DNA of 64,000 nt, taken from the IMG/VR virus record IMGVR_UViG_3300045961_000282, positions 1-64,000 of that record. One strand, given 5' to 3'. The translations under genes and the position numbers were made by a program. This DNA comes from a virus. Below the pieces are notes generated by a model. It saw nothing but the letters and a program-made list of their open reading frames with translations. It was not told the DNA's origin and did not search any database. Below, in pieces: positions 1 to 64,000 of this stretch; positions within the stretch are counted from its first letter, which is position 1; each line of letters opens with the position of its first letter.

Positions 1-432
1 ATGGTGAATGTTCTCCCCCCTCACCCCGCATATCTCACACGAATTCCCGCTGCGCTCCCTGACCAGCGCTTTTATTTCCTCCCCGATCATGCTATATTGA
101 TCTTTTGTAGCACGCCAGCACTCCAATATCCCTTGACACCGGTACCCATGCCCCGAATGCTCCCATGCCTCTTCGTCCTCGGTCCCATGGTTTCCCCTCG
201 TGTCGTGCTCGTTCCTATCGTTCCCGTCGTTCCCATGGGTTCTGTGGGTTCCGTGGGTCCCGCTCCCCTGTTCCCCTCTCTGGTCTGGTACACGTCTGCG
301 CGATGGAGGAGTACGCCCTCCCTGTGCGCGCCGCGCCTTCGCGAGAGCGTGGGGGAATGCGCACGCACGTTGAGTAGCGCCGCGCGAAAGTGGGCGTGCC
401 GCGCCGAATTCCTCACCAGCGAGGCGGATTCC

Positions 433-1749
433 TCACAACAGGTCGAACAGGCTCGGCTCGTCATCCTCGGTCTTGGTCAACTTGTGGTGCGTCACCGGGT
501 CACGCCTCTTGGATATCCGTGCCACCGTCAGGTCGAGGTACTTCTCCTCGCGCTCGATAGCGATGCAGCGCATCCCCTCCAGCACGCACGCCTCAGCCGT
601 GGTGCCGCTGCCCGCAAACGGCTCGAGGACTGCCCCCCCCTGCGGGGTCACCAGCCGCACCAACCACCTCATGAGGTCCAGCGGCTTCACCGTCACGTGG
701 GCGACCCCATCCACCACGGGCCTCTCATCAGCCCCCGCCTTGGCGGTGTAGAAGAATCGCGACGCGCCGCCGAAATCGCCGTGGTCACGGATTCCCACGT
801 TCTCCGCACCGGCTCTCTGCATTCCGTGGTCCTGCGCCCACGACCCCCCGCCGCTCTTCTTTCCTGCCGATACCTTTGCCACCCCCGTGTTCGTCCCTGA
901 CTTTCCGCTCTGCTCATCAAGGAGCGCCGCGGCTTCCGTATCCAGCGTGACATTCGCAGGCCATCTCCCGGGAGCGTCGTAATTCGTTCGCTCCACCATT
1001 GAGAAATCGCCGTACACCGCATTGCCGCCGGGTTCGGTGCCGAAGTCGGCGTGCCGGTTCTTGTCCTTGCTCTCCCGCTCATCAGCCTCGTTGGCGAACC
1101 CGATCCGGCATCCATCGATGTTCAGCGCCCCCGTGCCGTGCTCCAGTACGTTCGCGGCCACCGTTCCCGCCAGCGGCTTGCGCGCCAGCACGATGGGCTC
1201 GAACGCCGGTTTCAAGGCGGTGGCCCACCCCTGCCACTGAACGGCCCCTGAGGTGGCAGGGACAGTGTCAGCGATCTCGATGTCCGCGTACCCCTCACCG
1301 GGGTTGCCGTAGTTGCCCCCGCGCATATCGCCCGCGCGCTTGACCCGCGTCCCCACGACCTCGCGCGTCGCACCCGCCGCCTTGTCGATGGCCTTGCTCA
1401 CGTCCATTGCCTTCGGGAATCCCGAACCATACATCCATACCAGTGAGTCGCGGATCTCGAATCCTGCATCCTCGATCGCGCATGCCATCCGGTGGTAGGT
1501 CCGTGTGCCGCCGAACGAGATCAGATGTCCGCCGGGCTTGAGAACGCGCAGGCACTCGCCCCACATCGCGACGTTGTAGGCGATCCCCGTGGCGTCCCAG
1601 CCCTTGCCCATGAATCCCAACTCGTAGGGCGGGTCGGTCACCACGGAGTCCACCGAGTTGTCGGAGAGTTCCCTGAGCACCTCAAGACAGTCGCCGTGGT
1701 ACAGGGTGACGCCGTGGTTGTCATAGTGGGGGGTCAGCACAGGGGTCAT
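433..1749 (-). CDS. DNA methyltransferase (N4-cytosine/N6-adenine, beta class)
   Basis: TDPPYE catalytic motif followed by EPFAGSGTT AdoMet-binding motif. Start refined to internal ATG at 1749 (protein MTPVLTPHYDNHGVTLYHGDCLEVL). Confidence 0.85.
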   Translation of the reverse strand: MTPVLTPHYDNHGVTLYHGDCLEVLRELSDNSVDSVVTDPPYELGFMGKGWDATGIAYNVAMWGECLRVLKPGGHLISFGGTRTYHRMACAIEDAGFEIRDSLVWMYGSGFPKAMDVSKAIDKAAGATREVVGTRVKRAGDMRGGNYGNPGEGYADIEIADTVPATSGAVQWQGWATALKPAFEPIVLARKPLAGTVAANVLEHGTGALNIDGCRIGFANEADERESKDKNRHADFGTEPGGNAVYGDFSMVERTNYDAPGRWPANVTLDTEAAALLDEQSGKSGTNTGVAKVSAGKKSGGGSWAQDHGMQRAGAENVGIRDHGDFGGASRFFYTAKAGADERPVVDGVAHVTVKPLDLMRWLVRLVTPQGGAVLEPFAGSGTTAEACVLEGMRCIAIEREEKYLDLTVARISKRRDPVTHHKLTKTEDDEPSLFDLL

Positions 1750-1792
1750 GCTAATACGTACGCACACGTCCGTAGCGCCGCGCGAAAGGAGA

Positions 1793-1826
1793 AGAGCCCC
1801 GGCGCCGTTCGTGGCACCGGGGCTCT
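1793..1826 (-). terminator. GC-rich hairpin between GHKL and methylase genes
   Basis: Perfect 10-bp inverted repeat AGAGCCCCGG...CCGGGGCTCT with 14-nt loop. On the minus strand it is followed by UCUCCUUUCG. Confidence 0.45.
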
Positions 1827-1840
1827 TCTGTTGGGGTTGG

Positions 1841-4084
1841 TCACGCGGCCCGCTTGGCACGCACCGCCTTCTTCAGCGAACCGAGGAACCCGGCAGCGAT
1901 CTGCTTCTGCGGGTAGTACCCACGCAGCGAGTTGGAGAAGTTGAACGGCTTGACCGCCTCGTCCATCATCTCGACAGTCACGCCGTCGGTGGGGTCCCAC
2001 ACTCGCGCGACGGGGTCCCACTTGCCCTGCGCCAACAGGTGGGCAGCGACGGCCTGTGCGCAGGCCATGTAGGAGCCCTTGACCGCCTTCTCGACGGCCC
2101 ACGCCTGCGCCGGGCCGTACTCAGCCTGCTTGTCCTGCACCGCCGCATAGATCACGGGGCTCTCCCCATCGACCCACTCGTCGGGCTTGGTGTACGGCGC
2201 GCCGTCGTGGAACTTGCGATCCGCCGGGGCGACTTCGGGGTCATGGCCCTTGAGCCACACCACTCCCGAAGTGCCGCTGCCCGCCATGCCCGGCAGACGG
2301 AACAGGGCCACGGCCCCGCGTGCCTCATCAGATGCCCACTCGGGGTGGTCACCGGGAACCCAGTGCACCTCGGGCAGCGCCGCTGTCACGACGGCCTTGG
2401 TCGCCCGCTTCCCGGTTGCCGTGATCTCGCCACCCTTGCGGTCACCCTCTGCGTCGGGCGTGGCGGGCGGGTTCGGATTCGGCTCGCCCCGCTTGCCACC
2501 CGTGCGCGGGTTGCGCCGCCGGAAGCCGGTCGTCCCGGTGGTGCGGACCTTCGGCTTCTTCCCGCCGATGATGGCGATCTCGCGAGTCAGTGCGCCCTTG
2601 AGCGCCTCCGCGATCCGCGAGGTCGTCTTGGCGTCCAGCGCCGAGGCGCCCGACGTGCCCGAGGCCCAAGCGGCGTCGAGCAGCGCACGGATCGCGGGGG
2701 GGAACTTCGCGTCGGACTGGAAGTCCCTGCCCCACTCGCGCATCAGGGTCTCGATCGGCTCCGAGTGACGGAACGTCGAAGTGGCCACAAGGTGCGAGCG
2801 CGACGGGTCCATGCCCACGCCGGGTACCAGCGGCTCGCCGGTGTCCCGGTTCGCCGGGCGGTAGACCTGCGGGGTGATGGTCATCCAGACCTGCTCCTGA
2901 ACGCTGCCCGCGTCGATGCCGAACTGGCGGAACCGGGGGTTCGCGTCGGCCTCGCTGACAAAGTCCATCACGTCATACAGGCCCAACTTGGACGCCGCCG
3001 ACACGGCCATGATCGTCCCGACGCCGCCGGGGTTGATCTCCGTGGAGGAGCCACCCTTGCGGACAGAGCCCGAGGCAAGTGTCGAGGCGAACTTCGTGAT
3101 GACCCAGTCCACCGTCGCGGGGATGCCGTCGGCAGAGGTGACCGCCACCGATCCTTTGTCCACGAGGAACGTCGGGTTGTAGAGGTGCGACTTCAAGCCC
3201 TTGATGAACCGCCACTGGGTACGCTTGTGGCCTCCCGAACCATACTTCTTCGGGATCAGGGTCTCGTCATCTTCGGACTTGGGCCACTCGGACTTCTCGG
3301 TCCAGATGCGGAACTCCAGCGCCCGCACGGTGATCGTGTCGGGCACGTCCCAGATGCGCGACTCGAGATACTTGGCTAGTCCGTACTTGCTGGACTCGGC
3401 CTCGCGCTCGGGGTCACCGAGGATGGTGTCGTTGGTGCCGTCGCCCATGAACACCACGGCAGTTCCGGTATCGGGATCCCCCAAGTTGTCGAACGCCTCA
3501 TCCATGACCTCCTGCCAGTCGGTTCCCTCGTCGAACGGGAGAGTGCCCGCCTCGTCGAAGAACAGGACCTGCGGGCGGTGAATGGAGCGACGCACGACCT
3601 CGTCGTCGTCGTTGAGGCCCCATAGGCGCAGCAGCCCGTACTCACCGACGGAGTCGTCGCGAACATAGATCGCGATGGCGTCGCCGTCCTCGACGGTGCG
3701 GGTCAGGTACACCACGCCCGCCGGGTTGAAGTAGGCCGAGGCAACCTTGGCGCCCTGCCCGAGGTTGTCCGCGCTGCCGCCGCCACGCGTCGAACGCCCG
3801 CCTCCGATCTTGTTGATGCAGTCGCTCAACTCGCTGCGGGTCATCCCGCTTCCGTTGTCGGCGATCATCCGGCGGTAGATGTTGCGGTTGCGGGCGGTGA
3901 CGAAGTCGGCGGTGAACGACACGAGCGTCGCGCCAGCCTCGATGGAGTTGAAGCCGAACTCACGCGCCCACTGGTACGCGCGGCCCATGGAGTAGGCCAT
4001 CTCGATCATGATTGCGTTCTGCCCGAACGTGGTGTGCTCCACGTCCGAGTAGGTGTGTGGCTTTGCCACAGTCGTTACTGTCAT
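1841..4084 (-). CDS. GHKL-superfamily (MORC/HATPase-like) ATPase, large multidomain protein
   Basis: N-box-like REFGFNSIEAGA, G1 box IADNGSGM, Gly-rich G2 region. Start at ATG 4084 (MTVTTVAKPH). 747 aa. Confidence 0.6.
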   Translation of the reverse strand: MTVTTVAKPHTYSDVEHTTFGQNAIMIEMAYSMGRAYQWAREFGFNSIEAGATLVSFTADFVTARNRNIYRRMIADNGSGMTRSELSDCINKIGGGRSTRGGGSADNLGQGAKVASAYFNPAGVVYLTRTVEDGDAIAIYVRDDSVGEYGLLRLWGLNDDDEVVRRSIHRPQVLFFDEAGTLPFDEGTDWQEVMDEAFDNLGDPDTGTAVVFMGDGTNDTILGDPEREAESSKYGLAKYLESRIWDVPDTITVRALEFRIWTEKSEWPKSEDDETLIPKKYGSGGHKRTQWRFIKGLKSHLYNPTFLVDKGSVAVTSADGIPATVDWVITKFASTLASGSVRKGGSSTEINPGGVGTIMAVSAASKLGLYDVMDFVSEADANPRFRQFGIDAGSVQEQVWMTITPQVYRPANRDTGEPLVPGVGMDPSRSHLVATSTFRHSEPIETLMREWGRDFQSDAKFPPAIRALLDAAWASGTSGASALDAKTTSRIAEALKGALTREIAIIGGKKPKVRTTGTTGFRRRNPRTGGKRGEPNPNPPATPDAEGDRKGGEITATGKRATKAVVTAALPEVHWVPGDHPEWASDEARGAVALFRLPGMAGSGTSGVVWLKGHDPEVAPADRKFHDGAPYTKPDEWVDGESPVIYAAVQDKQAEYGPAQAWAVEKAVKGSYMACAQAVAAHLLAQGKWDPVARVWDPTDGVTVEMMDEAVKPFNFSNSLRGYYPQKQIAAGFLGSLKKAVRAKRAA

Positions 4085-4111
4085 TTGTTCTGTTATCCGT
4101 TTCCCGTGGTT

Positions 4112-4134
4112 CCGGGCCACACGGTGTGGTCCGG
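4112..4134. promoter_or_regulatory. imperfect inverted repeat upstream of GHKL gene
   Basis: CCGGGCCACAC-GG-TGTGGTCCGG about 28 nt upstream of the GHKL start, inside a 170-nt intergenic region 4085-4256. Confidence 0.3.
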
Positions 4135-4256
4135 CGAGTGGGTCACGGCGCAGTGCGTCGCGTCCCGGGGTGCCACTAGCAGCCGAATATGCGTGGCTAG
4201 CCCAGCGTATCACGCCGGAGTCGAATCAGAAATGCGTCAGCAATCGGTGGCGGGGG

Positions 4257-4673
4257 TCACCGGCAGGTGTGCGGCGAACCATAGTCACACCCGCAATCCT
4301 CCTCATCCCACCAGTCCAACTCACGCGCTTCCTCCGCCGTGAGCCGCCGCGCCGAGCCGGGGATCTCCTCCCCGAATTCGTGCATCCGGCAGAACACCTC
4401 GTAGAGCACCGTGCGCACCGTGCGGGGGTAGTAGTCCTCGCCCTGTTCCTCAGCGTCGGCTTGGGCCTGTTCGTCATCCCAGAACGGCCAGCGCCGGTCC
4501 AGCCAGTCCGGGGTGCAGCACCCGCACAGCCGCGTGCGAGCCATCGCCTCACCGACGACCTCCTTGAGCGCGCCGCGCCAACCGAGGGCCTCGGTCCATT
4601 CCCGCACGGCCTTGACCTCGCGCATCTCCCCGCGCACGGTGCGGTGGAGCCGAGGGGGGATGGTGATGTTCAT
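4257..4673 (-). CDS. hypothetical protein (Cys-containing, acidic)
   Basis: Clean ORF with protein-like composition; last gene of the coupled operon. Confidence 0.5.
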   Translation of the reverse strand: MNITIPPRLHRTVRGEMREVKAVREWTEALGWRGALKEVVGEAMARTRLCGCCTPDWLDRRWPFWDDEQAQADAEEQGEDYYPRTVRTVLYEVFCRMHEFGEEIPGSARRLTAEEARELDWWDEEDCGCDYGSPHTCR

Positions 4674-4682
4674 GTCCCCATT

Positions 4683-5069
4683 CTACCGACGCGATTTCCT
4701 CGGCGGTCCCTGCGGGAACTTGATGAAGTCGCGATTCTCGGCGAAGAACAGCAGCATGTCCACCCGCGTCTTGGCCTCGGCGCAGACCTTGTGGAACTCG
4801 CGGTCGTCTTGGTCGAACGCCCGGCTGGCCATCTCGTCGGTGAACACCCGCAGCGTGCGCACGTTGCACAGGAAGCCGCCCTCGGCCTCCTGTGCCGGGG
4901 GGATGATCAGCGCCTTGTCCAGCGCCCTGTCCAGCGCCACCGTGAGGTCGCGCAGTGCGGCGAGCACGTCGCGCAGCCTGTTCACGCTCCCGGCCCTGCG
5001 CGCCTGCTGCGCGAAGTCGACGTGCTGGCCGATCAGGTTCAGGTGCCCTTCGATCTGCTCGTTCATCAT
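4683..5069 (-). CDS. hypothetical protein
   Basis: Starts MMNEQIEG; ATGA overlap with upstream stop at 5066-5069. Confidence 0.5.
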   Translation of the reverse strand: MMNEQIEGHLNLIGQHVDFAQQARRAGSVNRLRDVLAALRDLTVALDRALDKALIIPPAQEAEGGFLCNVRTLRVFTDEMASRAFDQDDREFHKVCAEAKTRVDMLLFFAENRDFIKFPQGPPRKSRR

Positions 5070-5452
5070 GCCGATCGCCGAGCGGGGAACTCGATGAGGT
5101 CGGTGACCGCCGTGCGCGTGCGCAAGGACCGGACCCGATCCAGCGCATCGGCATGCAGCGCCGTGAAAAGGGCCCGCTCGCAATTAGGTTTCCGGACGTT
5201 CCCGAACAGAATTTCGAGTTCGTTATTGAGCGACCCCGCGCTCTGCACGAAACTGAATTCATGGATCGGCCCGATCCCGACGACCACCGATTCGCCGAGC
5301 AGCCGCTGGAATCCTGCCATCATCGTCACGGCCCCGCGGATGCTGAACCGGACCCCGTCCATGTCGTCGTCCTCCCAGTAGTCGCTGGCCGCCTGCAGGT
5401 CGGCCTCGATGTTGCCCAGCAGGATCTGCGCGGTCTCGGTCCCGCTGTTCAT
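5066..5452 (-). CDS. hypothetical protein
   Basis: ATGA overlaps at both ends (5449-5452 and 5066-5069). Confidence 0.5.
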   Translation of the reverse strand: MNSGTETAQILLGNIEADLQAASDYWEDDDMDGVRFSIRGAVTMMAGFQRLLGESVVVGIGPIHEFSFVQSAGSLNNELEILFGNVRKPNCERALFTALHADALDRVRSLRTRTAVTDLIEFPARRSA

Positions 5453-5802
5453 CGCGGCTCCATGGGGAACGCATGGAACTCGATGCCCTCGGCCGACTCC
5501 AGCGTGAGCGCGAGGGATCGCTGCGCTTGGCCGCAGCGCTTCGCGAACTCCTTCTGCCCCGGGGTGGCGCGCAGCAGCCCGAGCATCGCGTCCAGATACA
5601 GCAGGGCCTCGGCGAACTTCTCCACCGCGTCCAGTTGACCGATGGCCAGATGCCGGTTCACCTCGCCCATGGCGTCGCGGACGTGTGCGAGGGCCACCTC
5701 GGCGTGGTCGCGTGCGATGGACAGCCCGCCGCCCACGTTGGCCACCGCGGCGTCGTCGAGCAGCCCCGCGATGGGCGCCAGCGCCGCGCGCGGGCCCGTC
5801 AT
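5449..5802 (-). CDS. hypothetical protein
   Basis: Translationally coupled to the 5799..6338 gene. Confidence 0.5.
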   Translation of the reverse strand: MTGPRAALAPIAGLLDDAAVANVGGGLSIARDHAEVALAHVRDAMGEVNRHLAIGQLDAVEKFAEALLYLDAMLGLLRATPGQKEFAKRCGQAQRSLALTLESAEGIEFHAFPMEPR

Positions 5803-6338
5803 CCCGCCGCGGCGAACAGGTCAGTCAGCCGGTCGGGAACCGCCTCGGTGACCTGCGGGGACATCTGGGTCAGCCACGCCAGCATCTGGGTCGCCGGGAA
5901 CGGGGCATCCTCGTCGCTGGTGCCCATATCCACGAAGCCCCCCGCGCCCGAGCGCCAGACCGTCCACCCGCCCGCTGGGTCCACGGCCACGTCGAGGCTC
6001 TCCCCGTTGACCAGCCACGTCACGAACAGCGTGCCGTCGTCGTCCACGGAGGGCTGCGGCGTCGGCGAGGTGATCCGCAGCACCGGGGCCAGCAGGTCGC
6101 GGGCGGCCTGCAGCGCCAACACGGTGCCGGTGGAAACCATACGAACCGTCTCGCCGGTCTCGGCATCAACGACCTGCCAGCCCACCGGGTTCACCACGCA
6201 CAGCCGAACGGCATCGGCCAGCGCCGCGTGCAGGTCGGCGTACTCCGCGCCGCGCGGAACCCCGGCGTTGTCGCACGAGATGCCCTCGTACCCGCGCTGC
6301 GTATACGTGCGCGTCGCCTTGATCAGGTGCAGCCTCAT
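5799..6338 (-). CDS. hypothetical protein
   Basis: Start refined to MRLHLIKATRTYTQRGYEG at 6338 (ATGA overlap with upstream stop). The N-terminal extension in the ORF table looks off-frame and low-complexity. Confidence 0.5.
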   Translation of the reverse strand: MRLHLIKATRTYTQRGYEGISCDNAGVPRGAEYADLHAALADAVRLCVVNPVGWQVVDAETGETVRMVSTGTVLALQAARDLLAPVLRITSPTPQPSVDDDGTLFVTWLVNGESLDVAVDPAGGWTVWRSGAGGFVDMGTSDEDAPFPATQMLAWLTQMSPQVTEAVPDRLTDLFAAAG

Positions 6339-6619
6339 GCTTCCTCCCACGAATCGTCCCAGTGCTCCCCCTCGGCGAACAGCAGCCGTACGCGCGTGCC
6401 CCAGCCCGCCGCGCGGAACAGGCTCTCGGGCGTGCAGTCGAACACGTATACATCCCCGTCCGGGCGCATCACCAGCAGTGCCCACGGGTTGTGCCACGAC
6501 ACCGCCTCGCGAATCCGCTGGTGCCATGCCGTCATGCTCGCCGGGTCGGTGCGCCACGTGTCGGACGGGAACTCCAGCACCGGCCCATCGGCATGCAGGG
6601 TCAGGTCCATGTCAGCCAT
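6335..6619 (-). CDS. hypothetical protein
   Basis: Candidate start MADMDL with GGGGGA RBS; contains REAVSWH (R-x5-H). Confidence 0.45.
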   Translation of the reverse strand: MADMDLTLHADGPVLEFPSDTWRTDPASMTAWHQRIREAVSWHNPWALLVMRPDGDVYVFDCTPESLFRAAGWGTRVRLLFAEGEHWDDSWEEA

Positions 6620-6980
6620 CCTCATCCCCCGAGGCCGAGAGCGGGTAGATCCCCAGCGGAATCCGCTTGCCCTTGTAGCGCTCGTTCGCCTGCGATCTGC
6701 GCTGTATCTGGAAGTCAATCCGCAGGCCCGATGCTCGGACATAGTGATCGGTGATGCTCACCTCGATGAAGTCGGCCAGCGGGTGCCGCGCCCGGCTCGG
6801 GAACAGCCGGTCGTACTCCTCATCGGCGAGCATCACCCGGATGTCCACGTCGCGGAAGTCGGCACGCTCAAGGGCGGACCCCACGAGGTAGGGGGTATCC
6901 AGCGCCTCCCTGACCACGAACGAGGCGAGGTCGATTTTGGCCAGTTCAGGGGCGTCGATGAAGCACCACTTGTCAGCCAT
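6612..6980 (-). CDS. minimal nucleotidyltransferase (MNT)-like protein
   Basis: LVGSALERADFRDVDIRVML matches the G-S-x9-D-x-D NTase-fold motif. Confidence 0.45.
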   Translation of the reverse strand: MADKWCFIDAPELAKIDLASFVVREALDTPYLVGSALERADFRDVDIRVMLADEEYDRLFPSRARHPLADFIEVSITDHYVRASGLRIDFQIQRRSQANERYKGKRIPLGIYPLSASGDEDG

Positions 6981-7332
6981 CGATGCCCCCGATCCGGCGA
7001 ATCTCGGCCTCGATGTCATTGAGCATGTCGTGCTCACGGGCATCCATGCACCAGTGGGCCACATCGCCGGACCCCGCGGGGTCGTAGATCTTGTGCCAAC
7101 TGGCGACGTATGTCGCGATCTCCTCCGTGAGGGCGCGGCGGATGTCCGGCTCGGTGTCGGCGCAGCAGAACTCCAACGCCCTCGCCTGCTCCTCGGCGCG
7201 GATCACCGGCTCGATGGCATCGATCACCGCCTCGGCGAAATCCCAGTCGCTGTCGGCGTGGCCAACAATCCCCTTGCTCCGGTTGGCGACGATGCCCCGG
7301 ACTGCGATCTCCACCAGTTCCTGCCGGTTCAC
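6973..7332 (-). CDS. hypothetical protein
   Basis: GTG start with GTGA overlap to the upstream stop at 7329-7332; contains RSKGIVGH. Confidence 0.45.
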   Translation of the reverse strand: MNRQELVEIAVRGIVANRSKGIVGHADSDWDFAEAVIDAIEPVIRAEEQARALEFCCADTEPDIRRALTEEIATYVASWHKIYDPAGSGDVAHWCMDAREHDMLNDIEAEIRRIGGIDG

Positions 7333-7679
7333 TCCACTCCCCCGATCTGTCGCACGTCCCAATCCACCACTCGCAGCGCGGCTGCATAGCCTTCGCGGTA
7401 CCGCTCGTCGGCGCCGAGCCGCGTCGATTCCACGTGCCTCTTCTCGATGGCCTGCACCATCTCCTCGGTCAGGTGCCGACGCTCCCTTGCAATGAACGAC
7501 GGGTCGCGCCACCCCAGTTCGATCATCTGCAACTGCACGGCAGGCTCGACCAGCGCGACGATCCGTTGGGCGATCGCGTCCGACGCGGCCCGGATTCCCT
7601 CCTTGTCGGTGATGTCCGAGAACAGGATCACCGACGCAGCCTCGCGCGACGCAGCCTCGATCAGTTCCTCGCGCGTCAC
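7329..7679 (-). CDS. hypothetical protein
   Basis: GTG start VTREELIEAAS with GTGA overlap to upstream stop (7676-7679). Confidence 0.45.
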   Translation of the reverse strand: MTREELIEAASREAASVILFSDITDKEGIRAASDAIAQRIVALVEPAVQLQMIELGWRDPSFIARERRHLTEEMVQAIEKRHVESTRLGADERYREGYAAALRVVDWDVRQIGGVE

Positions 7680-8068
7680 GGTGCGCCCCCTGCCCTGTGA
7701 ACGATGTCGGCATAGGTGCTGCACCGACAGGTGTAATCGTAATGCAGCAACTTGAATGGGCACTCGTCAACTACGGCCTTGCCGATTCGCTCTGTGACGG
7801 CGCTGCGCTCCTCGCTCAACAGGGTCGCAGCGATGTCGTTGGGGCTCCACAGGCATGAGCAGAGGTAGTTCAGCCCAGTGTCGTCCATCTCCCCGACGCC
7901 GCACGGCCCGCCGGGATTGGTGCCGTGCGGATCTATCCCATGCGAGCACGAAGGACACGTCACCACCGGCAGCGAGAATGGCTGGGGCGGGGCGGCAGAG
8001 CGCTCCCGTGCGCACCATGAACAGGGGCAGTCGGGATCGTGCGGGCCATCCATCGACGCGCGCCTCAT
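7676..8068 (-). CDS. hypothetical Cys-rich protein
   Basis: MDGPHDPDCPCSWCA...CPSCSHG...CRCSTY; multiple CxC/CxxC pairs. Confidence 0.45.
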   Translation of the reverse strand: MRRASMDGPHDPDCPCSWCARERSAAPPQPFSLPVVTCPSCSHGIDPHGTNPGGPCGVGEMDDTGLNYLCSCLWSPNDIAATLLSEERSAVTERIGKAVVDECPFKLLHYDYTCRCSTYADIVHRAGGAP

Positions 8069-8232
8069 TGCGCCACGCTCTGTCCGCGCTCCCACACCAC
8101 CGGATACTGCTGCCACGGCAGGTCCAGCAGCACCTTGATCACGAAGTCGGCGTCGACCGCGATGGCCGCGGTGAGGTTCGTGTAGATGCCGCACGGCGGC
8201 TCGCGGTCGTAGCAGGCGGCGTACAGGGCCAT
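8065..8232 (-). CDS. small hypothetical protein
   Basis: MALYAACYDREPPCGIYTNL...; ATGA coupling with the next ORF. Confidence 0.35.
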   Translation of the reverse strand: MALYAACYDREPPCGIYTNLTAAIAVDADFVIKVLLDLPWQQYPVVWERGQSVAQ

Positions 8233-8390
8233 CAGTTCTCCCGTTCGGATGAGTTGGACAGGGCAGCGAAGAACCAGTCGGAATCTGGCGGCGCCGGGCG
8301 CTTGGCGCGCCTGCGGTCGGCGAACGCGAACAATACGCCCGAGACGAAGTCCCACACGATCACCAGCAGCGCCAGCGCCGCGACCAGCAT
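8233..8390 (-). CDS. small hydrophobic (transmembrane) protein, about 52 aa
   Basis: MLVAALALLVIVWDFVSGVLFAFADRRRAKRP...; not in the ORF table (<60 aa); stop overlaps the next start (ATGA). Confidence 0.3.
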
Positions 8391-8401
8391 GAGCAACTCG
8401 A

Positions 8402-8695
8402 TCACAGCACCACCGCTTCCTCATCGTCATCGGCACTCAGCAGGTCCAGCACCTGACCCCGGACCCAGCGGGCCTCCGGGGTGTCGGCGGTCAGGGAACG
8501 CACCTTCGCGCGCAGCCCGATCAGGTCAGCGGTGAGCCGCCGGTTCGTCTGCTCCCAGAAGGAGATGGCCAGATCGGCCCGGTGCTTCTCGGCCTCGCGG
8601 GCGGCGTCGAGGTAGGAGCAGATGCACAGCACCGCCTCGTCGCCGGTCCCCACCTTGGCCATGTGGTCAAGGCACGCGGATTGATGTTCACTCAT
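8402..8695 (-). CDS. hypothetical protein
   Basis: Start MSEHQSACLDHMAKVGTG; ATGA overlap with 8692..8883. Confidence 0.45.
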   Translation of the reverse strand: MSEHQSACLDHMAKVGTGDEAVLCICSYLDAAREAEKHRADLAISFWEQTNRRLTADLIGLRAKVRSLTADTPEARWVRGQVLDLLSADDDEEAVVL

Positions 8696-8883
8696 CGCTT
8701 GGGTTCCTCTGTCGTTGGCGGGGCAACCAGTAGGGTCGCGCGGTAGGTCGGTTCCGACGGGCAGCCGTTGGCCGCGCACCACTTGGCCAGCCGTCGCGCG
8801 GCGATGTCCGGCGGGAAACCGCGGCCATCCGGGGCGACCTGCACAACTCGACCACACAGGCGGCATGTCTGCGTGGCCATCAC
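8692..8883 (-). CDS. small Cys-containing protein
   Basis: MMATQTCRLCGRVV...WCAANGCP; zinc-ribbon-like. Confidence 0.4.
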   Translation of the reverse strand: MMATQTCRLCGRVVQVAPDGRGFPPDIAARRLAKWCAANGCPSEPTYRATLLVAPPTTEEPKR

Positions 8884-9146
8884 AGGGCCTCATCGAACAC
8901 GGCAAGGACGCGCTGGTATCCGATGACTCCCAACCCACGGGGCAACGCCTCCACCTTCGCCCGCAGGTCTGCGCGGGTGGCCTCCACGATCCGCACTCGT
9001 TCCTCCAGCGTGAGCCCCGGCCCCTCGCGGACAGCGCGCCCCCGTTCGTCGGCGCGGATGCGGGCCACCCGTTCGCAGTCGCAGAACCGCGTCAGGTCGT
9101 CGGGCAGGAACTCCTGCGAGATGCACATCAGGTCGTGGTCACTCAT
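8880..9146 (-). CDS. paralog family member (Cys-type N-term MSDHDLMC/FCDCERVA plus DLRAKVEAL)
   Basis: Shared motifs with array members; ATGA coupling. Confidence 0.55.
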   Translation of the reverse strand: MSDHDLMCISQEFLPDDLTRFCDCERVARIRADERGRAVREGPGLTLEERVRIVEATRADLRAKVEALPRGLGVIGYQRVLAVFDEAL

Positions 9147-9472
9147 CGCCCTGATCTCCTCAGTTCATCCAGCACGGAATCGTGCGCCGACTTCCACACG
9201 TCCCGGATCAGCGCGTCGGCGGGCCGGGCGCGGTCGTCCGGGTCCGGCCCCTCGTGCATCCATGCGAGCAGGTGGAACGAGTCCATCCCGAGGAACGGCG
9301 GCGTGAGGTCTCGGGCGGCTGCCGCAGCGTCCTCCGCCCGTTGCCGCTCGCGCTCCACCACGCGAGCGATCAGGGCGCAGACGCATCCGAACTCGTGTGC
9401 ATAGCACAGCGGGTCATGGGCGAGTGTCTGCGACAGGTACTCGTCCCGCACCCACTTCTTGTCGGCGCTCAC
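9143..9472 (-). CDS. paralog family member (HDPLC...CVCALIARVVERER)
   Basis: Motif CxCALIARVVERER shared with 9469..9792. Confidence 0.5.
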   Translation of the reverse strand: MSADKKWVRDEYLSQTLAHDPLCYAHEFGCVCALIARVVERERQRAEDAAAAARDLTPPFLGMDSFHLLAWMHEGPDPDDRARPADALIRDVWKSAHDSVLDELRRSGR

Positions 9473-9792
9473 GGCTGGGCCTCCTCATCGAGCAGGGCGA
9501 GAACGGCATCAACACGCACCGTATCGATCACCTTGCCTGACGGCACCCACCCGGTGCCGTTCAGCCACTCGTACTCCATGCGCACCGCGTGGGCGGGCAG
9601 CATCACCACCTTTGCCCGCAGGTCGGCGAGGCGTTCTCGTGCAGCATCTAACTCTGAGTTGAGGCGGTGAACTTCACGCGAGCAGTGCTCGCGCTGCTCC
9701 CGCTCGCGCTCCACCACGCGGGCGATCAGGGCGCAGGTGCACTGCAAGGTCAGCGCGGACGCAGCCGGACACGGGGCGTCATGTGCGTTCAC
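9469..9792 (-). CDS. paralog family member (hybrid: CTCALIARVVERER, ADLRAKV, LALLDEEAQP)
   Basis: Both subfamily motifs present in one protein. Confidence 0.55.
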   Translation of the reverse strand: MNAHDAPCPAASALTLQCTCALIARVVEREREQREHCSREVHRLNSELDAARERLADLRAKVVMLPAHAVRMEYEWLNGTGWVPSGKVIDTVRVDAVLALLDEEAQP

Positions 9793-10037
9793 TGGGCACC
9801 ACCCATGAACGAACGAGCGATCTGCTCAGCGACATCCAGCCCGTCGAGGTACCACTGGTCAGCCGTTGTCGGGCGCTCGCCGAACTCGGCCTTGTCGGAC
9901 TGGTACCGGGCGTCGATGGCCGCCGCGATCTCCTCGGCGACAGCGGCGCGGATAGCAGCGACGCGCTCGCAGTCGCAGAACGCCGGGTTGGTCCACGACG
10001 GGTCAGCGCAGCGGCACATGGGGTCGTGGTCACTCAC
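9789..10037 (-). CDS. paralog family member (Cys type: MSDHDPMCRC...FCDCERVAAIRA)
   Basis: Motif shared with 8880..9146 and 13196..13507. Confidence 0.5.
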   Translation of the reverse strand: MSDHDPMCRCADPSWTNPAFCDCERVAAIRAAVAEEIAAAIDARYQSDKAEFGERPTTADQWYLDGLDVAEQIARSFMGGAQ

Positions 10038-10234
10038 CGCTGGGCCTCATCGAGCAGGGCGAGGACGTCGGAGCGGAGCAGCAACTCGCTCCCGAGAACC
10101 TCCCACGACGGCAGTGCCTCCACCTTCGCCCGCAGGTCGGCGTAAACGCGGGCGATCAGGGCGCACTGGCAGTCGGGGTCGAAGGGATGGTCACGATTGG
10201 GCTTCCACGGACACAACGGATGGTGGGTGGTCAC
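10034..10234 (-). CDS. paralog family member, small hybrid (HHPLC...CQCALIARV, ADLRAKVEAL, LALLDEAQR)
   Basis: GTG start with GTGA overlap at 10231-10234. Confidence 0.45.
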   Translation of the reverse strand: MTTHHPLCPWKPNRDHPFDPDCQCALIARVYADLRAKVEALPSWEVLGSELLLRSDVLALLDEAQR

Positions 10235-10707
10235 GGCCGGGCCTCCTCGTCGCGTGGCGCGATGGCGGAGCATGCGTACCCGTTCCCGGCGAGGCTGTGA
10301 TCGATCGTGTGATCCGACCACCAGTGGCCGTACTCCTCGTCGTCGTGCGGGTCCAGCCGTTCACACTGGTACCCCCCGGACTCCCGGTACTCACAGACGA
10401 ACCGGACGGACCGGTCGGCCACCGGGCACCGGTACGGGCGCTCTCCAGCCTCCTCATCGAACAAGGCGAGGACCCATCTCAGTGCTGCGTTGGAGTGCTC
10501 GTGGGTCGTCGGCAGCAGTGCCTCCACCTTCGCCCGCAGGTCGAGCAGGATCTCCTCCCGAAGGCACGCGCGGGTCACCTCGACCATCTCGCCTTGGATG
10601 ATCGGCTGGACGGTGTCGTAGACGGCAGCGATGATCTCCCGATCCGGGTGGTCGAATTTCCCCACGGCCTGCATCGCGGCGTCGATAGCACGCTCGCGGG
10701 CCGTCAT
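10231..10707 (-). CDS. paralog family A variant with C-terminal Cys/His-rich extension
   Basis: MTARERAIDAA, LDLRAKVEAL, LALFDEEAGE. Confidence 0.55.
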   Translation of the reverse strand: MTARERAIDAAMQAVGKFDHPDREIIAAVYDTVQPIIQGEMVEVTRACLREEILLDLRAKVEALLPTTHEHSNAALRWVLALFDEEAGERPYRCPVADRSVRFVCEYRESGGYQCERLDPHDDEEYGHWWSDHTIDHSLAGNGYACSAIAPRDEEARP

Positions 10708-11150
10708 GGCTTGGCCTCCTCATCGAACAGGGCGAAGACCTCATTGCGTTCGATCAGGGCGAATGTCGTCAACTCTCCGTCGATCATGCGCGCTCCAGTG
10801 CCGCGCGTCCGCAGCCCCTCCACCTTCGCCCGCAGGTCGGAGAGGCGGTCCTCCGCTCTGGCCGCGTCTGCCTGAGCAAGCCCCAGCGCCTCTACCGCTT
10901 CATCGCCGCGCCGCTGTTCGTCGGCGCGGATGATCGGCTCGGTTGCCGCGAGGACAGCCGCCGCGCGGCCCCGCGCCCAGTGGACCGCTGAGCACTCCCT
11001 CTCGGATTGATTGGCGAACGGCGCCCACTCGTCAACGAACAGGGTCGATTTGTGCGCCACGCAGACGTCTCCGAACCGCTTGCACGGGTTGTCGGTTCCT
11101 AGCAGGGCGTTCGCTCCAGCCTCAATGGCCCGCTCTCGGGCGCCGCTCAT
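10704..11150 (-). CDS. paralog family A member
   Basis: MSGARERAIEAG, EPIIRADE, SDLRAKVEGL, ALFDEEAKP. Confidence 0.55.
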   Translation of the reverse strand: MSGARERAIEAGANALLGTDNPCKRFGDVCVAHKSTLFVDEWAPFANQSERECSAVHWARGRAAAVLAATEPIIRADEQRRGDEAVEALGLAQADAARAEDRLSDLRAKVEGLRTRGTGARMIDGELTTFALIERNEVFALFDEEAKP

Positions 11151-11686
11151 CGTCCAACCTCGCAGTCGTACCGTTCCTCGTCCTTGATCCACACGCAGTT
11201 CTCATGCGTGTGCACGTAGTCCGGATTGTCGGCCTTCCCATCCAGCAGGGCGTCGATGGCCTCTGCCTCACGGCTGTCCCGCGGGTAGTCGCCAGCCTCC
11301 CCGCCCAACTCATCGAGCAGTTCAAGGGCCTTGGACTTCCAGCAGTCGCACGCTCGGCGCCGCCGACGGAGATCGCGCGGGCTGGCCCACGAGGCACACT
11401 CGTCCTCGCACAGTTCGCTCTGGATCTTCGTCCGCAGGTCGGTGAGGAATCCCTCGATCACCCGCGAGCACATGTGCGTCGCATCCGCCCTCCCCCGTTC
11501 ATCGGCTCGGATGATCGGCTCAGCGCCATCGAGAACCATACGCGCGATGCAGTCCGGGCAGTCCGCGACGCTTTGCGGATCCCATGTTCCCGCGCCGTGC
11601 TCGGGGATCATGCACTTCTCCCTGCGCCATCGCGCGGCGAGGTTGCTCGCCCCGGCCTCGACGGCGCAAACGCGGGCGTCGCTCAT
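11147..11686 (-). CDS. paralog family A variant, Cys-rich
   Basis: MSDARVCAVEAG, EPIIRADE, TDLRTKIQ; many Cys pairs; GGGAAGGG RBS. Confidence 0.5.
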   Translation of the reverse strand: MSDARVCAVEAGASNLAARWRREKCMIPEHGAGTWDPQSVADCPDCIARMVLDGAEPIIRADERGRADATHMCSRVIEGFLTDLRTKIQSELCEDECASWASPRDLRRRRRACDCWKSKALELLDELGGEAGDYPRDSREAEAIDALLDGKADNPDYVHTHENCVWIKDEERYDCEVGR

Positions 11687-11770
11687 TTCCGACCCTTCCC
11701 TGCTAGGAACTTCTGGTACGGGTGCCACGGCCCTGCCGAGTACCGGCGCGATGCCATCAGCGCCAACCGG

Positions 11771-12250
11771 TCATGTCGCGTCATCGATGGCTCCGTCATC
11801 AAGCAGGGAAAGGAGGTCATCGACAGCCGCGCGATAACCGACATTCCAAGGGCCAATCCCCTCTGACGCGGTCACCTTCGGCAGCGCCTCCACCTTTGCC
11901 CGCAGATCGGCAACGACGGTGCGACGGACTCCGACTTGGTAGTCGGCGTACACCTGTTCATCGACTGCGCGCCAAGCGCGAAATGCATCGTCAAGGATGA
12001 TCCGCTCGACCGCGTCAAGGACGGTGACGGCGATGGCCCGACGATCCCAGCCACCCTTGAACGTCGCCATCGCCTCCGACCCGGCCTCGATGGCCCGCTC
12101 GCGTGCATCGCCCATCGTCGATCTCTCCGCTCGACCGTCCTGCTCAGGCACGGGCCCCGGCCACGGCACCTCACCGAGCACCGGGCACCGGCCATCGCCG
12201 ACCAGACAGCCGTCCGGCATGCAGTCCATGTGGAGCCGAAGGTCACTCAT
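11771..12250 (-). CDS. paralog family member (Cys-type N-terminus fused to family A body)
   Basis: MSDLRLHMDCMPDGC... then MGDARERAIEAG ... ADLRAKVEAL. Confidence 0.5.
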   Translation of the reverse strand: MSDLRLHMDCMPDGCLVGDGRCPVLGEVPWPGPVPEQDGRAERSTMGDARERAIEAGSEAMATFKGGWDRRAIAVTVLDAVERIILDDAFRAWRAVDEQVYADYQVGVRRTVVADLRAKVEALPKVTASEGIGPWNVGYRAAVDDLLSLLDDGAIDDAT

Positions 12251-12599
12251 CGCCAGTCTCCTTGTCCAGCAGGGCGAGGACTTCGCGCAGGGCCACAGCC
12301 GCACCCACGTCGAACGTGTCGTGCGACACCACATACTCGGCGTCGCGTTCTTCAAGCAGTGCCTGCACCTTCGTCCGCAGGTCGGCGTAGATGTGGGCCC
12401 GAGATTCGATCTCGATCGTGGCTGCCAACTCCTCTGCCCACATGCTGCGGCGCTGACGGGAGAGCACGGCCTCCCGCTCGTCGGCGCGGATCACCGGCTC
12501 GGCGGCTTCGACGGCGGCTTCGACTCCGCCACGGATGTCGCTTGCCTTCAACCACGCTTGCCATCCAGCCTCGATGGCGTCGTCGCGGGCGTCGCTCAT
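12243..12599 (-). CDS. paralog family A member
   Basis: MSDARDDAIEAG, EPVIRADE, ADLRTKVQAL, LALLDKETGDE. Confidence 0.55.
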   Translation of the reverse strand: MSDARDDAIEAGWQAWLKASDIRGGVEAAVEAAEPVIRADEREAVLSRQRRSMWAEELAATIEIESRAHIYADLRTKVQALLEERDAEYVVSHDTFDVGAAVALREVLALLDKETGDE

Positions 12600-12811
12600 G
12601 TCAGGGCATCCTCTCGGGCACGACGGTTCTGCACGACGGTGAGCCGGAATGCCACGTTCAGTGGCAGGTCGGACGTGAACTGGCCCAGTGAGATGACCCC
12701 CACCAGACCGGAGAAAATCTCCGCCGATCCGACCAGTACGCCCCACTGGGCGCGACGCAGGAACGGCCTGCTGTGTGCGTGCCGCCACGTGGGCGTGAGC
12801 AGGCCCTTCAC
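12596..12811 (-). CDS. small membrane protein
   Basis: Hydrophobic WGVLVGSAEIFSGLVGVISLGQF; ATGA overlaps both sides. Confidence 0.4.
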   Translation of the reverse strand: MKGLLTPTWRHAHSRPFLRRAQWGVLVGSAEIFSGLVGVISLGQFTSDLPLNVAFRLTVVQNRRAREDALT

Positions 12812-13203
12812 GACTCCTCGCCCTTTTCCGGTACCACGCCAGACCCCTCATCGAGCATCGCGAGGACGCTGGCTAGGGAGCAGCAGCACGACAGCGCATA
12901 CGGCGCGTACGACAGGTAGCACGCCTCCGGGTGCTCTAGCCCGTCCACCTTCGCCCGTAGGTCGGCGAGGAGGGTCTCGCGGGCCTCGCGCTCCAGTTCG
13001 GGGAGCGAGCGCCGCCAGACCTCGCCGTCGATCTTGACCTGCGCGATCTGCTCGTCGGCGCGGATGATCGGCTCGACGGCGGCGAGAATCGTCTCCGCTG
13101 TCTCATACGCCTCCGCGATCGTCTGGCTGACGTAGTTGTCGCGGCGTCCGGAAAGCCACGCCCTCGCTCCGGCCTCGATGGCCTGCTCGCGTGCGTCACT
13201 CAT
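12808..13203 (-). CDS. paralog family A member
   Basis: MSDAREQAIEAGARA, EPIIRADE, ADLRAKVDGL. Confidence 0.55.
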   Translation of the reverse strand: MSDAREQAIEAGARAWLSGRRDNYVSQTIAEAYETAETILAAVEPIIRADEQIAQVKIDGEVWRRSLPELEREARETLLADLRAKVDGLEHPEACYLSYAPYALSCCCSLASVLAMLDEGSGVVPEKGEES

Positions 13204-13507
13204 GATCGACCACCTCCCACTCTCCAACCAACCGTCGCTCGATGCGCAGGTTTGGTTTGCCCCCGGAGTGCCGAGCACCCATGCGAACGATCTTCAGTCC
13301 GCGCAGGGCCTCCTCGAATGTCCTGAGCCTGCCTGCCACTCGACGCTCGTGGCCACCGTCCATCTTTGGGTCGCCGTCATAGACGATCTCGTACTCCCAC
13401 GCCTGCGTGGCGTCGGCCTTGGCCCGCTCGTCGTCGAGAGCGATTGGGGCGCACTCGCACCACTGCTCTGGTACATGACACTGGCACATCGGGTCGGGAT
13501 CACTCAT
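13196..13507 (-). CDS. paralog (Cys-type N-term MSDPDPMCQCH...WCECAP) with C-terminal W-E-V domain
   Basis: C-terminal NLRIERRLVGEWEVV resembles the C-terminus of 15576..16172. Confidence 0.5.
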   Translation of the reverse strand: MSDPDPMCQCHVPEQWCECAPIALDDERAKADATQAWEYEIVYDGDPKMDGGHERRVAGRLRTFEEALRGLKIVRMGARHSGGKPNLRIERRLVGEWEVVDHE

Positions 13508-13871
13508 CTCCGACCTCCTGCTCGAAGAGGGCGAGAACGGCGTCAAAACCGTCCGTGCGCCCGTTGTGCCACGTCGGAATGATGGCGTCCATGTGCCCAC
13601 CGCTGGCCTGCCTGCGGCTGGCGACGGACTCCTCGCGCAGCACTTCCACCTTCGCCCGTAGATCGGCGAGGACGTCACGCTGAGCGCTGTTCCGAGCATC
13701 GTGGACGACTTGCGTCCACTCGGGCAGCGTCATCCGTTCCCGCTCGTCGGCGCGGATGATCGGTTCTGCTGCGTCGATGACGGCAGCGAGGACTGCTGGA
13801 AGATCGAACGGGCTCAGGCCCGACACTGCCCTCGCCCCGGCCTCGATGGCCTGCTCGCGTGCGTCACTCAT
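13500..13871 (-). CDS. paralog family A member
   Basis: MSDAREQAIEAGARA, EPIIRADE, ADLRAKVEVL, LALFEQEVGDE. Confidence 0.55.
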   Translation of the reverse strand: MSDAREQAIEAGARAVSGLSPFDLPAVLAAVIDAAEPIIRADERERMTLPEWTQVVHDARNSAQRDVLADLRAKVEVLREESVASRRQASGGHMDAIIPTWHNGRTDGFDAVLALFEQEVGDE

Positions 13872-14106
13872 TTCCAACCTCCAGAGGCTCGTTGCCCTTC
13901 GGGTCCCATGGCCGGTGCCAGCGGACGCCCATCCAGAGGAATCCCTTGCACTGCTTCGGGTTCTTCCGGGTGCCTTTGCCGCCGAACTGGCAGCCGCGCT
14001 CCGGATAGACCCCGTGACATCCGTTCTCGTCGTGGCGGAACGCCATGTGCCCGCAGTCGTCGCAGAGCGCGCCGGGGCCGTACGGCTGCTCGGGTGCGTC
14101 ACTCAT
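13864..14106 (-). CDS. small Cys/His-rich protein
   Basis: MSDAPEQ...CDDCGHMAFRHDENGCHG...C...C; zinc-binding-like. Confidence 0.45.
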   Translation of the reverse strand: MSDAPEQPYGPGALCDDCGHMAFRHDENGCHGVYPERGCQFGGKGTRKNPKQCKGFLWMGVRWHRPWDPKGNEPLEVGNE

Positions 14107-14401
14107 TGCCAGCCTCCTCATCGAACGCGGCGAGAACTTCGGCGCGGTTCACCGCTGGCTCAGAGCCCATGTTCCATGTCAGCAGCCCCTCCACCTTCGC
14201 TCGCAGATCAGCGAGTAGGGCAGCACGCTCCCGTGGGTACAGGTCTACCCATTCCGCCATTTGCTCCCGCTCGTCGGCGCGGATGATCGGATCGATGGCT
14301 TCGTTGAGCATCTCGGCCAGCGCGCCGTCACCGATGGTCTTGTCGAACCGGGCAACTTCCAGCACGCGGCGCAGGGCGGTCAGTGGATCGCGGTCGGTCA
14401 T
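14099..14401 (-). CDS. paralog family A member
   Basis: EAIDPIIRADE, ADLRAKVEGL, FDEEAGNE; ATGA coupling. Confidence 0.55.
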   Translation of the reverse strand: MTDRDPLTALRRVLEVARFDKTIGDGALAEMLNEAIDPIIRADEREQMAEWVDLYPRERAALLADLRAKVEGLLTWNMGSEPAVNRAEVLAAFDEEAGNE

Positions 14402-14661
14402 GGTTTTCCCTCGGCAATCATTGCGGCCCACTCCGTGTCGTTGGCGAAATCGGAGGGAGTCTCCGCGTCGAGACGCAGGGGACGCCTGCGGTCCGGGTCG
14501 GCTGCGACGGCCCGGATCTCTGCGGCGATCTGCGCGCGCAGAGCCTTCTCCACCACGTCGACCACGGCCAGCCATGGGGTGTCACGATCCATGACGCGGC
14601 TCTTGGGGAAGTCGAGGTAGGCCCGGCGCGCCGCCGCCGCGACCTGCTCTCGTGTCGTCAT
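14398..14661 (-). CDS. hypothetical protein
   Basis: MTTREQVAAAARRAYLDF...; ATGA overlaps. Confidence 0.45.
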   Translation of the reverse strand: MTTREQVAAAARRAYLDFPKSRVMDRDTPWLAVVDVVEKALRAQIAAEIRAVAADPDRRRPLRLDAETPSDFANDTEWAAMIAEGKP

Positions 14662-14999
14662 TTGACATCTCCGATCAGGTGTTCGGACAACGCGCGGGCC
14701 AAGGGTTCGATGTCGGCCGCCAGCGATTGGGGGATCCCATTCACGAACCAGTCGGCGTATACATCGGGCACGAATGTGCAGTTCTTCGGGTCGTCGCATT
14801 CATGGGCATCGAAGGCGTCCGCGCCCTCCTGTGCGAGGTCGCGCATGATCGCCGTGAGCCGCTCGGGGGACACGATCTCGCGGAGCGCCGCGTTCACGAC
14901 CTCCACCGACACGTCGATGGCGGGCCACCGCCGCCAGTCACCCGAGTGCCGATCCAGCGCCCGCGCCCCCGCAGCGTATCCGTCCTGTCGGGCTGTCAT
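14658..14999 (-). CDS. hypothetical protein
   Basis: Real part MTARQDGYAAGARALDRH...; the 300-aa table ORF upstream is a shadow frame. Confidence 0.45.
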   Translation of the reverse strand: MTARQDGYAAGARALDRHSGDWRRWPAIDVSVEVVNAALREIVSPERLTAIMRDLAQEGADAFDAHECDDPKNCTFVPDVYADWFVNGIPQSLAADIEPLARALSEHLIGDVK

Positions 15000-15162
15000 G
15001 CCTGTCCCCCTCTGGTGCGATAACGCAAACGGTTCATGTGGGCACGTTGCACGGCGCGGCGCCTGACGGTCCAGACCCAGAACACCGTCTTGGGCCGGGC
15101 ATCGTCCGGCTCGCGCCACGGAATGACGATCGCGACGCTGCCCCGTCGCTGGTAACGGAAGG

Positions 15163-15594
15163 TCACGGCTGGGCCTCCCCGAGCATGTCGCTGACCATTT
15201 CGAGCGCGGCCACGTAGCCCGCCGCGAACTGCGCCGCGGGCTCGGGGGCGTCGCCGTGCGAATGTGGGCGCAGCGCCTCCACCTTCGCCAACAGGTCGCC
15301 AATGAGTTCGCGGCGGACGTGTGTGGGCAGGTGGTCGATGTGGTTCTCAAGTTCCTCGATGGTCCCTCGGGCACGCGCCCGCTCCTCGTCGCGAGCAATC
15401 GCCCAGACGGCATCGACGACGGCACCCGCCAACGCATCGCGCGCGATGGGGAGCAGGGACAGGGCGCCCAACACCCCACCCGCAGCCTCGATGGCGCGCT
15501 CACGGGCCGGGGCCGCGATGGGTTGTGGGGTGCAGTCGCTGCACGGGCAGTAGGTGCCATGGCCGACGCTGTACGTCACGACTGCACCTCCCAC
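15163..15594 (-). CDS. paralog family A variant
   Basis: ARERAIEAAGG, GDLLAKVEAL. Confidence 0.5.
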   Translation of the reverse strand: MGGAVVTYSVGHGTYCPCSDCTPQPIAAPARERAIEAAGGVLGALSLLPIARDALAGAVVDAVWAIARDEERARARGTIEELENHIDHLPTHVRRELIGDLLAKVEALRPHSHGDAPEPAAQFAAGYVAALEMVSDMLGEAQP

Positions 15595-16172
15595 GGCCCG
15601 ACGACGCGGCGCTCGATGCGCAGGTTGACCTTGGGGTCGTGCGTGCTGCGCAGAACCACGCTGTCATACGCGGCGCGCGCATTCGACAGTGTGGTGAACG
15701 GACCGCCGATCTGGCGGCGGGCGTAACTGCCGTCCATCCGTGGGTCGCCGTCGCAGACGATGACCCACTCCTGCTGCACGGTGGCCGAAGGGCTGGCCGC
15801 ATCGAGGGGGCCGAACAGGACTTCGGCGATGCCGACGACGTAGCCCGCGGCGTGCATCCGCTGGCCGTAACCATACGGATCCTCGCGCATGTCCTCGACC
15901 GGCTTCAGTGCGTCCCGCTTGCCCTTGGCCTCGGTCAGCATCTCGTCGACCTTCCCCTGAAGGTTGGCCAGCAGGGTGGTCTGAATGGCCGAGCGCATCC
16001 GCGGCCACGTCGACTCGGCGGCGCGCCGCCCCTCTTCGTAGAAGGTCGGCTCCACGATGTCGATCACCGCGTCGGCCATGTCGCCAAAGGTCGCCGCATC
16101 CCCCTTCGCGTCGATCACGCGCATCAGCGCCTTGATGCTGCGGGCGCGCGCGTTTCTGCGGGCGGTGCTCAT
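15576..16172 (-). CDS. paralog family A variant with C-terminal W-E-V domain
   Basis: DAVIDIVEPTFYEEGRRAA, LLANLQGKVDEML, C-terminal NLRIERRVVGPWEVQS. ATGA overlap at 16169-16172; N-terminal 220 aa of the table ORF rejected as off-frame. Confidence 0.5.
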   Translation of the reverse strand: MSTARRNARARSIKALMRVIDAKGDAATFGDMADAVIDIVEPTFYEEGRRAAESTWPRMRSAIQTTLLANLQGKVDEMLTEAKGKRDALKPVEDMREDPYGYGQRMHAAGYVVGIAEVLFGPLDAASPSATVQQEWVIVCDGDPRMDGSYARRQIGGPFTTLSNARAAYDSVVLRSTHDPKVNLRIERRVVGPWEVQS

Positions 16173-16474
16173 GCGTCCCCTCCGGTGTACTTCTTGAGTC
16201 GTTCGTTCTGGCTGCGGCCAAGGTTCGGGCACCCATCCCGTCGGTGCTTGGCCACCCCGCTGTTGGACACGAACCGCGCCCCGCATGTCTGGCAGGCGCA
16301 CGGGTGCCCCCCCAGATGGCGGGCCTGCCACAGCATCGGCCGCTCCACGCCGTCGTAGCCGGTGGCGCCACAGGTCAGGCAGGACACTCGCGCGCTCTGG
16401 CCGAGGTACGCGAACTGGTCGCGCCATCCCTCGGGCGGGTTGAGCATGATGCGCCGGGCATCGACGTCCCTCAT
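16169..16474 (-). CDS. zinc-finger-like protein
   Basis: CLTCG...HPCACQTCGARF...H...C pattern. Confidence 0.45.
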   Translation of the reverse strand: MRDVDARRIMLNPPEGWRDQFAYLGQSARVSCLTCGATGYDGVERPMLWQARHLGGHPCACQTCGARFVSNSGVAKHRRDGCPNLGRSQNERLKKYTGGDA

Positions 16475-16884
16475 CGCTCCCCCTCCCGACCGGGGATGTT
16501 GGCCAGCAGCCACCTGACGACGGCCCGGTCGTGGATCCACCAGTCGTAGAGACTGTTGCTCGACAGGTCGAGGGCAACCACGGCCTCAACAGGGGAGTCG
16601 AACCACCGGATCTGGTTACGCAGGTCGTAGCACAGCGACACCATCTCCGACCAGTCGGCAGAGTCGTCGTCCGGGAACGGAGTCGCGGCCTCGAAGGCGT
16701 CGCAGCCCGAGCACGACCCGTACCCGATGACGCTGATGCCGAACCGATCTCCGTCGGACAGGATGTAGACCTCGTCGCCCTGCCACGAACCGAACCGCTC
16801 CGAAGCGGTGATCTCATAGCCCCACGACGCGACAAGACCCCCCAGCGAGGGGTCCACCTCGTACCAGTCAGGCTTCGAAATCAC
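16471..16884 (-). CDS. hypothetical protein
   Basis: MISKPDWYEVDPSLGG...; protein-like composition. Confidence 0.5.
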   Translation of the reverse strand: MISKPDWYEVDPSLGGLVASWGYEITASERFGSWQGDEVYILSDGDRFGISVIGYGSCSGCDAFEAATPFPDDDSADWSEMVSLCYDLRNQIRWFDSPVEAVVALDLSSNSLYDWWIHDRAVVRWLLANIPGREGER

Positions 16885-16902
16885 CCATGAAGCATAGCAC
16901 GG

Positions 16903-17193
16903 TCATGTGTCAGGACAGACACACGGCAGGTCGCAGACGTGCCTGTCCCGCTCGTCGGTGCGGATCTTGGCCTCAAGGCGCTGCAGCCACCCGTCGCAGA
17001 TGTGCTCGCCCCACGACGCAAGGTCATGGTTGATCGTTCCGATCGTCGCCGACAGCCCCGCCACCGCGTCGTGGGCCTCGCACATCGGGATCGCCCACTC
17101 CAAGTCCTCCGCCGGGTTGCGGCAGCCCGGGACGGCGCAGGGGACTTCTTCAGGCATCCTCGACCAGCCGCCGGATCGCCACCAGCACGTCAC
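16903..17193 (-). CDS. Cys-rich hypothetical protein
   Basis: CAVPGCRNP...CEAH...CDGW...CDLPCVCP. Confidence 0.45.
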   Translation of the reverse strand: MTCWWRSGGWSRMPEEVPCAVPGCRNPAEDLEWAIPMCEAHDAVAGLSATIGTINHDLASWGEHICDGWLQRLEAKIRTDERDRHVCDLPCVCPDT

Positions 17194-17341
17194 CTAAGGC
17201 GTCGACTGCACCGTTGCAATACTCCGCTGGCTGACGGTCGTTGAGGCGCCGGTTGCGCCACACATCGCGCAGCAACTCGACCTGCACCTGTACCTCGGTG
17301 AACGCGTCGTCGCGGGCGACGATTGCCTTGTCAATCTCCAC
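17150..17341 (-). CDS. small hypothetical protein
   Basis: ORF with balanced composition. Confidence 0.35.
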   Translation of the reverse strand: MEIDKAIVARDDAFTEVQVQVELLRDVWRNRRLNDRQPAEYCNGAVDALGDVLVAIRRLVEDA

Positions 17342-17780
17342 TAGTGCTCAACCTCTCTCGCATCTGGTCCCACAACCGAACGTCGCCGAACTCATGGGTC
17401 ATCACCTCGCGCCCCAGCAGCGCCTCCGCGCGACGATGGAACTCCTCGGTCGGCAGCGCAAGCGAACCCGTCAGCACCGAGGCGCGGAACGCATCGGCCA
17501 GCGCCTTCTCGGCCTCGGCGCGAACCATAGGCATCACGGCATCGATGACGGTGCTCGCCACGAGGAACCAGTCCGGCCGCCCGTTGCGCAGCGTCGGCGG
17601 CCCGTCGAACATCCGCTCACGCAACTGCGCGACGGCAGCGGTGATCTCCGGGGTCCACTCATCAAGGGACACGTCGCAGGAGATGCACACCTGATGCGCG
17701 CCGCCGATGGTGCAGTGGAAGTTGCCGCACTCGATCCGCTCGGTGGGGCCGTTGCAGCCGGGGCACTCAGGCATCGTCAT
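17331..17780 (-). CDS. Cys-cluster hypothetical protein
   Basis: Real part MTMPECPGCNGPTERIECGNFHC...CISCDVS; N-terminal 100 aa of the table ORF is low-complexity shadow. Confidence 0.45.
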   Translation of the reverse strand: MTMPECPGCNGPTERIECGNFHCTIGGAHQVCISCDVSLDEWTPEITAAVAQLRERMFDGPPTLRNGRPDWFLVASTVIDAVMPMVRAEAEKALADAFRASVLTGSLALPTEEFHRRAEALLGREVMTHEFGDVRLWDQMRERLSTSGD

Positions 17781-18090
17781 CCCATCGGTGACCCTCGGGC
17801 AGGGGGCCGGTGTAGTCGTCGCGCAGCATGCACCGCACGTGTGGCTGCACATGGCTCTTGCACGCGGGACAACAGGTCCGGACGTAGCCGCCTTGGACCT
17901 CCATCTTGTGGTGCGCCATGCGCTCGCGCACCTTGGCGACCGCCACCATCGCCTCGTTCTGCTCGGGGGCAACCCAGCCGTCGGCGACCAGTCGCTTGCG
18001 CTCCCGCTCGGCGACCATGAGGATGAAGTCGCACCGGCAGGGCTCGTAGACCCCAGTGGTGACGCACGGGCAGAACTCATCATGCGACAA
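17767..18090 (-). CDS. Cys-rich hypothetical protein
   Basis: SHDEFCPCVTTGVYEPCRC...CCPACKSH; TTG start assumed. Confidence 0.4.
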   Translation of the reverse strand: MSHDEFCPCVTTGVYEPCRCDFILMVAERERKRLVADGWVAPEQNEAMVAVAKVRERMAHHKMEVQGGYVRTCCPACKSHVQPHVRCMLRDDYTGPLPEGHRWDDDA

Positions 18091-18289
18091 GGTGGTGCTC
18101 CTTCTCGTCGATGATGATGAACCGCAGCGGCAGGTAGATGCGGCTCTCGTAGAACCGTACCGCGCCCTTGGCGCTCCGCCGCAGGTAGAACCGCTGGGGA
18201 TCCTCGTTGAAGGTGTCAGCGAGGCGCTGGTTGAACTCCCAGTTCTCCCCCTGCAGCGGCACGGCATGCAGCCGCCAGCGCTTCGTCAC
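18080..18289 (-). CDS. small hypothetical protein
   Basis: MTKRWRLHAVPLQGENWEF... Confidence 0.45.
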   Translation of the reverse strand: MTKRWRLHAVPLQGENWEFNQRLADTFNEDPQRFYLRRSAKGAVRFYESRIYLPLRFIIIDEKEHHLVA

Positions 18290-18516
18290 GGCTGCTCGAT
18301 CCGCGCCGCCGCCCAGCGCAGCGCCGCTGCGTGGGTCTCGATCTGCACCTTGGGGTGGCGCCCGCGCACGGCGAAGTTAGCCACCACGGCCTGCTCCCGC
18401 AGGTCGGTGGCGATCTGTCGGCGCAGGTGCGCCTCGGCATCCCGCAGCAGGTCGCACTGGCAATCGTCGTGCCCGCTGTGGGGCTCCTGCGGGCACATCG
18501 GGTGGTGATCAAACAT
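18286..18516 (-). CDS. Cys-type paralog (MFDHHPMCPQ...CQCDLL)
   Basis: Same H-x-P-x-C...CxC N-terminal pattern as array subfamily B. Confidence 0.45.
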   Translation of the reverse strand: MFDHHPMCPQEPHSGHDDCQCDLLRDAEAHLRRQIATDLREQAVVANFAVRGRHPKVQIETHAAALRWAAARIEQP

Positions 18517-18772
18517 CGTCGGTCTCGGTCATCCTGAGGAACTCGGTCAGCGAATCGCGGATCTCGCGGGCCTGCTCCCGGGTCAGGTGGGCAACGGCGC
18601 GGGTCCGATCGCTGTCGATGACCCTCAACCATACGAAGGGGCCCTCGATGATCTCGCGGGGCCCGACGACCGCGACCGCGCTCGATTCCTGCACCTCGAT
18701 GGTCTCGCCGCCGGTTCCGCGCACGCGAGCGAACCCGACCAGCCCGCGGGGTCCGGTGAACGTGTCAGACAT
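18509..18772 (-). CDS. hypothetical protein
   Basis: Start MSDTFTGPRG. Confidence 0.4.
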   Translation of the reverse strand: MSDTFTGPRGLVGFARVRGTGGETIEVQESSAVAVVGPREIIEGPFVWLRVIDSDRTRAVAHLTREQAREIRDSLTEFLRMTETDDV

Positions 18773-18962
18773 CGCTGCTCCTCGTGCGCCCCAGATGCAG
18801 GTAGGCCATGACCTCGTCGCGACGGAAGCGCCGATGCCCACCGGGCGTGACGATCACCGACAGCCTGCCGGTGTTCGCCCAGCGGGTCACCGTCTTGGGG
18901 TCGACTCCGAACATCCGAGCGACCTCGACGGGCCGCAGCAGTTCACGATCCTTGGGAATCAT
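18765..18962 (-). CDS. excisionase/MerR-like helix-turn-helix DNA-binding protein
   Basis: LLRPVEVARMFGVDPKTVTRWANTGRLSVIVTPGGHRRFRRDEV is the classic Xis-family HTH. Confidence 0.65.
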   Translation of the reverse strand: MIPKDRELLRPVEVARMFGVDPKTVTRWANTGRLSVIVTPGGHRRFRRDEVMAYLHLGRTRSSDV

Positions 18963-19183
18963 TTCCGGTCCTTCCGTTCAGCCTGAGCGGCTTCGAGCAG
19001 AACGCCTGCGGCAGCGTACAAGCGGTTCGCAGCCCCGGGGTGCAGGGAGCCGACGGAGTCCGCCAGCGCCTCGGCCTGCTCGGCGTAGGTGCCCAACAGC
19101 GACGCCCGCAGGCCCACATGGGCAGCGCACCAGCGCTTGTGGGCCCCCTCGCCGCGACAGCCGCCGCAGTCGCTCACAGCCAC
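18959..19183 (-). CDS. small hypothetical protein
   Basis: Start uncertain. Confidence 0.3.
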   Translation of the reverse strand: MAVSDCGGCRGEGAHKRWCAAHVGLRASLLGTYAEQAEALADSVGSLHPGAANRLYAAAGVLLEAAQAERKDRK

Positions 19184-19515
19184 ACCTCCATGCGGTTCGG
19201 CCCTCCACCGATGGGCGGGTTGAGCAGTTCCAGTACGTCCTTGATCGGGCACTCGCAGTGCCCGTAATCGCTGAGCGCCGCCGGGCAGCAGTCGGCGTGG
19301 GGCAGGTCCTCAACCTTGGCGCGCAGTTGGTCCAGCCACGCCTGCTCGGCGGACGTGGCCCGCTTCTCGGTCGGGGTCACCGCCTCCTCCTTTCCTGTCG
19401 GACTGCTCAGGGCGAAGATGCCCAGCGCGCCGATTGCCACGATGGAGCCGAATGCCACGAAGAACAGCATCGTCGCCGAGATCAGTGCGGCAATCGCCAC
19501 CGCGACCTCAGCCAC
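19174..19515 (-). CDS. membrane protein with QLRAKVEDL motif
   Basis: N-terminal TM helix plus the family motif LDQLRAKVEDLP and CC...C.C. Confidence 0.5.
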   Translation of the reverse strand: MAEVAVAIAALISATMLFFVAFGSIVAIGALGIFALSSPTGKEEAVTPTEKRATSAEQAWLDQLRAKVEDLPHADCCPAALSDYGHCECPIKDVLELLNPPIGGGPNRMEVWL

Positions 19516-19969
19516 GCTCAGGGTCCTCGGGCATGGGCAACAGACCCCCCTCGCGCAGGGCGACCTCGGCGGCCTTGCCGCGCATCCAGTCGGCGGCGCT
19601 GCTGGGGCCGTAGTTGCGCAGGTCGGGGATGAAGGTCGTCTTGACCGCCGCAGCGATGTCGCGGGCCGTCTCAGTGCGGACCACCTGCGCGGGCCACTTG
19701 TCGCCGGGGAACGCGCCGGTCAGCGGCCCGGCCACGCGCACCCGGTAGCACCCGGCGGCGCAGGAGTGGTGGCACGCGCCGCCGTCCGGGCAGCGGCGGG
19801 CCCTCGGGTCGCTCTCGCCCAGCACCTGCACCAGCACCGCAGGGTCGGTCAGCGTCGCCGCGACGATGGCCACGCCCAGCGGGCCGTATTCGTCACCCAG
19901 TCGCTCCAGTGCCTCAACCAGATTCGGGGACGCATTCACGTAGGTCGCATCCACCCATGAATCACTCAT
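19508..19969 (-). CDS. hypothetical protein
   Basis: Start MSDSWVDATYVNASPNLVEALERLGDEYG. Confidence 0.45.
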   Translation of the reverse strand: MSDSWVDATYVNASPNLVEALERLGDEYGPLGVAIVAATLTDPAVLVQVLGESDPRARRCPDGGACHHSCAAGCYRVRVAGPLTGAFPGDKWPAQVVRTETARDIAAAVKTTFIPDLRNYGPSSAADWMRGKAAEVALREGGLLPMPEDPERG

Positions 19970-20123
19970 AGCCCGCCTCCGTGAAGATCTTCCACTCGCC
20001 CGCCGCGTAGCCGAGGATCGCGACCCCGCCCTTGATGAACAGCAGCGCCCCGTCGACGATGGCTGCCGAGTCGGCGCCGACATCCTCCATCTCGCCGTTG
20101 GCAACCGTGACGATCCACCTCAC
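19962..20123 (-). CDS. small hypothetical protein
   Basis: GTG start with GTGA overlap. Confidence 0.3.
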   Translation of the reverse strand: MRWIVTVANGEMEDVGADSAAIVDGALLFIKGGVAILGYAAGEWKIFTEAGYE

Positions 20124-20350
20124 AGATCCTCCAGCAGTTCGAGCACGTCGGACTTCCACACCAGCGGCGACGGGTCATGGTCGGTCAGCGCGAAGGCGGC
20201 GGCGGGCAGCCCCGCGACCTGCTCGCGCAGGCGCGCCGCGAACCGACGGGTCAGTTCCTTGTCGATGCTGCGGATCGTGGTGCACTCGCACCACGAATCC
20301 CCGAGCCGATGGCTGGCCACTGGGCACAGGGGATGGTGCCCCTCAGCCAT
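20120..20350 (-). CDS. Cys-type paralog (MAEGHHPLCP...WCEC)
   Basis: H-x-P-x-C...CxC pattern. Confidence 0.45.
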   Translation of the reverse strand: MAEGHHPLCPVASHRLGDSWCECTTIRSIDKELTRRFAARLREQVAGLPAAAFALTDHDPSPLVWKSDVLELLEDL

Positions 20351-20702
20351 CAGTGCCCCCCATCAGTGCCGCAGCCGCCTCCACATGCCTGCCGACGCGG
20401 GCGCTCAGCACCTCGGTCAGTAGCGCCGCCGCATCGGCCCGCGCCAGCCGGGCGATCAGGATGTCGCGGTTGGTCAGCGACGCCGCGGCAAGGGCCACGT
20501 TCTGTGAACCATACGTCTGCCCGAGCATCTGCAGCGCCGACAGCAACTCCGGTTCCGCGGCTCTGGTTCCGGTGTCCAGCGGCTCCAGTGTCGTCAACAG
20601 GGCGGCGGCAAGGTGCCGGGCGACCGAGCGCGATTCCGACGGCAGCACCATCGGCCATGCGTCGGATTCGATGCGCTCCAGTTCTGCGCGGATGTCGGTC
20701 AT
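20343..20702 (-). CDS. hypothetical protein
   Basis: MTDIRAELERIESDAWPMVLPSE... Confidence 0.45.
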   Translation of the reverse strand: MTDIRAELERIESDAWPMVLPSESRSVARHLAAALLTTLEPLDTGTRAAEPELLSALQMLGQTYGSQNVALAAASLTNRDILIARLARADAAALLTEVLSARVGRHVEAAAALMGGTDG

Positions 20703-21004
20703 CTCGGCTGCACCTCACTGATCCGTACACATACGGTCGTCCCACCACCGATGCTGGTCCATGAACCACCCGCAGCAAGACAGGCCATCTCCTGTTCGTG
20801 GTCGCGGACCATGGAGCGCTCGACGACGAACGTGATCGACCCAAGAGCGATGGCCACGATAAAGCAGACCACCACTCCGATCGTGATGTTCCTGACGCGC
20901 TCGGTGATCTGCTCGCGACGGGCCTGCTCCTCGGCGTTCTTCTCGCGCATCAAGCGAAACTCATGGTCCCGCTCGGCGGAGATCCAGTCGCTGTCATTCA
21001 CAGT
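20699..21004 (-). CDS. membrane protein
   Basis: GTG start VNDSDW; TM helix ITIGVVVCFIVAIALGSITFVV. Confidence 0.4.
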   Translation of the reverse strand, partial: TVNDSDWISAERDHEFRLMREKNAEEQARREQITERVRNITIGVVVCFIVAIALGSITFVVERSMVRDHEQEMACLAAGGSWTSIGGGTTVCVRISEVQPR

Positions 21005-21411
21005 CGGAATCCTCCGTTGGCGGGGACGCCGAACACGGCCGACATCAGCGTGGTCAGGCTGCCGGTCCAGCGCAGCATCACGTCGGTGTACTTCCCGCAC
21101 GCGCACGACGCAGGGTAGACGTTCAGGCCGACCTCATCCTCGTTGCCCGTGAAGGTGTCAGCGAACTGCGAGTAGGTGACTTCGTGAACCTCGGCGCCGG
21201 GCGCGATGATCCAGCGGCACGGCTCGACATCCTTGTCGTAGGGGCGCATGTGCTCCGATGCGTCCCAGTCCTGCCACCCGTAGACGGACACCGCCGCCCA
21301 GCGCCACGGCTCACCGTCGACCCATCCGGTGACCTTGACCTTCTTGGCCGACCGGGCAAGGAACTCCCGAATCCGGATCGCCTGATCCTCGGGCAACGTC
21401 AACTCACTCAT
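20998..21411 (-). CDS. hypothetical protein
   Basis: MSELTLPEDQAIRIREFLARSAKKVKVTGW... Confidence 0.5.
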   Translation of the reverse strand: MSELTLPEDQAIRIREFLARSAKKVKVTGWVDGEPWRWAAVSVYGWQDWDASEHMRPYDKDVEPCRWIIAPGAEVHEVTYSQFADTFTGNEDEVGLNVYPASCACGKYTDVMLRWTGSLTTLMSAVFGVPANGGFRL

Positions 21412-21725
21412 GATCCATCTCCGATGACGTCGAGCACTTCCTTCATCCCCTGTGCACGAATGTGCCCGATGGTCCGCATCACGTACTGGCCCTCGCGGCC
21501 CTCGCGATCGGCCTCGGCGCTGGTGGTGTCCATCAACGCCGTGACCCGCCTCCGCAGGGCCTCGCGCTCACCCGAGACCGCGCGGTCGATCAGGGCGCAC
21601 TGGCACTTGACCCCGCAGCGGCAGTCCCCGGCCTTGCCGCGGTCGTGCCACTTGCTCGTGCCGCCCACGGTGATGCACTTCTCGTCGGCCATGACGGGGC
21701 ACAGCGCGCGGTGCTTGTCAGCCAT
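21408..21725 (-). CDS. Cys-type paralog (CQCALIDRAV motif)
   Basis: MADKHRALCPVMADEKC...CRCGVKCQCALIDRAV shares CQCALIARV with array members. Confidence 0.5.
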   Translation of the reverse strand: MADKHRALCPVMADEKCITVGGTSKWHDRGKAGDCRCGVKCQCALIDRAVSGEREALRRRVTALMDTTSAEADREGREGQYVMRTIGHIRAQGMKEVLDVIGDGS

Positions 21726-21990
21726 TGGCAGTCCTCCAGACCATGAACACGGCGAACCCGAGGACGGCCCAGAATCCGATGGAGATCAGAAATCCGAAGG
21801 CCATTCCCCGGTGCAACAGGTTCCTCATGTGTGCGGGGCAGATCGCCTCGCCGTTCACCACGCGCCACCCGGCCACCCGTTCGAGGTAGCGCAGCGCCTT
21901 GACGTGGCCAGACTCCGCGTCCTTGACCCGGAAACTCTGGACCGCATGGCACACCGAGCACTGGACCTCGATGACTGCAGATTCAGCCAC
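21718..21990 (-). CDS. zinc-ribbon plus transmembrane small protein
   Basis: CSVCHAV...CPAH then hydrophobic C-terminus. Confidence 0.45.
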   Translation of the reverse strand: MAESAVIEVQCSVCHAVQSFRVKDAESGHVKALRYLERVAGWRVVNGEAICPAHMRNLLHRGMAFGFLISIGFWAVLGFAVFMVWRTANG

Positions 21991-22219
21991 GGTTCACTCC
22001 AATCTCGGACTCCATCAGGACGGGGCGGTTCTTTGCGTCGGACAGCGCCATCTCGAGGGCGACGACGACCCCGTCCGGGCCGTCGTCAGAGGCGAAGTCG
22101 GTGGGGTCGGCGGTCATCGCTACGGGACGACCGGCGTCGTCGTAGTAGACCTCATGCAGCGCCCACATCGGACCATCCTTGGTCTCGGTGCGGACGATCC
22201 GGTAGTTCCATGTGCTCAC
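21983..22219 (-). CDS. hypothetical protein
   Basis: GTG start preceded by GGGGGGAAGGG RBS; VSTWNYRIVRTETKDGPMWALHEVYYDDAGRPV. Confidence 0.45.
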   Translation of the reverse strand: MSTWNYRIVRTETKDGPMWALHEVYYDDAGRPVAMTADPTDFASDDGPDGVVVALEMALSDAKNRPVLMESEIGVNRG

Positions 22220-22240
22220 GCTTGCCCCGCCCTTCCCCCC

Positions 22241-22262
22241 ATGCTTGTGGTGTTGCAAGCAT
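22241..22262. promoter_or_regulatory. perfect palindrome ATGCTTG-N8-CAAGCAT
   Basis: Lies between the MazG stop and the next RBS. Confidence 0.3.
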
Positions 22263-22271
22263 AGCACGCGG

Positions 22272-22610
22272 CTAGCGGTTGTCCCCTGATCCCTTGATCA
22301 CGCCACGCGCGGCGCGCCACGCCAGTTTCTCGATGTTGTCGGCCGCGATGTCATCCAACGACAGGTTCAACTCCCGCGCCAGCATGGCGACGTACCACAG
22401 CACATCCCCAAGTTCACCCGCGACGGCCTCGCGGACCTCGGGGGTGACGATCCCGTCGTCGTCGCGCAGGACCTTCTTCAGTTTGCCCTGAACCTCGCCA
22501 GTTTCGCCCAGCCCCAGCCCGAGGTAGGACAGGGCCCGCAGCGAGCCCGTCCCCGCGTCAGGGTAGATCGCTGTCGTCGCAGCGCGATCCTGATATTCAT
22601 TCATGTCCAT
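22272..22610 (-). CDS. mazG: MazG-like nucleoside triphosphate pyrophosphohydrolase
   Basis: TAIYPD, LGLGETGEVQGKLKK, GDVLWYVAMLARELNLSLDDI, NIEKL motifs. Confidence 0.8.
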   Translation of the reverse strand: MDMNEYQDRAATTAIYPDAGTGSLRALSYLGLGLGETGEVQGKLKKVLRDDDGIVTPEVREAVAGELGDVLWYVAMLARELNLSLDDIAADNIEKLAWRAARGVIKGSGDNR

Positions 22611-22613
22611 GTG

Positions 22614-22811
22614 TCATCGCTTCTTTCTGATTTCGAGTTCTGAGCGTTCCATTTCGCCCGTGAACACTTTTGCGTTCAAATGACCGAGATGCCAATAGTC
22701 GCCGCAGGCGTACGCCGCGAGGTGGGCGCCGCGATGCACGGTCCTTGCCGCCGCCTTCGCTTCGCGCTTGGACAGGTACCGCCGCTTCCCGCACTCAGGG
22801 CAGCGGCCGAC
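22614..22811 (-). CDS. small Cys protein
   Basis: GRCPECGKRRYLSKREAKAAARTVH...; start uncertain. Confidence 0.3.
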   Translation of the reverse strand, partial: VGRCPECGKRRYLSKREAKAAARTVHRGAHLAAYACGDYWHLGHLNAKVFTGEMERSELEIRKKR

Positions 22812-22816
22812 ATGGC

Positions 22817-23188
22817 TCAGGGAACCCACTTGTCCACCGCTTGGATGCAATCGGCCACTGCCAGTTCCCACAGCATCCCCGGCGGCTTGGGCAGGTTGGC
22901 CGTCTGGCCCCGCCCGGCGTACTTGTACCAGCGCAGCACGAAGCCCGCGGCCCCGTAGACGAACTGTGGCGGGCAGCCCTCCGGGTGCACGTCGCCCTCG
23001 CACCAGCAGTAGGGGCGCATCTGGAACGTCCCACAGACGAACTCGTCCCCGCCGCTGTTCTGCACCAGCGCGTTGGCGTCGCCGCGCTTCGCCGCGATGG
23101 CGTCCGCGATGACGTACAGCCCCTCGGTGGCCCAGTTCGCCTCGTACTGCATCACTTCGTCGCCCCGTGCCATCTGACCAAGTTCCAT
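22817..23188 (-). CDS. hypothetical protein
   Basis: MELGQMARGDEVMQYEANWATEGLYVIADA... Confidence 0.5.
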   Translation of the reverse strand: MELGQMARGDEVMQYEANWATEGLYVIADAIAAKRGDANALVQNSGGDEFVCGTFQMRPYCWCEGDVHPEGCPPQFVYGAAGFVLRWYKYAGRGQTANLPKPPGMLWELAVADCIQAVDKWVP

Positions 23189-23219
23189 CGTCGCTCGCTC
23201 TCGTGTCGTTGTGCCGTGC

Positions 23220-23399
23220 TCAGTTGCCTATGTAGACCTCGGCGCAGCCGTTGCAGGTGTACCGGGAGCCCTTGCGGGTGAACACGTTAGCCCCGCAGCG
23301 GCACCGGAACGACTTGCCGTTGATCCGCGGCATCACCTGCTCGCGGGGGCGCTTCGCGTGGCGCGCGGCCGTGCGGCGGACCCGCTCAAGGGCGGTCAT
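23220..23399 (-). CDS. small zinc-ribbon protein (about 59 aa)
   Basis: MTALERVRRTAARHAKRPREQVMPRINGKSFRCRCGANVFTRKGSRYTCNGCAEVYIGN; below the table cutoff. Confidence 0.35.
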   Translation of the reverse strand: MTALERVRRTAARHAKRPREQVMPRINGKSFRCRCGANVFTRKGSRYTCNGCAEVYIGN

Positions 23400-23568
23400 G
23401 ATCCACCCGCTCCATGCGGCGCGACGGGCAGTATTCGTTCGGACAGCGCTCGACCTCCCAGCGCTCGTTGCCCCACCAGCGCCCGCCGGGCTTCCACGGC
23501 TGCCACGGCACGAACTCCCCGCAGCACAGCATCTGGAACAGGCCCTGCTTCGGGTCAGCCATCCCCAT
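23386..23568 (-). CDS. small Trp-rich protein
   Basis: MADPKQGLFQMLCCGEFVPWQPWKPGGRWWGNERWEVERCPNEYCPS. Confidence 0.4.
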   Translation of the reverse strand: MGMADPKQGLFQMLCCGEFVPWQPWKPGGRWWGNERWEVERCPNEYCPSRRMERVDHDRP

Positions 23569-24151
23569 CTTGGTCCCCCAGCATCTGCATGATCAGCGGA
23601 GCCTCCCCGTCACCGACCGCCGTGGCCGCCTCGTCGGCGCCCATGAAGAACGCGTCGCCCTGATTGAACCGCACCGCGCCCTCCCAGACCGAATCGGCAA
23701 GGATCGCGTGCGGCTCGTGCCAGTCCTGATCAAGGCGCTCGACGACCATCTGACGCAGGAACGCAAGGCTCTCGTCGGTCACGCCGAGCCACTGGTAGTC
23801 CTCGGGCTTGACCTCGACCTCGTCGCTCTGACGCTCCGAGAATCCGTAGACCCCGCAGCCCACCATCATGTCGGCGCCGGGGTTCCACTCGTAGCCGCTC
23901 CACACCATGACGTACACGCCGTTCTGCGGGCCGCGCTGGGCGAGGATGCACACGTCGCGGTAGTTCACCTCGCCGTGCTGGATCTCCATGATCACGGGCT
24001 CGGTGTACCGGCCCTCGCGCCACGCCTCCGGGTCACGCACGTAGAGCCAGTTCTTGTAGATCTCGACCGTGACCCCCAGCGGACTGGTGAACGCCCCGTT
24101 GCAGGGCCCCTCTGCGGTCAGGGCAAGCGTGTCCCAGTTGGACAGAGCCAT
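23555..24151 (-). CDS. hypothetical protein (first gene of the long minus-strand operon)
   Basis: Start MALSNWDTLALTAEGPC at 24151; followed upstream by a 70-nt intergenic region. Confidence 0.5.
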   Translation of the reverse strand: MALSNWDTLALTAEGPCNGAFTSPLGVTVEIYKNWLYVRDPEAWREGRYTEPVIMEIQHGEVNYRDVCILAQRGPQNGVYVMVWSGYEWNPGADMMVGCGVYGFSERQSDEVEVKPEDYQWLGVTDESLAFLRQMVVERLDQDWHEPHAILADSVWEGAVRFNQGDAFFMGADEAATAVGDGEAPLIMQMLGDQDGDG

Positions 24152-24224
24152 GGCGATTTCCCTTCGTTGTGATATGCGAACCCTATCATGACGAAGTTCC
24201 CTGCCCAGCCGTGCGAGATGTGGC

Positions 24225-24578
24225 ATGCTAACCCGCATGGCTGCCCCCACCGGACTGACCTCGATCCGCCTGCGACTGTTCCCCAGCCGGGTCCACATGC
24301 CCGATGGCACGGTCCACGACACCGTCCTGACGCTGGTCGGGCTGGATCGGGTGTGGTTCTACACCGAAACCGGGCACCTGATCGGTGAGCACATGCTCGA
24401 CGACCTGTGGGGCAACCAGCAGCAGGGCTACGGGCTTCTGGTCAACGGGCAGGAAATACAGGTCAAGCGCGGCGGCGGATGCGGCTGTGGTTCGCGGTTC
24501 CGAAGCACCTCGACCAATCCGTTCCCCGTCCGCATGACCATGTCGCCGATCCCCAAGACTCGCCGGGTCGGTGTCTGA
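24225..24578 (+). CDS. hypothetical protein
   Basis: Plus-strand ORF ending in a Gly/Cys cluster GGGCGCGSRF. Confidence 0.4.
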   Translation: MLTRMAAPTGLTSIRLRLFPSRVHMPDGTVHDTVLTLVGLDRVWFYTETGHLIGEHMLDDLWGNQQQGYGLLVNGQEIQVKRGGGCGCGSRFRSTSTNPFPVRMTMSPIPKTRRVGV

Positions 24579-24632
24579 TGTCGCCCAAAGGGGAACCTGT
24601 CGCGCACTGAGCGCGCGTGGCTGGCGCTGGCG

Positions 24633-24941
24633 ATGAAGGTCGCCGGGCGCTCGGAGGCGGTGCAGCGGCACGGCTGCGTACTGGTCCGCGGTGGACGGGT
24701 GATCGGCATCGGGATCAACCGCTACGTCAACCAGCCCTATCTGGTGTCGCCTGAGCACGCCAAGGCCCACTGCTCCGTACACGCCGAAGTCGCCGCCCTG
24801 CGTGCCGCCGGAACTGCCGCGCGCGCGACGGCCTACGTCGCACGGGTCAACCCTCGCGGCGAGCCGATGCTGTCCGCCCCCTGTCCGGCGTGCGCCGCGT
24901 CGCTTGCGGCGGCGGGGGTTCGACGGGTTGTGCACACCTGA
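24633..24941 (+). CDS. cytidine/deoxycytidylate deaminase family protein
   Basis: CSVHAEVAAL (H/C-A-E) and PCPACAASL (PCxxC) zinc-binding motifs. Frame is open upstream to about 24582, so the true start may lie further 5-prime. Confidence 0.6.
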   Translation: MKVAGRSEAVQRHGCVLVRGGRVIGIGINRYVNQPYLVSPEHAKAHCSVHAEVAALRAAGTAARATAYVARVNPRGEPMLSAPCPACAASLAAAGVRRVVHT

Positions 24942-24960
24942 GCCCTGCTATCGTCGTGTG

Positions 24961-26415
24961 ATGCCTCACACATCCCGGCTTCTGCGCCGCATCGGCATGA
25001 CCGTAGCAATCGTGCTCACAGCAGGGCTGGCCGCCGGGCCGCCTGCGCTGGCTGACACTTCGCCCACGGTGGTGTCGATCACCTTCGACGACGGTTACGC
25101 CAATACCGCCCAAGGGCTCGACGCGATGACTGCGCGCGGACTCAAGGGGACCATCTACGTCAACAGCCAGCGGGTCGGGTACAACTCCCTGTTCCTGACC
25201 CGCAACCAGTTGAGGACCTACCAGCAGAACGGGTTCGAGATCGGCGGGCACTCGCTGAACCATGAGGACCTGAGCGCCCTGTCGCTCGATGCGGCCACGG
25301 CCAACGTGTGCGCCGACCGCAGCAACCTGATGGATCTGGGGCTTCGGGTGACTTCCTTCGCCTACCCGTTCGGTGCGAATACTGCCGAGACCCAGCAGGC
25401 GGTCAAGGCGTGCGGATACAACTCGGCGCGGTTGATCTCCGACCTCAGGTCGCCGACCAGTTGCTTGCGCTGCTCTCCCGCCGAAGCGATCCCCCCGGTG
25501 AAACCGTATGCGATCCGCACCCCTGCCTCGATTCGTGCCGCGTTCACCCTCGATGACGTCAAGGGTATGGTTACGCAGGCCGAGACCGGCGGCGGTGGCT
25601 GGGTCCCGCTGGTGTTCCACCAGATCTGCGACGGATGCAGCACCAACGCCATCACCCCCACGGACTTTGTCGCGTTCCTCGACTGGCTCAAGGAGCGCCC
25701 CGAGAGCACCGTGGTCAAGACGGTCGATCAGGTGATCGGTGGATCCCTGCAGCCCGAGCCCATCGACCCCGAGCCGGTGCCCGAGGAGGACGCGGTCATC
25801 ATCGGCTCGCAGAGCCGGACCATCGACGGGATCAACTCGGCACGCACCACCAACGCCCTGATCCTGTACACCCGCGTGCGGGGCACCACCACCGGGACGA
25901 ACTCCTATGGCACTGAGGTTGCCGTGGTGAACAACGTGGTGACCAAGGTTGAGAACAACATCGGCAACATGGCAATCCCGACCGGCGGCGTAGTGCTGTC
26001 CGGGCACGGCACGTCGGCCACGTGGTTGAAGAACTACGCCAAGGTCGGGGTCACTGTGCAGTTGACGGACTCCACCACCCTGCCGCCCCCGCCGCCTCCC
26101 GTTGTGACACCGACGACGCAGGTCACCATCGGGGCCGCGACTCGCGCGATCGATGGGGTAGACGTTGCCCGCAAGGCCAACTTCCTCGTGATCTACACCA
26201 GCAAAACCGGATCGAGCACTGGCACCAATCAGTATGGTTTCGAGGCGGCCGTGGTCGATGGCGTCATCACCAAGATCGATGGCGTCATCACCAAGATCGA
26301 GAACGGCGTCGGCAACATGGACATCCCGGCGAACGGATACGTCCTGTCCGGGCACGGAACGGCACGCACGTGGCTGTTGGCCAATGCCACCGTGGGCGCC
26401 ACGGTCACCGGCTGA
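24961..26415 (+). CDS. secreted polysaccharide deacetylase (NodB-like) with duplicated C-terminal domain
   Basis: Signal peptide MPHTSRLLRRIGMTVAIVLTAGLAAGPPALA; NodB motifs ITFDDGY and GGHSLNHEDL; two roughly 95-aa C-terminal repeats (IDGINSAR.../IDGVDVAR...). Confidence 0.7.
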   Translation: MPHTSRLLRRIGMTVAIVLTAGLAAGPPALADTSPTVVSITFDDGYANTAQGLDAMTARGLKGTIYVNSQRVGYNSLFLTRNQLRTYQQNGFEIGGHSLNHEDLSALSLDAATANVCADRSNLMDLGLRVTSFAYPFGANTAETQQAVKACGYNSARLISDLRSPTSCLRCSPAEAIPPVKPYAIRTPASIRAAFTLDDVKGMVTQAETGGGGWVPLVFHQICDGCSTNAITPTDFVAFLDWLKERPESTVVKTVDQVIGGSLQPEPIDPEPVPEEDAVIIGSQSRTIDGINSARTTNALILYTRVRGTTTGTNSYGTEVAVVNNVVTKVENNIGNMAIPTGGVVLSGHGTSATWLKNYAKVGVTVQLTDSTTLPPPPPPVVTPTTQVTIGAATRAIDGVDVARKANFLVIYTSKTGSSTGTNQYGFEAAVVDGVITKIDGVITKIENGVGNMDIPANGYVLSGHGTARTWLLANATVGATVTG

Positions 26416-26422
26416 CTCAACA

Positions 26423-26468
26423 GACAACAAACCCCCCGTCCTGCCATCGGACGGGGGGTTTGTTGTTG
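26423..26468. terminator. bidirectional rho-independent terminator
   Basis: CAACAACAAA-CCCCCCGTCC-loop-GGACGGGGGG-TTTGTTGTTG; fully palindromic with T-runs on both strands. Confidence 0.75.
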
Positions 26469-26475
26469 CGGTGGA

Positions 26476-26934
26476 TCAGAAAGGCGGTGCGTCCTGCGCC
26501 GGGGCGCCCCATGCGCCCTGCTGCGCCGGGGCCTGCTGGGGGGCCGGGGGCTGGTTTGGCGCGGTGGGCCACTGGGCGTTCGGCGCGGCCGGGGCGGGGC
26601 GGGAGGCCACCCGGAAGGCGTTGTACTGCCGTCCCGCGCCCGAGGACTTCTTGCCGTCGTAGACCACGGCGAACTCGTCGCCGGGCCGCGGGCGCTGCTC
26701 CTCGACCTCGTTCTTGAGCACGGTGGCCATGCAGTGCACCGCGATGTCGGTTCCGTCGGCCTGCTTGATGGTCACGATCGGGTAGCCGTCGGGGTGGTTG
26801 TCGTTCTTGCGGCGATCGACGGACACCACGATGCCCTCGACGCCATCGCCCGGCTGCTCCCACCGCCACGACGGGGCGTACTCGACACCACTGTCTTCGG
26901 CAGGCTTGCTGCGCAGATCATCCAACAGACCCAT
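26476..26934 (-). CDS. hypothetical protein with Pro/Gln-rich C-terminus
   Basis: GGAGG RBS upstream; protein-like N-terminal domain. Confidence 0.5.
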   Translation of the reverse strand: MGLLDDLRSKPAEDSGVEYAPSWRWEQPGDGVEGIVVSVDRRKNDNHPDGYPIVTIKQADGTDIAVHCMATVLKNEVEEQRPRPGDEFAVVYDGKKSSGAGRQYNAFRVASRPAPAAPNAQWPTAPNQPPAPQQAPAQQGAWGAPAQDAPPF

Positions 26935-27004
26935 GTCGCTGTGTCCTTTCCTCCCGCCTTAGGTCCTTAGCGCCTAGGGCATGCCGGGGAGCCTAATGGG
27001 GCCG

Positions 27005-27220
27005 TCAAGCCCTGTCAACACCCCCGCATCGGTGGTTCGGGAACACTGATCCACAGGACCGGCAGTGGGACATGTCGTGCTGGCTGCCCTTGATGAAGCG
27101 GTGGTAGCGCATGTACTCCGAGGCTGCCCTGCGGCATTCGGGGCAGGGGGGTTCGCCGCTGCGCTGGTGGGCGTTCCATCCTGCATAAGTCCCACATTGC
27201 TCGCGCTTCATGGTAATCAC
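27005..27220 (-). CDS. small zinc-finger protein
   Basis: CPECRRAASEY...HCRSCGSVFPNHRCG. Confidence 0.45.
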   Translation of the reverse strand: MITMKREQCGTYAGWNAHQRSGEPPCPECRRAASEYMRYHRFIKGSQHDMSHCRSCGSVFPNHRCGGVDRA

Positions 27221-27221
27221 G

Positions 27222-27701
27222 CTACGCCTCTGTCCTGAATGCTTCGTCGAGCACCACTCCGGTGACCTTGAGGCCGTCCAACTTGGTGATCCGGGCCCGC
27301 CGCGGCGCGACCACGATCCGGCCGGAGGCGGGCTTGAGCGTCAACCGGGACCTCGGCTGGGCTTCGGGCAGCGGAACCATATCCACATGCCGGGCTGTCG
27401 CCTCGGCGAGCCGCAGCGACTTGTTCACGCTTCGCCACTGCGCGTCCCTGACCCGAGTGGTGGTTGCGCGCATGGCGCGCAGTTCCTTCTCGGCGGCGTC
27501 GAGGTGGGCCATCATCTGCTCGGCCGACCCCGCAGAACCGATGACGTGGTGGCTCTGCAGCATGGTGCGGGCGCGGCCGATGCTGTGGATCGCTCGGACG
27601 GTGTCGGGATCCAACTGCCGCGCGTTGGAGCGCGACGCCCCCTCTGCGGAACGGCGCGCCAGCAGGACCTCATTGACGAACTCGATCGCCGCTTTGTTCA
27701 T
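27222..27701 (-). CDS. hypothetical protein
   Basis: MNKAAIEFVNEVLLARRS... Confidence 0.5.
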   Translation of the reverse strand: MNKAAIEFVNEVLLARRSAEGASRSNARQLDPDTVRAIHSIGRARTMLQSHHVIGSAGSAEQMMAHLDAAEKELRAMRATTTRVRDAQWRSVNKSLRLAEATARHVDMVPLPEAQPRSRLTLKPASGRIVVAPRRARITKLDGLKVTGVVLDEAFRTEA

Positions 27702-28042
27702 TTCGGGGCCTTTGGGAGGTCGAATGTGTCGGAGGTGCCCAGCAGTTCAATCGCGTGAGCGAGGGACACCTGCGCCTGCTTGACCGGGCGCAGGTCCTTG
27801 CGATCCAACAGGTAGACGGTCAGACTGCGCTGTGCGTTGACCAAGAACATCAGCACCGCGCTCGACACGGGGACCCGCGAGGAACCCGTCGGCCCGATGA
27901 GCACGGAGGTGTCCATGGCTTGGATGGCGCGCCCGACGTGGGTCAGGGCGTTGTTGGCGAACAGGCCCCGTTCGTCCTTGGTGCGCTCGGCCACGTCGAT
28001 CAGCAGCAGCAGGGCGGCATTGGCCTCGGTGGCGACGCTCAT
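27698..28042 (-). CDS. hypothetical protein
   Basis: Start MSVATEANAALLLLIDVAERTKDERGLF. Confidence 0.45.
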   Translation of the reverse strand: MSVATEANAALLLLIDVAERTKDERGLFANNALTHVGRAIQAMDTSVLIGPTGSSRVPVSSAVLMFLVNAQRSLTVYLLDRKDLRPVKQAQVSLAHAIELLGTSDTFDLPKAPK

Positions 28043-28392
28043 CACGGCGCCTGCGGGAACGGCACCACCCACGTGGCGTCAAGGCTGGCCCGCGACCGCG
28101 CGGCCCGCCCGGCGAGGGTGGCCAGCGCAGAGTTCATGGTCTGCTTGCCATGCATGCCGCCATCCTCGTACCCCTTGAGGTACACCCCGTAGTCCCACAG
28201 CATCATGGCTGCCGCCTTTTCTAGGTCCAGCCACGATGGGCCGATGACCAGCAGGTCCTCAAGAGTTTCGCGGTACCGACTGATGGTGTGGAACAGCCTG
28301 CCGGGCCTGCCGCTCTTCGCGGTGTGTTCGATTTCCAAGTCGATCTCCCGCAGCCATTTGCGCAGGGGTTCGTTGGGGTCGGTGGTAGTCAT
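28042..28392 (-). CDS. hypothetical protein
   Basis: MTTTDPNEPLRKWLREIDLEIEHTAKSGRPG... Confidence 0.5.
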   Translation of the reverse strand: MTTTDPNEPLRKWLREIDLEIEHTAKSGRPGRLFHTISRYRETLEDLLVIGPSWLDLEKAAAMMLWDYGVYLKGYEDGGMHGKQTMNSALATLAGRAARSRASLDATWVVPFPQAP

Positions 28393-28407
28393 GGTCCCCA
28401 AAGCCTA

Positions 28408-28785
28408 TCACGCCGCTGTGTCGGCGGCTCTCGCGGTGCGCAGCGGCAGTGGGTGGATGTCGGATTTCCCGATGGCCTCGGACACCCACCCGTGTCGGGC
28501 CATGTAGGCCGCGCGCAGCGACAGGGCCCGCGACGTCGGGATGGTGGTGGAGATCGTGCTCAGCACCTCCCGCAGCATCCACAGCCGGACCTCCATCGGG
28601 TAGTGGCCGACCACCACCACGTCCGTGGTCAGGTACAGGTGCAGCACCTTGGCATGCCGGTACGCCGAAGCCAGCCACAGGTGCGCCGTCTCATCGTCAC
28701 CCGCCGCGGCAGCCTCGAACCCCGCCTCGGCGGCCCTCATGATGTGATCGACCCGCCCGAGCGCGTCGCGTTTGGCGTCGTTCAC
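28408..28785 (-). CDS. hypothetical protein
   Basis: GTG start with GTGA overlap at 28782-28785. Confidence 0.45.
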   Translation of the reverse strand: MNDAKRDALGRVDHIMRAAEAGFEAAAAGDDETAHLWLASAYRHAKVLHLYLTTDVVVVGHYPMEVRLWMLREVLSTISTTIPTSRALSLRAAYMARHGWVSEAIGKSDIHPLPLRTARAADTAA

Positions 28786-29183
28786 GCCTCTTGCCTGTGC
28801 AGGTACTCCAGCCACGCCAGCGCGACGGCGGCGACCTGCACCAGTTCCTCGGCCAGCATCTCGGTGGGGTCGCCGTCGAGAACCGATCGGGCCACCTCGC
28901 CGACCTCCTCGGTGAGCACGACAACCTTGTGCTCGGCCGGAATCGGGTGGGCGCAGGTGCGGTTTGGGTGCAGAGCCTCCTGTCGGACCCGCTCAGCCAC
29001 GATTCGATCGAGCAGTACCTCGCGCGCCTCCCGCGCTTCCGGGACGGGACTCAGGTGCACCAGCAGGGCGTCGCGCAGCACCTCGGACTTGCTCTTGCGC
29101 TGCCGCGTGGCGGCCTCGGAGAGCGCGGCGCGCTGCACCGGGTCGATGCGCACGCAGACCGGGGTTGCATCAAACGACGGCAC
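28782..29183 (-). CDS. ribbon-helix-helix domain fused to MazG-like NTP pyrophosphohydrolase domain
   Basis: N-term RIDPVQRAALSEAATRQRKSKSEVLRDALLVHL (RHH/CopG-like); C-term EEVGEVARSVLDGDPTEMLAEELVQVAAVALAWLEY (MazG-like). GAGGAGA RBS before the GTG start. Confidence 0.5.
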   Translation of the reverse strand: MPSFDATPVCVRIDPVQRAALSEAATRQRKSKSEVLRDALLVHLSPVPEAREAREVLLDRIVAERVRQEALHPNRTCAHPIPAEHKVVVLTEEVGEVARSVLDGDPTEMLAEELVQVAAVALAWLEYLHRQEA

Positions 29184-29520
29184 GGAGTTTCTCCTCTGCA
29201 ACGGCAAGCCAGCCCTCGACGTTCTCGCCGCGGGAACTCAGGTAGACCCAGAAGCCAACGATCGAACCATACGAGAACCGCTCGCCGAACTCCTCGACGG
29301 TGCCGCGCCACGCCTTGACCTTCTGTCCGGTGGGGAACGTGCACGGGGCGCCCGCCTCCAGAATGGTCACCACGTCACCATCGCGGCCCACGACGTAGAC
29401 CCAGTACGCCAGCATCTCGTGGAACCGATCGCCGGGCTGCGGGTCCCAGAACGCCTCGGCAGTGGCCCGCTTGGCCTCCTTGAGGCCGGGAGCCTCGGCG
29501 AAGGGGTCCGTGTGCGTCAT
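29170..29520 (-). CDS. hypothetical protein
   Basis: MTHTDPFAEAPGLKEAKRATAEAFWDPQPGDRFHEM... Confidence 0.5.
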   Translation of the reverse strand: MTHTDPFAEAPGLKEAKRATAEAFWDPQPGDRFHEMLAYWVYVVGRDGDVVTILEAGAPCTFPTGQKVKAWRGTVEEFGERFSYGSIVGFWVYLSSRGENVEGWLAVAEEKLRAVV

Positions 29521-29544
29521 ACGTCGAAGCCTATCAACCGCCGA

Positions 29545-29943
29545 TCACCAGCACGGCTTGCTGCGGGAGTACCAGTGCGAGCGTCCGCGCCCGTGGTCCC
29601 ACACGGTCCAGAAGAACCGATCCTGATCTGCGCGCGACCAGCGATTGACAGGCGTTCCAGCCAGCCACGGCTTGCCCATCTTCTTCGCTCCATAGCGGCG
29701 CAGGGGACCCATGACCTGATAGGCCCCAGCGGCGCCGGAGTAGCGATTGACGACCCCGTAGTGCCCCCGAGACTCGCGGTGCACGATGCACTTGCGCACG
29801 GCTTCGTAGCGGGGGCTGTAGAACTTCCCGGTGTACGCCGACGACCGCACGTCGCGCGGGGAGCCCGTGTGCGCCGTGGCGGGCGCGGCAGTCAGCAGCA
29901 GGGCAAGGGACAGCGGAACGGCCACGAGGGCGCGGCGAAGCAT
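29545..29943 (-). CDS. secreted lytic transglycosylase (SLT domain) protein
   Basis: Signal peptide MLRRALVAVPLSLALLLTAAPATA; SLT motif IVHRESRGHYGVVNRYSGAAGAYQVM (E-S...AGA.G..Q). Confidence 0.6.
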   Translation of the reverse strand: MLRRALVAVPLSLALLLTAAPATAHTGSPRDVRSSAYTGKFYSPRYEAVRKCIVHRESRGHYGVVNRYSGAAGAYQVMGPLRRYGAKKMGKPWLAGTPVNRWSRADQDRFFWTVWDHGRGRSHWYSRSKPCW

Positions 29944-29981
29944 CAGGTACCTCCGGTGAGTCGGCGATTCTGGTGGTGGTG

Positions 29982-30188
29982 CTAGTTGGACCAGTTGCGC
30001 ACCGCGGCGCAGATCTGGGCCCGATCGGGGTCGAACCCGATGTCGGCGTACAGGTCGTCGGCGATCTGGTCGAGCAGGTAGGGCAGGGCGGCGGCGATCA
30101 CGCTGTCGGCCACCTCCCGTGGGTTGTCGTATCCATGGAAGGCAGCCGCCTGCGCCCCCGCTTCCAGCCACTTCGCAGTCGCGCTCAT
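29982..30188 (-). CDS. small hypothetical protein
   Basis: Clean small ORF. Confidence 0.4.
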   Translation of the reverse strand: MSATAKWLEAGAQAAAFHGYDNPREVADSVIAAALPYLLDQIADDLYADIGFDPDRAQICAAVRNWSN

Positions 30189-30271
30189 TCGGTCTTTCCT
30201 TTCGGTCGGCCTACAGAGTGCGGATCACAATGTCCGATCAGTCAAGCAGTGTCAAGCACATCACGGCTGAA

Positions 30272-30517
30272 TCAGTCGATGACCTCCATCGGCGCGAACC
30301 GGGCGGCGGCGTCACGCATCATGCAGTCGACGCTGCAGTAGACGCTGTACGCCCCATCGGCACTGCCGTCCGGGTTCGGCCAGTAGATGACCACGAACCC
30401 GTGCTCGCGAGGAGTTCGGCTCCATGTGTCACAGCCGGGCCCCTCGCAGTGGGCGGCGTTGAACCAGAACGGCTGCTCACCCATGGGACACCCGCTTGGC
30501 AATGACCCGGCGGCCAT
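30272..30517 (-). CDS. small Cys-containing protein
   Basis: CEGPGC...CSVDC. Confidence 0.4.
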   Translation of the reverse strand: MAAGSLPSGCPMGEQPFWFNAAHCEGPGCDTWSRTPREHGFVVIYWPNPDGSADGAYSVYCSVDCMMRDAAARFAPMEVID

Positions 30518-30725
30518 GCTCGGTCAGGATCTCGTAGCGCCCCGCTGCAGCCAGCGTCCGCAACCCGTCGGCGTAGGCGCTCAGGGCCATGGAGTCGACC
30601 GTTCCGTCGTCGTCGATGGCACAGCCCTGCCGGGTCAGATCCTCGACCAGATCGAGCAGTTCGTCGACGTCGTTGCGCAGTGCGGCCACCTCGATTTGAA
30701 GGCCCCTCATGCGGTCGTCGCTCAT
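30477..30725 (-). CDS. hypothetical protein
   Basis: MSDDRMRGLQIEVAALRNDVDELLDLVEDL coiled-coil-like. Confidence 0.45.
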   Translation of the reverse strand: MSDDRMRGLQIEVAALRNDVDELLDLVEDLTRQGCAIDDDGTVDSMALSAYADGLRTLAAAGRYEILTEHGRRVIAKRVSHG

Positions 30726-30985
30726 TTCCTGTCCACCTCAAATGCGTGCCAGACAAACGGGCCCTGCTGAACCGTGGCGATGTAGGTCCCCGGGTCGTCC
30801 GGAACGGGGTTGCCGGTGCCGTAGATCGCGATGGTGCGCGGCTCAAGGTCGTTGGTCTGGTTCACGGTTCCCCACAGGGTCAGGTGACCGCCCTGATTCT
30901 GTGCCGTCAGGAACTTGGTCCCCACCGGCACGTCGATCACCTGCAGGTCGGTGACGAGCAGGTTCCACTTCCAGATGCTTTTCAT
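30722..30985 (-). CDS. hypothetical protein
   Basis: Start MKSIWKWNLLVTDLQVIDVP; ATGA overlap at 30982-30985. Confidence 0.5.
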   Translation of the reverse strand: MKSIWKWNLLVTDLQVIDVPVGTKFLTAQNQGGHLTLWGTVNQTNDLEPRTIAIYGTGNPVPDDPGTYIATVQQGPFVWHAFEVDRK

Positions 30986-31857
30986 GGCTGCTCCGTCTGG
31001 TTGAGGATGTTGCCGCCGGGCTGACGCGGGTTGAGGCCCTTCTCGGTCATCAACTTCTCGATGTAGCCGTCCTCGCCGAGCAGGTCGACCCACGGCTTGG
31101 CCTTCTCAGCCTCGGCCTTCTCCACGGCCACCTGCGCCTCCGCAGCGGCGACGCGGGCATCGGCCTCGGCCTTCGCGGCGTCGGCGCGAGCCACGGCGGC
31201 CTGCTGCTCGACCAGCGCCTCCTTGATGCTGGCGGGCGGCTCGGGCTTCTGCAGCGTGATGGAGAAGTTCTGGAAGAACTGCTCGTCGCCGTCGGTCTGG
31301 CGATCCACCAGCCCCGGCAGGAGTTCGAGCACCTCGTTCTCCCACTGCGTCTTGGTCGCAGTGTCGTTGTACAGCGCCGTGTACTTGTACTTCTGTCCGG
31401 CGCGGTCGACGGCGGTGTTCAGCGGCTGCCCGACGTAGAGAGCCAGCGTCTTGTTCCACCCCTCGGGCGTGTTCTGGTCAGTGAAGTAGGCCGCGTTGCG
31501 GTTGCCGATCTTCTCGTGGAACTGACGCAGCGTGTCGCACTCGGTGTTGAGGTTGAAGTTCACCACGCCCGTCACGGACATCTCGATGCCGTCGGCGGTC
31601 ACGAAGGTGATCGGGCCCGTGTCCGCGTTCGCGGTGTCGAACGACCAGTACCGCTGGGATGCGGGGTACTGGTAGTAGGAGTCCGAGATGCCGCCCCAGT
31701 CGCGCGTCGAGGGCTCGATGCAGTCGATGAACGACTGCGACTGCGTGGCACCGCCGGAGTACGCGACCGCCACCATGTCGGGGGGCGTGCTCACGGTCGC
31801 GCACCCCGCGAGGGCGAGCGCCGCCAGTGCGACGGCGGGAATGGTGATCTTCTTCAT
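30982..31857 (-). CDS. lipoprotein with coiled-coil region
   Basis: Lipobox MKKITIPAVALAALALAGC; Ala/Glu-rich coiled coil QQAAVARADAAKAEADARVAAAEAQVAVEKAEAEKA. Confidence 0.6.
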   Translation of the reverse strand: MKKITIPAVALAALALAGCATVSTPPDMVAVAYSGGATQSQSFIDCIEPSTRDWGGISDSYYQYPASQRYWSFDTANADTGPITFVTADGIEMSVTGVVNFNLNTECDTLRQFHEKIGNRNAAYFTDQNTPEGWNKTLALYVGQPLNTAVDRAGQKYKYTALYNDTATKTQWENEVLELLPGLVDRQTDGDEQFFQNFSITLQKPEPPASIKEALVEQQAAVARADAAKAEADARVAAAEAQVAVEKAEAEKAKPWVDLLGEDGYIEKLMTEKGLNPRQPGGNILNQTEQP

Positions 31858-32102
31858 GAGAGTTCCCTTTGCTTGAACTTGGTGATTTGGATGTCGATGA
31901 GGGCAGCGCTGGGGTCCACGTCGAGCGCGTTGCGCGCAATGTCGTGGATCTCATTGACCAGCGTCTGGTACTGCCCGATCCGGTATCGCTGTGAGGACAG
32001 CAGTTCTTCGCGCCTCGCCCGGCGCATTTGTGCCATGACCACGACGAAGGTCAGGACCACCGCCAGTCCGATCACGATGACCAGTGCCAGTCTTGGATTC
32101 AT
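31854..32102 (-). CDS. small membrane protein
   Basis: TM helix LALVIVIGLAVVLTFVVVMA; ATGA coupling. Confidence 0.5.
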   Translation of the reverse strand: MNPRLALVIVIGLAVVLTFVVVMAQMRRARREELLSSQRYRIGQYQTLVNEIHDIARNALDVDPSAALIDIQITKFKQRELS

Positions 32103-32151
32103 AGGCTGAGCCTAGCACGTTGCGGACATGACCCAGTTCCACGTGAAACCG

Positions 32152-32499
32152 TCAGCGCAACCTGCTCCCGCAGCAGCCGTCGCAGGAGTGCGCCGCGAGC
32201 ACCTTCGCCTCTATGGCGCCCCGGCTCTCCATCAGGTACTCCCACTGGTCTGGGTCGAAGTGCCCGACCCCGTGCTCGCAGATGCGCTCGATGAGGCCCG
32301 TGTCGTTGCGCCAGACCTGCGTCATCGCCCGCATGGAGTGCACGGTGCGATGGTGCAGCGGGCAGGCGCCCTGCCCCGCGCACTTCTCGGGTGGGTGTGC
32401 CATCACCTCGACGTCGGAGTGCTCCAACTTGGCAGCGACGAAATCGGACGGAACTATGCCGGTCGGCCAGACGAAGGGGCTCTCAGGCTTCTTGGGCAC
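32152..32499 (-). CDS. hypothetical Cys/His protein
   Basis: CAGQGACPLHH...CEHGVGHFD...HSCDGCCGS. Confidence 0.4.
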   Translation of the reverse strand: MPKKPESPFVWPTGIVPSDFVAAKLEHSDVEVMAHPPEKCAGQGACPLHHRTVHSMRAMTQVWRNDTGLIERICEHGVGHFDPDQWEYLMESRGAIEAKVLAAHSCDGCCGSRLR

Positions 32500-32830
32500 T
32501 GAGCCACTCCTCGAGTCGTGGGTTGATGACGTACTTCTCGCCCCGTTCGATGCGGGAGATCGTGGAGAACGACATGCCCACCTCGCGCGCCAGCGCACGC
32601 TGGCTGAGCCCGGCATCCATCCGCGCCGCGCGCAGCCGCTCGGCCATCGGTGGCTGGTGGATCGGGTGCAGGGCGCAGTCGGGAAGCACGGAGCGCAGGG
32701 AGTCCACGTCGGCGAACCTGCTCACTGTCTCGCCCGCGTACCAGCAGATCACCACCGAACCGTTGAAGAACTCCACGCCCTCCCCGAGCGGGCCCTCATC
32801 TCCGTCGCGCACCAGCAGGAACGGCCTCAT
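32483..32830 (-). CDS. XRE-family helix-turn-helix transcriptional regulator
   Basis: C-terminal AERLRAARMDAGLSQRALAREVGMSFSTISRIERGEKY. Confidence 0.65.
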   Translation of the reverse strand: MRPFLLVRDGDEGPLGEGVEFFNGSVVICWYAGETVSRFADVDSLRSVLPDCALHPIHQPPMAERLRAARMDAGLSQRALAREVGMSFSTISRIERGEKYVINPRLEEWLSAQEA

Positions 32831-33135
32831 GAAGTCACTTCCTTGATCAGGTCGATGGCGTACTGCTGCTCGAACCGGCAGCCCTCACAGGCGATGCAGT
32901 CCTCGGTCGGGTGCCCCTCGGGAATCGTCAGGCTCAGCCACGCAGCAATCTCGAACGGCGGCGCGCCGGATGCGATCTGCTCCAGCACCAACCGATGCCA
33001 GTCGGCGCAGACCAGACAGGCGAAGGAGTTGGGTCCGTGGTCGGACTGTGGATCCACGTCGAACATCGCGTCGATGACGCCGATCGCATAGTCGGCGTCG
33101 ATGTCGAAATCGGGCATGAAGTGATCTTCGGTCAT
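32827..33135 (-). CDS. hypothetical protein
   Basis: Start MTEDHFMPDFDIDADYAIGVIDAM...; Cys pairs CLVC, CIACEGC. Confidence 0.45.
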   Translation of the reverse strand: MTEDHFMPDFDIDADYAIGVIDAMFDVDPQSDHGPNSFACLVCADWHRLVLEQIASGAPPFEIAAWLSLTIPEGHPTEDCIACEGCRFEQQYAIDLIKEVTS

Positions 33136-33341
33136 CTCAGGTACCCCTTCTGCCACAACTGGTCGCGCACCACGGACTTGCGGCCCCCGGCCAGTTGGTG
33201 GTCCAGCATCGACACGGTGTTGCGCGGCCAGCGGCGGAACCTGCGGGGGACGCAGTACCGCCGATGCCACCGCAGCGCGGCCACTGGGTTGTTGGTCATG
33301 ACCCGGCTGCCGCAGTCGGTGCAGTAGGCCTTGTGCTTCAC
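33132..33341 (-). CDS. small zinc-ribbon protein
   Basis: MKHKAYCTDCGSRV... Confidence 0.45.
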   Translation of the reverse strand: MKHKAYCTDCGSRVMTNNPVAALRWHRRYCVPRRFRRWPRNTVSMLDHQLAGGRKSVVRDQLWQKGYLR

Positions 33342-33619
33342 GGGGTCATCCTCACGAACATGTCCCGCAGCGACGCGAGGTAGCCCGCACGCCAGTCCTC
33401 GCTGCGCGCGGCGAAACCGGCGGGCGGGGTCGCCTCGAACTTGTCGGCCAACGCATCGCAGAGCCGAGCGAAGGCGCGGGCGGAGTCGGCGCGAACCATA
33501 TGCACGATGTCCAGCAGCAGCGCGTCGGTGACCTGCCCGTCCCTGACCTCATCGAGCCGATGGCTGATCACCATTGCGATCCGCTCCAGAAGGACCTCGT
33601 CCTCGTCCATCAGGGTCAA
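33338..33619 (-). CDS. hypothetical protein
   Basis: TTG start; MTLMDEDEVLLERIAMVISHRLDEV. Confidence 0.45.
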   Translation of the reverse strand: MTLMDEDEVLLERIAMVISHRLDEVRDGQVTDALLLDIVHMVRADSARAFARLCDALADKFEATPPAGFAARSEDWRAGYLASLRDMFVRMTP

Positions 33620-33809
33620 CTGTGGTCGCCCTCCTCCAGAATCCAGAGCAGGCGGGCACGCTCGGCGCCCAGCCGCGAGAGTTCGGCCTCGTGGCCCTCG
33701 ATGAGGGCATCCACCTCGGCGAGGCGGCGCACGGCGTCAGATGGCATGGCTCGACCTCCCTGTTGCGTGGGTGTGGCCGAAGGCTAGCAGGGAGCGGCGA
33801 ACCGTGCTG

Positions 33810-35612
33810 CTAGTTGTTCGTCCAGCCCGCCTCCGAGAACGTTCCCCACCCCGATGACGGGGCCGCGGGGGGCGGCGCCGAAGATGGAGCAGAGTCTGGT
33901 GGATAGGTCTCGGTCCTCTCGATGGCGGCTCTGACCGCTTCGATCGGATGGTTGTTCGCATCTCGCGGCTCGCATGGCAGCCACGGCCAGTTGTCGGGGT
34001 CATTGCTGCGCCGCAGCGCCACGGGCCACTCCCGCTCGTCGCGCGCCCCGCGCCACGCGAGGAAGTCGGCGTAGTTGAGGTCGGGCATGCCCGGCTGGAT
34101 CGGGGCATCACCGGGCTGCGGGACATGCTCAGGTCCGGGATCCCGGAACGACAGCCCATACCCGAACTCGGGCCAACGAAGCAACAGGCTGGAACCGGTC
34201 GGACGCACCGGACGCACGCCACCCATCTTGTTGGACTTGAATCCGTCACTGTGTGGTGAATGCGCCTCCATCAACGTGGTGAACCCATACCGGGCCCGCG
34301 CCTGATCGATGGTTGACACGACCTTGCGGGTCAGGTCCTCCTCGTTGGGATTGCCGACGAACAGCCGGTACCACGGCCCGATGATGACCAGATCTGGCTT
34401 GAGAATTGCGAGCCGTTCAAAGAACCACGCAACATCATCCGGCTTGGTCAGATCGATTCCCTCGGTCCGATGTGCGAATCGGAACGCCCCCGTCGCGACA
34501 GGCCTGCCCATTTCGATGGCGATTCTTCCCAGATTCCCAAAGGCTCTTCGGTTCTGACGGATCGAGTTCTCTGCATCGAACCATGCCACCCGCTTCGGCT
34601 CGATGCTGGTCATGTAGAAGGGATGGATACCGGCAGCAACACATGTGGCGAACTGGCGAAGGACGCTGCTTTTACCGCCACCCTCAATTCCAGTTATGAT
34701 AATCCTGTCGCCTTTTTCGAGGAGACCCGGAATGAGCCATTCATACTGCTCCTCCGGGCCACTGATCAAGTCGACAAAATCAATCAGCCCCAAGTCGGGC
34801 GTCTCGATCTGATCGGTGATCTGCAGGTCGGCCAGCGTGTGCCCGGCGTTGATGTGGTCGGTGAAGTCCTTGAGATCGTCGGCCGCCTCGGCCACGAAAT
34901 CCACGACCCCGCCGACCTCCTCGATCAGTGACTTGACCAGCCGCGCGTGCTTGCGCCCGGCCTCATCGGCGTCGGCGATGATCGCGACGTGGGCCCCCGC
35001 CTTGAACACGTCGGCGAACTCGGGCAGGAACTTCCCGGCACCGCCGGAGTTGCAGGTGGCCACCAGCCCTAACGACTCGGCGGTGTGGACGTCCTTCTCG
35101 CCCTCAAGGATGTACGTGACCTCCCCCGCTGCCACCGCCGCCAGCACCTTGGGCAGCCGGTAGAGCACCGGGCGCACGCCGTCGAGGTTCCACGACCACC
35201 CGCTGGCCTTGGTCCCGTCGGGGCGGCGCTGGCGAAAGGTCTTCTTGCCGTCAGGGGTGTTGACCCGCACGACCTCGTAGAGCAGCGTGCCCTTCTCGTC
35301 CTCGTAGCGGTAGACCGCCGTCGCGGGCAGGTTGTTGCCGAACTGGTCCTTGACCGGGGTCCACTCTCCCGTGGTTTCCTCCTTGGGTTTCTCGCCCATG
35401 ATGTCGCGGAACGACAGCCCCCACGCATCGAGGATGTTCGGGGTGTCGCACCCTCCGTGGCAGTGGAGCAAAGCCATTCCCGTGTCGCTGACCTTGATCG
35501 CCAGCGACGCCGTGCCATCGTCGTGGGACGGGCACTTCGTCAGCCACTGGTCCCCGGCGCGCGTGATGCGTCCGGCCTTTGCTTCCAGTGCGGGGGGCAA
35601 CGCTCGTGGCAC
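33810..35612 (-). CDS. DNA primase-helicase (DnaG-type zinc finger, TOPRIM, P-loop NTPase)
   Basis: CPSHDDGTASLAIK...LLHCHGGC zinc finger; TOPRIM YILEGEKDVHTAESLG and IIADADEAG; Walker A ITGIEGGGKSSVL. Confidence 0.8.
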   Translation of the reverse strand: MPRALPPALEAKAGRITRAGDQWLTKCPSHDDGTASLAIKVSDTGMALLHCHGGCDTPNILDAWGLSFRDIMGEKPKEETTGEWTPVKDQFGNNLPATAVYRYEDEKGTLLYEVVRVNTPDGKKTFRQRRPDGTKASGWSWNLDGVRPVLYRLPKVLAAVAAGEVTYILEGEKDVHTAESLGLVATCNSGGAGKFLPEFADVFKAGAHVAIIADADEAGRKHARLVKSLIEEVGGVVDFVAEAADDLKDFTDHINAGHTLADLQITDQIETPDLGLIDFVDLISGPEEQYEWLIPGLLEKGDRIIITGIEGGGKSSVLRQFATCVAAGIHPFYMTSIEPKRVAWFDAENSIRQNRRAFGNLGRIAIEMGRPVATGAFRFAHRTEGIDLTKPDDVAWFFERLAILKPDLVIIGPWYRLFVGNPNEEDLTRKVVSTIDQARARYGFTTLMEAHSPHSDGFKSNKMGGVRPVRPTGSSLLLRWPEFGYGLSFRDPGPEHVPQPGDAPIQPGMPDLNYADFLAWRGARDEREWPVALRRSNDPDNWPWLPCEPRDANNHPIEAVRAAIERTETYPPDSAPSSAPPPAAPSSGWGTFSEAGWTNN

Positions 35613-35664
35613 GGAACCTCCTTGGTGGTGTTGATGCCCGAAACCCTAGCAGGCAATCGGTAGG
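35613..35664. promoter_or_regulatory. divergent promoter region
   Basis: 52-nt gap between divergently oriented primase and endonuclease VII genes. Confidence 0.4.
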
Positions 35665-36477
35665 GTGGTCAGCATGCCATGTGCGACCTGCGGAGGCCCC
35701 CTGACCGGACGGGCCAAACGCTACTGCTCCGACTTCTGCGCGAAGGCCAAACCGTGTCGCACCTGCGGGACGCTCAAGGTCGGTCAGAGCCCCTACTGCC
35801 CCGACTGCCGCCGCGACCGCACCCCCAGCGTCGAACTGTGCCTCGACCCCGAGTGGCTGGCCCGGCAGGCCACCCGCGACGAACGACCCAAGCGCAAGCC
35901 GCAGGGAGGCCCCACCGACCTGTGGTGGTGCGCCGGATGCCGCGACTGGCTGAGCCCGCGATGGTTCCTGTCGTGGAAGCAGATCAAGGCGCAGGCCAAG
36001 GTGCCCGACCGCTGCCGCCCCTGTCGGTCGGCCCGCGGCCATGCCGCGAAGATCAAGGCCGAGTACGGCATGACCCCCGAAGATTACGACGCCCTGCTGG
36101 CCCTACAGGGCGGCGGGTGCGCCATCTGTGACGGCAAGCCCAAGACTGAAAGGTTGTCGGTAGACCATGATCATGAGACGGGCGCGGTTCGAGGCTTGCT
36201 CTGCAGCAAGGACAACAGCGAGTTGCTGTCCGGTGTCCGGCACTCGCATCGGCTGGCCTCACGTGCCGCGCTGTACCTGATCAGCCCTCCCGCGCAGACC
36301 GGCGTCGCCGTGCCCTACGCCACGTCCATCGCGACCGAGGAACTGCGCCTGCTGGTGCAGGGCGCAGCGTGCGCGCTGCTGGGGGACGCGGCGCTGGAGG
36401 TGTGCTGCGACGACGTGCCACGACTGCGGGATCTGGTCGACCGGCTGTGGGTGGAGTTGGACCCTACGGCCGGTTGA
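35665..36477 (+). CDS. recombination endonuclease VII-like Holliday-junction resolvase with N-terminal Cys-rich zinc fingers
   Basis: GGCAICDGKPKTERLSVDHDHETGAVRGLLCSKDN is the Endo VII signature. Confidence 0.75.
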   Translation: MVSMPCATCGGPLTGRAKRYCSDFCAKAKPCRTCGTLKVGQSPYCPDCRRDRTPSVELCLDPEWLARQATRDERPKRKPQGGPTDLWWCAGCRDWLSPRWFLSWKQIKAQAKVPDRCRPCRSARGHAAKIKAEYGMTPEDYDALLALQGGGCAICDGKPKTERLSVDHDHETGAVRGLLCSKDNSELLSGVRHSHRLASRAALYLISPPAQTGVAVPYATSIATEELRLLVQGAACALLGDAALEVCCDDVPRLRDLVDRLWVELDPTAG

Positions 36478-37210
36478 TGATCGTCACACCCATGCCCTTG
36501 AACAGGTGCGTCGCCTGCTTGGGGCCCACGCTCGACTTGCCCTTCGGGTCGCTGCCGAACCCGTGCGCCTTCTGGCACGCCCGCACCGCGGCGTCGGTCA
36601 TGTCCCCGTAGTTGCCGGTGACCGGCAGTTTGTCCTGCCCGGGGATGCTGTGGGCGTTGAGGGCCTTCTGCAGCAACCGCACGCTGGCGGAGTCCTTGGT
36701 CCCCGCCTTGAGTTGTTCCAGTCGCACGGTGGGCTTGGGCGGCGCTGGCGGCGGCTTGGGCGCGGCGGGGGCGGGCGACCACTTCAGCGACGGCGCCGGG
36801 TCCACGCAGTTGCCGCAGGACCACGTCCCGGCCTTGCGGTGCCGCTCGAAGTGCAGGTGCGGCCCGGTCACGTTGCCTTCTGCGCCGATCTCGCCGATCT
36901 TGTCCCCGGCCTTCACCTTCGTGCCCGCGGCAACCCGCATCCGCATATGGGCGTAGAAGTCACCCGTGCCGTCGGCGGCCACGATCAGCACCTGCTTGGA
37001 GCCGAATGCCCGCCCGAAGTTGACGTGGCGCACCGTGCCCGGCCGGGCGGCCACGACCTTCGTGCCCAACGGGGCCGCGATGTCGATGCCGGTGTGCTTG
37101 CCAAGACCGTTGCGCCGGTCACATGACCAGTATTTGCTGCGCTTTCCGTATGCCGTCGAAACAGAACGGCCCGGGACGGGATTTCCGATGTCTACTGCCC
37201 TCGCTTCCGA
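36464..37210 (-). CDS. M23 (LytM) peptidase domain plus peptidoglycan-binding domain, in-frame continuation after a TGA stop
   Basis: GKHTGIDIAAPLGT (H-x-G-x-D) and GPHLHFE motifs; LQKALNAHSIPGQDKLPVTGNYGDMTDAAVRACQKAHGF is PG_binding_1-like. The first in-frame start (TTG 37069) lies downstream of the H-x-G-x-D motif. Confidence 0.55.
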   Translation of the reverse strand, partial: SEARAVDIGNPVPGRSVSTAYGKRSKYWSCDRRNGLGKHTGIDIAAPLGTKVVAARPGTVRHVNFGRAFGSKQVLIVAADGTGDFYAHMRMRVAAGTKVKAGDKIGEIGAEGNVTGPHLHFERHRKAGTWSCGNCVDPAPSLKWSPAPAAPKPPPAPPKPTVRLEQLKAGTKDSASVRLLQKALNAHSIPGQDKLPVTGNYGDMTDAAVRACQKAHGFGSDPKGKSSVGPKQATHLFKGMGVTIINRP

Positions 37211-38488
37211 TCAGATGATTCCGGCAGGAATCATTGATTCCTTGGTCGACACGGCCCCACCATTGGTGGGCAGCACGAAGACCCTGCCCCGCCTGCCTGC
37301 GATCTGACTGTCGCTGACCGACTCGACGCGCGGCATCCACGTGATCCGCGTGTCGCGCCACGCGATGGGCCTGCGGTCGGATGCGTAGACCCCGGCCTTC
37401 TTCATCGCGGCAGTGAGTGCTGTCTGTGGGTCTGCCCACTTGGGTCGCGACCGGGGATCGACGTAGACCCCGAGCCCGTACCGCCCCCCGGTCAGCCTGC
37501 AGGCATCGATGCGCACCCCCGAGGCGCCCGACACCTTCACTGCGTCCTGCCCCGCCTTGACGGTGAGGTTCTTCATCCGCAAGGCGTGGGACAGTTCGAA
37601 GAACACCCCGTTGCCTGTCGCGTCGATGCTGCCACCGGAGATGTCCACGTCAGTTGTGGACTGGTCGAACCAGAGCCCGTGACCGACCGCTTCGCGAACG
37701 GTGGGATTGATCAGCGTCACCCCCCGACAGCGGCTGGTCTTGAGTGCCCCCGACTGCGGGCTGGCGGTGAACATGCGCTGCGAGTTCACCTTCGTCCAAC
37801 TCACATTCTCGAGCCGCAGCGTGGTGCACAGCACTGCCGCGATGCCCATCCACCCGCACCGGGACAGCGCAGTGTCCTTGATCACCACCTTGGACCCGGT
37901 CGCTCGCACGGATGCGAACGAACAGGAGTCGATGGTGCATGACTCGATCCGCCCGCCGTCCTTGACCAGAATCGCTGCCCCGTCCCCGGGCGTCGGGCTG
38001 TAGCGCGCCACTGCGACGCCCTTGAGCGTCCCGGACAGGTTCTTGATCGCCACCCGATGCCGCGAGGCGATGATGCCCAGCGCCTCGTCGTCCTTGTGGA
38101 CCCACAGGCGCCCGCCCGCGACAGCGAACGTGCCCCGCTTCACCGCACCCGTGGTGGCGACCCGCCGCAGCCTGCCGTCGCCCGCCCCGCGGCGCGTCCA
38201 CACCTGATCGGCATGCTTGCCCATCGGGTCGGCGAGGTTCTGGCCCTTGGAGAACGCGATGCCGTGTCCATCGACGACAGGCAACTGGCTGTAAGGGGCT
38301 GAGCGCAGTTCGCCCTCGGGGCGCCATCCGGAGATGACCTGCGACCCTTCAAGGGTGGCCTTGCCCTTGCCGTCGAGCGTCGCCCCCTTGGGGATCACCA
38401 GATTCGAGAATCGGTGCGTGCCCGGCTCGAGCACGACCACCCCGCCCTTGTTGAGCGCGGCCTGCACCTGCGTCTGAGTCTGTGCCAT
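37211..38488 (-). CDS. right-handed beta-helix (pectate-lyase fold) protein, tail-associated depolymerase/lysin candidate
   Basis: Parallel beta-helix repeats (NLSGTLKGVAVA..., GSKVVIKDTALSRCG..., GVTLINPTVREAVGHG...). Start MAQTQTQVQAALNKGG with ATGA overlap at 38488. Ends at a TGA that is in frame with the M23 ORF. Confidence 0.55.
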   Translation of the reverse strand: MAQTQTQVQAALNKGGVVVLEPGTHRFSNLVIPKGATLDGKGKATLEGSQVISGWRPEGELRSAPYSQLPVVDGHGIAFSKGQNLADPMGKHADQVWTRRGAGDGRLRRVATTGAVKRGTFAVAGGRLWVHKDDEALGIIASRHRVAIKNLSGTLKGVAVARYSPTPGDGAAILVKDGGRIESCTIDSCSFASVRATGSKVVIKDTALSRCGWMGIAAVLCTTLRLENVSWTKVNSQRMFTASPQSGALKTSRCRGVTLINPTVREAVGHGLWFDQSTTDVDISGGSIDATGNGVFFELSHALRMKNLTVKAGQDAVKVSGASGVRIDACRLTGGRYGLGVYVDPRSRPKWADPQTALTAAMKKAGVYASDRRPIAWRDTRITWMPRVESVSDSQIAGRRGRVFVLPTNGGAVSTKESMIPAGII

Positions 38489-38904
38489 CAACCCAGCCTC
38501 GTGGACTTGCACACGAATCGCATCTGATGGGTCCCCGACGACAACTTGATGCGGAACGCCACCGGCCCGCCGCCGTAGATGGGGTGCTCGATCGGGGTCC
38601 GCCACCGATGCCACTCCGCGCCCCACTTGCGCGCAGGCATCACGGCGTTGTGGCCGGTGGAGTCCTCCTTGGACAGCCCCGACCAGCCGACCCGCACCAG
38701 TTGGACCTCAGCCTCAACCTTGGGGTCGGCGGGCATCCGCACTTGGAAGGAGTGCAGGAACTTCCCGCCCTTCGGGGTGTTGATGACGGCCGCCGTGAAC
38801 CATACGCCACCCTTGACCGACACCGGCTTGTCCGCCGGGGTCTTGTGCATCACCGATTGCCCTTTTGCCCACTTTGTCAGTGGAAGTCCGAGTGCAGCCA
38901 CCAT
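38488..38904 (-). CDS. hypothetical protein
   Basis: Start MVAALGLPLTKWAKGQSV. Confidence 0.45.
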   Translation of the reverse strand: MVAALGLPLTKWAKGQSVMHKTPADKPVSVKGGVWFTAAVINTPKGGKFLHSFQVRMPADPKVEAEVQLVRVGWSGLSKEDSTGHNAVMPARKWGAEWHRWRTPIEHPIYGGGPVAFRIKLSSGTHQMRFVCKSTRLG

Positions 38905-38911
38905 GTGCTCC

Positions 38912-40015
38912 TTATAGTCGTTGGGCAGTAAGTGCGAGCGTAACGTTTTGCGTTGATGCAGAGTTATGGACCACGTATGGGACGATCTCGATCTGGCTGG
39001 TGTTGGACGCCCTGAATATCCATGACAACTCACCACCGGACATTCCGGTGCTACCGTTGATAGAGGAGAATTGAACTCTATCCGCAAGACCCATGGCGAG
39101 TCGAATGCCGATATTCATGTTGCCACCAAAAATTGCATGATAGACAACTAGAAAAACATCACCTGCTGAATGCCCATTGATTCGCAGGCTCGTTGAGGTC
39201 CATGTTGCCCAAATCGGTTGGGTTCCAGAAGGAGTCATCGCCGATGACAGGCCCCGCCACCCGGTTCCTGACGCAGTGCTGTTGTTTACCCACGCGTAAG
39301 CATGCTCAGAATCGGCTCGTCGATCAACGTAGCCTTTCGTGGCGATGCCCAGCGCAGCCGTTGGGTTGCCTGACACCGTCGCTAGCCCTGTTGCGCGATC
39401 GAAGAGCATGGCCGAGCCGAGCGGTGACCCATCGTCGGCGTACCGATTGACCGTCAAACTGCTCCCTGCGTTACCGCCACTCTCGACGTCAGGGTTTTTT
39501 GCGATCAGCCACCGAGTTTTTCCTGCCCTACTTCCAACCAGCATCCCGGCGTGGCCATCCGAGTAGGTGCGCAAATATGCCGTTGTGTCCTTGGAGAGGA
39601 TGAGATCACCGCTCATTGTGTCGCCAGTCTTGGCGACTTTTTGATCGGCATACTGCTTGGTAGCGGCAGCGTTTTGGTCCTGCGGATGATCGACGATCAA
39701 TTGCTCCAATTTTCCATCAAGTTTGTTTATCAATCGAACCTGTCCGGTCACCTCGGTCAGCCGGGCACTCTCCCATTCCGGACCAAGCCAATCTGTAAAT
39801 CCGATGTTCCCAGACATCATGTCGCCGGACTTCTGGACGAACGACGACACATCAGGAGCAGGCCCTTCCGGGCCCGACGGCCCTTCAGGCCCTTGGGCTC
39901 CGTCGGCTCCCGCAGGGCCTTGGGGGCCGGGGGGCCCTTGCGGTCCGCGGGGTCCCGCGATGTTCAGGGACTTCCACTCACCGGTATTTGGGTCGCGGTA
40001 CTTGATCGCGCCCAT
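38912..40015 (-). CDS. tail-fibre-like protein with N-terminal anchor motif and collagen-like repeat
   Basis: MGAIKYRDPNTGEWKSLN then GPRGPQGPPGPQGPAGADGAQGPEGPSGPEGP (G-X-Y x11). Confidence 0.65.
   Translation of the reverse strand: MGAIKYRDPNTGEWKSLNIAGPRGPQGPPGPQGPAGADGAQGPEGPSGPEGPAPDVSSFVQKSGDMMSGNIGFTDWLGPEWESARLTEVTGQVRLINKLDGKLEQLIVDHPQDQNAAATKQYADQKVAKTGDTMSGDLILSKDTTAYLRTYSDGHAGMLVGSRAGKTRWLIAKNPDVESGGNAGSSLTVNRYADDGSPLGSAMLFDRATGLATVSGNPTAALGIATKGYVDRRADSEHAYAWVNNSTASGTGWRGLSSAMTPSGTQPIWATWTSTSLRINGHSAGDVFLVVYHAIFGGNMNIGIRLAMGLADRVQFSSINGSTGMSGGELSWIFRASNTSQIEIVPYVVHNSASTQNVTLALTAQRL
39856..39958 (-). repeat. collagen-like G-X-Y coding repeat
   Basis: GGNCCN triplet periodicity on the minus strand. 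Confidence 0.6.
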
Positions 40016-40067
40016 CAGGCAGCCCTTTCCGAAATGAAATGCAGGTCATGAGAAATCATGCTATTTC

Positions 40068-40868
40068 TCAAATCTTTTTCATGATGTAGGTCAGGGCGTA
40101 ATAAGGTGGGCGGTTTTCGTGCGCCTGCCCGCCTCCCTCGGCTGTGATGCTGTGGCTGTGAACGTTGCTCTGACTCATCCAGCCCGTGGAGAAGTCGTGC
40201 TGGTGATCGGTGTTGACCACGCCTGCGTTCAGGTCATTCCAGTAGCCGCCCGGCGGCGCATCGGTATGTCGCTTGAGGACGTTGCCATCCCACCCACCCG
40301 CCTCTGGCGGCCCGCCCGTCCCGGTCCGCAGGCCAGTGCCGTGTCCGTGGGCGGCGTTGTAGCCGTCTGCCTGATGTCCCGTGCGCCCCGAGTGCGTATG
40401 GTTCACATCGACCTGTGACGTGCTGCCCGTGTGGTTGTGCCACGGCACGTGCTCGATCCCAAGGGTCACCGCCGCCGCGCCACCCGTCGCGCCGTTGGCG
40501 TAGCCCGCACCGGCCCCGACGACGAACCTGTCCCGCAGGTCCGGGGTCGTTGCGGACCCGATGATGGCCTGCAGTTCGGTCGACCCGTGGGCGCTGCCGT
40601 CGCACAGGTGCCACCCCTCCGGAGCGACCGACCCGCCGTAGGCGATCACCGCGCCGATCGGCATGGCGGCATTGAGTTCGGCCCTCTGCACGAACGTCGA
40701 CGTGTCCGGTGCGGGACCCTCGGGCCCCTGCGGACCATCGGCCCCTGCGGGCCCTGCGGGCCCTTCGGGGCCCTGTGGGCCGGGGGGCCCCTGAGGGCCA
40801 CGGGGGCCTGCCGTGTTCAGGGACCGCCACTCACCCGTGTCCGCGTCGCGGTACTTGATGACAGCCAT
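40068..40868 (-). CDS. tail-fibre-like protein: anchor motif, collagen-like repeat, phage tail-collar domain
   Basis: MAVIKYRDADTGEWRSLN, G-X-Y x11, collar motif PIGAVIAYGGSVAPEGWHLCDGS. About 78% nt identity to the 5-prime end of 38912..40015. Confidence 0.7.
   Translation of the reverse strand: MAVIKYRDADTGEWRSLNTAGPRGPQGPPGPQGPEGPAGPAGADGPQGPEGPAPDTSTFVQRAELNAAMPIGAVIAYGGSVAPEGWHLCDGSAHGSTELQAIIGSATTPDLRDRFVVGAGAGYANGATGGAAAVTLGIEHVPWHNHTGSTSQVDVNHTHSGRTGHQADGYNAAHGHGTGLRTGTGGPPEAGGWDGNVLKRHTDAPPGGYWNDLNAGVVNTDHQHDFSTGWMSQSNVHSHSITAEGGGQAHENRPPYYALTYIMKKI
40709..40811 (-). repeat. collagen-like G-X-Y coding repeat
   Basis: G-X-Y x11. Confidence 0.6.
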
Positions 40869-41335
40869 CAGACCGCCTTCTTCTTCTTGGGCTCCGGCTC
40901 TGGTTCACGCTCAACCTCAGGCTCAAGTTCCGGCTGAGCCTCGCCCTCGATCTCAATCTCGGGTTCGTACCCGAACTCGACCTCAGGCTCCGGTTCGTAC
41001 CCCACCTCGGATTCAGGGGCGGCCTCGTATCCAGTCTCGGGTTCGACCTCGGGCTCGTATTCAAAGTCCGGCTCAGGCTCAACCTCGGGCCGATATCCGA
41101 CCTGATCGTCGATGCCGAAGTAGGAGCCCAGCCCCGCCGACACCAGTCCGATGACGCCCGTGCCCAGCACCAGCAGCAGCCCCGTCTCGGCATCGCCGAG
41201 GTTACGGGTCGAGTTCAGTGCGCCCCACAGCACGGCAAAGGTGAGCAGCAGGAACAGGATGCACACCGCAGAGGTGAGCATGATCACGACGCGGGTCACT
41301 CCGGGGTGCGGTTCGCGCTCCATGTCAACGCCCAT
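40868..41335 (-). CDS. membrane protein with acidic EPEVEPE-repeat C-terminus
   Basis: Two TM helices then EVEPEPDFEYEPEVEPETGYEAAPESEVGYEPEPEVEFGYEPEIE; 1-nt TGATG overlap with the downstream gene. Confidence 0.5.
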   Translation of the reverse strand: MGVDMEREPHPGVTRVVIMLTSAVCILFLLLTFAVLWGALNSTRNLGDAETGLLLVLGTGVIGLVSAGLGSYFGIDDQVGYRPEVEPEPDFEYEPEVEPETGYEAAPESEVGYEPEPEVEFGYEPEIEIEGEAQPELEPEVEREPEPEPKKKKAV

Positions 41336-41627
41336 TTATCGACCTGCGGCCGAAGTATCGACCGATGATCGTCGACAGCAGCGACAGCACGCCGCCGGTC
41401 AGGGTCAGGATCAGGTTCTGGGCGTTGCTGGACAGATCAAGTCCGGGCTCACCGGAGGAAGAATCGATCACGATGCCGATGCCCACCATCATGAAGAACA
41501 CCAGAACCGCTCCGGCGGCGATCTGAAGGGCGATCAGGAACCCCGCGTCGAGGTCGCCGCTCCACGCCTTGCCTATCCCACCCTGCTCTTTCTGGGGAGA
41601 GTTGGAGGGGCTAGTCACATCGCTCAT
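41325..41627 (-). CDS. membrane protein (2 TM)
   Basis: LIALQIAAGAVLVFFMMVGIGIVI and ILTLTGGVLSLLSTIIG helices. Confidence 0.5.
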   Translation of the reverse strand: MSDVTSPSNSPQKEQGGIGKAWSGDLDAGFLIALQIAAGAVLVFFMMVGIGIVIDSSSGEPGLDLSSNAQNLILTLTGGVLSLLSTIIGRYFGRRSINGR

Positions 41628-41869
41628 GGCGCTCCTTCCGCGCTTCTCATCTCAGCGATCAGATGTTCCAGAGATTCGATTCTGGTCAGGATGTCGGTCA
41701 TGGTTGCGTCATCCCGCGAAGGCAAGCGCGTCGAGGTGTTGACCCATAACTTGACGTCAGGATCGGTGGGCTCAGTGGGAGAGACCTCGATCTCATCGAG
41801 GGGGTCCCGGGGAACGACCAGTGGAACCCACTTGCCGCCAGCGAGATCGCGGTAGTACAGGATGGCCAC
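41624..41869 (-). CDS. short anchor-motif protein (fibre N-terminal module only)
   Basis: MAILYYRDLAGGKWVPLVVPRDP ... KLWVNT; no fibre body. Confidence 0.5.
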   Translation of the reverse strand: MAILYYRDLAGGKWVPLVVPRDPLDEIEVSPTEPTDPDVKLWVNTSTRLPSRDDATMTDILTRIESLEHLIAEMRSAEGAP

Positions 41870-41871
41870 AG

Positions 41872-42636
41872 TCAGGCCCCCTTGTAGATTATGTGGTTCA
41901 GCGCGAAGTAGGGCGGCATGATCGAGAAGGGCGCGCTTCCGCCGTCAGAAGGAATGGGGTGCGCATGCGGGCCACTGCCGACCTGCCGCAGCATGCTCGG
42001 ATCCCCCTCCAGCAGGGCGGGGTCGATCTGCCACCTGTCCGCGTCGCCCGTGGCCCCCTCGCCCGCGGGCCCCGTCGCGCCACCGTGGTTGTGGCGGGGC
42101 ATGTTGCTCACGGTCAGCGCGACCCGCTCGGCCCCGCCCTTGCTTCCGTGGGGGTATCCGTTGCCTGAGACCAAGATGAACCCGCTGCGCAGGTCGGGGG
42201 TGCGGTCGCTGCCCAGCACCTCTTCGAGAGCCGGAGAGCCGTGCACCGTCCCGTCACACAGGTGCCACCGCGGCGGCGCCAGTCGGCCCCCGAATGGGAC
42301 GATCACTCCGATCGGAACCGAGCCCTGTGAGTCGACGCGCTCGTCGACGTACTCCTTGGTCGCCGCATGGAACGGCTCGTGTGGCGGGCCCACCAGCGAC
42401 AATGGACCCAGCATCCGGTCACCGTCGGCATTGACGAACCGCTTGTCCAAGAAGGTCCAGCCGTCGACCTCGTCTGCGGTGCGAACGACATCATCGGACG
42501 TGTCGATCCAGATCTCGTAGCCGCCCTCCTTGATCGGCGGCTGCGCACCGCCGATCTGCACCTCTTCGGCCAAATCCGTCGTGGCAAACGGACGCCACTC
42601 ATCATCCGCGGGGTCGCGGTAGTACAAAGTGGGCAC
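41872..42636 (-). CDS. tail-fibre-like protein with anchor motif and tail-collar domain
   Basis: GTG start after GGAGG RBS: VPTLYYRDPADDEWRPF; collar motif PIGVIVPFGGRLAPPRWHLCDGTVHG. Confidence 0.6.
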   Translation of the reverse strand: MPTLYYRDPADDEWRPFATTDLAEEVQIGGAQPPIKEGGYEIWIDTSDDVVRTADEVDGWTFLDKRFVNADGDRMLGPLSLVGPPHEPFHAATKEYVDERVDSQGSVPIGVIVPFGGRLAPPRWHLCDGTVHGSPALEEVLGSDRTPDLRSGFILVSGNGYPHGSKGGAERVALTVSNMPRHNHGGATGPAGEGATGDADRWQIDPALLEGDPSMLRQVGSGPHAHPIPSDGGSAPFSIMPPYFALNHIIYKGA

Positions 42637-42831
42637 GGTCGGCCTCCAGCGGGGTGCGGCGCAGCACGAATGTACCAACGGGGCCCCGTGCGGGCGGGGC
42701 GTTTCTGCAACGGTCGTCAAGCAATGTCAGACCCCCCGCCTAGGGTCGCAGTGTGGGTTCGGAACCGGGCCCGGCACCGCGATCCTGATAGGGTTACGGC
42801 AGCATCACCAACGACACAAGGAAGGTCTCCC
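42637..42831. promoter_or_regulatory. divergent intergenic region
   Basis: About 195 nt between divergent genes; GGAAGG RBS before 42832. Confidence 0.35.
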
Positions 42832-43551
42832 ATGGCATCCACCCCCTACGACGACGACTACCAGTCCGTCGCCGAGCGCATCGCGATCTTCCGCACCAAG
42901 CACCCGGATGGGAGCCTGTGCGCCCTTGACCCGGCCAAGCCGTTCGAGATCGTCCACGTCGGCGACAAGGTTTTCATCGCCGTCACCGCGGCGGCCTATC
43001 GCAGTCCCGAGGATCCGGCCCCCGGCGTCGGGCTGGCGTGGCAGGTGTTCCCCGGCACCGACGAGTACACCCGCGACAACGAGTTGATGATCGCCCAGAC
43101 CTCGGCGTGGGGCCGGGCCATCGTCGCCGCGCTGGCCGCCGATGCCAAGAAGATCGCCACCAAGGACGAGGTCCGCGCGGCGCAGTCCAACCGAGCCCCT
43201 GCCAACCCGGCCCCGAGCGCCGCGAGCGCCAACGGCACGGCGGTCAAGCAGGAGGAGCCCCCGCAGTCCACCGACCCCACGGCGGAGTTGTACAACTCGG
43301 CTGTGGTCGATGAGGCGATGCGCCTGATGAAGGCGCCCACCACCACCTATGACGAACTGCGCGACGTCTGGCAGATGCTCTCGCAGGCGCGACTGGGCGC
43401 CCGGCGCATCGACCCGCCGCCCGGCATGGATGCCGATGGCGATGGCAAGGTCCCGATCCTCTCGGCGGTCGCCTTCGTGGGCAAGCAGCGCAAGGAGAAC
43501 GCCCCCGCCGCGCAGACCGAACTGGCGGTCAACGAGAAGGGTGCGAAGTGA
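42832..43551 (+). CDS. putative recombination (single-strand annealing) protein, tentative
   Basis: GGAAGG RBS; start MASTPYDDDYQSVAERIAIFRTKHPDGS. Immediately upstream of, and GTGA-coupled to, the Cas4-like nuclease. Function inferred from context only. Confidence 0.4.
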   Translation: MASTPYDDDYQSVAERIAIFRTKHPDGSLCALDPAKPFEIVHVGDKVFIAVTAAAYRSPEDPAPGVGLAWQVFPGTDEYTRDNELMIAQTSAWGRAIVAALAADAKKIATKDEVRAAQSNRAPANPAPSAASANGTAVKQEEPPQSTDPTAELYNSAVVDEAMRLMKAPTTTYDELRDVWQMLSQARLGARRIDPPPGMDADGDGKVPILSAVAFVGKQRKENAPAAQTELAVNEKGAK

Positions 43552-45608
43552 CCGACGACCTGACCACTGACGCCGCGACCGACATCGTCCTGCCCGACGT
43601 CCACGAGGCAGCCACGGGCGAGATCCCGCACACCGTCGTGCACTTCAATGCCATGGTCGGCGCGGCGTTCCGGGCGGCCAACGACAAGCGGGCGCGCAGC
43701 CAGCAGCGAGCGCTGGGCATGAGCGAGTTGGGCGGCTGCCGCCGACAGGCCGGGTTCAAGGTCACCAACACCCCGCAGTCCAACCCACAGGGGGACCGCA
43801 CTGACATCTTCGCCGACTCTCGCGAAGCCATGATCGGTTCAATGATCCACGACACGATCCTGCCGCAGATCGCCGAGATGAGCATGACCGCCGAGATCGA
43901 GAAGCCGGTGGTGCTCAAGTTCGAGGGACTGCCCGAAGTCCCCGGATCAGTCGATATGGTTGATGGGGATATCGTGCTGGATCTCAAGTGCCTGTCCCCA
44001 GAAACCCCGATCCTGATGGCGGATGGGCGCGCGAAAAGGGCCGATGAAATCAAGGTCGACGACCTTGTGGTGGTCTACGACCAGATCCACGACAAGTTGG
44101 TCCACGGCACCATCGCGGCAGTCGAGGAGAACGGCGACCAGCCGACCGTCGAGGTGATCACCGAGAGCGGGCGGCGGCTCAAGGTCACCGACGAGCACCC
44201 GGTCTGGGTCAAGGACGATCCCGAGTCGCTGGGCCGCTGGGTGGATGCCTTCGACCTCGAGGCCGGAATGCTGGCCACGCTGGCCCTGTCCGCGCCCGTG
44301 GAGACCCCGCAGCCGTTGCCGGAGATCGGCCCCGATGACCCATGGCTGCTGGGGCTGCTGGCGGCGGTTCAGTTCACCCCCGATGACCTCATGGTCAAGG
44401 TCTCCGACGAGACGGTGCGGGCCGTGGCAATGACGTCCATCGCGCTGATGGAGCCCGGCTACGCCAACGAACTGTGGCGGCGCAACTCGTGGATCGGGCT
44501 GGGCGACCCGCAGATCCCCGACGACGTGATCCTGTCCGGCCCGCGGGCGTGGCAGGAGTGGCTGTCGGGCTTCTCGGCCATGGCCCTGTCGTTCGAGGAG
44601 CGCACGTCGTGGAAGACCCCCAACCGGGCCTTCGCCGAACAGATGGCCGCGATGCTGTGCGGGCTGGGCATCAAGGCCCACATCGGCATGGACGACTACG
44701 GCAAGCCCGTGGTGTCGGTGCGCGACGACTACGGGGTCAAGCGGCTGTCCAGCGCCCTGTGGCTGCGCGGCAACAAGAGCGAGCGGCTGCGGGCCATCGC
44801 CGAGCGGCTCGACGGCACCCGCCCGGAGCACTACGAACTGGACAGGATCACCGCCGTCATCCGCGACAGCGAGCCGACCCGCACGTTGGCCATCGAGGTT
44901 GCCGAGTTCCACACGTTCGTCACCGGGGGTCTGGTCACCCACAACACCGTCGGGTCCAACTCAGCGACCTACTACCAGACCCACGGAGCCAGCCGTCGGC
45001 ACCTGTTCCAGACGCACGGGTACGCCCAAGCCCTGATCAACGCAGGGCACGACATCCGCCACGTCGCGCTGGCCTACATCGACCGGTCCAACGGGCAGGT
45101 CGTGCACATGCACTACCAGCCCTTCGACCCCGGCATCGTGATGGACATCGAGCAGTGGTGGCTGGAGGTCAACTCGGCCACCGACCCGATGGACCTTCCG
45201 CGCGACGAGAAGGGGCCCGGGATCTCGCGGCAGTGCGACTGGTGCCCGTGGCTCAACCTGTGCTGGGGCCCCGATGCCAAGCCCGGCGAGATCGGCCCAC
45301 AGAAGGTCATCGTCCACGAGGCCAGTGACGAGAACGCCGAGGTTGAGCGCTGGCTGCGCGAGTACCACGCCGCGTCGAAGGCTGAGAAGGAGGCGACCGA
45401 GAACAAGAAAATGGCCCGCGCCGTTCTGGCCGACGCCCCTGCGGGTCAGTATGGTTCGTTCGTCCTCGGCTGGAGCCCGGACGGGTCCTACGAAACCCTC
45501 GATGCCGATGCTGCCGAGAAGGCCCTGACCGCCGCCGGGCTGCCGGTGCCCAAGGTCACCCGGACCCGGCAGGGCGCGATTCGGGTGAAGCCCAGCAAGA
45601 AGGTCTGA
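43548..45608 (+). CDS. PD-(D/E)xK Cas4/RecB-like nuclease with C-terminal Fe-S Cys cluster, interrupted by an intein
   Basis: Extein motifs VDMVDGDIVLDLK (D...D-x-K), QTHGYAQAL (QxxxY), RQCDWCPWLNLC (C-x2-C-x5-C) plus an N-terminal GGCRRQ Cys. Confidence 0.7.
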   Translation: MTDDLTTDAATDIVLPDVHEAATGEIPHTVVHFNAMVGAAFRAANDKRARSQQRALGMSELGGCRRQAGFKVTNTPQSNPQGDRTDIFADSREAMIGSMIHDTILPQIAEMSMTAEIEKPVVLKFEGLPEVPGSVDMVDGDIVLDLKCLSPETPILMADGRAKRADEIKVDDLVVVYDQIHDKLVHGTIAAVEENGDQPTVEVITESGRRLKVTDEHPVWVKDDPESLGRWVDAFDLEAGMLATLALSAPVETPQPLPEIGPDDPWLLGLLAAVQFTPDDLMVKVSDETVRAVAMTSIALMEPGYANELWRRNSWIGLGDPQIPDDVILSGPRAWQEWLSGFSAMALSFEERTSWKTPNRAFAEQMAAMLCGLGIKAHIGMDDYGKPVVSVRDDYGVKRLSSALWLRGNKSERLRAIAERLDGTRPEHYELDRITAVIRDSEPTRTLAIEVAEFHTFVTGGLVTHNTVGSNSATYYQTHGASRRHLFQTHGYAQALINAGHDIRHVALAYIDRSNGQVVHMHYQPFDPGIVMDIEQWWLEVNSATDPMDLPRDEKGPGISRQCDWCPWLNLCWGPDAKPGEIGPQKVIVHEASDENAEVERWLREYHAASKAEKEATENKKMARAVLADAPAGQYGSFVLGWSPDGSYETLDADAAEKALTAAGLPVPKVTRTRQGAIRVKPSKKV
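43989..44945 (+). mobile_element. intein (319 aa)
   Basis: N-terminal splice junction K|CLSPETPILMADG; C-terminal FVTGGLVTHN|T. Length is a multiple of 3; internal LLGLLAAVQ resembles a degenerate LAGLIDADG block. Confidence 0.7.
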
Positions 45609-45743
45609 CCCACATCCCAGAGGGCCCCGAAAGCATCGACGCTTCCGGGGCCCTCGGCGTTCGTGGGCACCTTCGGCGGTGCTAGGTTTGAAAGGTCCCG
45701 TTGGGGACACGGACGCCCCCATGGGGGCACTAGGGAGAAGAAG

Positions 45744-46889
45744 ATGAAGCGCACAATCGCAGCCGCTGCAGCGGCTGCGTTGGCGGTCATCGGACTCGCC
45801 TCCCCGGCCACGGCCGCCGAGACAAAGTTCGATCTGATCGCCAACGGTGGCACTACCGCCACATCGCAGGACATCGGTGATGTGTTCGTCACCGATGACG
45901 GGGCCACGCTCGCAGTCCGCGTTGTCCTCAACGGAGAACTCGACGCCAGCAACAACGTGCCCACCCTTGTCTACGGCATCAGCGCCGAAGCGAACTGCAC
46001 CATTGCTGAGTTCCCGCTGTCCAAGGGCAACCCGGTCCCCGGGCAGTTCGACTACCAGCAGGCGTACCCCGATGGGGCGGCCGGACCGTTCGAGTTCACC
46101 CTGACCCGTCCGGCCTGCGATGACCCGCTGGTGGCCGTGCATGCCGACGTCAAGGAACTCGGAAACATTGCGGGGTTCAACTCAGTGTTCCCCGCCTCAG
46201 TGTCGTTCCGCCTCGTGCAGGACACCGGCGCTGACCCAGATGCGTCCTACTTCGACACCACGTTCACGGCGACGTCGGGCCTGCTCGCGGGCGAGACGTT
46301 CAACGGGTGGTGCGTCGACGTTGGGCACAGCGTCTCGATGAACACGACATACCCGGCCACGGCGTACTCGATCCTCGAACTGCCCACCGGGCCGATCGGC
46401 AACATCGACAAGCCGCAGAACCTGCCCGGCGTGATGTGGCTGCTCAACAACTACCGCCCCGGTGATGTGGTGACCGCTGACATCACGCCGAACGACGGGA
46501 TCGCCAACCCGGTGACCCGAACGCTCACCTCGGGCGACATCCAGCGGGCCATCTGGTACATCGTGGACAACACCCAGTCCACATCCGGCCTCGGGGCATA
46601 CAGCGATCCGTGGGCCAAGTACCTAGCGGACCTCGGACTGGCGAACGTCGCCTACGCGCCCGCGAGCCTGTGCGGTCTGGTCGTTCCGATCATCCTCGTG
46701 ACGAACAACAACGGCGTGCAGACGACAATCGCGCAGACCACGCTGGTCGAACTGGGCGTCCCCTGTGCGGACATCACTGCCACGGCGATGGCGATGAACA
46801 CCGCTGTGACGGTCACCGAGAAGGGATCGGTCCGCTACGGCGAACAGTTCCCGGGATCCAATTGGTTCTCCTACGTGATCGCCCTGTAG
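45744..46889 (+). CDS. secreted hypothetical protein
   Basis: GGGAGAAG RBS; signal peptide MKRTIAAAAAAALAVIGLASPATAAE. Confidence 0.55.
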   Translation: MKRTIAAAAAAALAVIGLASPATAAETKFDLIANGGTTATSQDIGDVFVTDDGATLAVRVVLNGELDASNNVPTLVYGISAEANCTIAEFPLSKGNPVPGQFDYQQAYPDGAAGPFEFTLTRPACDDPLVAVHADVKELGNIAGFNSVFPASVSFRLVQDTGADPDASYFDTTFTATSGLLAGETFNGWCVDVGHSVSMNTTYPATAYSILELPTGPIGNIDKPQNLPGVMWLLNNYRPGDVVTADITPNDGIANPVTRTLTSGDIQRAIWYIVDNTQSTSGLGAYSDPWAKYLADLGLANVAYAPASLCGLVVPIILVTNNNGVQTTIAQTTLVELGVPCADITATAMAMNTAVTVTEKGSVRYGEQFPGSNWFSYVIAL

Positions 46890-46900
46890 TACCCCAACGC

Positions 46901-46930
46901 CAAAGGGCCCCGGCTCTCCGGGGCCCTTTG
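46901..46930. terminator. bidirectional rho-independent terminator
   Basis: CAAAGGGCCCCGG-CTCT-CCGGGGCCCTTTG between convergent genes. Confidence 0.7.
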
Positions 46931-46941
46931 CTTGCGCCTAC

Positions 46942-47502
46942 CTAGTCGACGTCCTCTTCCTCGACCACCGTGGCATCCACAACGTTGTCGATGGCCGTTG
47001 CCCGGCCCAGCCGCTCCAACCGTTCGGCCAGCACCGCCGCCGGGTTGGTTTGCCGGACGTTGATATCGATCTCCTGCTTCTGCGGCGGCGGCGTCACGCC
47101 GATGCGGTCCAGCGTCACCTCCACGGCGCGCATCCGCACGTTCTGCCGGGTGTCGGGGCCCAACAGGTCGGCCAGTGCGTCCAGCGCGGTGTCGGCCATG
47201 CCCATCAGCCGCAGGCGCGCAGCCTCCACCACCGCGTCGGCGTAGACGCCCACGCTCGGGAACGACTCATACCCGGCGTGGGCGGCACACTCACTCAAGC
47301 CGCGGATGCTCCAGCGGCCACAGCGCTCCATCGTGTCGGGGTTCACCACCGCCACGCAGCGCATCGTCGGCAGCGGCGCGTCGAGAGTGGGCTCCCAGCC
47401 CTCTTCGATGACCAGCGGAACACCCTCGGGGTCCGGGTCGGTGAAGCGAACGGGTTCGGCAGTCATGGGGTCAGTATGACTCTTTCGAACGGATGCGACC
47501 AA
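46942..47502 (-). CDS. hypothetical protein
   Basis: Protein-like; Cys/His residues in the N-terminal half. Confidence 0.45.
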   Translation of the reverse strand: MVASVRKSHTDPMTAEPVRFTDPDPEGVPLVIEEGWEPTLDAPLPTMRCVAVVNPDTMERCGRWSIRGLSECAAHAGYESFPSVGVYADAVVEAARLRLMGMADTALDALADLLGPDTRQNVRMRAVEVTLDRIGVTPPPQKQEIDINVRQTNPAAVLAERLERLGRATAIDNVVDATVVEEEDVD

Positions 47503-47518
47503 AGAATCTGCTAAGTCG

Positions 47519-49198
47519 TCATTCCCAGATCGTGTACTTGATCTCCAGCCATGGCTTGTTGCTCGAACTGTGATTGTCGGCGTAACCGTAGTAACTGTTC
47601 GACGTCGAGGGCCCCGGGCCCAGAGCGATGCCCTTGGCGCCGCTGAGGAACTTGCTGCGTATGGTTGCGTTCAGGGTCATGTCGACCCAGCCCGGCTTCG
47701 GGGCACTTCCGTTCTGCTGCAGGTCGGTGCTCGCCGATCCGAACTTGGTCGGCTTGCTGCCGTTGGTATGCGTCCCGATGGGGATGTTGCCGCCCGAGTT
47801 GTTGTAGTGGTGCCGGTTGTAGAACTTCAGGCGCACCGAGGTGACCGACACGGCGCTGGACAGGTTGGGAACGGAGAAACCGATCAGCGAGCGCTGGTTG
47901 CCATGGATCGATGAGTAGTAGCCGTAGTACAGGTAGGACCCGGCGTCAGTGCGCTGCGTGCTGTCGCCGTCATAGGACTGCGACCACGATGCATTGCCAC
48001 TCCACGTCTTGGTGACCAACTGCCGGACGGTCACCCCGACTCCGTTCGACGTCGACCCGAGATAGGCTCCGTTGGCCACGTACTCCGCGTAGTAGGTGGT
48101 GCTTCCGCCGGGGGCGACGCCCACCGACGCGGCGCCGCCCGCAACACCCGCCGTGGCAACGACGCCTCCCGACGGAGACCCTGCGCGGAAGTACACCGTG
48201 CCGCTGGGGGCTCCACCGACATAGGCGGTCAGCGTCAGGGATTGCCCGTTGTTGATCGTCCCCGTGGAGGCTGCCAGCGAGATGCTGGTGGGGTAGTAGA
48301 CCGAGATGGTCACGTAGTTCGAGGTCGACGCGAGGTAGTAGCCGTTGGCGACGTACTGCGCCTGATAGGACGTCGACACCCCCGGCGCCACCGCGATCGA
48401 GGCTGCGCCGCCGGAGACCCCGGCAGACCCGATGATTGCGCCGTTGGACCAGAAGTACACCGTGCCGCTGGCGGCGCCGCTGACATAGGCCGTCAGAGTG
48501 GCTGCCTGCCCGTTGTTGATCGTTCCCGTGGATGCCGCCAGCGAGATGCTGGTGGGGTAGTAGACCGCCACAGCGACCCCGCCCGAAGTCGAACCGAGGT
48601 AGTTTCCGTTGGCGACGTACTGGGCGTAGTAGGTGGTCGCCGCACCGGGGGACACGGTGGCAACAGCCCTGCCCCCGGAAACGCTGGCCGTGGCCGCGAT
48701 GGCGCCCGATGCAGACCCCGAACGGAAGTACACGGTTCCCGATGTCGCCCCGGTCACCGTGGCCGTCAGGGTGACAGCCTCTCCATTGTTGATGCTTGCC
48801 GCCGAGGCCGCCAGCGAGATGCTGGTGGGGTAGTTGACCGTCACGGCGACGCCGCCGGAGGTGGAACTCTTCCACGGCGGGTTCTCGACGAATTCTGCGT
48901 AGTAGGTGGTGCTGGCGCCGGGGTTGACGGTGACCTGCCACGGGCTGCTGGTGCTGGTGGCCACGATGGTCCCGGAGGGTGAGCCGGAACGGAACCGAAC
49001 GGTCGAGTTCAGCGGAACGCCCGCCGTCGGCGTCGCCGTGAGGGTGATCCCCGACCCGTAGTTGATCGTTGTCGCCGATGCCGACAGCGAGATGGTCGTG
49101 GCCTTCTGGTACTCCCAGACCAGTACCGCCCCCTTGTAGACGCGCCAGACCTGTGCGCCCCCCCACTTGACGTTCTTCGCTGTGTTCAGAAGCGGCAT
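47519..49198 (-). CDS. tail protein with five tandem Ig-like (BIG-like) domains
   Basis: About 90-aa repeats TSISLAASTGTINNGQ..TLTA.V.GA.SGTVYF.....YYA.YVANG.YL.STS..V.V.VYYP, x5. Confidence 0.6.
   Translation of the reverse strand: MPLLNTAKNVKWGGAQVWRVYKGAVLVWEYQKATTISLSASATTINYGSGITLTATPTAGVPLNSTVRFRSGSPSGTIVATSTSSPWQVTVNPGASTTYYAEFVENPPWKSSTSGGVAVTVNYPTSISLAASAASINNGEAVTLTATVTGATSGTVYFRSGSASGAIAATASVSGGRAVATVSPGAATTYYAQYVANGNYLGSTSGGVAVAVYYPTSISLAASTGTINNGQAATLTAYVSGAASGTVYFWSNGAIIGSAGVSGGAASIAVAPGVSTSYQAQYVANGYYLASTSNYVTISVYYPTSISLAASTGTINNGQSLTLTAYVGGAPSGTVYFRAGSPSGGVVATAGVAGGAASVGVAPGGSTTYYAEYVANGAYLGSTSNGVGVTVRQLVTKTWSGNASWSQSYDGDSTQRTDAGSYLYYGYYSSIHGNQRSLIGFSVPNLSSAVSVTSVRLKFYNRHHYNNSGGNIPIGTHTNGSKPTKFGSASTDLQQNGSAPKPGWVDMTLNATIRSKFLSGAKGIALGPGPSTSNSYYGYADNHSSSNKPWLEIKYTIWE
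47900..49100 (-). repeat. tandem coding repeat of about 270 bp, 4-5 copies
   Basis: Protein-level repeats listed above; nucleotide periodicity is evident. Confidence 0.55.
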
Positions 49199-49207
49199 GG
49201 CCGTCCC

Positions 49208-49576
49208 TCAGACGATCACGTACAGAATCGCGGGATCCTTGGGGGAGGTCGCGTCGTACTGCGCCTGCGTCATGGTTCGGACCTGCCCGTACCGAGCGTC
49301 CAGATCGATCTGGTTGGCGACCACCTTGCCGCCGGTGATCGTCATGCCCCAACCCGTGATCACCTTGATGACGCGACCCACGTTCGGCTGTTGCTCATCG
49401 ACCAGACCTGCACCCGCGGTGAACTCAGCCGCGTTGGTCACCCACGTGTTGTTCGTCGTGTAGGTGACGACCTTGTTGGTCGTGGTGTCGAAGTACATGT
49501 CGCCGGGCTGAGCCCCCGGCGGCGGGGCGCTGAACATCGGGATACCCAGAGGGATGTAGAACTTGTGCCGCATCAT
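49208..49576 (-). CDS. hypothetical tail-region protein
   Basis: MMRHKFYIPLGIPMFSAPPPGAQPGDMYFDTTTNKVVTY. Confidence 0.45.
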   Translation of the reverse strand: MMRHKFYIPLGIPMFSAPPPGAQPGDMYFDTTTNKVVTYTTNNTWVTNAAEFTAGAGLVDEQQPNVGRVIKVITGWGMTITGGKVVANQIDLDARYGQVRTMTQAQYDATSPKDPAILYVIV

Positions 49577-49680
49577 CCCCTCCCTCCTGATCGCCGCGTC
49601 ATGGCAGCGCGCGCGCCGCGGCGCTACTCATGGCGCATGGTAGTCGGCATATGGTTCTGCTGTCTGGCTCTTGCTCACGA

Positions 49681-49929
49681 TCACGGATTGCTTGAATCAA
49701 CCGACGGTTCCGGGCCGCTGATGATCTCGATGGTCACGTCATCCAGCCCGAAGATGTAGGTCATTCCGCCCGTCGCGCCATCCCAGAAATGCACCATCTG
49801 GTTGCCCCACGTGATGGCCAGATCGTCACTTGACTCGAACGTGTTGTCGGTCAGATCGCCGATCAGGATCGAGTTGTCCCCGGCCCAATGGACCTGAACG
49901 CGCTGACCCGCCTTGAAGGGTCCCTGCAT
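49681..49929 (-). CDS. small hypothetical protein
   Basis: MQGPFKAGQRVQVHWAGDNSILIGDL. Confidence 0.45.
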   Translation of the reverse strand: MQGPFKAGQRVQVHWAGDNSILIGDLTDNTFESSDDLAITWGNQMVHFWDGATGGMTYIFGLDDVTIEIISGPEPSVDSSNP

Positions 49930-49938
49930 GGTTGCTCC

Positions 49939-50451
49939 CTACCTCTCTGCCACGGCGAAGTAGTCCACTCGGGTCGCCGTGGTGTTGGTCCGATAGATGT
50001 ACAGCGTGAATCCGCCCGTGCTCGGACTATCTGTTGAAACGTTGACGACCGTTGTCCCGATGACCGAGGAGCGGGCCGAAACGACGAGCGTCGGGGTCAC
50101 CCGGAACCCGCCCTCTGCGTATCCGAATGCCGCCGACGTGTTGGTGTTCGCGACCGGGGTGATGACGACGCTGCCCGCCTTGATCATCCAGTAGTGGTCC
50201 TTGCCCGCGGGGCCCTGAGGTCCCTGTGGGCCTCCGCCACCCTGCGGCCCCTTGGCCCCACCCCATCCCGCAGGGCCCTTGGCTCCAGTGAGACCCTGCG
50301 GCCCCTTGGCCCCTGTGGCGCCAACCGCCCCCTTGGCCCCTGTGGGCCCGATCGCGCCCTTGGCTCCGGTGGGTCCCTGCGGCCCGCGATCGCCGCGCAG
50401 ACCGACGATCTCCCACTCCCCCTGCGAGTTGCGAATCTTGAGGACGGCCAT
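49939..50451 (-). CDS. collagen-like tail-fibre paralog with anchor motif
   Basis: MAVLKIRNSQGEWEIVGLRG then G-X-Y x22. Confidence 0.65.
   Translation of the reverse strand: MAVLKIRNSQGEWEIVGLRGDRGPQGPTGAKGAIGPTGAKGAVGATGAKGPQGLTGAKGPAGWGGAKGPQGGGGPQGPQGPAGKDHYWMIKAGSVVITPVANTNTSAAFGYAEGGFRVTPTLVVSARSSVIGTTVVNVSTDSPSTGGFTLYIYRTNTTATRVDYFAVAER
50199..50400 (-). repeat. collagen-like G-X-Y coding repeat
   Basis: G-X-Y x22. Confidence 0.6.
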
Positions 50452-50465
50452 TTCTACCACGCCCA

Positions 50466-51023
50466 TTGTATGGTTTGGGGATGATCTGCATTCATTGCGA
50501 CAGGCCCGTCCGCTGTCGAGCACTGTGCTCCATGCACTACCAGAGAGACCGCAAAGGACTTCCGATGACCGCTCCGGGCAGAGTGGTTATGAGAGGAGCC
50601 ACCGCCGAGGAGCGCCTGCTTGCTGGCTTGCCCGATAGGCCCGCGGACGGCTGCTGGATGTGGAGAAGATCCACGGCGCGCTTGGGCTACGGCAAGTTGT
50701 ACTGCGACGGTCGTCTTGTGTCCGCTCACCGGCTCGCATACGAGGTGTGGGTCGGACCTATCCCCGAAGGGGCGCATCTGCTCCACGGGTGCGACACGCC
50801 CGCCTGCTGCAACCCAGCGCACCTGCGTCCGGGGACGCATCAAGAGAACATGCAAGACATGGCTACGAAAGAGCGGAGTGGAAGCACCCGACTCTCCGCG
50901 GATCAGGTGCGCGCAATCCGCGCCGATGGGCGCACTTACGGAGACATCGCCGATACGTACAGCATCAGCCGCTCGATGGTCTACAAGATCAAAGCGCGCA
51001 TCTCGTGGCGACAGGTGAGTTGA
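50466..51023 (+). CDS. HNH homing endonuclease with C-terminal AP2/HTH-like DNA-binding domain
   Basis: CWMWRRSTARLGYGKLYCDGRLVSAHRLAYEVWVGPIPEGAHLLHGCDTPACCNPAHL (HNH); RLSADQVRAIRADGRTYGDIADTYSISRSMVYKI. Confidence 0.75.
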   Translation: MYGLGMICIHCDRPVRCRALCSMHYQRDRKGLPMTAPGRVVMRGATAEERLLAGLPDRPADGCWMWRRSTARLGYGKLYCDGRLVSAHRLAYEVWVGPIPEGAHLLHGCDTPACCNPAHLRPGTHQENMQDMATKERSGSTRLSADQVRAIRADGRTYGDIADTYSISRSMVYKIKARISWRQVS

Positions 51024-51026
51024 CAT

Positions 51027-51566
51027 CTAGTACGTCCCCCAAGCGATCCACGCAACACGGCAGTCGTCGGCCGAACCGCTTCGGTTATGCACGACTCCCA
51101 CCAATCCGTTTGCATTCACCTCGGTGATGCCCGCGCCATCCATGCTGTTTCCCCAGTTGTTCTTGACCCCGGTGCAAATAGCGCTGACCGATTGGTAGGA
51201 GAACCCGAAACCAGCACTCCACGTTGTGTACGAATTCGCGGGACAGGTGACGTAGGTCGCACCCCAGATGATCCGCCAGCGGGGTGTGCCGTACCCGCCC
51301 GAGGTCGGGTTCCCGTCATACCCGACTGGCCCCTGCCCCCCCGTGGGGCCGCGGTCACCCTGCGGCCCCTTGGGTCCCTGATCTCCCGTCTGGCCCTTGG
51401 GCCCCATGTCGCCTTGGGGCCCCTTGGCGCCCGCGTCCCCCGTGGCGCCCTTGGCCCCCATGTCACCCGTCGGCCCCTTGGCCCCTTGGGGCCCCGTTGG
51501 CCCAGCAGGCAGGGACAGCAGGGTCCATGCGCCATCGCTGGACCGGCGGTACCGCAAGACGCTCAT
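51027..51566 (-). CDS. collagen-like tail-fibre paralog
   Basis: [22 protein letters not shown] then G-X-Y x21. Confidence 0.65.
51311..51506 (-). repeat. collagen-like G-X-Y coding repeat
   Basis: G-X-Y x21. Confidence 0.6.
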
Positions 51567-52090
51567 GACGGTGACCCCACGCCCACGGCGATCCACTGCA
51601 CGTAGGTGCCAGTGGTGTTGCTGCGAACCACATTGACCTGTGACGACGTCATGCCGGGGCCGGTCATGGTGCCACAGGCGCGCACCGTTCCGGGGACCGA
51701 GGTGCGCGCCGAACAGATGACCGTCGGAAGTTGGGTGAACCCGTCGTAGTAGATGGTCACAGCCGTCGACGTGTTGGACACCGGGGTGATGTAGGCCTCG
51801 CCGCGACGGAAGGTGATCCCCGATGGAACGCCCGGAGCCCCTTGGGGGCCCTGCCCACCTTGGTAGCCCTGTGGGCCCTGATCCCCGGTTGGACCAGTCG
51901 GGCCCTGATCACCCGTAGGCCCAGTGGGCCCTTGATCACCCGTGAGTCCGGTCGGGCCCCGGTCCCCGACGGGCCCCACAGGTCCCTGATCTCCAGTGGG
52001 GCCAACGGGTCCCTGTGGTCCAGTGGGGCCCTTGAGGGGCAGGAGGGCCATCGCCCCCGTCCCCGAGTGACGGTACCTCAGGACGCTCAT
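51563..52090 (-). CDS. collagen-like tail-fibre paralog
   Basis: [21 protein letters not shown] then G-X-Y x23; ATGA overlap at 51563-51566. Confidence 0.65.
51826..52033 (-). repeat. collagen-like G-X-Y coding repeat
   Basis: G-X-Y x23. Confidence 0.6.
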
Positions 52091-52236
52091 GGGTAGTTCG
52101 AAGCCTCATCGATCCAGATCAGGATCGCCGGATCAGCGGGCTCCTGCGTTCCGACAGCAACCTGCTTCGGCTCCGGTGTCGCGAACGGCTTGAACTGCTG
52201 GTCGACCGGGTCGCGGTACCACAGGGTTGCCATCGG
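52087..52236 (-). CDS. short anchor-motif ORF (about 48 aa)
   Basis: [22 protein letters not shown]...[11 protein letters not shown]; ATGA overlap with 51563..52090; below the table cutoff. Confidence 0.35.
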
Positions 52237-52363
52237 GCGGGCTCCCTCCAGTGTTGGCTACTGTGGCAGCGTAGTTGCAGGAGCCCCCTCGGCGACCCTA
52301 GAAACACACATCGCCCGATCGGCTCGAGCGCGACATCCCCGCCGAGGATTGAATCAGACAAAT

Positions 52364-53911
52364 CTACCCGAAGTTGATATAGCCACCTTCGTAAACAAAA
52401 GCACGATATCCATCAACGTAGTGAATAGTTAAAGTTGGCCGCAAAAGGGTATTGCACCCGATACCCCAAACCGGATTTGGGGTATCTCCATATCCCACCA
52501 TCCTCCATCCAAATGGAGTGAAGTCCTGCAGGATATTGTTTGCGTAACACCAGTCACCTCCAGACTGATGCATAGCAACAGGCCCTCTCAGGCCACCGCC
52601 AGACTGAGCCCTATTTCCCTTGTTCCACCACTGCGTGTATGGATTGCTTGGAATCCCAGTGCAATACCAACCCTCTGAGTCCGGAACATGGAAAGTGATC
52701 GAAGTGGCGAGGTCCATAGTTGCCTTGGGGATGTTGTACTCCACCCGAGCGCCTGCAGCAAACAGGTTCTCCATGAACAGAGACGTCTGTGTTTGCTCAG
52801 CGGTTCGCAACGAAACCGATTCGCTGCGACTACGATAGGAGAACGAAACCGAAATCTCCGGTGAATACACCGTATCCGCACCCGCTGATCGAACTCGGAA
52901 GCGCGCGGAAGCCCCAAACCAGCCAATCTCATAATTCCCAGCCGGAATAGCAGAGTTAATCGGAATCGGAGAACCCGACGACATGGTCGCAACGTCAACC
53001 CAGCCCTGATTCGGCAATTGGCGCTGCAGCATCAATGGACCGATGAGATGGGCATTAGCCGTGACGACTGGCGTAAACGTGATCTGCGTGAAGTAGACCT
53101 CGGCACTGGTCGTGCTGGCATCAAGGCGAAGCACCGGGACAGGCTTGGTCAGGGTCTTGGCTGACGTAGAGGCCTTGGCTCCCTCGCCCCCTTCGGAAAT
53201 CCCCGCGAGCCAGTAATAGTATGTGGTGTTCGAAGCCAACCCGGAGTCGCCGCGCGTCGTTTCTCCTGCGGGGATGGTGGCGATCTTTGTGGCATTGGCA
53301 ACGTCCCATGAAGTGCCGCGATACAGCGAGTAGCCGTGGGTCGCGGTGGACTGGGCGTCCCACGACAGCGCGACGCTGGTCTCGCTCGGCACCGCCCTGA
53401 ATCCGGCTGGGGCACCGGGCGGGCGCTCCGTCCATGGCCACACCGTCTCTGTTCCTGTGGTGAAATGCATCACTACCTCAGAAACCGACAAAGTTCGATA
53501 CGTAGGCACCTGAATGCCGTTGAGCCAATACCGCAGTCCGAGGACCAGAACGTCGCAGCCCTCATCCCCGAGTTCGATGCCGCACCATTGTCCGACCGCA
53601 GTGAACTCATGAGCGATGGTCTGATATCCATCCGTCCACGGTCCCGACGACGTGTATGCGTGCGAAATTCTGGCCCTGCCCGCCAGCACGCGAACATCGG
53701 CCTCCATGCGAACTACGTCACCGGAGACGTACCACGGGTTGGTGGCGACCAGCCCCACGCCTCCGGGCGGCGACATCAGGCGCAGGCCATGGTTCGTCCG
53801 TGACACATGCACCTTCTGGTAACCAAGCCCGAAGTTGTCTTTCCACTCGGTCGGCGTGTTCAGTGGGTCGGGAGTGCAATACAGCGCATCACCATCGGCG
53901 AGAAGAGGCAT
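52364..53911 (-). CDS. tail protein with fibronectin type III domain
   Basis: PPGAPAGFRAVPSETSVALSWDAQ...YSLYRGTS...NTTYYYWLAGISEGGEG. Confidence 0.55.
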   Translation of the reverse strand: MPLLADGDALYCTPDPLNTPTEWKDNFGLGYQKVHVSRTNHGLRLMSPPGGVGLVATNPWYVSGDVVRMEADVRVLAGRARISHAYTSSGPWTDGYQTIAHEFTAVGQWCGIELGDEGCDVLVLGLRYWLNGIQVPTYRTLSVSEVVMHFTTGTETVWPWTERPPGAPAGFRAVPSETSVALSWDAQSTATHGYSLYRGTSWDVANATKIATIPAGETTRGDSGLASNTTYYYWLAGISEGGEGAKASTSAKTLTKPVPVLRLDASTTSAEVYFTQITFTPVVTANAHLIGPLMLQRQLPNQGWVDVATMSSGSPIPINSAIPAGNYEIGWFGASARFRVRSAGADTVYSPEISVSFSYRSRSESVSLRTAEQTQTSLFMENLFAAGARVEYNIPKATMDLATSITFHVPDSEGWYCTGIPSNPYTQWWNKGNRAQSGGGLRGPVAMHQSGGDWCYANNILQDFTPFGWRMVGYGDTPNPVWGIGCNTLLRPTLTIHYVDGYRAFVYEGGYINFG

Positions 53912-53915
53912 TTGA

Positions 53916-55439
53916 TCATCCCGTCAGCACATAGAGGACGCCAGCAGCCTTAGTTGGCAAAGCGTTGTACTGCTCTCGCGTACCGAACCACATGCGGTTG
54001 TCCACATAGGCTTTTGTCGCCGCTCCCAACGGCTTCTCGGGATCTCCCGAAAGCGTGAGCGGGCCAATCATCGTGTCGCCCTTGCGCTGGACCGTCGACT
54101 TCTCGCCGTTGGCCAGCAGTTCGAAGCCTTCTGGGCCACGGTAGAACATGTCAACCACATCGATGGCTGACTGCTCAACGGAGAAATCCTTGAAGTCAAT
54201 CGTGAAGATACGGTCGCTCGAAAGAGTCGGTAGTCCCGGATTGCTCATAGCCCCCCATGCACCGACTGAAACAGAAATCGAGATAGATGGGTTGTCTTTT
54301 ACGACAGCCATGACATCAAAAGATAGACTCGTCGCAAGTTTCGGGCCAATCTCCGTAAACTTCCCGGAATAGACTGCACTCAAAATTCGACTTGCGGAAG
54401 TATAGGCATGCTTCTCAGTCCACCCATCACCGATAGGACCGTCCGGAGGGAGCAATGGATCGGATACAGCCAGACCTGCACCAAAAGTTACGTAAACGGT
54501 CACACTCATCGGTTGATCGATCATTGCCGCCGGAACGCTATCGAACAATCGATCGATGTTCAGTTCAATGCGACCCCGAAGACGAACCTCGGAGTTATAG
54601 GTAACTTCCGTCAATGGAATATTGAGAGCGCCAATCGATGTACCGAACTGCCATCCAGAAGGGGTGGCTCCAGCAGAGAACATCGTCTCGATGCGCCCTA
54701 GGTCACCGGGGATCGAACCGCTTTCAGGCTGCGTGAGGACTCCAGCAGGAGTGGCGAGGGCTACGGTTGTGCCGGTGGTGTAGTTCACCGGAGCCGACAA
54801 TTGCCGCGCGGAGACAGTGCGCTCGTTGACCCACAACTTGGCGGTTTCCATGGGCTCGCCGATGGAAACCTCTGGAGGAGTCGCAGAGTCGTCTACGTAA
54901 CCCTTCGTCGCCACGTGGTGAGATTCGGTTGGACTCGGCACCGACAGTGGCCCGATCATCGTGTCGCCAGTCACGTTGATGTAGCGCGCATCTGCTTCAT
55001 CCCACGACGAACCCTCGCCGCCCCCGGCGATGCCGCCCGTGTCGTCGTCGAGGTCAACCCAGATCTCGATGTCCGGCTCCTCAACGGGAGGCTCCTCGTG
55101 GATCCAGACCTCCTTGGCCCCACCACCCCCCGTGCCAGCCTCCGGCTCGGCGTTGGGGTCGATCCAGATCTCGACCTCGGGGTCGACGGGCTCTACGCCG
55201 ATCCAGACCTCATCGACCTCCATCGGCGGGTTGACCCACGCCGCGTCATGGTCGGAGTCGCTGGCCTTGATGAGCATCTGCCCCTCGGTGCCCCCCGCGG
55301 GCACCCCGGGGCCAGCGGGGCCCTGTGCACCGGGTTCGCCGGGCGCGCCGGGCTCGCCCTGCGGACCTGCCGGACCACGTGCGCCCACGATCGGCACGTA
55401 TTGCTGGGATACTTCGTCCCAGACCTTGAGAACGCCCAT
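53916..55439 (-). CDS. tail-fibre paralog with anchor motif, short collagen repeat and E-(I/V)-W-(I/V)-D repeats
   Basis: MGVLKVWDEVSQQYVPIVGARG; GPAGPQGEPGAPGEPGAQGPAGPG; EVWIGVEP, EIWIDPNA, EVWIHEEP, EIWVDLDD. Confidence 0.6.
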   Translation of the reverse strand: MGVLKVWDEVSQQYVPIVGARGPAGPQGEPGAPGEPGAQGPAGPGVPAGGTEGQMLIKASDSDHDAAWVNPPMEVDEVWIGVEPVDPEVEIWIDPNAEPEAGTGGGGAKEVWIHEEPPVEEPDIEIWVDLDDDTGGIAGGGEGSSWDEADARYINVTGDTMIGPLSVPSPTESHHVATKGYVDDSATPPEVSIGEPMETAKLWVNERTVSARQLSAPVNYTTGTTVALATPAGVLTQPESGSIPGDLGRIETMFSAGATPSGWQFGTSIGALNIPLTEVTYNSEVRLRGRIELNIDRLFDSVPAAMIDQPMSVTVYVTFGAGLAVSDPLLPPDGPIGDGWTEKHAYTSASRILSAVYSGKFTEIGPKLATSLSFDVMAVVKDNPSISISVSVGAWGAMSNPGLPTLSSDRIFTIDFKDFSVEQSAIDVVDMFYRGPEGFELLANGEKSTVQRKGDTMIGPLTLSGDPEKPLGAATKAYVDNRMWFGTREQYNALPTKAAGVLYVLTG

Positions 55440-55532
55440 CAGCCCTCCTGCGAACCGCTCACGTCAGGGTCACGGTATTAGACCAGCGCTTCCGAGAGGA
55501 GAAGATTCCGCACTCTCGTCGGCCCGTTGCCG

Positions 55533-55799
55533 TCAGGGGTTGTTGCGCAGGTGCTGAACCGCAGCGAGGATCATCTCGTCGGTGATCACCGCGGGATCCT
55601 CGCCGGGCTTCTCATTGCCCGCCGCGAGCGCCGAGTCCCACGCCGCGCCCCAGCCGGGCTGCGAGGCCCACCGGAAGGCGTTGGTCGACGTCCAGATCTC
55701 CGGGTTCGGGTCACCCTCGGTCGCAGCGCACGCGGTCACCCGGTACCGCATCATGGTGTCCACCGAGATCTTCGCGATGGACAGGTACGAGTCAGCCAT
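55533..55799 (-). CDS. hypothetical protein
   Basis: GGAGG RBS then ATG MADSYLSIAKIS. Confidence 0.4.
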   Translation of the reverse strand: MADSYLSIAKISVDTMMRYRVTACAATEGDPNPEIWTSTNAFRWASQPGWGAAWDSALAAGNEKPGEDPAVITDEMILAAVQHLRNNP

Positions 55800-55801
55800 T
55801 A

Positions 55802-56767
55802 CTACCTCCACGGGATGATGACGAGTGAGTAGCCATCAATCCACGCATCCCTCGTGGATTGGGCCCACAGGGCGAAGGCCCCTTGCCTGAAAAGTACGGC
55901 CATGCTGACGCCATAGGTATCGCCGCCGACCGCCGTGGCCATGACGTTTGCCCACTGCCAGCCATACGGCAGAGCGCTATCGGCAACCGTGTTCCGCTGC
56001 CCCGCGTAGATGCGCTGCCGGTGTGCAACAGTGACCCCGTAGACCAGAGGAACGGTTGCATTGGGACCCGCCGGTCCCTGAGCGCCCTGCGGTCCCTGAT
56101 CACCCCTCACTCCCTTGTCGCCCTGCGGGCCGGGAGACCCTGCAGCGGGCACGAAGTCCTGATACGAAACACCCGACAGGCCCGCGGTGAGGAAGGGCAC
56201 TGAGTCCCCGACGGCGGGACGCACGCGGGCCGAGCCCACCGACAGGGCCCAGTTGTAGGTCGAGAAGACCAGCGTGGCATCTCCGGGATGCTGGACTGGC
56301 TGCGCCTGATCCCACGGCGTGTAGAGGCCACCGTCGTGCTGATGTCCCAGAACCACGTTGTAGGGCTCATCGGCATGCTGAACAACTCCGATGGCCACGG
56401 ACTTCTCTGCGTTCGCCTTCGCCGCATAGCCGATCGCGACCGAGTCGTCGCGCATGTCTGGCCATTGCTCAACACGGTTGCCGAAGGTGGCGTCGATATA
56501 GGCGCCGCCCTGACCGATCAGGGTGCCGCGGCTGCGCGTATCGACCTTGAGGTAGTCGGTGATCGAAGCGCCAGTTCCATCTGCAGAGACGTGCACCTCG
56601 GCGCTGCGGTGATCTGAGTTGATCCCCTCAGTGATGGGCTCCTCGGAGCGGATCGCGAACTGCAGTTTGGAGCCCTGATTCTCAACGGTGAATGGCGGGA
56701 TGTTTGGGTCCTCAGAATCAAAAGTGATTCCGTCTTCTACCGCTTCCAAATCATGCAGATGCTTCAT
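55802..56767 (-). CDS. tail-fibre-like protein with internal collagen repeat
   Basis: GSPGPQGDKGVRGDQGPQGAQGPAGP. Confidence 0.5.
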   Translation of the reverse strand: MKHLHDLEAVEDGITFDSEDPNIPPFTVENQGSKLQFAIRSEEPITEGINSDHRSAEVHVSADGTGASITDYLKVDTRSRGTLIGQGGAYIDATFGNRVEQWPDMRDDSVAIGYAAKANAEKSVAIGVVQHADEPYNVVLGHQHDGGLYTPWDQAQPVQHPGDATLVFSTYNWALSVGSARVRPAVGDSVPFLTAGLSGVSYQDFVPAAGSPGPQGDKGVRGDQGPQGAQGPAGPNATVPLVYGVTVAHRQRIYAGQRNTVADSALPYGWQWANVMATAVGGDTYGVSMAVLFRQGAFALWAQSTRDAWIDGYSLVIIPWR

Positions 56768-57735
56768 AGCCAGATCACCACATAGAAGAGTCGAAAGTAT
56801 TCTCCGTAAGGACCATAGTTATGCACCTGCACCTGCAGGTCGATCCCGCTGGTGATGGCAAAAACCGCAAGACAGTTTCTGTCCACTTCGATTGGCATCG
56901 CCGAAGCGTACAAAAGATTCGCCCCATAGCCAGATGCATTTGGAATATTGATGGTGAGATACTCGTTTGACTTCACATAGAAGTTGTCGGTGCCGTTGAT
57001 TCCCGACGGGGCGACCATTCTGGCGCGGATGTTTCCGTAGTGACTGACTCCCGCAGTTCCTTGCGGGCCCTGCGGGCCCCTGTCGCCCGTGGGCCCCTTG
57101 GGTCCCGTGTCGCCCTTGACGCCGACTGTGCCGGGGTATACCGGAGGAGAGAACCACCCCAGCGAGCCATCTGGCAGGGCGCCGAAGACCTGCCCGGGTG
57201 AACCATATCCAGAGTTGCCCACGCGGAACTTGTAGGCCGTGTCTGCGCGACCGAACGTGTAGTCAGTGACGTGCGGGTACCACCAGTACCCGTACTTGAC
57301 ATGAACTGCCCCGCGGTCCTCTGCTCCCGCTCCGGCCACGAATGAGGGTGACCCGGTCGCGCGCGCCCCGTAGCCGATGGCTTGGGCACGCATGGCCAGA
57401 TCTCCCGCGCTCTCATTGTTACCTTGGGGCGGGGGCGGGACCCATGAATCTGGCACGCCGACGTAGGCGTCCTTGCCGATGGCGATGGCGTGGTAGCCGC
57501 GCAACACGTGGGCGGAGGTGTCTGCTCCGTGGCCCACCACGGTCTGCACGGGTGGCAGGCCACCTCGATCGGAGCGCGAGTTGATCAACAGCGACCCACG
57601 CCCGTCCGGAACGCGCCAGTAGATCGTCGAGCGCCCATCCGTGAACTTGGAGAACACCGACGGAGTTGCCCCGGTGAGTTTCGCAGGCTCGGTGAAGGCG
57701 AACCACGCCTGCCTGATCTTGGTGGCGATCTTCAT
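56764..57735 (-). CDS. tail-fibre-like protein with internal collagen repeat
   Basis: GTVGVKGDTGPKGPTGDRGPQGPQGTAG. Confidence 0.5.
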   Translation of the reverse strand: MKIATKIRQAWFAFTEPAKLTGATPSVFSKFTDGRSTIYWRVPDGRGSLLINSRSDRGGLPPVQTVVGHGADTSAHVLRGYHAIAIGKDAYVGVPDSWVPPPPQGNNESAGDLAMRAQAIGYGARATGSPSFVAGAGAEDRGAVHVKYGYWWYPHVTDYTFGRADTAYKFRVGNSGYGSPGQVFGALPDGSLGWFSPPVYPGTVGVKGDTGPKGPTGDRGPQGPQGTAGVSHYGNIRARMVAPSGINGTDNFYVKSNEYLTINIPNASGYGANLLYASAMPIEVDRNCLAVFAITSGIDLQVQVHNYGPYGEYFRLFYVVIWL

Positions 57736-57736
57736 C

Positions 57737-59227
57737 TCAACCCACCGCGATCCATTGAACGGTGTAGTTGGATGCGGCGTAGGGAGAGGAGTTGTAGACC
57801 ATGATCTCCGCCCAGTTCCCCGATTTCTGCCGGATGCTCACCGGTAGCGGTGGGCCAGACTTCGGGCTCAGCGTGAGGCCCGCGATGTCCCACGGCGCTG
57901 TGATCCCGAGGTAGGCCGCCGCGCCCTTGGCGATGGAGGGGAACGTCACCTGCCCCCCCGCGATGCGCGGGTGCAGATCTGCCCCCGCGGGCCCTTGCGG
58001 GCCCTGTATCCCGACCGCCCCCTTGTCGCCCGGGGGCCCAGTCGGCCCCTTGGGTGCGATACCCGCCACGCCGATGCCGGTGCAGACGATGCTCTCCATC
58101 CGCAGGATCGGCTCGCCTGACCCCTGACAGTCGAACAGAATCTCGAACACCGCCCACAATGGCCCCAATGCGGCGGCCTCGGCAGCAAGGGGCCCCGAGG
58201 TCGCTCCGATCCCGGGGGTCGCCGTCACGGAGGCGTACACGTCGCGACTCGAACCGCCGCGGGCGTTGATGTAGTTCTGGTCGATGACCGTGGTGGCCGC
58301 CCACGTGGTTCCCTGATCGAACGACACCCGCAGCAGGACGCGCGCCCCGTTGAGCAACTGGGCGCCCGCCTTTATCTGGATCGTCATCTGGCAGGGCACG
58401 TTTGCACGCGCCAGACCGAACTTCCATGCGCGGGCGTAGTTCCCGATCGGCCGCGGCAGGGTGCCGACAAAACCGTCGCCACCTTCGGTGTTGTAGTCGA
58501 TGACGTTGCCATCCATGCCGTTGAGGCGACAGCCCGTCGGTTCCTTGTTTGTATGTGGCGCCGGAGCGCAGATGCCAGTCGGGTCAGTGGGTCGAACAGT
58601 CCACTCGGCCCAGAACCACGACCACGTTGGGGAGAACCGCCCCGGCGACTTGGGTCCTGCCCCTCGGTCGTTGAACGCCGGGTCGTAGAACGGTGTCACA
58701 CCCTTGGTGGCCATCCAGTCGCCCTGCCCACGGGTGTACTGCCCGCCGGGAAACCGCCATTCATTGACGCTGCTGGCATTGACAGCGAGCGCCTGCCCGG
58801 GCTGCGGGAGGTAGGCCTTTGTGGGCCATTTGTAGGGCTTGGTGTTGGTGCCCAGTTGCACCACGGGCCCCGTCAGCCCTGCATCGGTGGCCTGATACCC
58901 GATGGCGATGCTGTCCTCGTTGTCAGTGCGCGCCTCTGCGCCGACGGCCACGGAGTTGCGGCCCCGGGCGCGCGAACCATACCCGATCGCAACAGCGCCG
59001 GTGGTGGCCTCGGTGCCGTTGAGCAACGTCGCCCCGGCGCCCAGTTGCTCCGGGGTCTGCGTGGTCATCGCCAGCGCCCCGCCGTCATTCAGCGCGATCT
59101 TGAGTCCGCCGATGTCGGCGACCTGCGAGATGCTGTCGTCGGAAGCGGTGGCTTCAAGGGTCAGCGCAGGGCCCGGCCCCGGAGCGATCATCCGCCCGAA
59201 GTGCTCGATCCGCTGACGCCATTTCAC
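57737..59227 (-). CDS. tail-fibre-like protein with C-terminal collagen repeat
   Basis: GTG start with GTGA overlap at 59224-59227; GIAPKGPTGPPGDKGAVGIQGPQGPAGA. N-terminal 74 aa of the table ORF rejected. Confidence 0.5.
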   Translation of the reverse strand: MKWRQRIEHFGRMIAPGPGPALTLEATASDDSISQVADIGGLKIALNDGGALAMTTQTPEQLGAGATLLNGTEATTGAVAIGYGSRARGRNSVAVGAEARTDNEDSIAIGYQATDAGLTGPVVQLGTNTKPYKWPTKAYLPQPGQALAVNASSVNEWRFPGGQYTRGQGDWMATKGVTPFYDPAFNDRGAGPKSPGRFSPTWSWFWAEWTVRPTDPTGICAPAPHTNKEPTGCRLNGMDGNVIDYNTEGGDGFVGTLPRPIGNYARAWKFGLARANVPCQMTIQIKAGAQLLNGARVLLRVSFDQGTTWAATTVIDQNYINARGGSSRDVYASVTATPGIGATSGPLAAEAAALGPLWAVFEILFDCQGSGEPILRMESIVCTGIGVAGIAPKGPTGPPGDKGAVGIQGPQGPAGADLHPRIAGGQVTFPSIAKGAAAYLGITAPWDIAGLTLSPKSGPPLPVSIRQKSGNWAEIMVYNSSPYAASNYTVQWIAVG

Positions 59228-59487
59228 TTGAAGACCACCCAGTTCACACTGATGTCGCGCGTGGCCCGAAGGGTCAGGGTGTTGGCATCCTTCACAGCCA
59301 CGTCGAGCATGACCATCTCGTTGCCCTCGTAGAAGGTTGCGCTGACGCCGGTGTCGCCGAGGTTGTGGGCGACATCCAGCGGGGTGTGGGCAACCAGCGT
59401 CGCACTGCCGATGGCCTTGGACTTGCTTGACCCCTGAACTGGGATCCACTCATTGAGCGTCGGGTCGCGGTAGTACAGAACTGCCAT
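59224..59487 (-). CDS. short anchor-motif protein
   Basis: MAVLYYRDPTLNEWIPVQGSS. Confidence 0.5.
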   Translation of the reverse strand: MAVLYYRDPTLNEWIPVQGSSKSKAIGSATLVAHTPLDVAHNLGDTGVSATFYEGNEMVMLDVAVKDANTLTLRATRDISVNWVVFK

Positions 59488-59578
59488 CAGTTGCTCCTCG
59501 GTTCAGCGACGACGGACGCCCCTTCGGTCTGTTCGCATGGTACGGACCAACGCGCGGGGGCACACCGAAATACCCTCA

Positions 59579-60424
59579 TCAGGTCCTCCGAAGGGTGTAC
59601 TCGGCGTTGATGTTCAGCCACGCAGGATTCACGGCCTTGGCGGAGACCAGTTGGATCGAATGTCCTGCCGCATCAGGTTTTGCGTCCATGCGCATGGATG
59701 CCGCCGATCCACCCGCCCACACAATTGGCGCCATGGCTTCGATCAGGATGTTGCCCACCAGTGGTCGAGGGTGTGTGAACGTCAGGACGAGATCGAACGG
59801 CGGAGCCTGCCCGAGCGCACCACCGCTGTTGGTGAGCAGTCCGCGCAACTGCCATCGGTTCAGGTCATGGCTGACACGCCACTGACCGGAGTGGTAGTTG
59901 GCATCCCCGAAAGCAGCCCATCGAGGGGCAACGGTGCATCGAACGGCGCTCCCGGGCAGATCGGTGTGTACCGGCTGCCACGCTGAGAACTCTGGGTCGG
60001 GGCCCAGTGAAACGGGCTCCGACCCCAACCAGCACCACTGGCCAACCGGAATCGTTGCAGAGTCGATGACCGCATACAGGTAGTGGTGGATCCCCTCCGT
60101 TGGGGTTGGGGAAAGGTCAATCCTGAACATGTCATTCGACTCAGTGCCAAATGCAGCGATAGAGCGCAGAATGGTCCGAGCCGTTGGCTTCTGGAATGCC
60201 AATGATTCGTCTGCGTAGCAGTACAGAATGTCTGGTCGTCCGGTTTGATTGGCCGTTACCTTGACCAAGCCTCGATACTGGACGTACCCCCGCTCTCGGT
60301 GGTACCGCCACTGGGGCTGTGCCCAACTTGGATGGTAGCGAGTGAATGCTCCTGAGAGAACGGCGTAGGGCCGGGGGCCCGAATATCCAGATTCGTGGAC
60401 GGGGAGCCACGGTGACCACGTCAT
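59579..60424 (-). CDS. hypothetical tail-region protein
   Basis: Large clean ORF; ATGA overlap at 60421-60424. Confidence 0.5.
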   Translation of the reverse strand: MTWSPWLPVHESGYSGPRPYAVLSGAFTRYHPSWAQPQWRYHRERGYVQYRGLVKVTANQTGRPDILYCYADESLAFQKPTARTILRSIAAFGTESNDMFRIDLSPTPTEGIHHYLYAVIDSATIPVGQWCWLGSEPVSLGPDPEFSAWQPVHTDLPGSAVRCTVAPRWAAFGDANYHSGQWRVSHDLNRWQLRGLLTNSGGALGQAPPFDLVLTFTHPRPLVGNILIEAMAPIVWAGGSAASMRMDAKPDAAGHSIQLVSAKAVNPAWLNINAEYTLRRT

Positions 60425-61413
60425 AGGTCACCGCCAATCGGAAATATGCATTCCAAGTTGAACCACATTCCGTTCGGAATTGGATGCCCGGGCTTCACGT
60501 ACAAAGACTGAACCTGATGGTGATAGGTGGCGTGCGCACCACAGTCGTAGCGCGCCGCCATTCCGGTCCAGAGCGACGTCACATTCTCTCCGACGAGGCC
60601 GAAGGACATGGATAGTGTCGTCGGCTTCGGCAACACTCCGGGGTCCATGGACGACACGATGATCACCTCGCCGTAGTCGAGGGCCTTCAATGCCTTTGCC
60701 AACCCCCGGTACTCGACGATCTTCGCCGTAGGGGAGTACCGCCACATCACGCGGTGATGGTCGCCCCCGTCGTAGTGGGTCGCGTTGCCGTTGAACCATG
60801 CTTCGGGGCCGGTCCCGCTCGGAGAGGCCTTGACCTCCATCCATGGCGACCACGTGTCGACCTGACTCGGCACAGATTCGGGCAGCCAGCGGGAGCCGTC
60901 CCAGAACCGGGCATCCTCCCACTGGGAGCCGTCCCACCCCTTGATCTCTGGCTTCCACTGGGTGCCATCCCATGCAACCGGGACCGGCGCATCCCACAGG
61001 GTCAGGTTGCGCACCCAGATCCGTTGCCCCGCTGGGGCGACGTCGTAGAGCATGTCGACCCAGAGCAGCGGATTGCGGTCATGGACCTTCGCGGCCCCCT
61101 GTGCAACCCGCCACGTCGAGTCGCCGATGAGCATTCCATATCCGCTGTAGTTGGTATGCCCACCTGCCATTCCGCCGATGTAACCGTTCACTTCCGCGCG
61201 GTACTCGCAGGTGATCCAGTAGATCTGGTGGCTGATCGGATCGATGGCCGCCGGGGCCTGAAAGAGGCTGTCCCGGTGGCTGTGGTACGTGATCTCGGTG
61301 CACCACTGGGAATCGATCTGCTTGGCCTCAAAGGTGACGGCTCCGTCGGCCGCTATGCCCGACTTCTTCCAACCCTGAGTCAGTGCATGGTTGGCTCGGG
61401 CGATCGCCCTCAC
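60421..61413 (-). CDS. tail-region protein with W-D-G-[ST]-x-W short repeats
   Basis: WDGTQWKPEIKGWDGSQWEDARFWDGSRW. Confidence 0.5.
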   Translation of the reverse strand: MRAIARANHALTQGWKKSGIAADGAVTFEAKQIDSQWCTEITYHSHRDSLFQAPAAIDPISHQIYWITCEYRAEVNGYIGGMAGGHTNYSGYGMLIGDSTWRVAQGAAKVHDRNPLLWVDMLYDVAPAGQRIWVRNLTLWDAPVPVAWDGTQWKPEIKGWDGSQWEDARFWDGSRWLPESVPSQVDTWSPWMEVKASPSGTGPEAWFNGNATHYDGGDHHRVMWRYSPTAKIVEYRGLAKALKALDYGEVIIVSSMDPGVLPKPTTLSMSFGLVGENVTSLWTGMAARYDCGAHATYHHQVQSLYVKPGHPIPNGMWFNLECIFPIGGDL

Positions 61414-61820
61414 AGCGGGACCCAGATCTGCCCGACCGGCGGGTCGGCCGGGGCACTGTGGCTGACGATCACGAAGTTCTGCAACTGCGCCTTCGTTGCG
61501 TACTGCGGGTGCGGATCGGCGGCCTGCTCATGCTCGGCGATGCGCTGCTGCGCCGAGCCGCGCGGGTCGTAGAGCGAGTCGGCCTCGGCGTGGGTGAGGT
61601 ACTTCGAGGTCTCGACGCTGGCGTCGGGATCCAGCCACAGGTCCAAGCCCTCGCGCGGCGCGGGCTCGCCCTCTTGGATCAGGATCTCCTCGGGCACGAA
61701 GATGTTGCCATCCGTGCCGATGACCGCATTGTTGCCCGGGTCGATCGACGGCTCGGGCTTGGGCTGGACCAGCGGGACGAACTCGCCAGTTGCTGGGTCC
61801 TTGTACTTCAGGGTGGGCAT
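61410..61820 (-). CDS. anchor-motif protein
   Basis: MPTLKYKDPATGEFVPLVQPKP; ATGA overlap at 61410-61413. Confidence 0.5.
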   Translation of the reverse strand: MPTLKYKDPATGEFVPLVQPKPEPSIDPGNNAVIGTDGNIFVPEEILIQEGEPAPREGLDLWLDPDASVETSKYLTHAEADSLYDPRGSAQQRIAEHEQAADPHPQYATKAQLQNFVIVSHSAPADPPVGQIWVPL

Positions 61821-61914
61821 CGGTGGCTCCCATCGATCGTCGCGCGCGCCCGCGGCTACCTGTGCGTCAGGGTAGTGGTCGACCCTTGCTCAGCAAGGGC
61901 GATTTCGCACCCAG

Positions 61915-63741
61915 TCACGCGGTGCGCCATGACGCGTTGAGGACGATCCATGCGTCCGTGTTGATCGTGACGCTCGGGTTGCACATCATCTGAACCGTGC
62001 CGCTGGTCTCGAACGAAACCCTTCCCATCGCCCATGCTTCGGGATCGGCCCGGTTGGTCAATACCAGCGCGATCTGGTTCGCCAACTCCGCCGGGCGGTA
62101 CCCGACAGGAACGGTACACAGGACATTGTTGACGTTCCTACCTGTCGTCAACGCCGCGCCCGTCCTACGGAACAGGGCGGAGAAGATGACGATCTGCCCA
62201 ACCCGAGTTACCTTCGCTGCCGCATAGGCGCCCCAGTCTGGGGCATACGCACACTCGACCGTGCCCTTGCCTGCCATTTCGTCGGCGTACGCCTTGGTGG
62301 CCGCATCCTCAGCCACCGAGGGGGTCGCCACTTGGAGTTGGACGAGGTTGCCAAACCCTCCATCCTTGACCTGCATCCGGTTGTTCGACCCCAGACCAAT
62401 GGTTTGGAAGGACACGCCCGGCTTGTGGAACCGAATCCTCGGGTCGGCCGCGTTCTGCACCTCGAAGCCCAGTTGGGCAGTGTTGGTCAACTGCCCAGAC
62501 ATCGTGTCGCCAGTTTCGTTGACCTTACCTGCCAGTGCGGTGGAAACCGCATTCTGACTGGGCGCCTGATCGGTGATGGAGCCCGGAGACATGGAATTGA
62601 TAACTCTGCCGTTGGCATAGGCCTTTGAGGCGTTGACACTCATTGCCCTGTCGGTCTCAGATCCTGCCGAAGTGTTCAGGATTTTTCCGTCGACATATCC
62701 CTTAGTGGCAATTCCAAGATTCGTGGTTGGACTTCCGACAATTTCAATAAGACCAGTTTGATTGCTGATTCTCAAAGCATCGGTGGCCGACGCATAGTCC
62801 TTGCGCCACAGCCGGAACCGCACGTCGCCAGCATCTGCGCCGAGCGAGACTACCTGCGCCACCCACCCCCATCCATCGCGCGCCAACGTCAGGGCCGAAT
62901 CGCCAGTGGGGGACGCGACGGCAAGGGCGTTGGCGTGGCCGCTGGCATCTGCGGTTACTTCGAGTCGAGGGGTTCTCAAAGTTCCGGTCATGCTGTCGCC
63001 ATCGACGTTGACGTACCGCAGGTCGGCCTGCTCCAAGGTCAGACCGCCGCCCGAGTCATCGTCTGTGTCGACCCAGATCTCGATGTTCGGGTCGACAGGC
63101 TGTTCTGCGTCGACCCAGACCTCTTTGACTCCGCCGCCGCTGGATGCCGTGACCGGGATCCACATGTCGTGGTCGGTGGAGTAGACGTGGGTCTTCGCGT
63201 CGCCGTGGGTGACATTGAATACCCGGATGCCGAAGACCTCGCAGGTTGCGCCGCCAAGCAACTCGATGCCGAACTCCTGCGGGGCCTTGTGCATAGAGGT
63301 CAGGGATATGGTTTGTTCCTCGTCCTGAACCTCGGCGAGTTTCCCGCTGACGACGAAACTCTGGGAGACGCGCACCTCGCCAGTCACCTTGCGTACGTCG
63401 AACTCGACGTGGATCGCGTCGCCGTCCTGCCAGCCAGAGGCGTCGTACTGCGCCCGCGCAAGGCCCTTGCTCGCAGGGCCAGTCAGGCGCACCACTCCGC
63501 CGCCCAGAGTCGTCAGAGCGACAGAGTCATAGCCGAATCCAAAGTTCAGTCTCCACTGGGTGGCGTTGGCGCCCCAGCCTGCAGTGATCAGGTTCGGCGC
63601 GATGGGTTCGATCCACACCATGCCCGCGGCGTAGAACTCCGGCGCGCTGGTGCCCACGTAGGGCTCGGCTCCGGCATCCCCCGTCGACACGAGGGGAATC
63701 CACTGGTCCGTGACGGGATCGCGGTACCACAGTTTCGCCAT
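61915..63741 (-). CDS. large tail-fibre-like protein with anchor motif and E-I-W-V-D repeats
   Basis: MAKLWYRDPVTDQWIPLVSTGD; EVWVDAEQPVDPNIEIWVDTDDD; KGYVDGK and KAYADEMAGKG motifs as in 53916..55439. Confidence 0.6.
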   Translation of the reverse strand: MAKLWYRDPVTDQWIPLVSTGDAGAEPYVGTSAPEFYAAGMVWIEPIAPNLITAGWGANATQWRLNFGFGYDSVALTTLGGGVVRLTGPASKGLARAQYDASGWQDGDAIHVEFDVRKVTGEVRVSQSFVVSGKLAEVQDEEQTISLTSMHKAPQEFGIELLGGATCEVFGIRVFNVTHGDAKTHVYSTDHDMWIPVTASSGGGVKEVWVDAEQPVDPNIEIWVDTDDDSGGGLTLEQADLRYVNVDGDSMTGTLRTPRLEVTADASGHANALAVASPTGDSALTLARDGWGWVAQVVSLGADAGDVRFRLWRKDYASATDALRISNQTGLIEIVGSPTTNLGIATKGYVDGKILNTSAGSETDRAMSVNASKAYANGRVINSMSPGSITDQAPSQNAVSTALAGKVNETGDTMSGQLTNTAQLGFEVQNAADPRIRFHKPGVSFQTIGLGSNNRMQVKDGGFGNLVQLQVATPSVAEDAATKAYADEMAGKGTVECAYAPDWGAYAAAKVTRVGQIVIFSALFRRTGAALTTGRNVNNVLCTVPVGYRPAELANQIALVLTNRADPEAWAMGRVSFETSGTVQMMCNPSVTINTDAWIVLNASWRTA

Positions 63742-63834
63742 CAGGTGGGCTCCGATCCTCCAGTTCTGCCGCTCACCGCAGGGTATCGACGCCCACCGCT
63801 GCGGCGGCCCTCAAAACGCGAATCAGCCGTTCAG

Positions 63835-64000
63835 CGGCACCCACCGCGTGCCGTTCCATGCCTTGGCATCCGAGCGCCAGCGGGTGCCGTTCCACATCTG
63901 GATCGGGTCCATCGCAACCCATGCAGAGCCGTTCCATGTCTTTGCTTCAGACTTGTCCTCGGGAACCTGTTGAGGCCCGGCCCATGTCGAGCCGGTGCCG
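63835..64000 (-). CDS. partial CDS (3-prime end) with W-N-G-T-x-W repeats
   Basis: TWNGSAWVAMDPIQMWNGTRWRSDAKAWNGTRWVPLNG*; truncated by the window edge. Confidence 0.4.

What the first reader, a model, noticed from the sequence alone, without database searches (positions are those of the whole stretch)
43548..45608. Intein inserted immediately after the catalytic lysine of a Cas4-like PD-(D/E)xK Fe-S nuclease
The protein reads ...GSVDMVDGDIVLDLK|CLSPETPILMADG......AEFHTFVTGGLVTHN|TVGSNSATYYQTHGYAQAL...RQCDWCPWLNLC. CLSPETPI is a canonical intein N-terminal splice junction and HN followed by T a canonical C-terminal junction. The insert is 957 nt (319 aa), and the flanks reconstitute D...D-x-K|T and QxxxY nuclease motifs plus a 4-Cys cluster. 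The intein may carry a degenerate LAGLIDADG endonuclease (LLGLLAAVQ). The nuclease is GTGA-coupled to an upstream putative annealase, forming a recombination module. An intein in a phage recombination nuclease is a mobile element within a mobile element and marks an essential gene.
Basis: partly seen in the sequence, partly recalled or inferred. Interest (0 to 1): 0.65.

Follow-up and report, generated by a model that had tools for sequence, protein, structure and literature searches.

The report
Intein splitting a phage recombination nuclease

Summary
Confirmed. ORF 43548..45608 (+, 686 aa) encodes a Cas4-like PD-(D/E)xK nuclease with a four-Cys motif. A 319-aa intein (nt 43989..44945) sits between the motif-III lysine K147 and T467. 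Ten homologues lack the insert and read DLK|T straight across the junction. The curated intein model TIGR01445 scores above its cut-off. C1, block-B TxxH, and the terminal HN plus T+1 are invariant in the five intein-bearing orthologues. This is a class 1 intein whose central domain keeps a LAGLIDADG fold but has lost the acidic catalytic residue in both motifs, so it is probably no longer self-mobile. Intein and extein divergence track each other (r = 0.96). The upstream gene, which overlaps the nuclease start (GTGA), has a Rad52-superfamily annealase fold, and a strong hairpin closes the two-gene operon. Inteins at this (D/E)xK|T site are already described in actinobacteriophage Cas4/RecB-like nucleases (Kelley 2016; a 2025 preprint), mostly as class 3. 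In metagenomes, 31 of 92 related class 1 inteins occupy the same site. Verdict: a new member of a known kind, of modest interest.

The parts
42832..43551 (+). Upstream gene (239 aa, P0173): predicted single-strand annealing protein of the Rad52 superfamily. ATG start with AAGGAAGG upstream; its stop overlaps the nuclease start.
43548..45608 (+). Precursor gene: Cas4-like PD-(D/E)xK nuclease interrupted by an intein (686 aa, 75.5 kDa; GTG start in a GTGA overlap).
   Evidence: The identical protein P0001 lies on a 206,257-bp JGI contig.
43548..43988 (+). N-extein, aa 1-147. Contains Cys64 (43737..43739), motif II D136 (43953..43955) and motif III D145-L-K147 (43980..43988).
   Evidence: Invariant columns in alignment A2. 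PHROG 1706, 1674 and 1990 hits on the spliced sequence.
43989..44303 (+). Intein N-terminal splicing region (aa 148-252). Block A Cys148 (C1); block B T214-D-E-H217 (44187..44198).
   Evidence: TIGR01445 scores above its cut-off; Pfam Intein_splicing, Hint and Hom_end_hint hits; C1, T67 and H70 (intein numbering) are invariant in the 5 orthologues.
44304..44843 (+). Degenerate LAGLIDADG homing-endonuclease-like domain (aa 253-432). Motif 1 LLGLLAAVQ at 44346..44372; motif 2 WLSGFSAMAL at 44559..44588. The catalytic Asp is missing from both.
   Evidence: Alignment with 32 related inteins that keep ...LLGxLxGDG and FLSGxxDTDG. This part of the AF2 model has pLDDT of about 75-90. Foldseek best hits are PI-SceI, TliVMA intein, PI-PfuI and I-DmoI. 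dN/dS is about 0.46, with 51 of 180 columns invariant.
44844..44945 (+). Intein C-terminal splicing region (aa 433-466). Blocks F and G: TLAIEVAEFHTFVTGGLVTHN, ending in His465-Asn466.
   Evidence: The Pfam Intein_splicing match runs to the model's end at residue 466. H308, H318 and N319 (intein numbering) are invariant. The family C-terminal HMM scores 66 bits. Position F:4 is Ala, not Cys, so the class 3 signature is absent.
44946..45608 (+). C-extein (aa 467-686 plus stop). Contains the +1 nucleophile T467 (44946..44948), Q488xxxY492 (45009..45023), and C563, C566 and C572 (45234..45263, CxxCxxxxxC).
   Evidence: Alignment A2; coordinates read.
45616..45659 (+). GC-rich hairpin 8 nt after the stop codon; a likely terminator for the two-gene operon.
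   Evidence: RNA fold of 45605..45670: -40 kcal/mol, z = -5.8, 0 of 200 shuffles fold as well. There is no T-run, so terminator function is inferred.

Best explanation
The gene encodes a Cas4-like PD-(D/E)xK exonuclease with a four-Cys motif typical of Fe-S nucleases. It is made as a 75.5-kDa precursor carrying a 35.3-kDa class 1 intein between the catalytic lysine of motif III (K147) and the conserved threonine that follows it (T467).

Inferred mechanism, following the standard class 1 pathway:
1. Cys148 performs an N-S acyl shift, assisted by block B T214/H217.
2. The T467 hydroxyl attacks the thioester.
3. Asn466 cyclises with help from His465 and releases the intein.
4. An O-N shift restores the ...DLK-TVGSN... 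peptide bond, giving a 40.1-kDa nuclease.

Before splicing, motifs II and III are separated by 319 residues from the QxxxY motif and from three of the four cluster cysteines, so the precursor is presumably inactive.

The intein's central domain is a LAGLIDADG homing-endonuclease fold that has lost the acidic catalytic residue of both motifs. The element is therefore most likely a fixed, vertically inherited passenger that can no longer home by itself.

The nuclease is co-transcribed and translationally coupled with an upstream Rad52-superfamily annealase. Together they form a two-component exonuclease/annealase recombination module, functionally like lambda Exo/Red-beta or RecE/RecT, in a large actinobacteriophage-like genome.
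For: Shown:
- The boundaries and length are exact.
- Ten homologues lack the insert at K|T or K|S.
- Intein profile hits: TIGR01445 above its cut-off and Pfam Intein_splicing across the whole insert.
- 351 phmmer hits; of 92 complete related inteins, 31 lie at a (D/E)xK|T/S site.
- Six of nine spliced host proteins tested hit PDDEXK_1, three of them above the gathering score.
- C1, TxxH, F-block His, HN and T+1 are invariant in 5 orthologues whose inteins are only 46-69% identical.
- Extein dN/dS is 0.12-0.20 in the intein-bearing alleles, so the host protein is under purifying selection and must be made functional.
- The LAGLIDADG fold is retained: PI-SceI, PI-PfuI and I-DmoI are the best structural matches.
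- GDG and DTDG are replaced or deleted in all five orthologues.
- Pairwise intein and extein identities correlate at r = 0.96.
- Nuclease family: PHROG 1706 (E = 1e-22), 1674 and 1990 'Cas4-domain exonuclease'; conserved D, DxK, QxxxY and C...CxxCxxxxxC.
- Annealase fold; conserved gene pair; GTGA overlap and ribosome-binding sites; hairpin after the stop.

Inferred: actual splicing, Fe-S binding, nuclease and annealing activities, and inactivity of the precursor.
Against: - Pfam Intein_splicing (29.1 bits) and PDDEXK_1 (18.9 bits) are below their gathering scores of 35.8 and 22.
- The AF2 intein model is mediocre (pLDDT 67.6), and the C-terminal splicing strands are modelled at pLDDT of about 30, so the HINT fold itself is not well shown structurally.
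- Position F:4 is Ala rather than the common Asp, although relatives in this intein family share that.
- No PDB sequence match for the extein profile.
- In an extein NJ tree the intein-bearing alleles are not monophyletic (bootstrap 5.5%), so strict vertical inheritance is not demonstrated. Past homing or precise losses are needed to explain this.
- dS is near saturation (pS about 0.57), so the dN/dS values are rough.
Confidence: 0.85

Rival explanations
1. The intein is still an active selfish element. It homes into intein-free alleles during co-infection, using either a non-canonical active site in its LAGLIDADG-like domain or a nuclease supplied in trans.
For: Intein-bearing and intein-free alleles are interspersed in the extein tree (site-A monophyly bootstrap 5.5%). 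The HEN-like domain is full length with few indels, has 51 of 180 invariant columns, and has dN/dS below 1. The window encodes a free-standing Endonuclease_7-domain protein at 35665..36477. The 2025 preprint reports inteins with non-canonical or out-of-frame endonucleases.
Against: Both LAGLIDADG acidic residues are absent in all five orthologues, while 20 or more relatives at the same site keep GDG and DTDG. Intein divergence tracks extein divergence (r = 0.96); no near-identical inteins occur in divergent exteins, which is the signature of recent homing. The antisense ORF across the intein has no domain hit and is closed by stops in every orthologue.
Confidence: 0.08
2. The intein no longer splices, or splices poorly. 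The gene is then a decaying pseudogene, or the precursor itself has another role.
For: Intein HMM scores are modest. F:4 is Ala. Thr is a weaker +1 nucleophile than Cys (general knowledge). Splicing was not tested.
Against: Every residue required for class 1 splicing is invariant across orthologues with 46-69% intein identity. Both extein halves are strongly conserved (79% and 76% mean identity, dN/dS 0.12-0.20), which would not be expected if the host protein were never reconstituted. T+1 and Ala or Gly at F:4 are the norm in the whole related intein family.
Confidence: 0.05
3. The 319-aa segment is an ordinary accessory domain of the nuclease that is not excised.
For: None beyond the fact that splicing is unproven.
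Against: The segment is absent, to the residue, from 10 homologues. It starts with Cys, ends with His-Asn and is followed by Thr. It matches intein profiles and intein/LAGLIDADG structures. It splits the DxK-T active-site motif.
Confidence: 0.02

Closest known systems
RecB-like/Cas4 exonuclease inteins of cluster C1 mycobacteriophages (e.g. Catera gp206), described in Kelley et al. 2016 (PMC5050341) and in the 2025 actinobacteriophage survey (bioRxiv 10.1101/2025.01.02.630785; 138 Cas4 inteins, site EFK|T)
   Same: Same kind of host protein: a phage Cas4-like PD-(D/E)xK nuclease with a Cys cluster. Same insertion point, directly after the motif-III lysine with Thr at +1; Catera gp206 reads VELK|SLACSTPIL...PTHN|TQNS. 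Both have a LAGLIDADG-type central domain.
   Different: The Catera-type intein is class 3: no Cys at position 1, and Cys at block F:4 (RCITV). Ours is class 1: Cys1, Ala at F:4. The one significant BLASTP segment (27% identity, E = 2e-6) covers precursor residues 81-269, that is, N-extein plus the N-terminal part of the intein. The exteins are too distant for tblastn: the spliced-extein search at E <= 1e-5 returned 38 records, Catera not among them, and the best cultured-phage hits are about 25% identical. Catera keeps GDGD and DSDG, whereas ours has lost both.
Uncultured class 1 LAGLIDADG inteins at (D/E)xK|T of PD-(D/E)xK nucleases (P0024, P0025, P0028, P0033, P0043, P0044, P0072 and others)
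   Same: These are the closest sequence relatives: up to 38% identity, E as low as 2e-22. They share Cys1...THN and T+1, the same insertion site, and the same domain order.
   Different: They retain intact LAGLIDADG catalytic motifs. They sit in other, often unrelated, PD-(D/E)xK nuclease families.
PI-SceI, PI-PfuI and TliVMA inteins (solved intein plus LAGLIDADG structures)
   Same: Best structural matches to the model (Foldseek E = 5e-5 to 1e-3). Same two-domain architecture.
   Different: Sequence identity is only 11-17% and TM scores are low because the splicing domain is poorly modelled. Those endonucleases are active.
Two-component phage recombination modules (lambda Exo/Red-beta, RecE/RecT, Sak/Erf-type annealases with Cas4-like nucleases)
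   Same: An exonuclease gene adjacent to and co-transcribed with a Rad52-superfamily annealase gene.
   Different: The nuclease here is Cas4-like with a Cys cluster rather than lambda-Exo or RecE type. The annealase belongs to an unannotated family (2075 homologues, no Pfam model). No activity was tested.

Membership tests
Intein, class 1 | Nucleophile (Cys, Ser or Thr) at intein position 1 | tested here: met
   Cys148 is invariant in the 5 orthologues and in all 32 aligned relatives.
Intein, class 1 | Block B TxxH | tested here: met
   T214-D-E-H217 (44187..44198); T67 and H70 (intein numbering) are invariant.
Intein, class 1 | C-terminal His-Asn followed by Cys, Ser or Thr at +1 | tested here: met
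   H465-N466|T467. The +1 residue is T in nearly all intein-free homologues as well.
Intein, class 1 | Match to curated intein/HINT profiles | tested here: met
   TIGR01445 scores 30.8 bits against a cut-off of 24.5. Pfam PF14890 scores 29.1 bits, which is below its gathering score of 35.8 but spans the model end to end.
Intein, class 1 | In-frame insert that is precisely absent from homologues of the host protein | tested here: met
   P0006-P0018 and P0021 read ...D-x-K|T/S... with no gap residues.
Intein, class 1 | HINT fold of the splicing domain | tested here: inconclusive
   N-terminal strands are modelled at pLDDT of about 60-75 but the C-terminal part at about 30. Whole-intein structures (PI-SceI and others) are the top Foldseek hits with low TM scores.
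Intein, class 1 | Protein splicing actually occurs | not testable with these tools
   Needs expression plus western blot or mass spectrometry.
Intein, class 3 | No N-terminal nucleophile; Cys at block F:4 (WCT triplet) | tested here: not met
   Cys1 is present and F:4 is Ala301 (intein numbering). Compare Catera gp206, which has RCITV and starts with Ser.
Active LAGLIDADG homing endonuclease | Two LAGLIDADG helices in a pseudo-dimeric alpha/beta fold | tested here: met
   Residues 112-285 of the intein are modelled at pLDDT 75-90. I-DmoI, I-Tsp061I and PI-SceI are the matches (TM normalised to target about 0.5 for I-DmoI).
Active LAGLIDADG homing endonuclease | Conserved acidic residue at the end of each LAGLIDADG motif (metal binding) | tested here: not met
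   Motif 1 is LLGLL-AAVQ where relatives have LLGxLxGDG. Motif 2 is WLSGFSAMAL where relatives have FLSGxxDTDG. The same loss is seen in P0002-P0005.
Cas4-like / RecB-family PD-(D/E)xK nuclease with Fe-S cluster | Motif II D, motif III (D/E)xK, and QxxxY | tested here: met
   D136, D145-L-K147 and Q488...Y492 are invariant over 17 homologues.
Cas4-like / RecB-family PD-(D/E)xK nuclease with Fe-S cluster | Four cysteines: one N-terminal plus C-terminal CxxCxxxxxC | tested here: met
   C64, C563, C566 and C572 are invariant or nearly so. Metal binding itself was not testable.
Cas4-like / RecB-family PD-(D/E)xK nuclease with Fe-S cluster | Profile match to Cas4/PDDEXK families | tested here: met
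   PHROG 1706 (E = 1.2e-22), 1674 (4.5e-21) and 1990 'Cas4-domain exonuclease' (2.8e-6). Pfam PDDEXK_1 scores only 18.9 bits against a gathering score of 22 for this protein, but is on record for most intein-free homologues, and PF01930 is on record for P0021. No CRISPR association is implied.
Rad52-superfamily single-strand annealing protein (upstream gene) | Beta-beta-beta-alpha core fold shared by Rad52, Red-beta, Erf and Sak3 | tested here: inconclusive
Rad52-superfamily single-strand annealing protein (upstream gene) | ssDNA annealing activity or oligomeric ring formation | not testable with these tools
   Biochemistry is needed.

The most novel reading that the evidence does not exclude
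The catalytically dead LAGLIDADG domain has been kept at full length, with a quarter of its positions invariant and dN/dS below 1, across orthologues that are only about 50% identical. It may therefore have been co-opted rather than merely decaying. One possibility is that it makes splicing a conditional, post-translational switch for maturation of the nuclease's active site and Fe-S cluster. Another is that it still binds the target DNA. A related reading: the motif-III K|T site, together with the second site at the Fe-S ligand Cys seen in P0006, is a hot spot colonised independently by class 1 and class 3 inteins, which would offer a test bed for the proposed origin of class 3 inteins from class 1 inteins in phages.
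Probability: 0.1. Interest if true: 0.5.

Novelty: new member of a known kind. Interest (0 to 1): 0.3.

Why it matters
The intein must be recognised to annotate this gene correctly. Otherwise the 686-aa protein looks like an unannotated hypothetical, which is how its source labels it.

The finding adds a divergent class 1 intein with a dead endonuclease to the set of inteins at the (D/E)xK|T motif of phage Cas4-like nucleases. The metagenome survey shows this site is widely used by class 1 inteins, not only by the class 3 inteins known from cultured mycobacteriophages. A relative carries a different intein at an Fe-S ligand cysteine of the same protein.

This is useful for intein catalogues, for studies of intein decay and fixation, and possibly as a source of a Thr+1 splicing domain. 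It does not change what is known about inteins or phage recombination.

Tried and rejected
- Megablast of the gene and tblastn of the intein against 50,697 phage records found no match. The spliced extein finds only Cas4 exonucleases of Arthrobacter, Gordonia and Rhodococcus phages at about 25% identity.
- The look-up of encoding contigs for P0001 returned 'not on record'.
- PDB sequence searches with the annealase (single sequence and profile) and with the extein profile gave nothing meaningful. The intein alone gave one weak intein hit.
- The afdb50 fold library was unavailable.
- Hypothesis of an endonuclease encoded in another frame, prompted by the 2025 preprint: the 331-aa antisense ORF 43947..44942 spans the intein, but it has no Pfam hit, is interrupted by stops in all four orthologues, and has non-coding codon-position GC (0.92/0.43/0.67). 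Rejected as a GC-bias artefact.
- A search for further inteins in the window, using HMMs built from this intein family, found none. The Catera TerL and gp206 inteins served as positive controls.
- The large insertion in the DNA methyltransferase at 433..1860 is not intein-like.
- No tRNA genes in the window.
- GC content gives no sign of recent acquisition: intein 0.68, exteins 0.65-0.67, window 0.656.
- dN/dS should be read cautiously because synonymous sites are near saturation.
Full report
**Observation**

The ORF at 43548..45608 (+) starts with GTG and encodes 686 aa. Residues 148-466 (nt 43989..44945, 957 nt) begin with CLSPETPI and end with GLVTHN. The upstream ORF's stop codon (43549-43551) overlaps the GTG start. 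The nuclease start has GAGAAGGG upstream, and the upstream gene starts at ATG 42832 behind AAGGAAGG.

**Is the insert an intein?**

Three independent lines say yes.

- Profile searches. NCBIfam TIGR01445 (intein N-terminal splicing region) scores 30.8 bits against a curated cut-off of 24.5. Pfam Intein_splicing matches from residue 9 to the last residue of the insert across model positions 2-155 (E = 1e-6), although its 29.1 bits is below the gathering score of 35.8. Hint and Hom_end_hint give weak hits at the N-terminus.
- Intein-free homologues. A search with the spliced sequence found nine homologues of 351-358 aa and about 60% identity, plus more distant ones. In the alignment they read ...DLK|T(V/S)G... 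with no residue in the 319 columns. P0006 (66% identical over the aligned extein columns) does the same.
- An exhaustive phmmer search of 1.84 billion cluster representatives with the insert alone. It returned 351 proteins at E <= 0.001. The 92 complete matches I could parse are all C1...HN inserts followed by T or S.

**Splicing class and competence**

Cys1, block B T-x-x-H (T214/H217; 44187..44198), the block F histidine, and the terminal His-Asn are invariant among the five intein-bearing orthologues P0001-P0005, and the +1 Thr is conserved in all five. Their inteins are only 46-69% identical to each other. Block F position 4 is Ala, not Cys, so the class 3 signature is absent and this is a class 1 intein.

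The exteins of the intein-bearing alleles are under strong purifying selection: 79% and 76% mean identity, and dN/dS of about 0.12-0.20. The splicing regions give 0.27-0.28. That pattern is what a spliced, functional host protein would produce. Splicing itself is inferred, not shown.

**The endonuclease domain**

Aligned with 32 related inteins, the central region corresponds to a LAGLIDADG domain. Relatives carry ...AYLLGxLxGDG... and ...FLSGxxDTDG.... This intein and its four orthologues have PWLLGLL-AAVQF (the GDG end is deleted or replaced) and WLSGFSAMAL (both Asp replaced).

An AF2 model built from the five orthologues is mediocre overall (pLDDT 67.6) but confident for residues 112-285. 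Its best PDB matches are PI-SceI, the TliVMA intein, PI-PfuI and I-DmoI. So the fold is retained and the catalytic acidic residues are not.

The domain evolves faster than the rest (50% mean identity, dN/dS about 0.46) but is not collapsing: it has few indels and 51 of 180 invariant columns.

An antisense ORF covers the whole intein. I tested it because a recent survey reports endonucleases encoded in other frames. It is an artefact: no domain hit, and stops in all orthologues.

**Inheritance**

Pairwise intein identity tracks pairwise extein identity (r = 0.96). This is the opposite of the 'near-identical intein in divergent exteins' pattern of recent homing.

However, in an NJ tree of exteins the intein-bearing alleles are not monophyletic (bootstrap 5.5%). 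Either old homing events or precise losses must have occurred. The data do not resolve which.

**Host protein**

The spliced sequence hits PHROG 1706 (E = 1.2e-22), 1674 and 1990 ('Cas4-domain exonuclease'). Pfam PDDEXK_1 is sub-threshold for this protein but on record for its homologues.

D136, D145-x-K147 and Q488xxxY492 are conserved, as is the Cas4-type cysteine pattern C64...C563-x2-C566-x5-C572. The intein therefore sits immediately after the motif-III lysine, which is the catalytic lysine by homology to PD-(D/E)xK nucleases. It uses the conserved Thr of the (D/E)xK-T motif as its +1 nucleophile.

**Genomic context**

- The upstream gene (42832..43551) has no sequence-family annotation but more than 2000 homologues.
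- Its AF2 model (pLDDT 85.7) has an alpha-beta-beta-beta-beta-alpha core.
- Against predicted viral structures, most of the 50 listed hits are unnamed. The functionally named phage proteins are SAK3, RecT, ERF, Rad52/22 and 'DNA repair protein'; the only other named hit is a low-probability polyprotein match.
- A gene in this upstream position, overlapping or abutting the nuclease start, is present in six related metagenomic loci, and five of those upstream proteins appear in the SSAP homologue list on contigs of matching length.
- A -40 kcal/mol hairpin (z = -5.8) follows the nuclease stop.
- I conclude this is a bicistronic annealase/exonuclease recombination module. The annealase assignment rests on fold only.
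- The surrounding 64 kb is phage-like: tail-collar and collagen-like fibre genes, primase/helicase, endonuclease VII, an M23 peptidase, a DNA methyltransferase, and many small ORFs. It lies on a 206-kb contig.

**Comparison with what is known**

Kelley et al. [quoted passage not shown] The 2025 survey (bioRxiv 10.1101/2025.01.02.630785) counts 138 Cas4 exonuclease inteins and gives the site as EFKT.

I read Catera gp206 directly: VELK|SLACSTPIL...PTHN|TQNS. This is the same site, but a class 3 intein with intact LAGLIDADG motifs. BLASTP against our precursor gives one significant segment, 27% identical (E = 2e-6), covering the N-extein and the N-terminal part of the intein.

In metagenomes, 31 of 92 complete relatives of our intein sit at a (D/E)xK|T/S site. 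The hosts are diverse nucleases: six of nine spliced hosts tested hit PDDEXK_1, three of them above the gathering score. Four relatives sit at a P-loop-like GK|T site, at least one of them in a terminase-like protein. That echoes the terminase-to-Cas4 'extein switching' proposed in the preprint.

Nothing closer than 38% identity exists outside the intein's own five-member clade, and no cultured phage record matches it.

**Verdict**

The observation and its core interpretation are correct. The finding is a new, divergent member of a known kind: a class 1 intein with a dead endonuclease at the known motif-III site of a phage Cas4-like nuclease. The claims that it is still mobile and that it marks an essential gene are not supported. 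Interest is modest.

Noticed in passing
L002:785-2962 (protein P0006): A close homologue of the nuclease has no intein at K|T. It carries a different intein of about 323 aa between Trp and the second cluster cysteine (CDW|CCAPGT...YIVHN|CPWLKAC). The +1 nucleophile would be an Fe-S ligand Cys, making this a second insertion site in the same protein family. The next gene encodes an HNH_repeat protein.
   Followed up: partly
L004:7722-8882: In a syntenic relative, a TnpB/IS605 OrfB gene (OrfB_IS605, Cas12f1-like_TNB) is inserted between the tail-collar gene and the annealase gene. The window has only a 111-nt intergenic region at that position.
   Followed up: no
window 43947..44942 (-): A 331-aa antisense ORF spans the whole intein. 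It has no Pfam hit, is interrupted by stops in all four orthologues, and has codon-position GC of 0.92/0.43/0.67. It is a by-product of GC3 bias, not a hidden endonuclease gene.
   Followed up: yes
window 45616..45659 (+): A strong GC-rich hairpin (-40 kcal/mol, z = -5.8) lies just after the nuclease stop codon, with no T-run. It is a likely terminator of the annealase-nuclease operon.
   Followed up: partly
window 52000..57700: This stretch has lower GC (0.555-0.61 against about 0.66). It contains four large minus-strand genes (52364..53911, 53916..55439, 55802..56767, 56764..57735) with collagen-like G-x-y repeats and fibre-like sequence. It may be an exchanged receptor-binding cassette.
   Followed up: no
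window 40068..40868, 41872..42720, 51563..52090 (all -): There are multiple paralogous tail-collar and collagen-like fibre genes (Pfam Collar and Collagen; tail-fibre PHROGs). The same multiplicity is seen in relative L004. That is an unusually large set of fibre genes for one phage region.
   Followed up: no
window 433..1860 (-): This DNA methyltransferase (475 aa) matches phrog_67 over 415 residues but only 235 profile positions, implying a large internal insertion. The insertion is not intein-like by the family HMMs or by inspection.
   Followed up: partly
window 42832..43551 (+) and its family (alignment A3): The annealase-like protein belongs to a very large family with no usable annotation: 2075 homologues, mostly about 190-200 aa, including Nocardia proteins, and no consistent Pfam family on record (stray PF11272 or PF06252 hits on five of the 120 listed). 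Its conserved N-terminal 110 residues fold like Rad52/Sak3/Erf annealases. The family may deserve its own profile model.
   Followed up: partly
window 35665..36477 (+) and 36464..37069 (-): An Endonuclease_7-domain protein (270 aa) lies next to an M23 peptidase with a peptidoglycan-binding domain (lysin-like). The same neighbours occur in L004.
   Followed up: no
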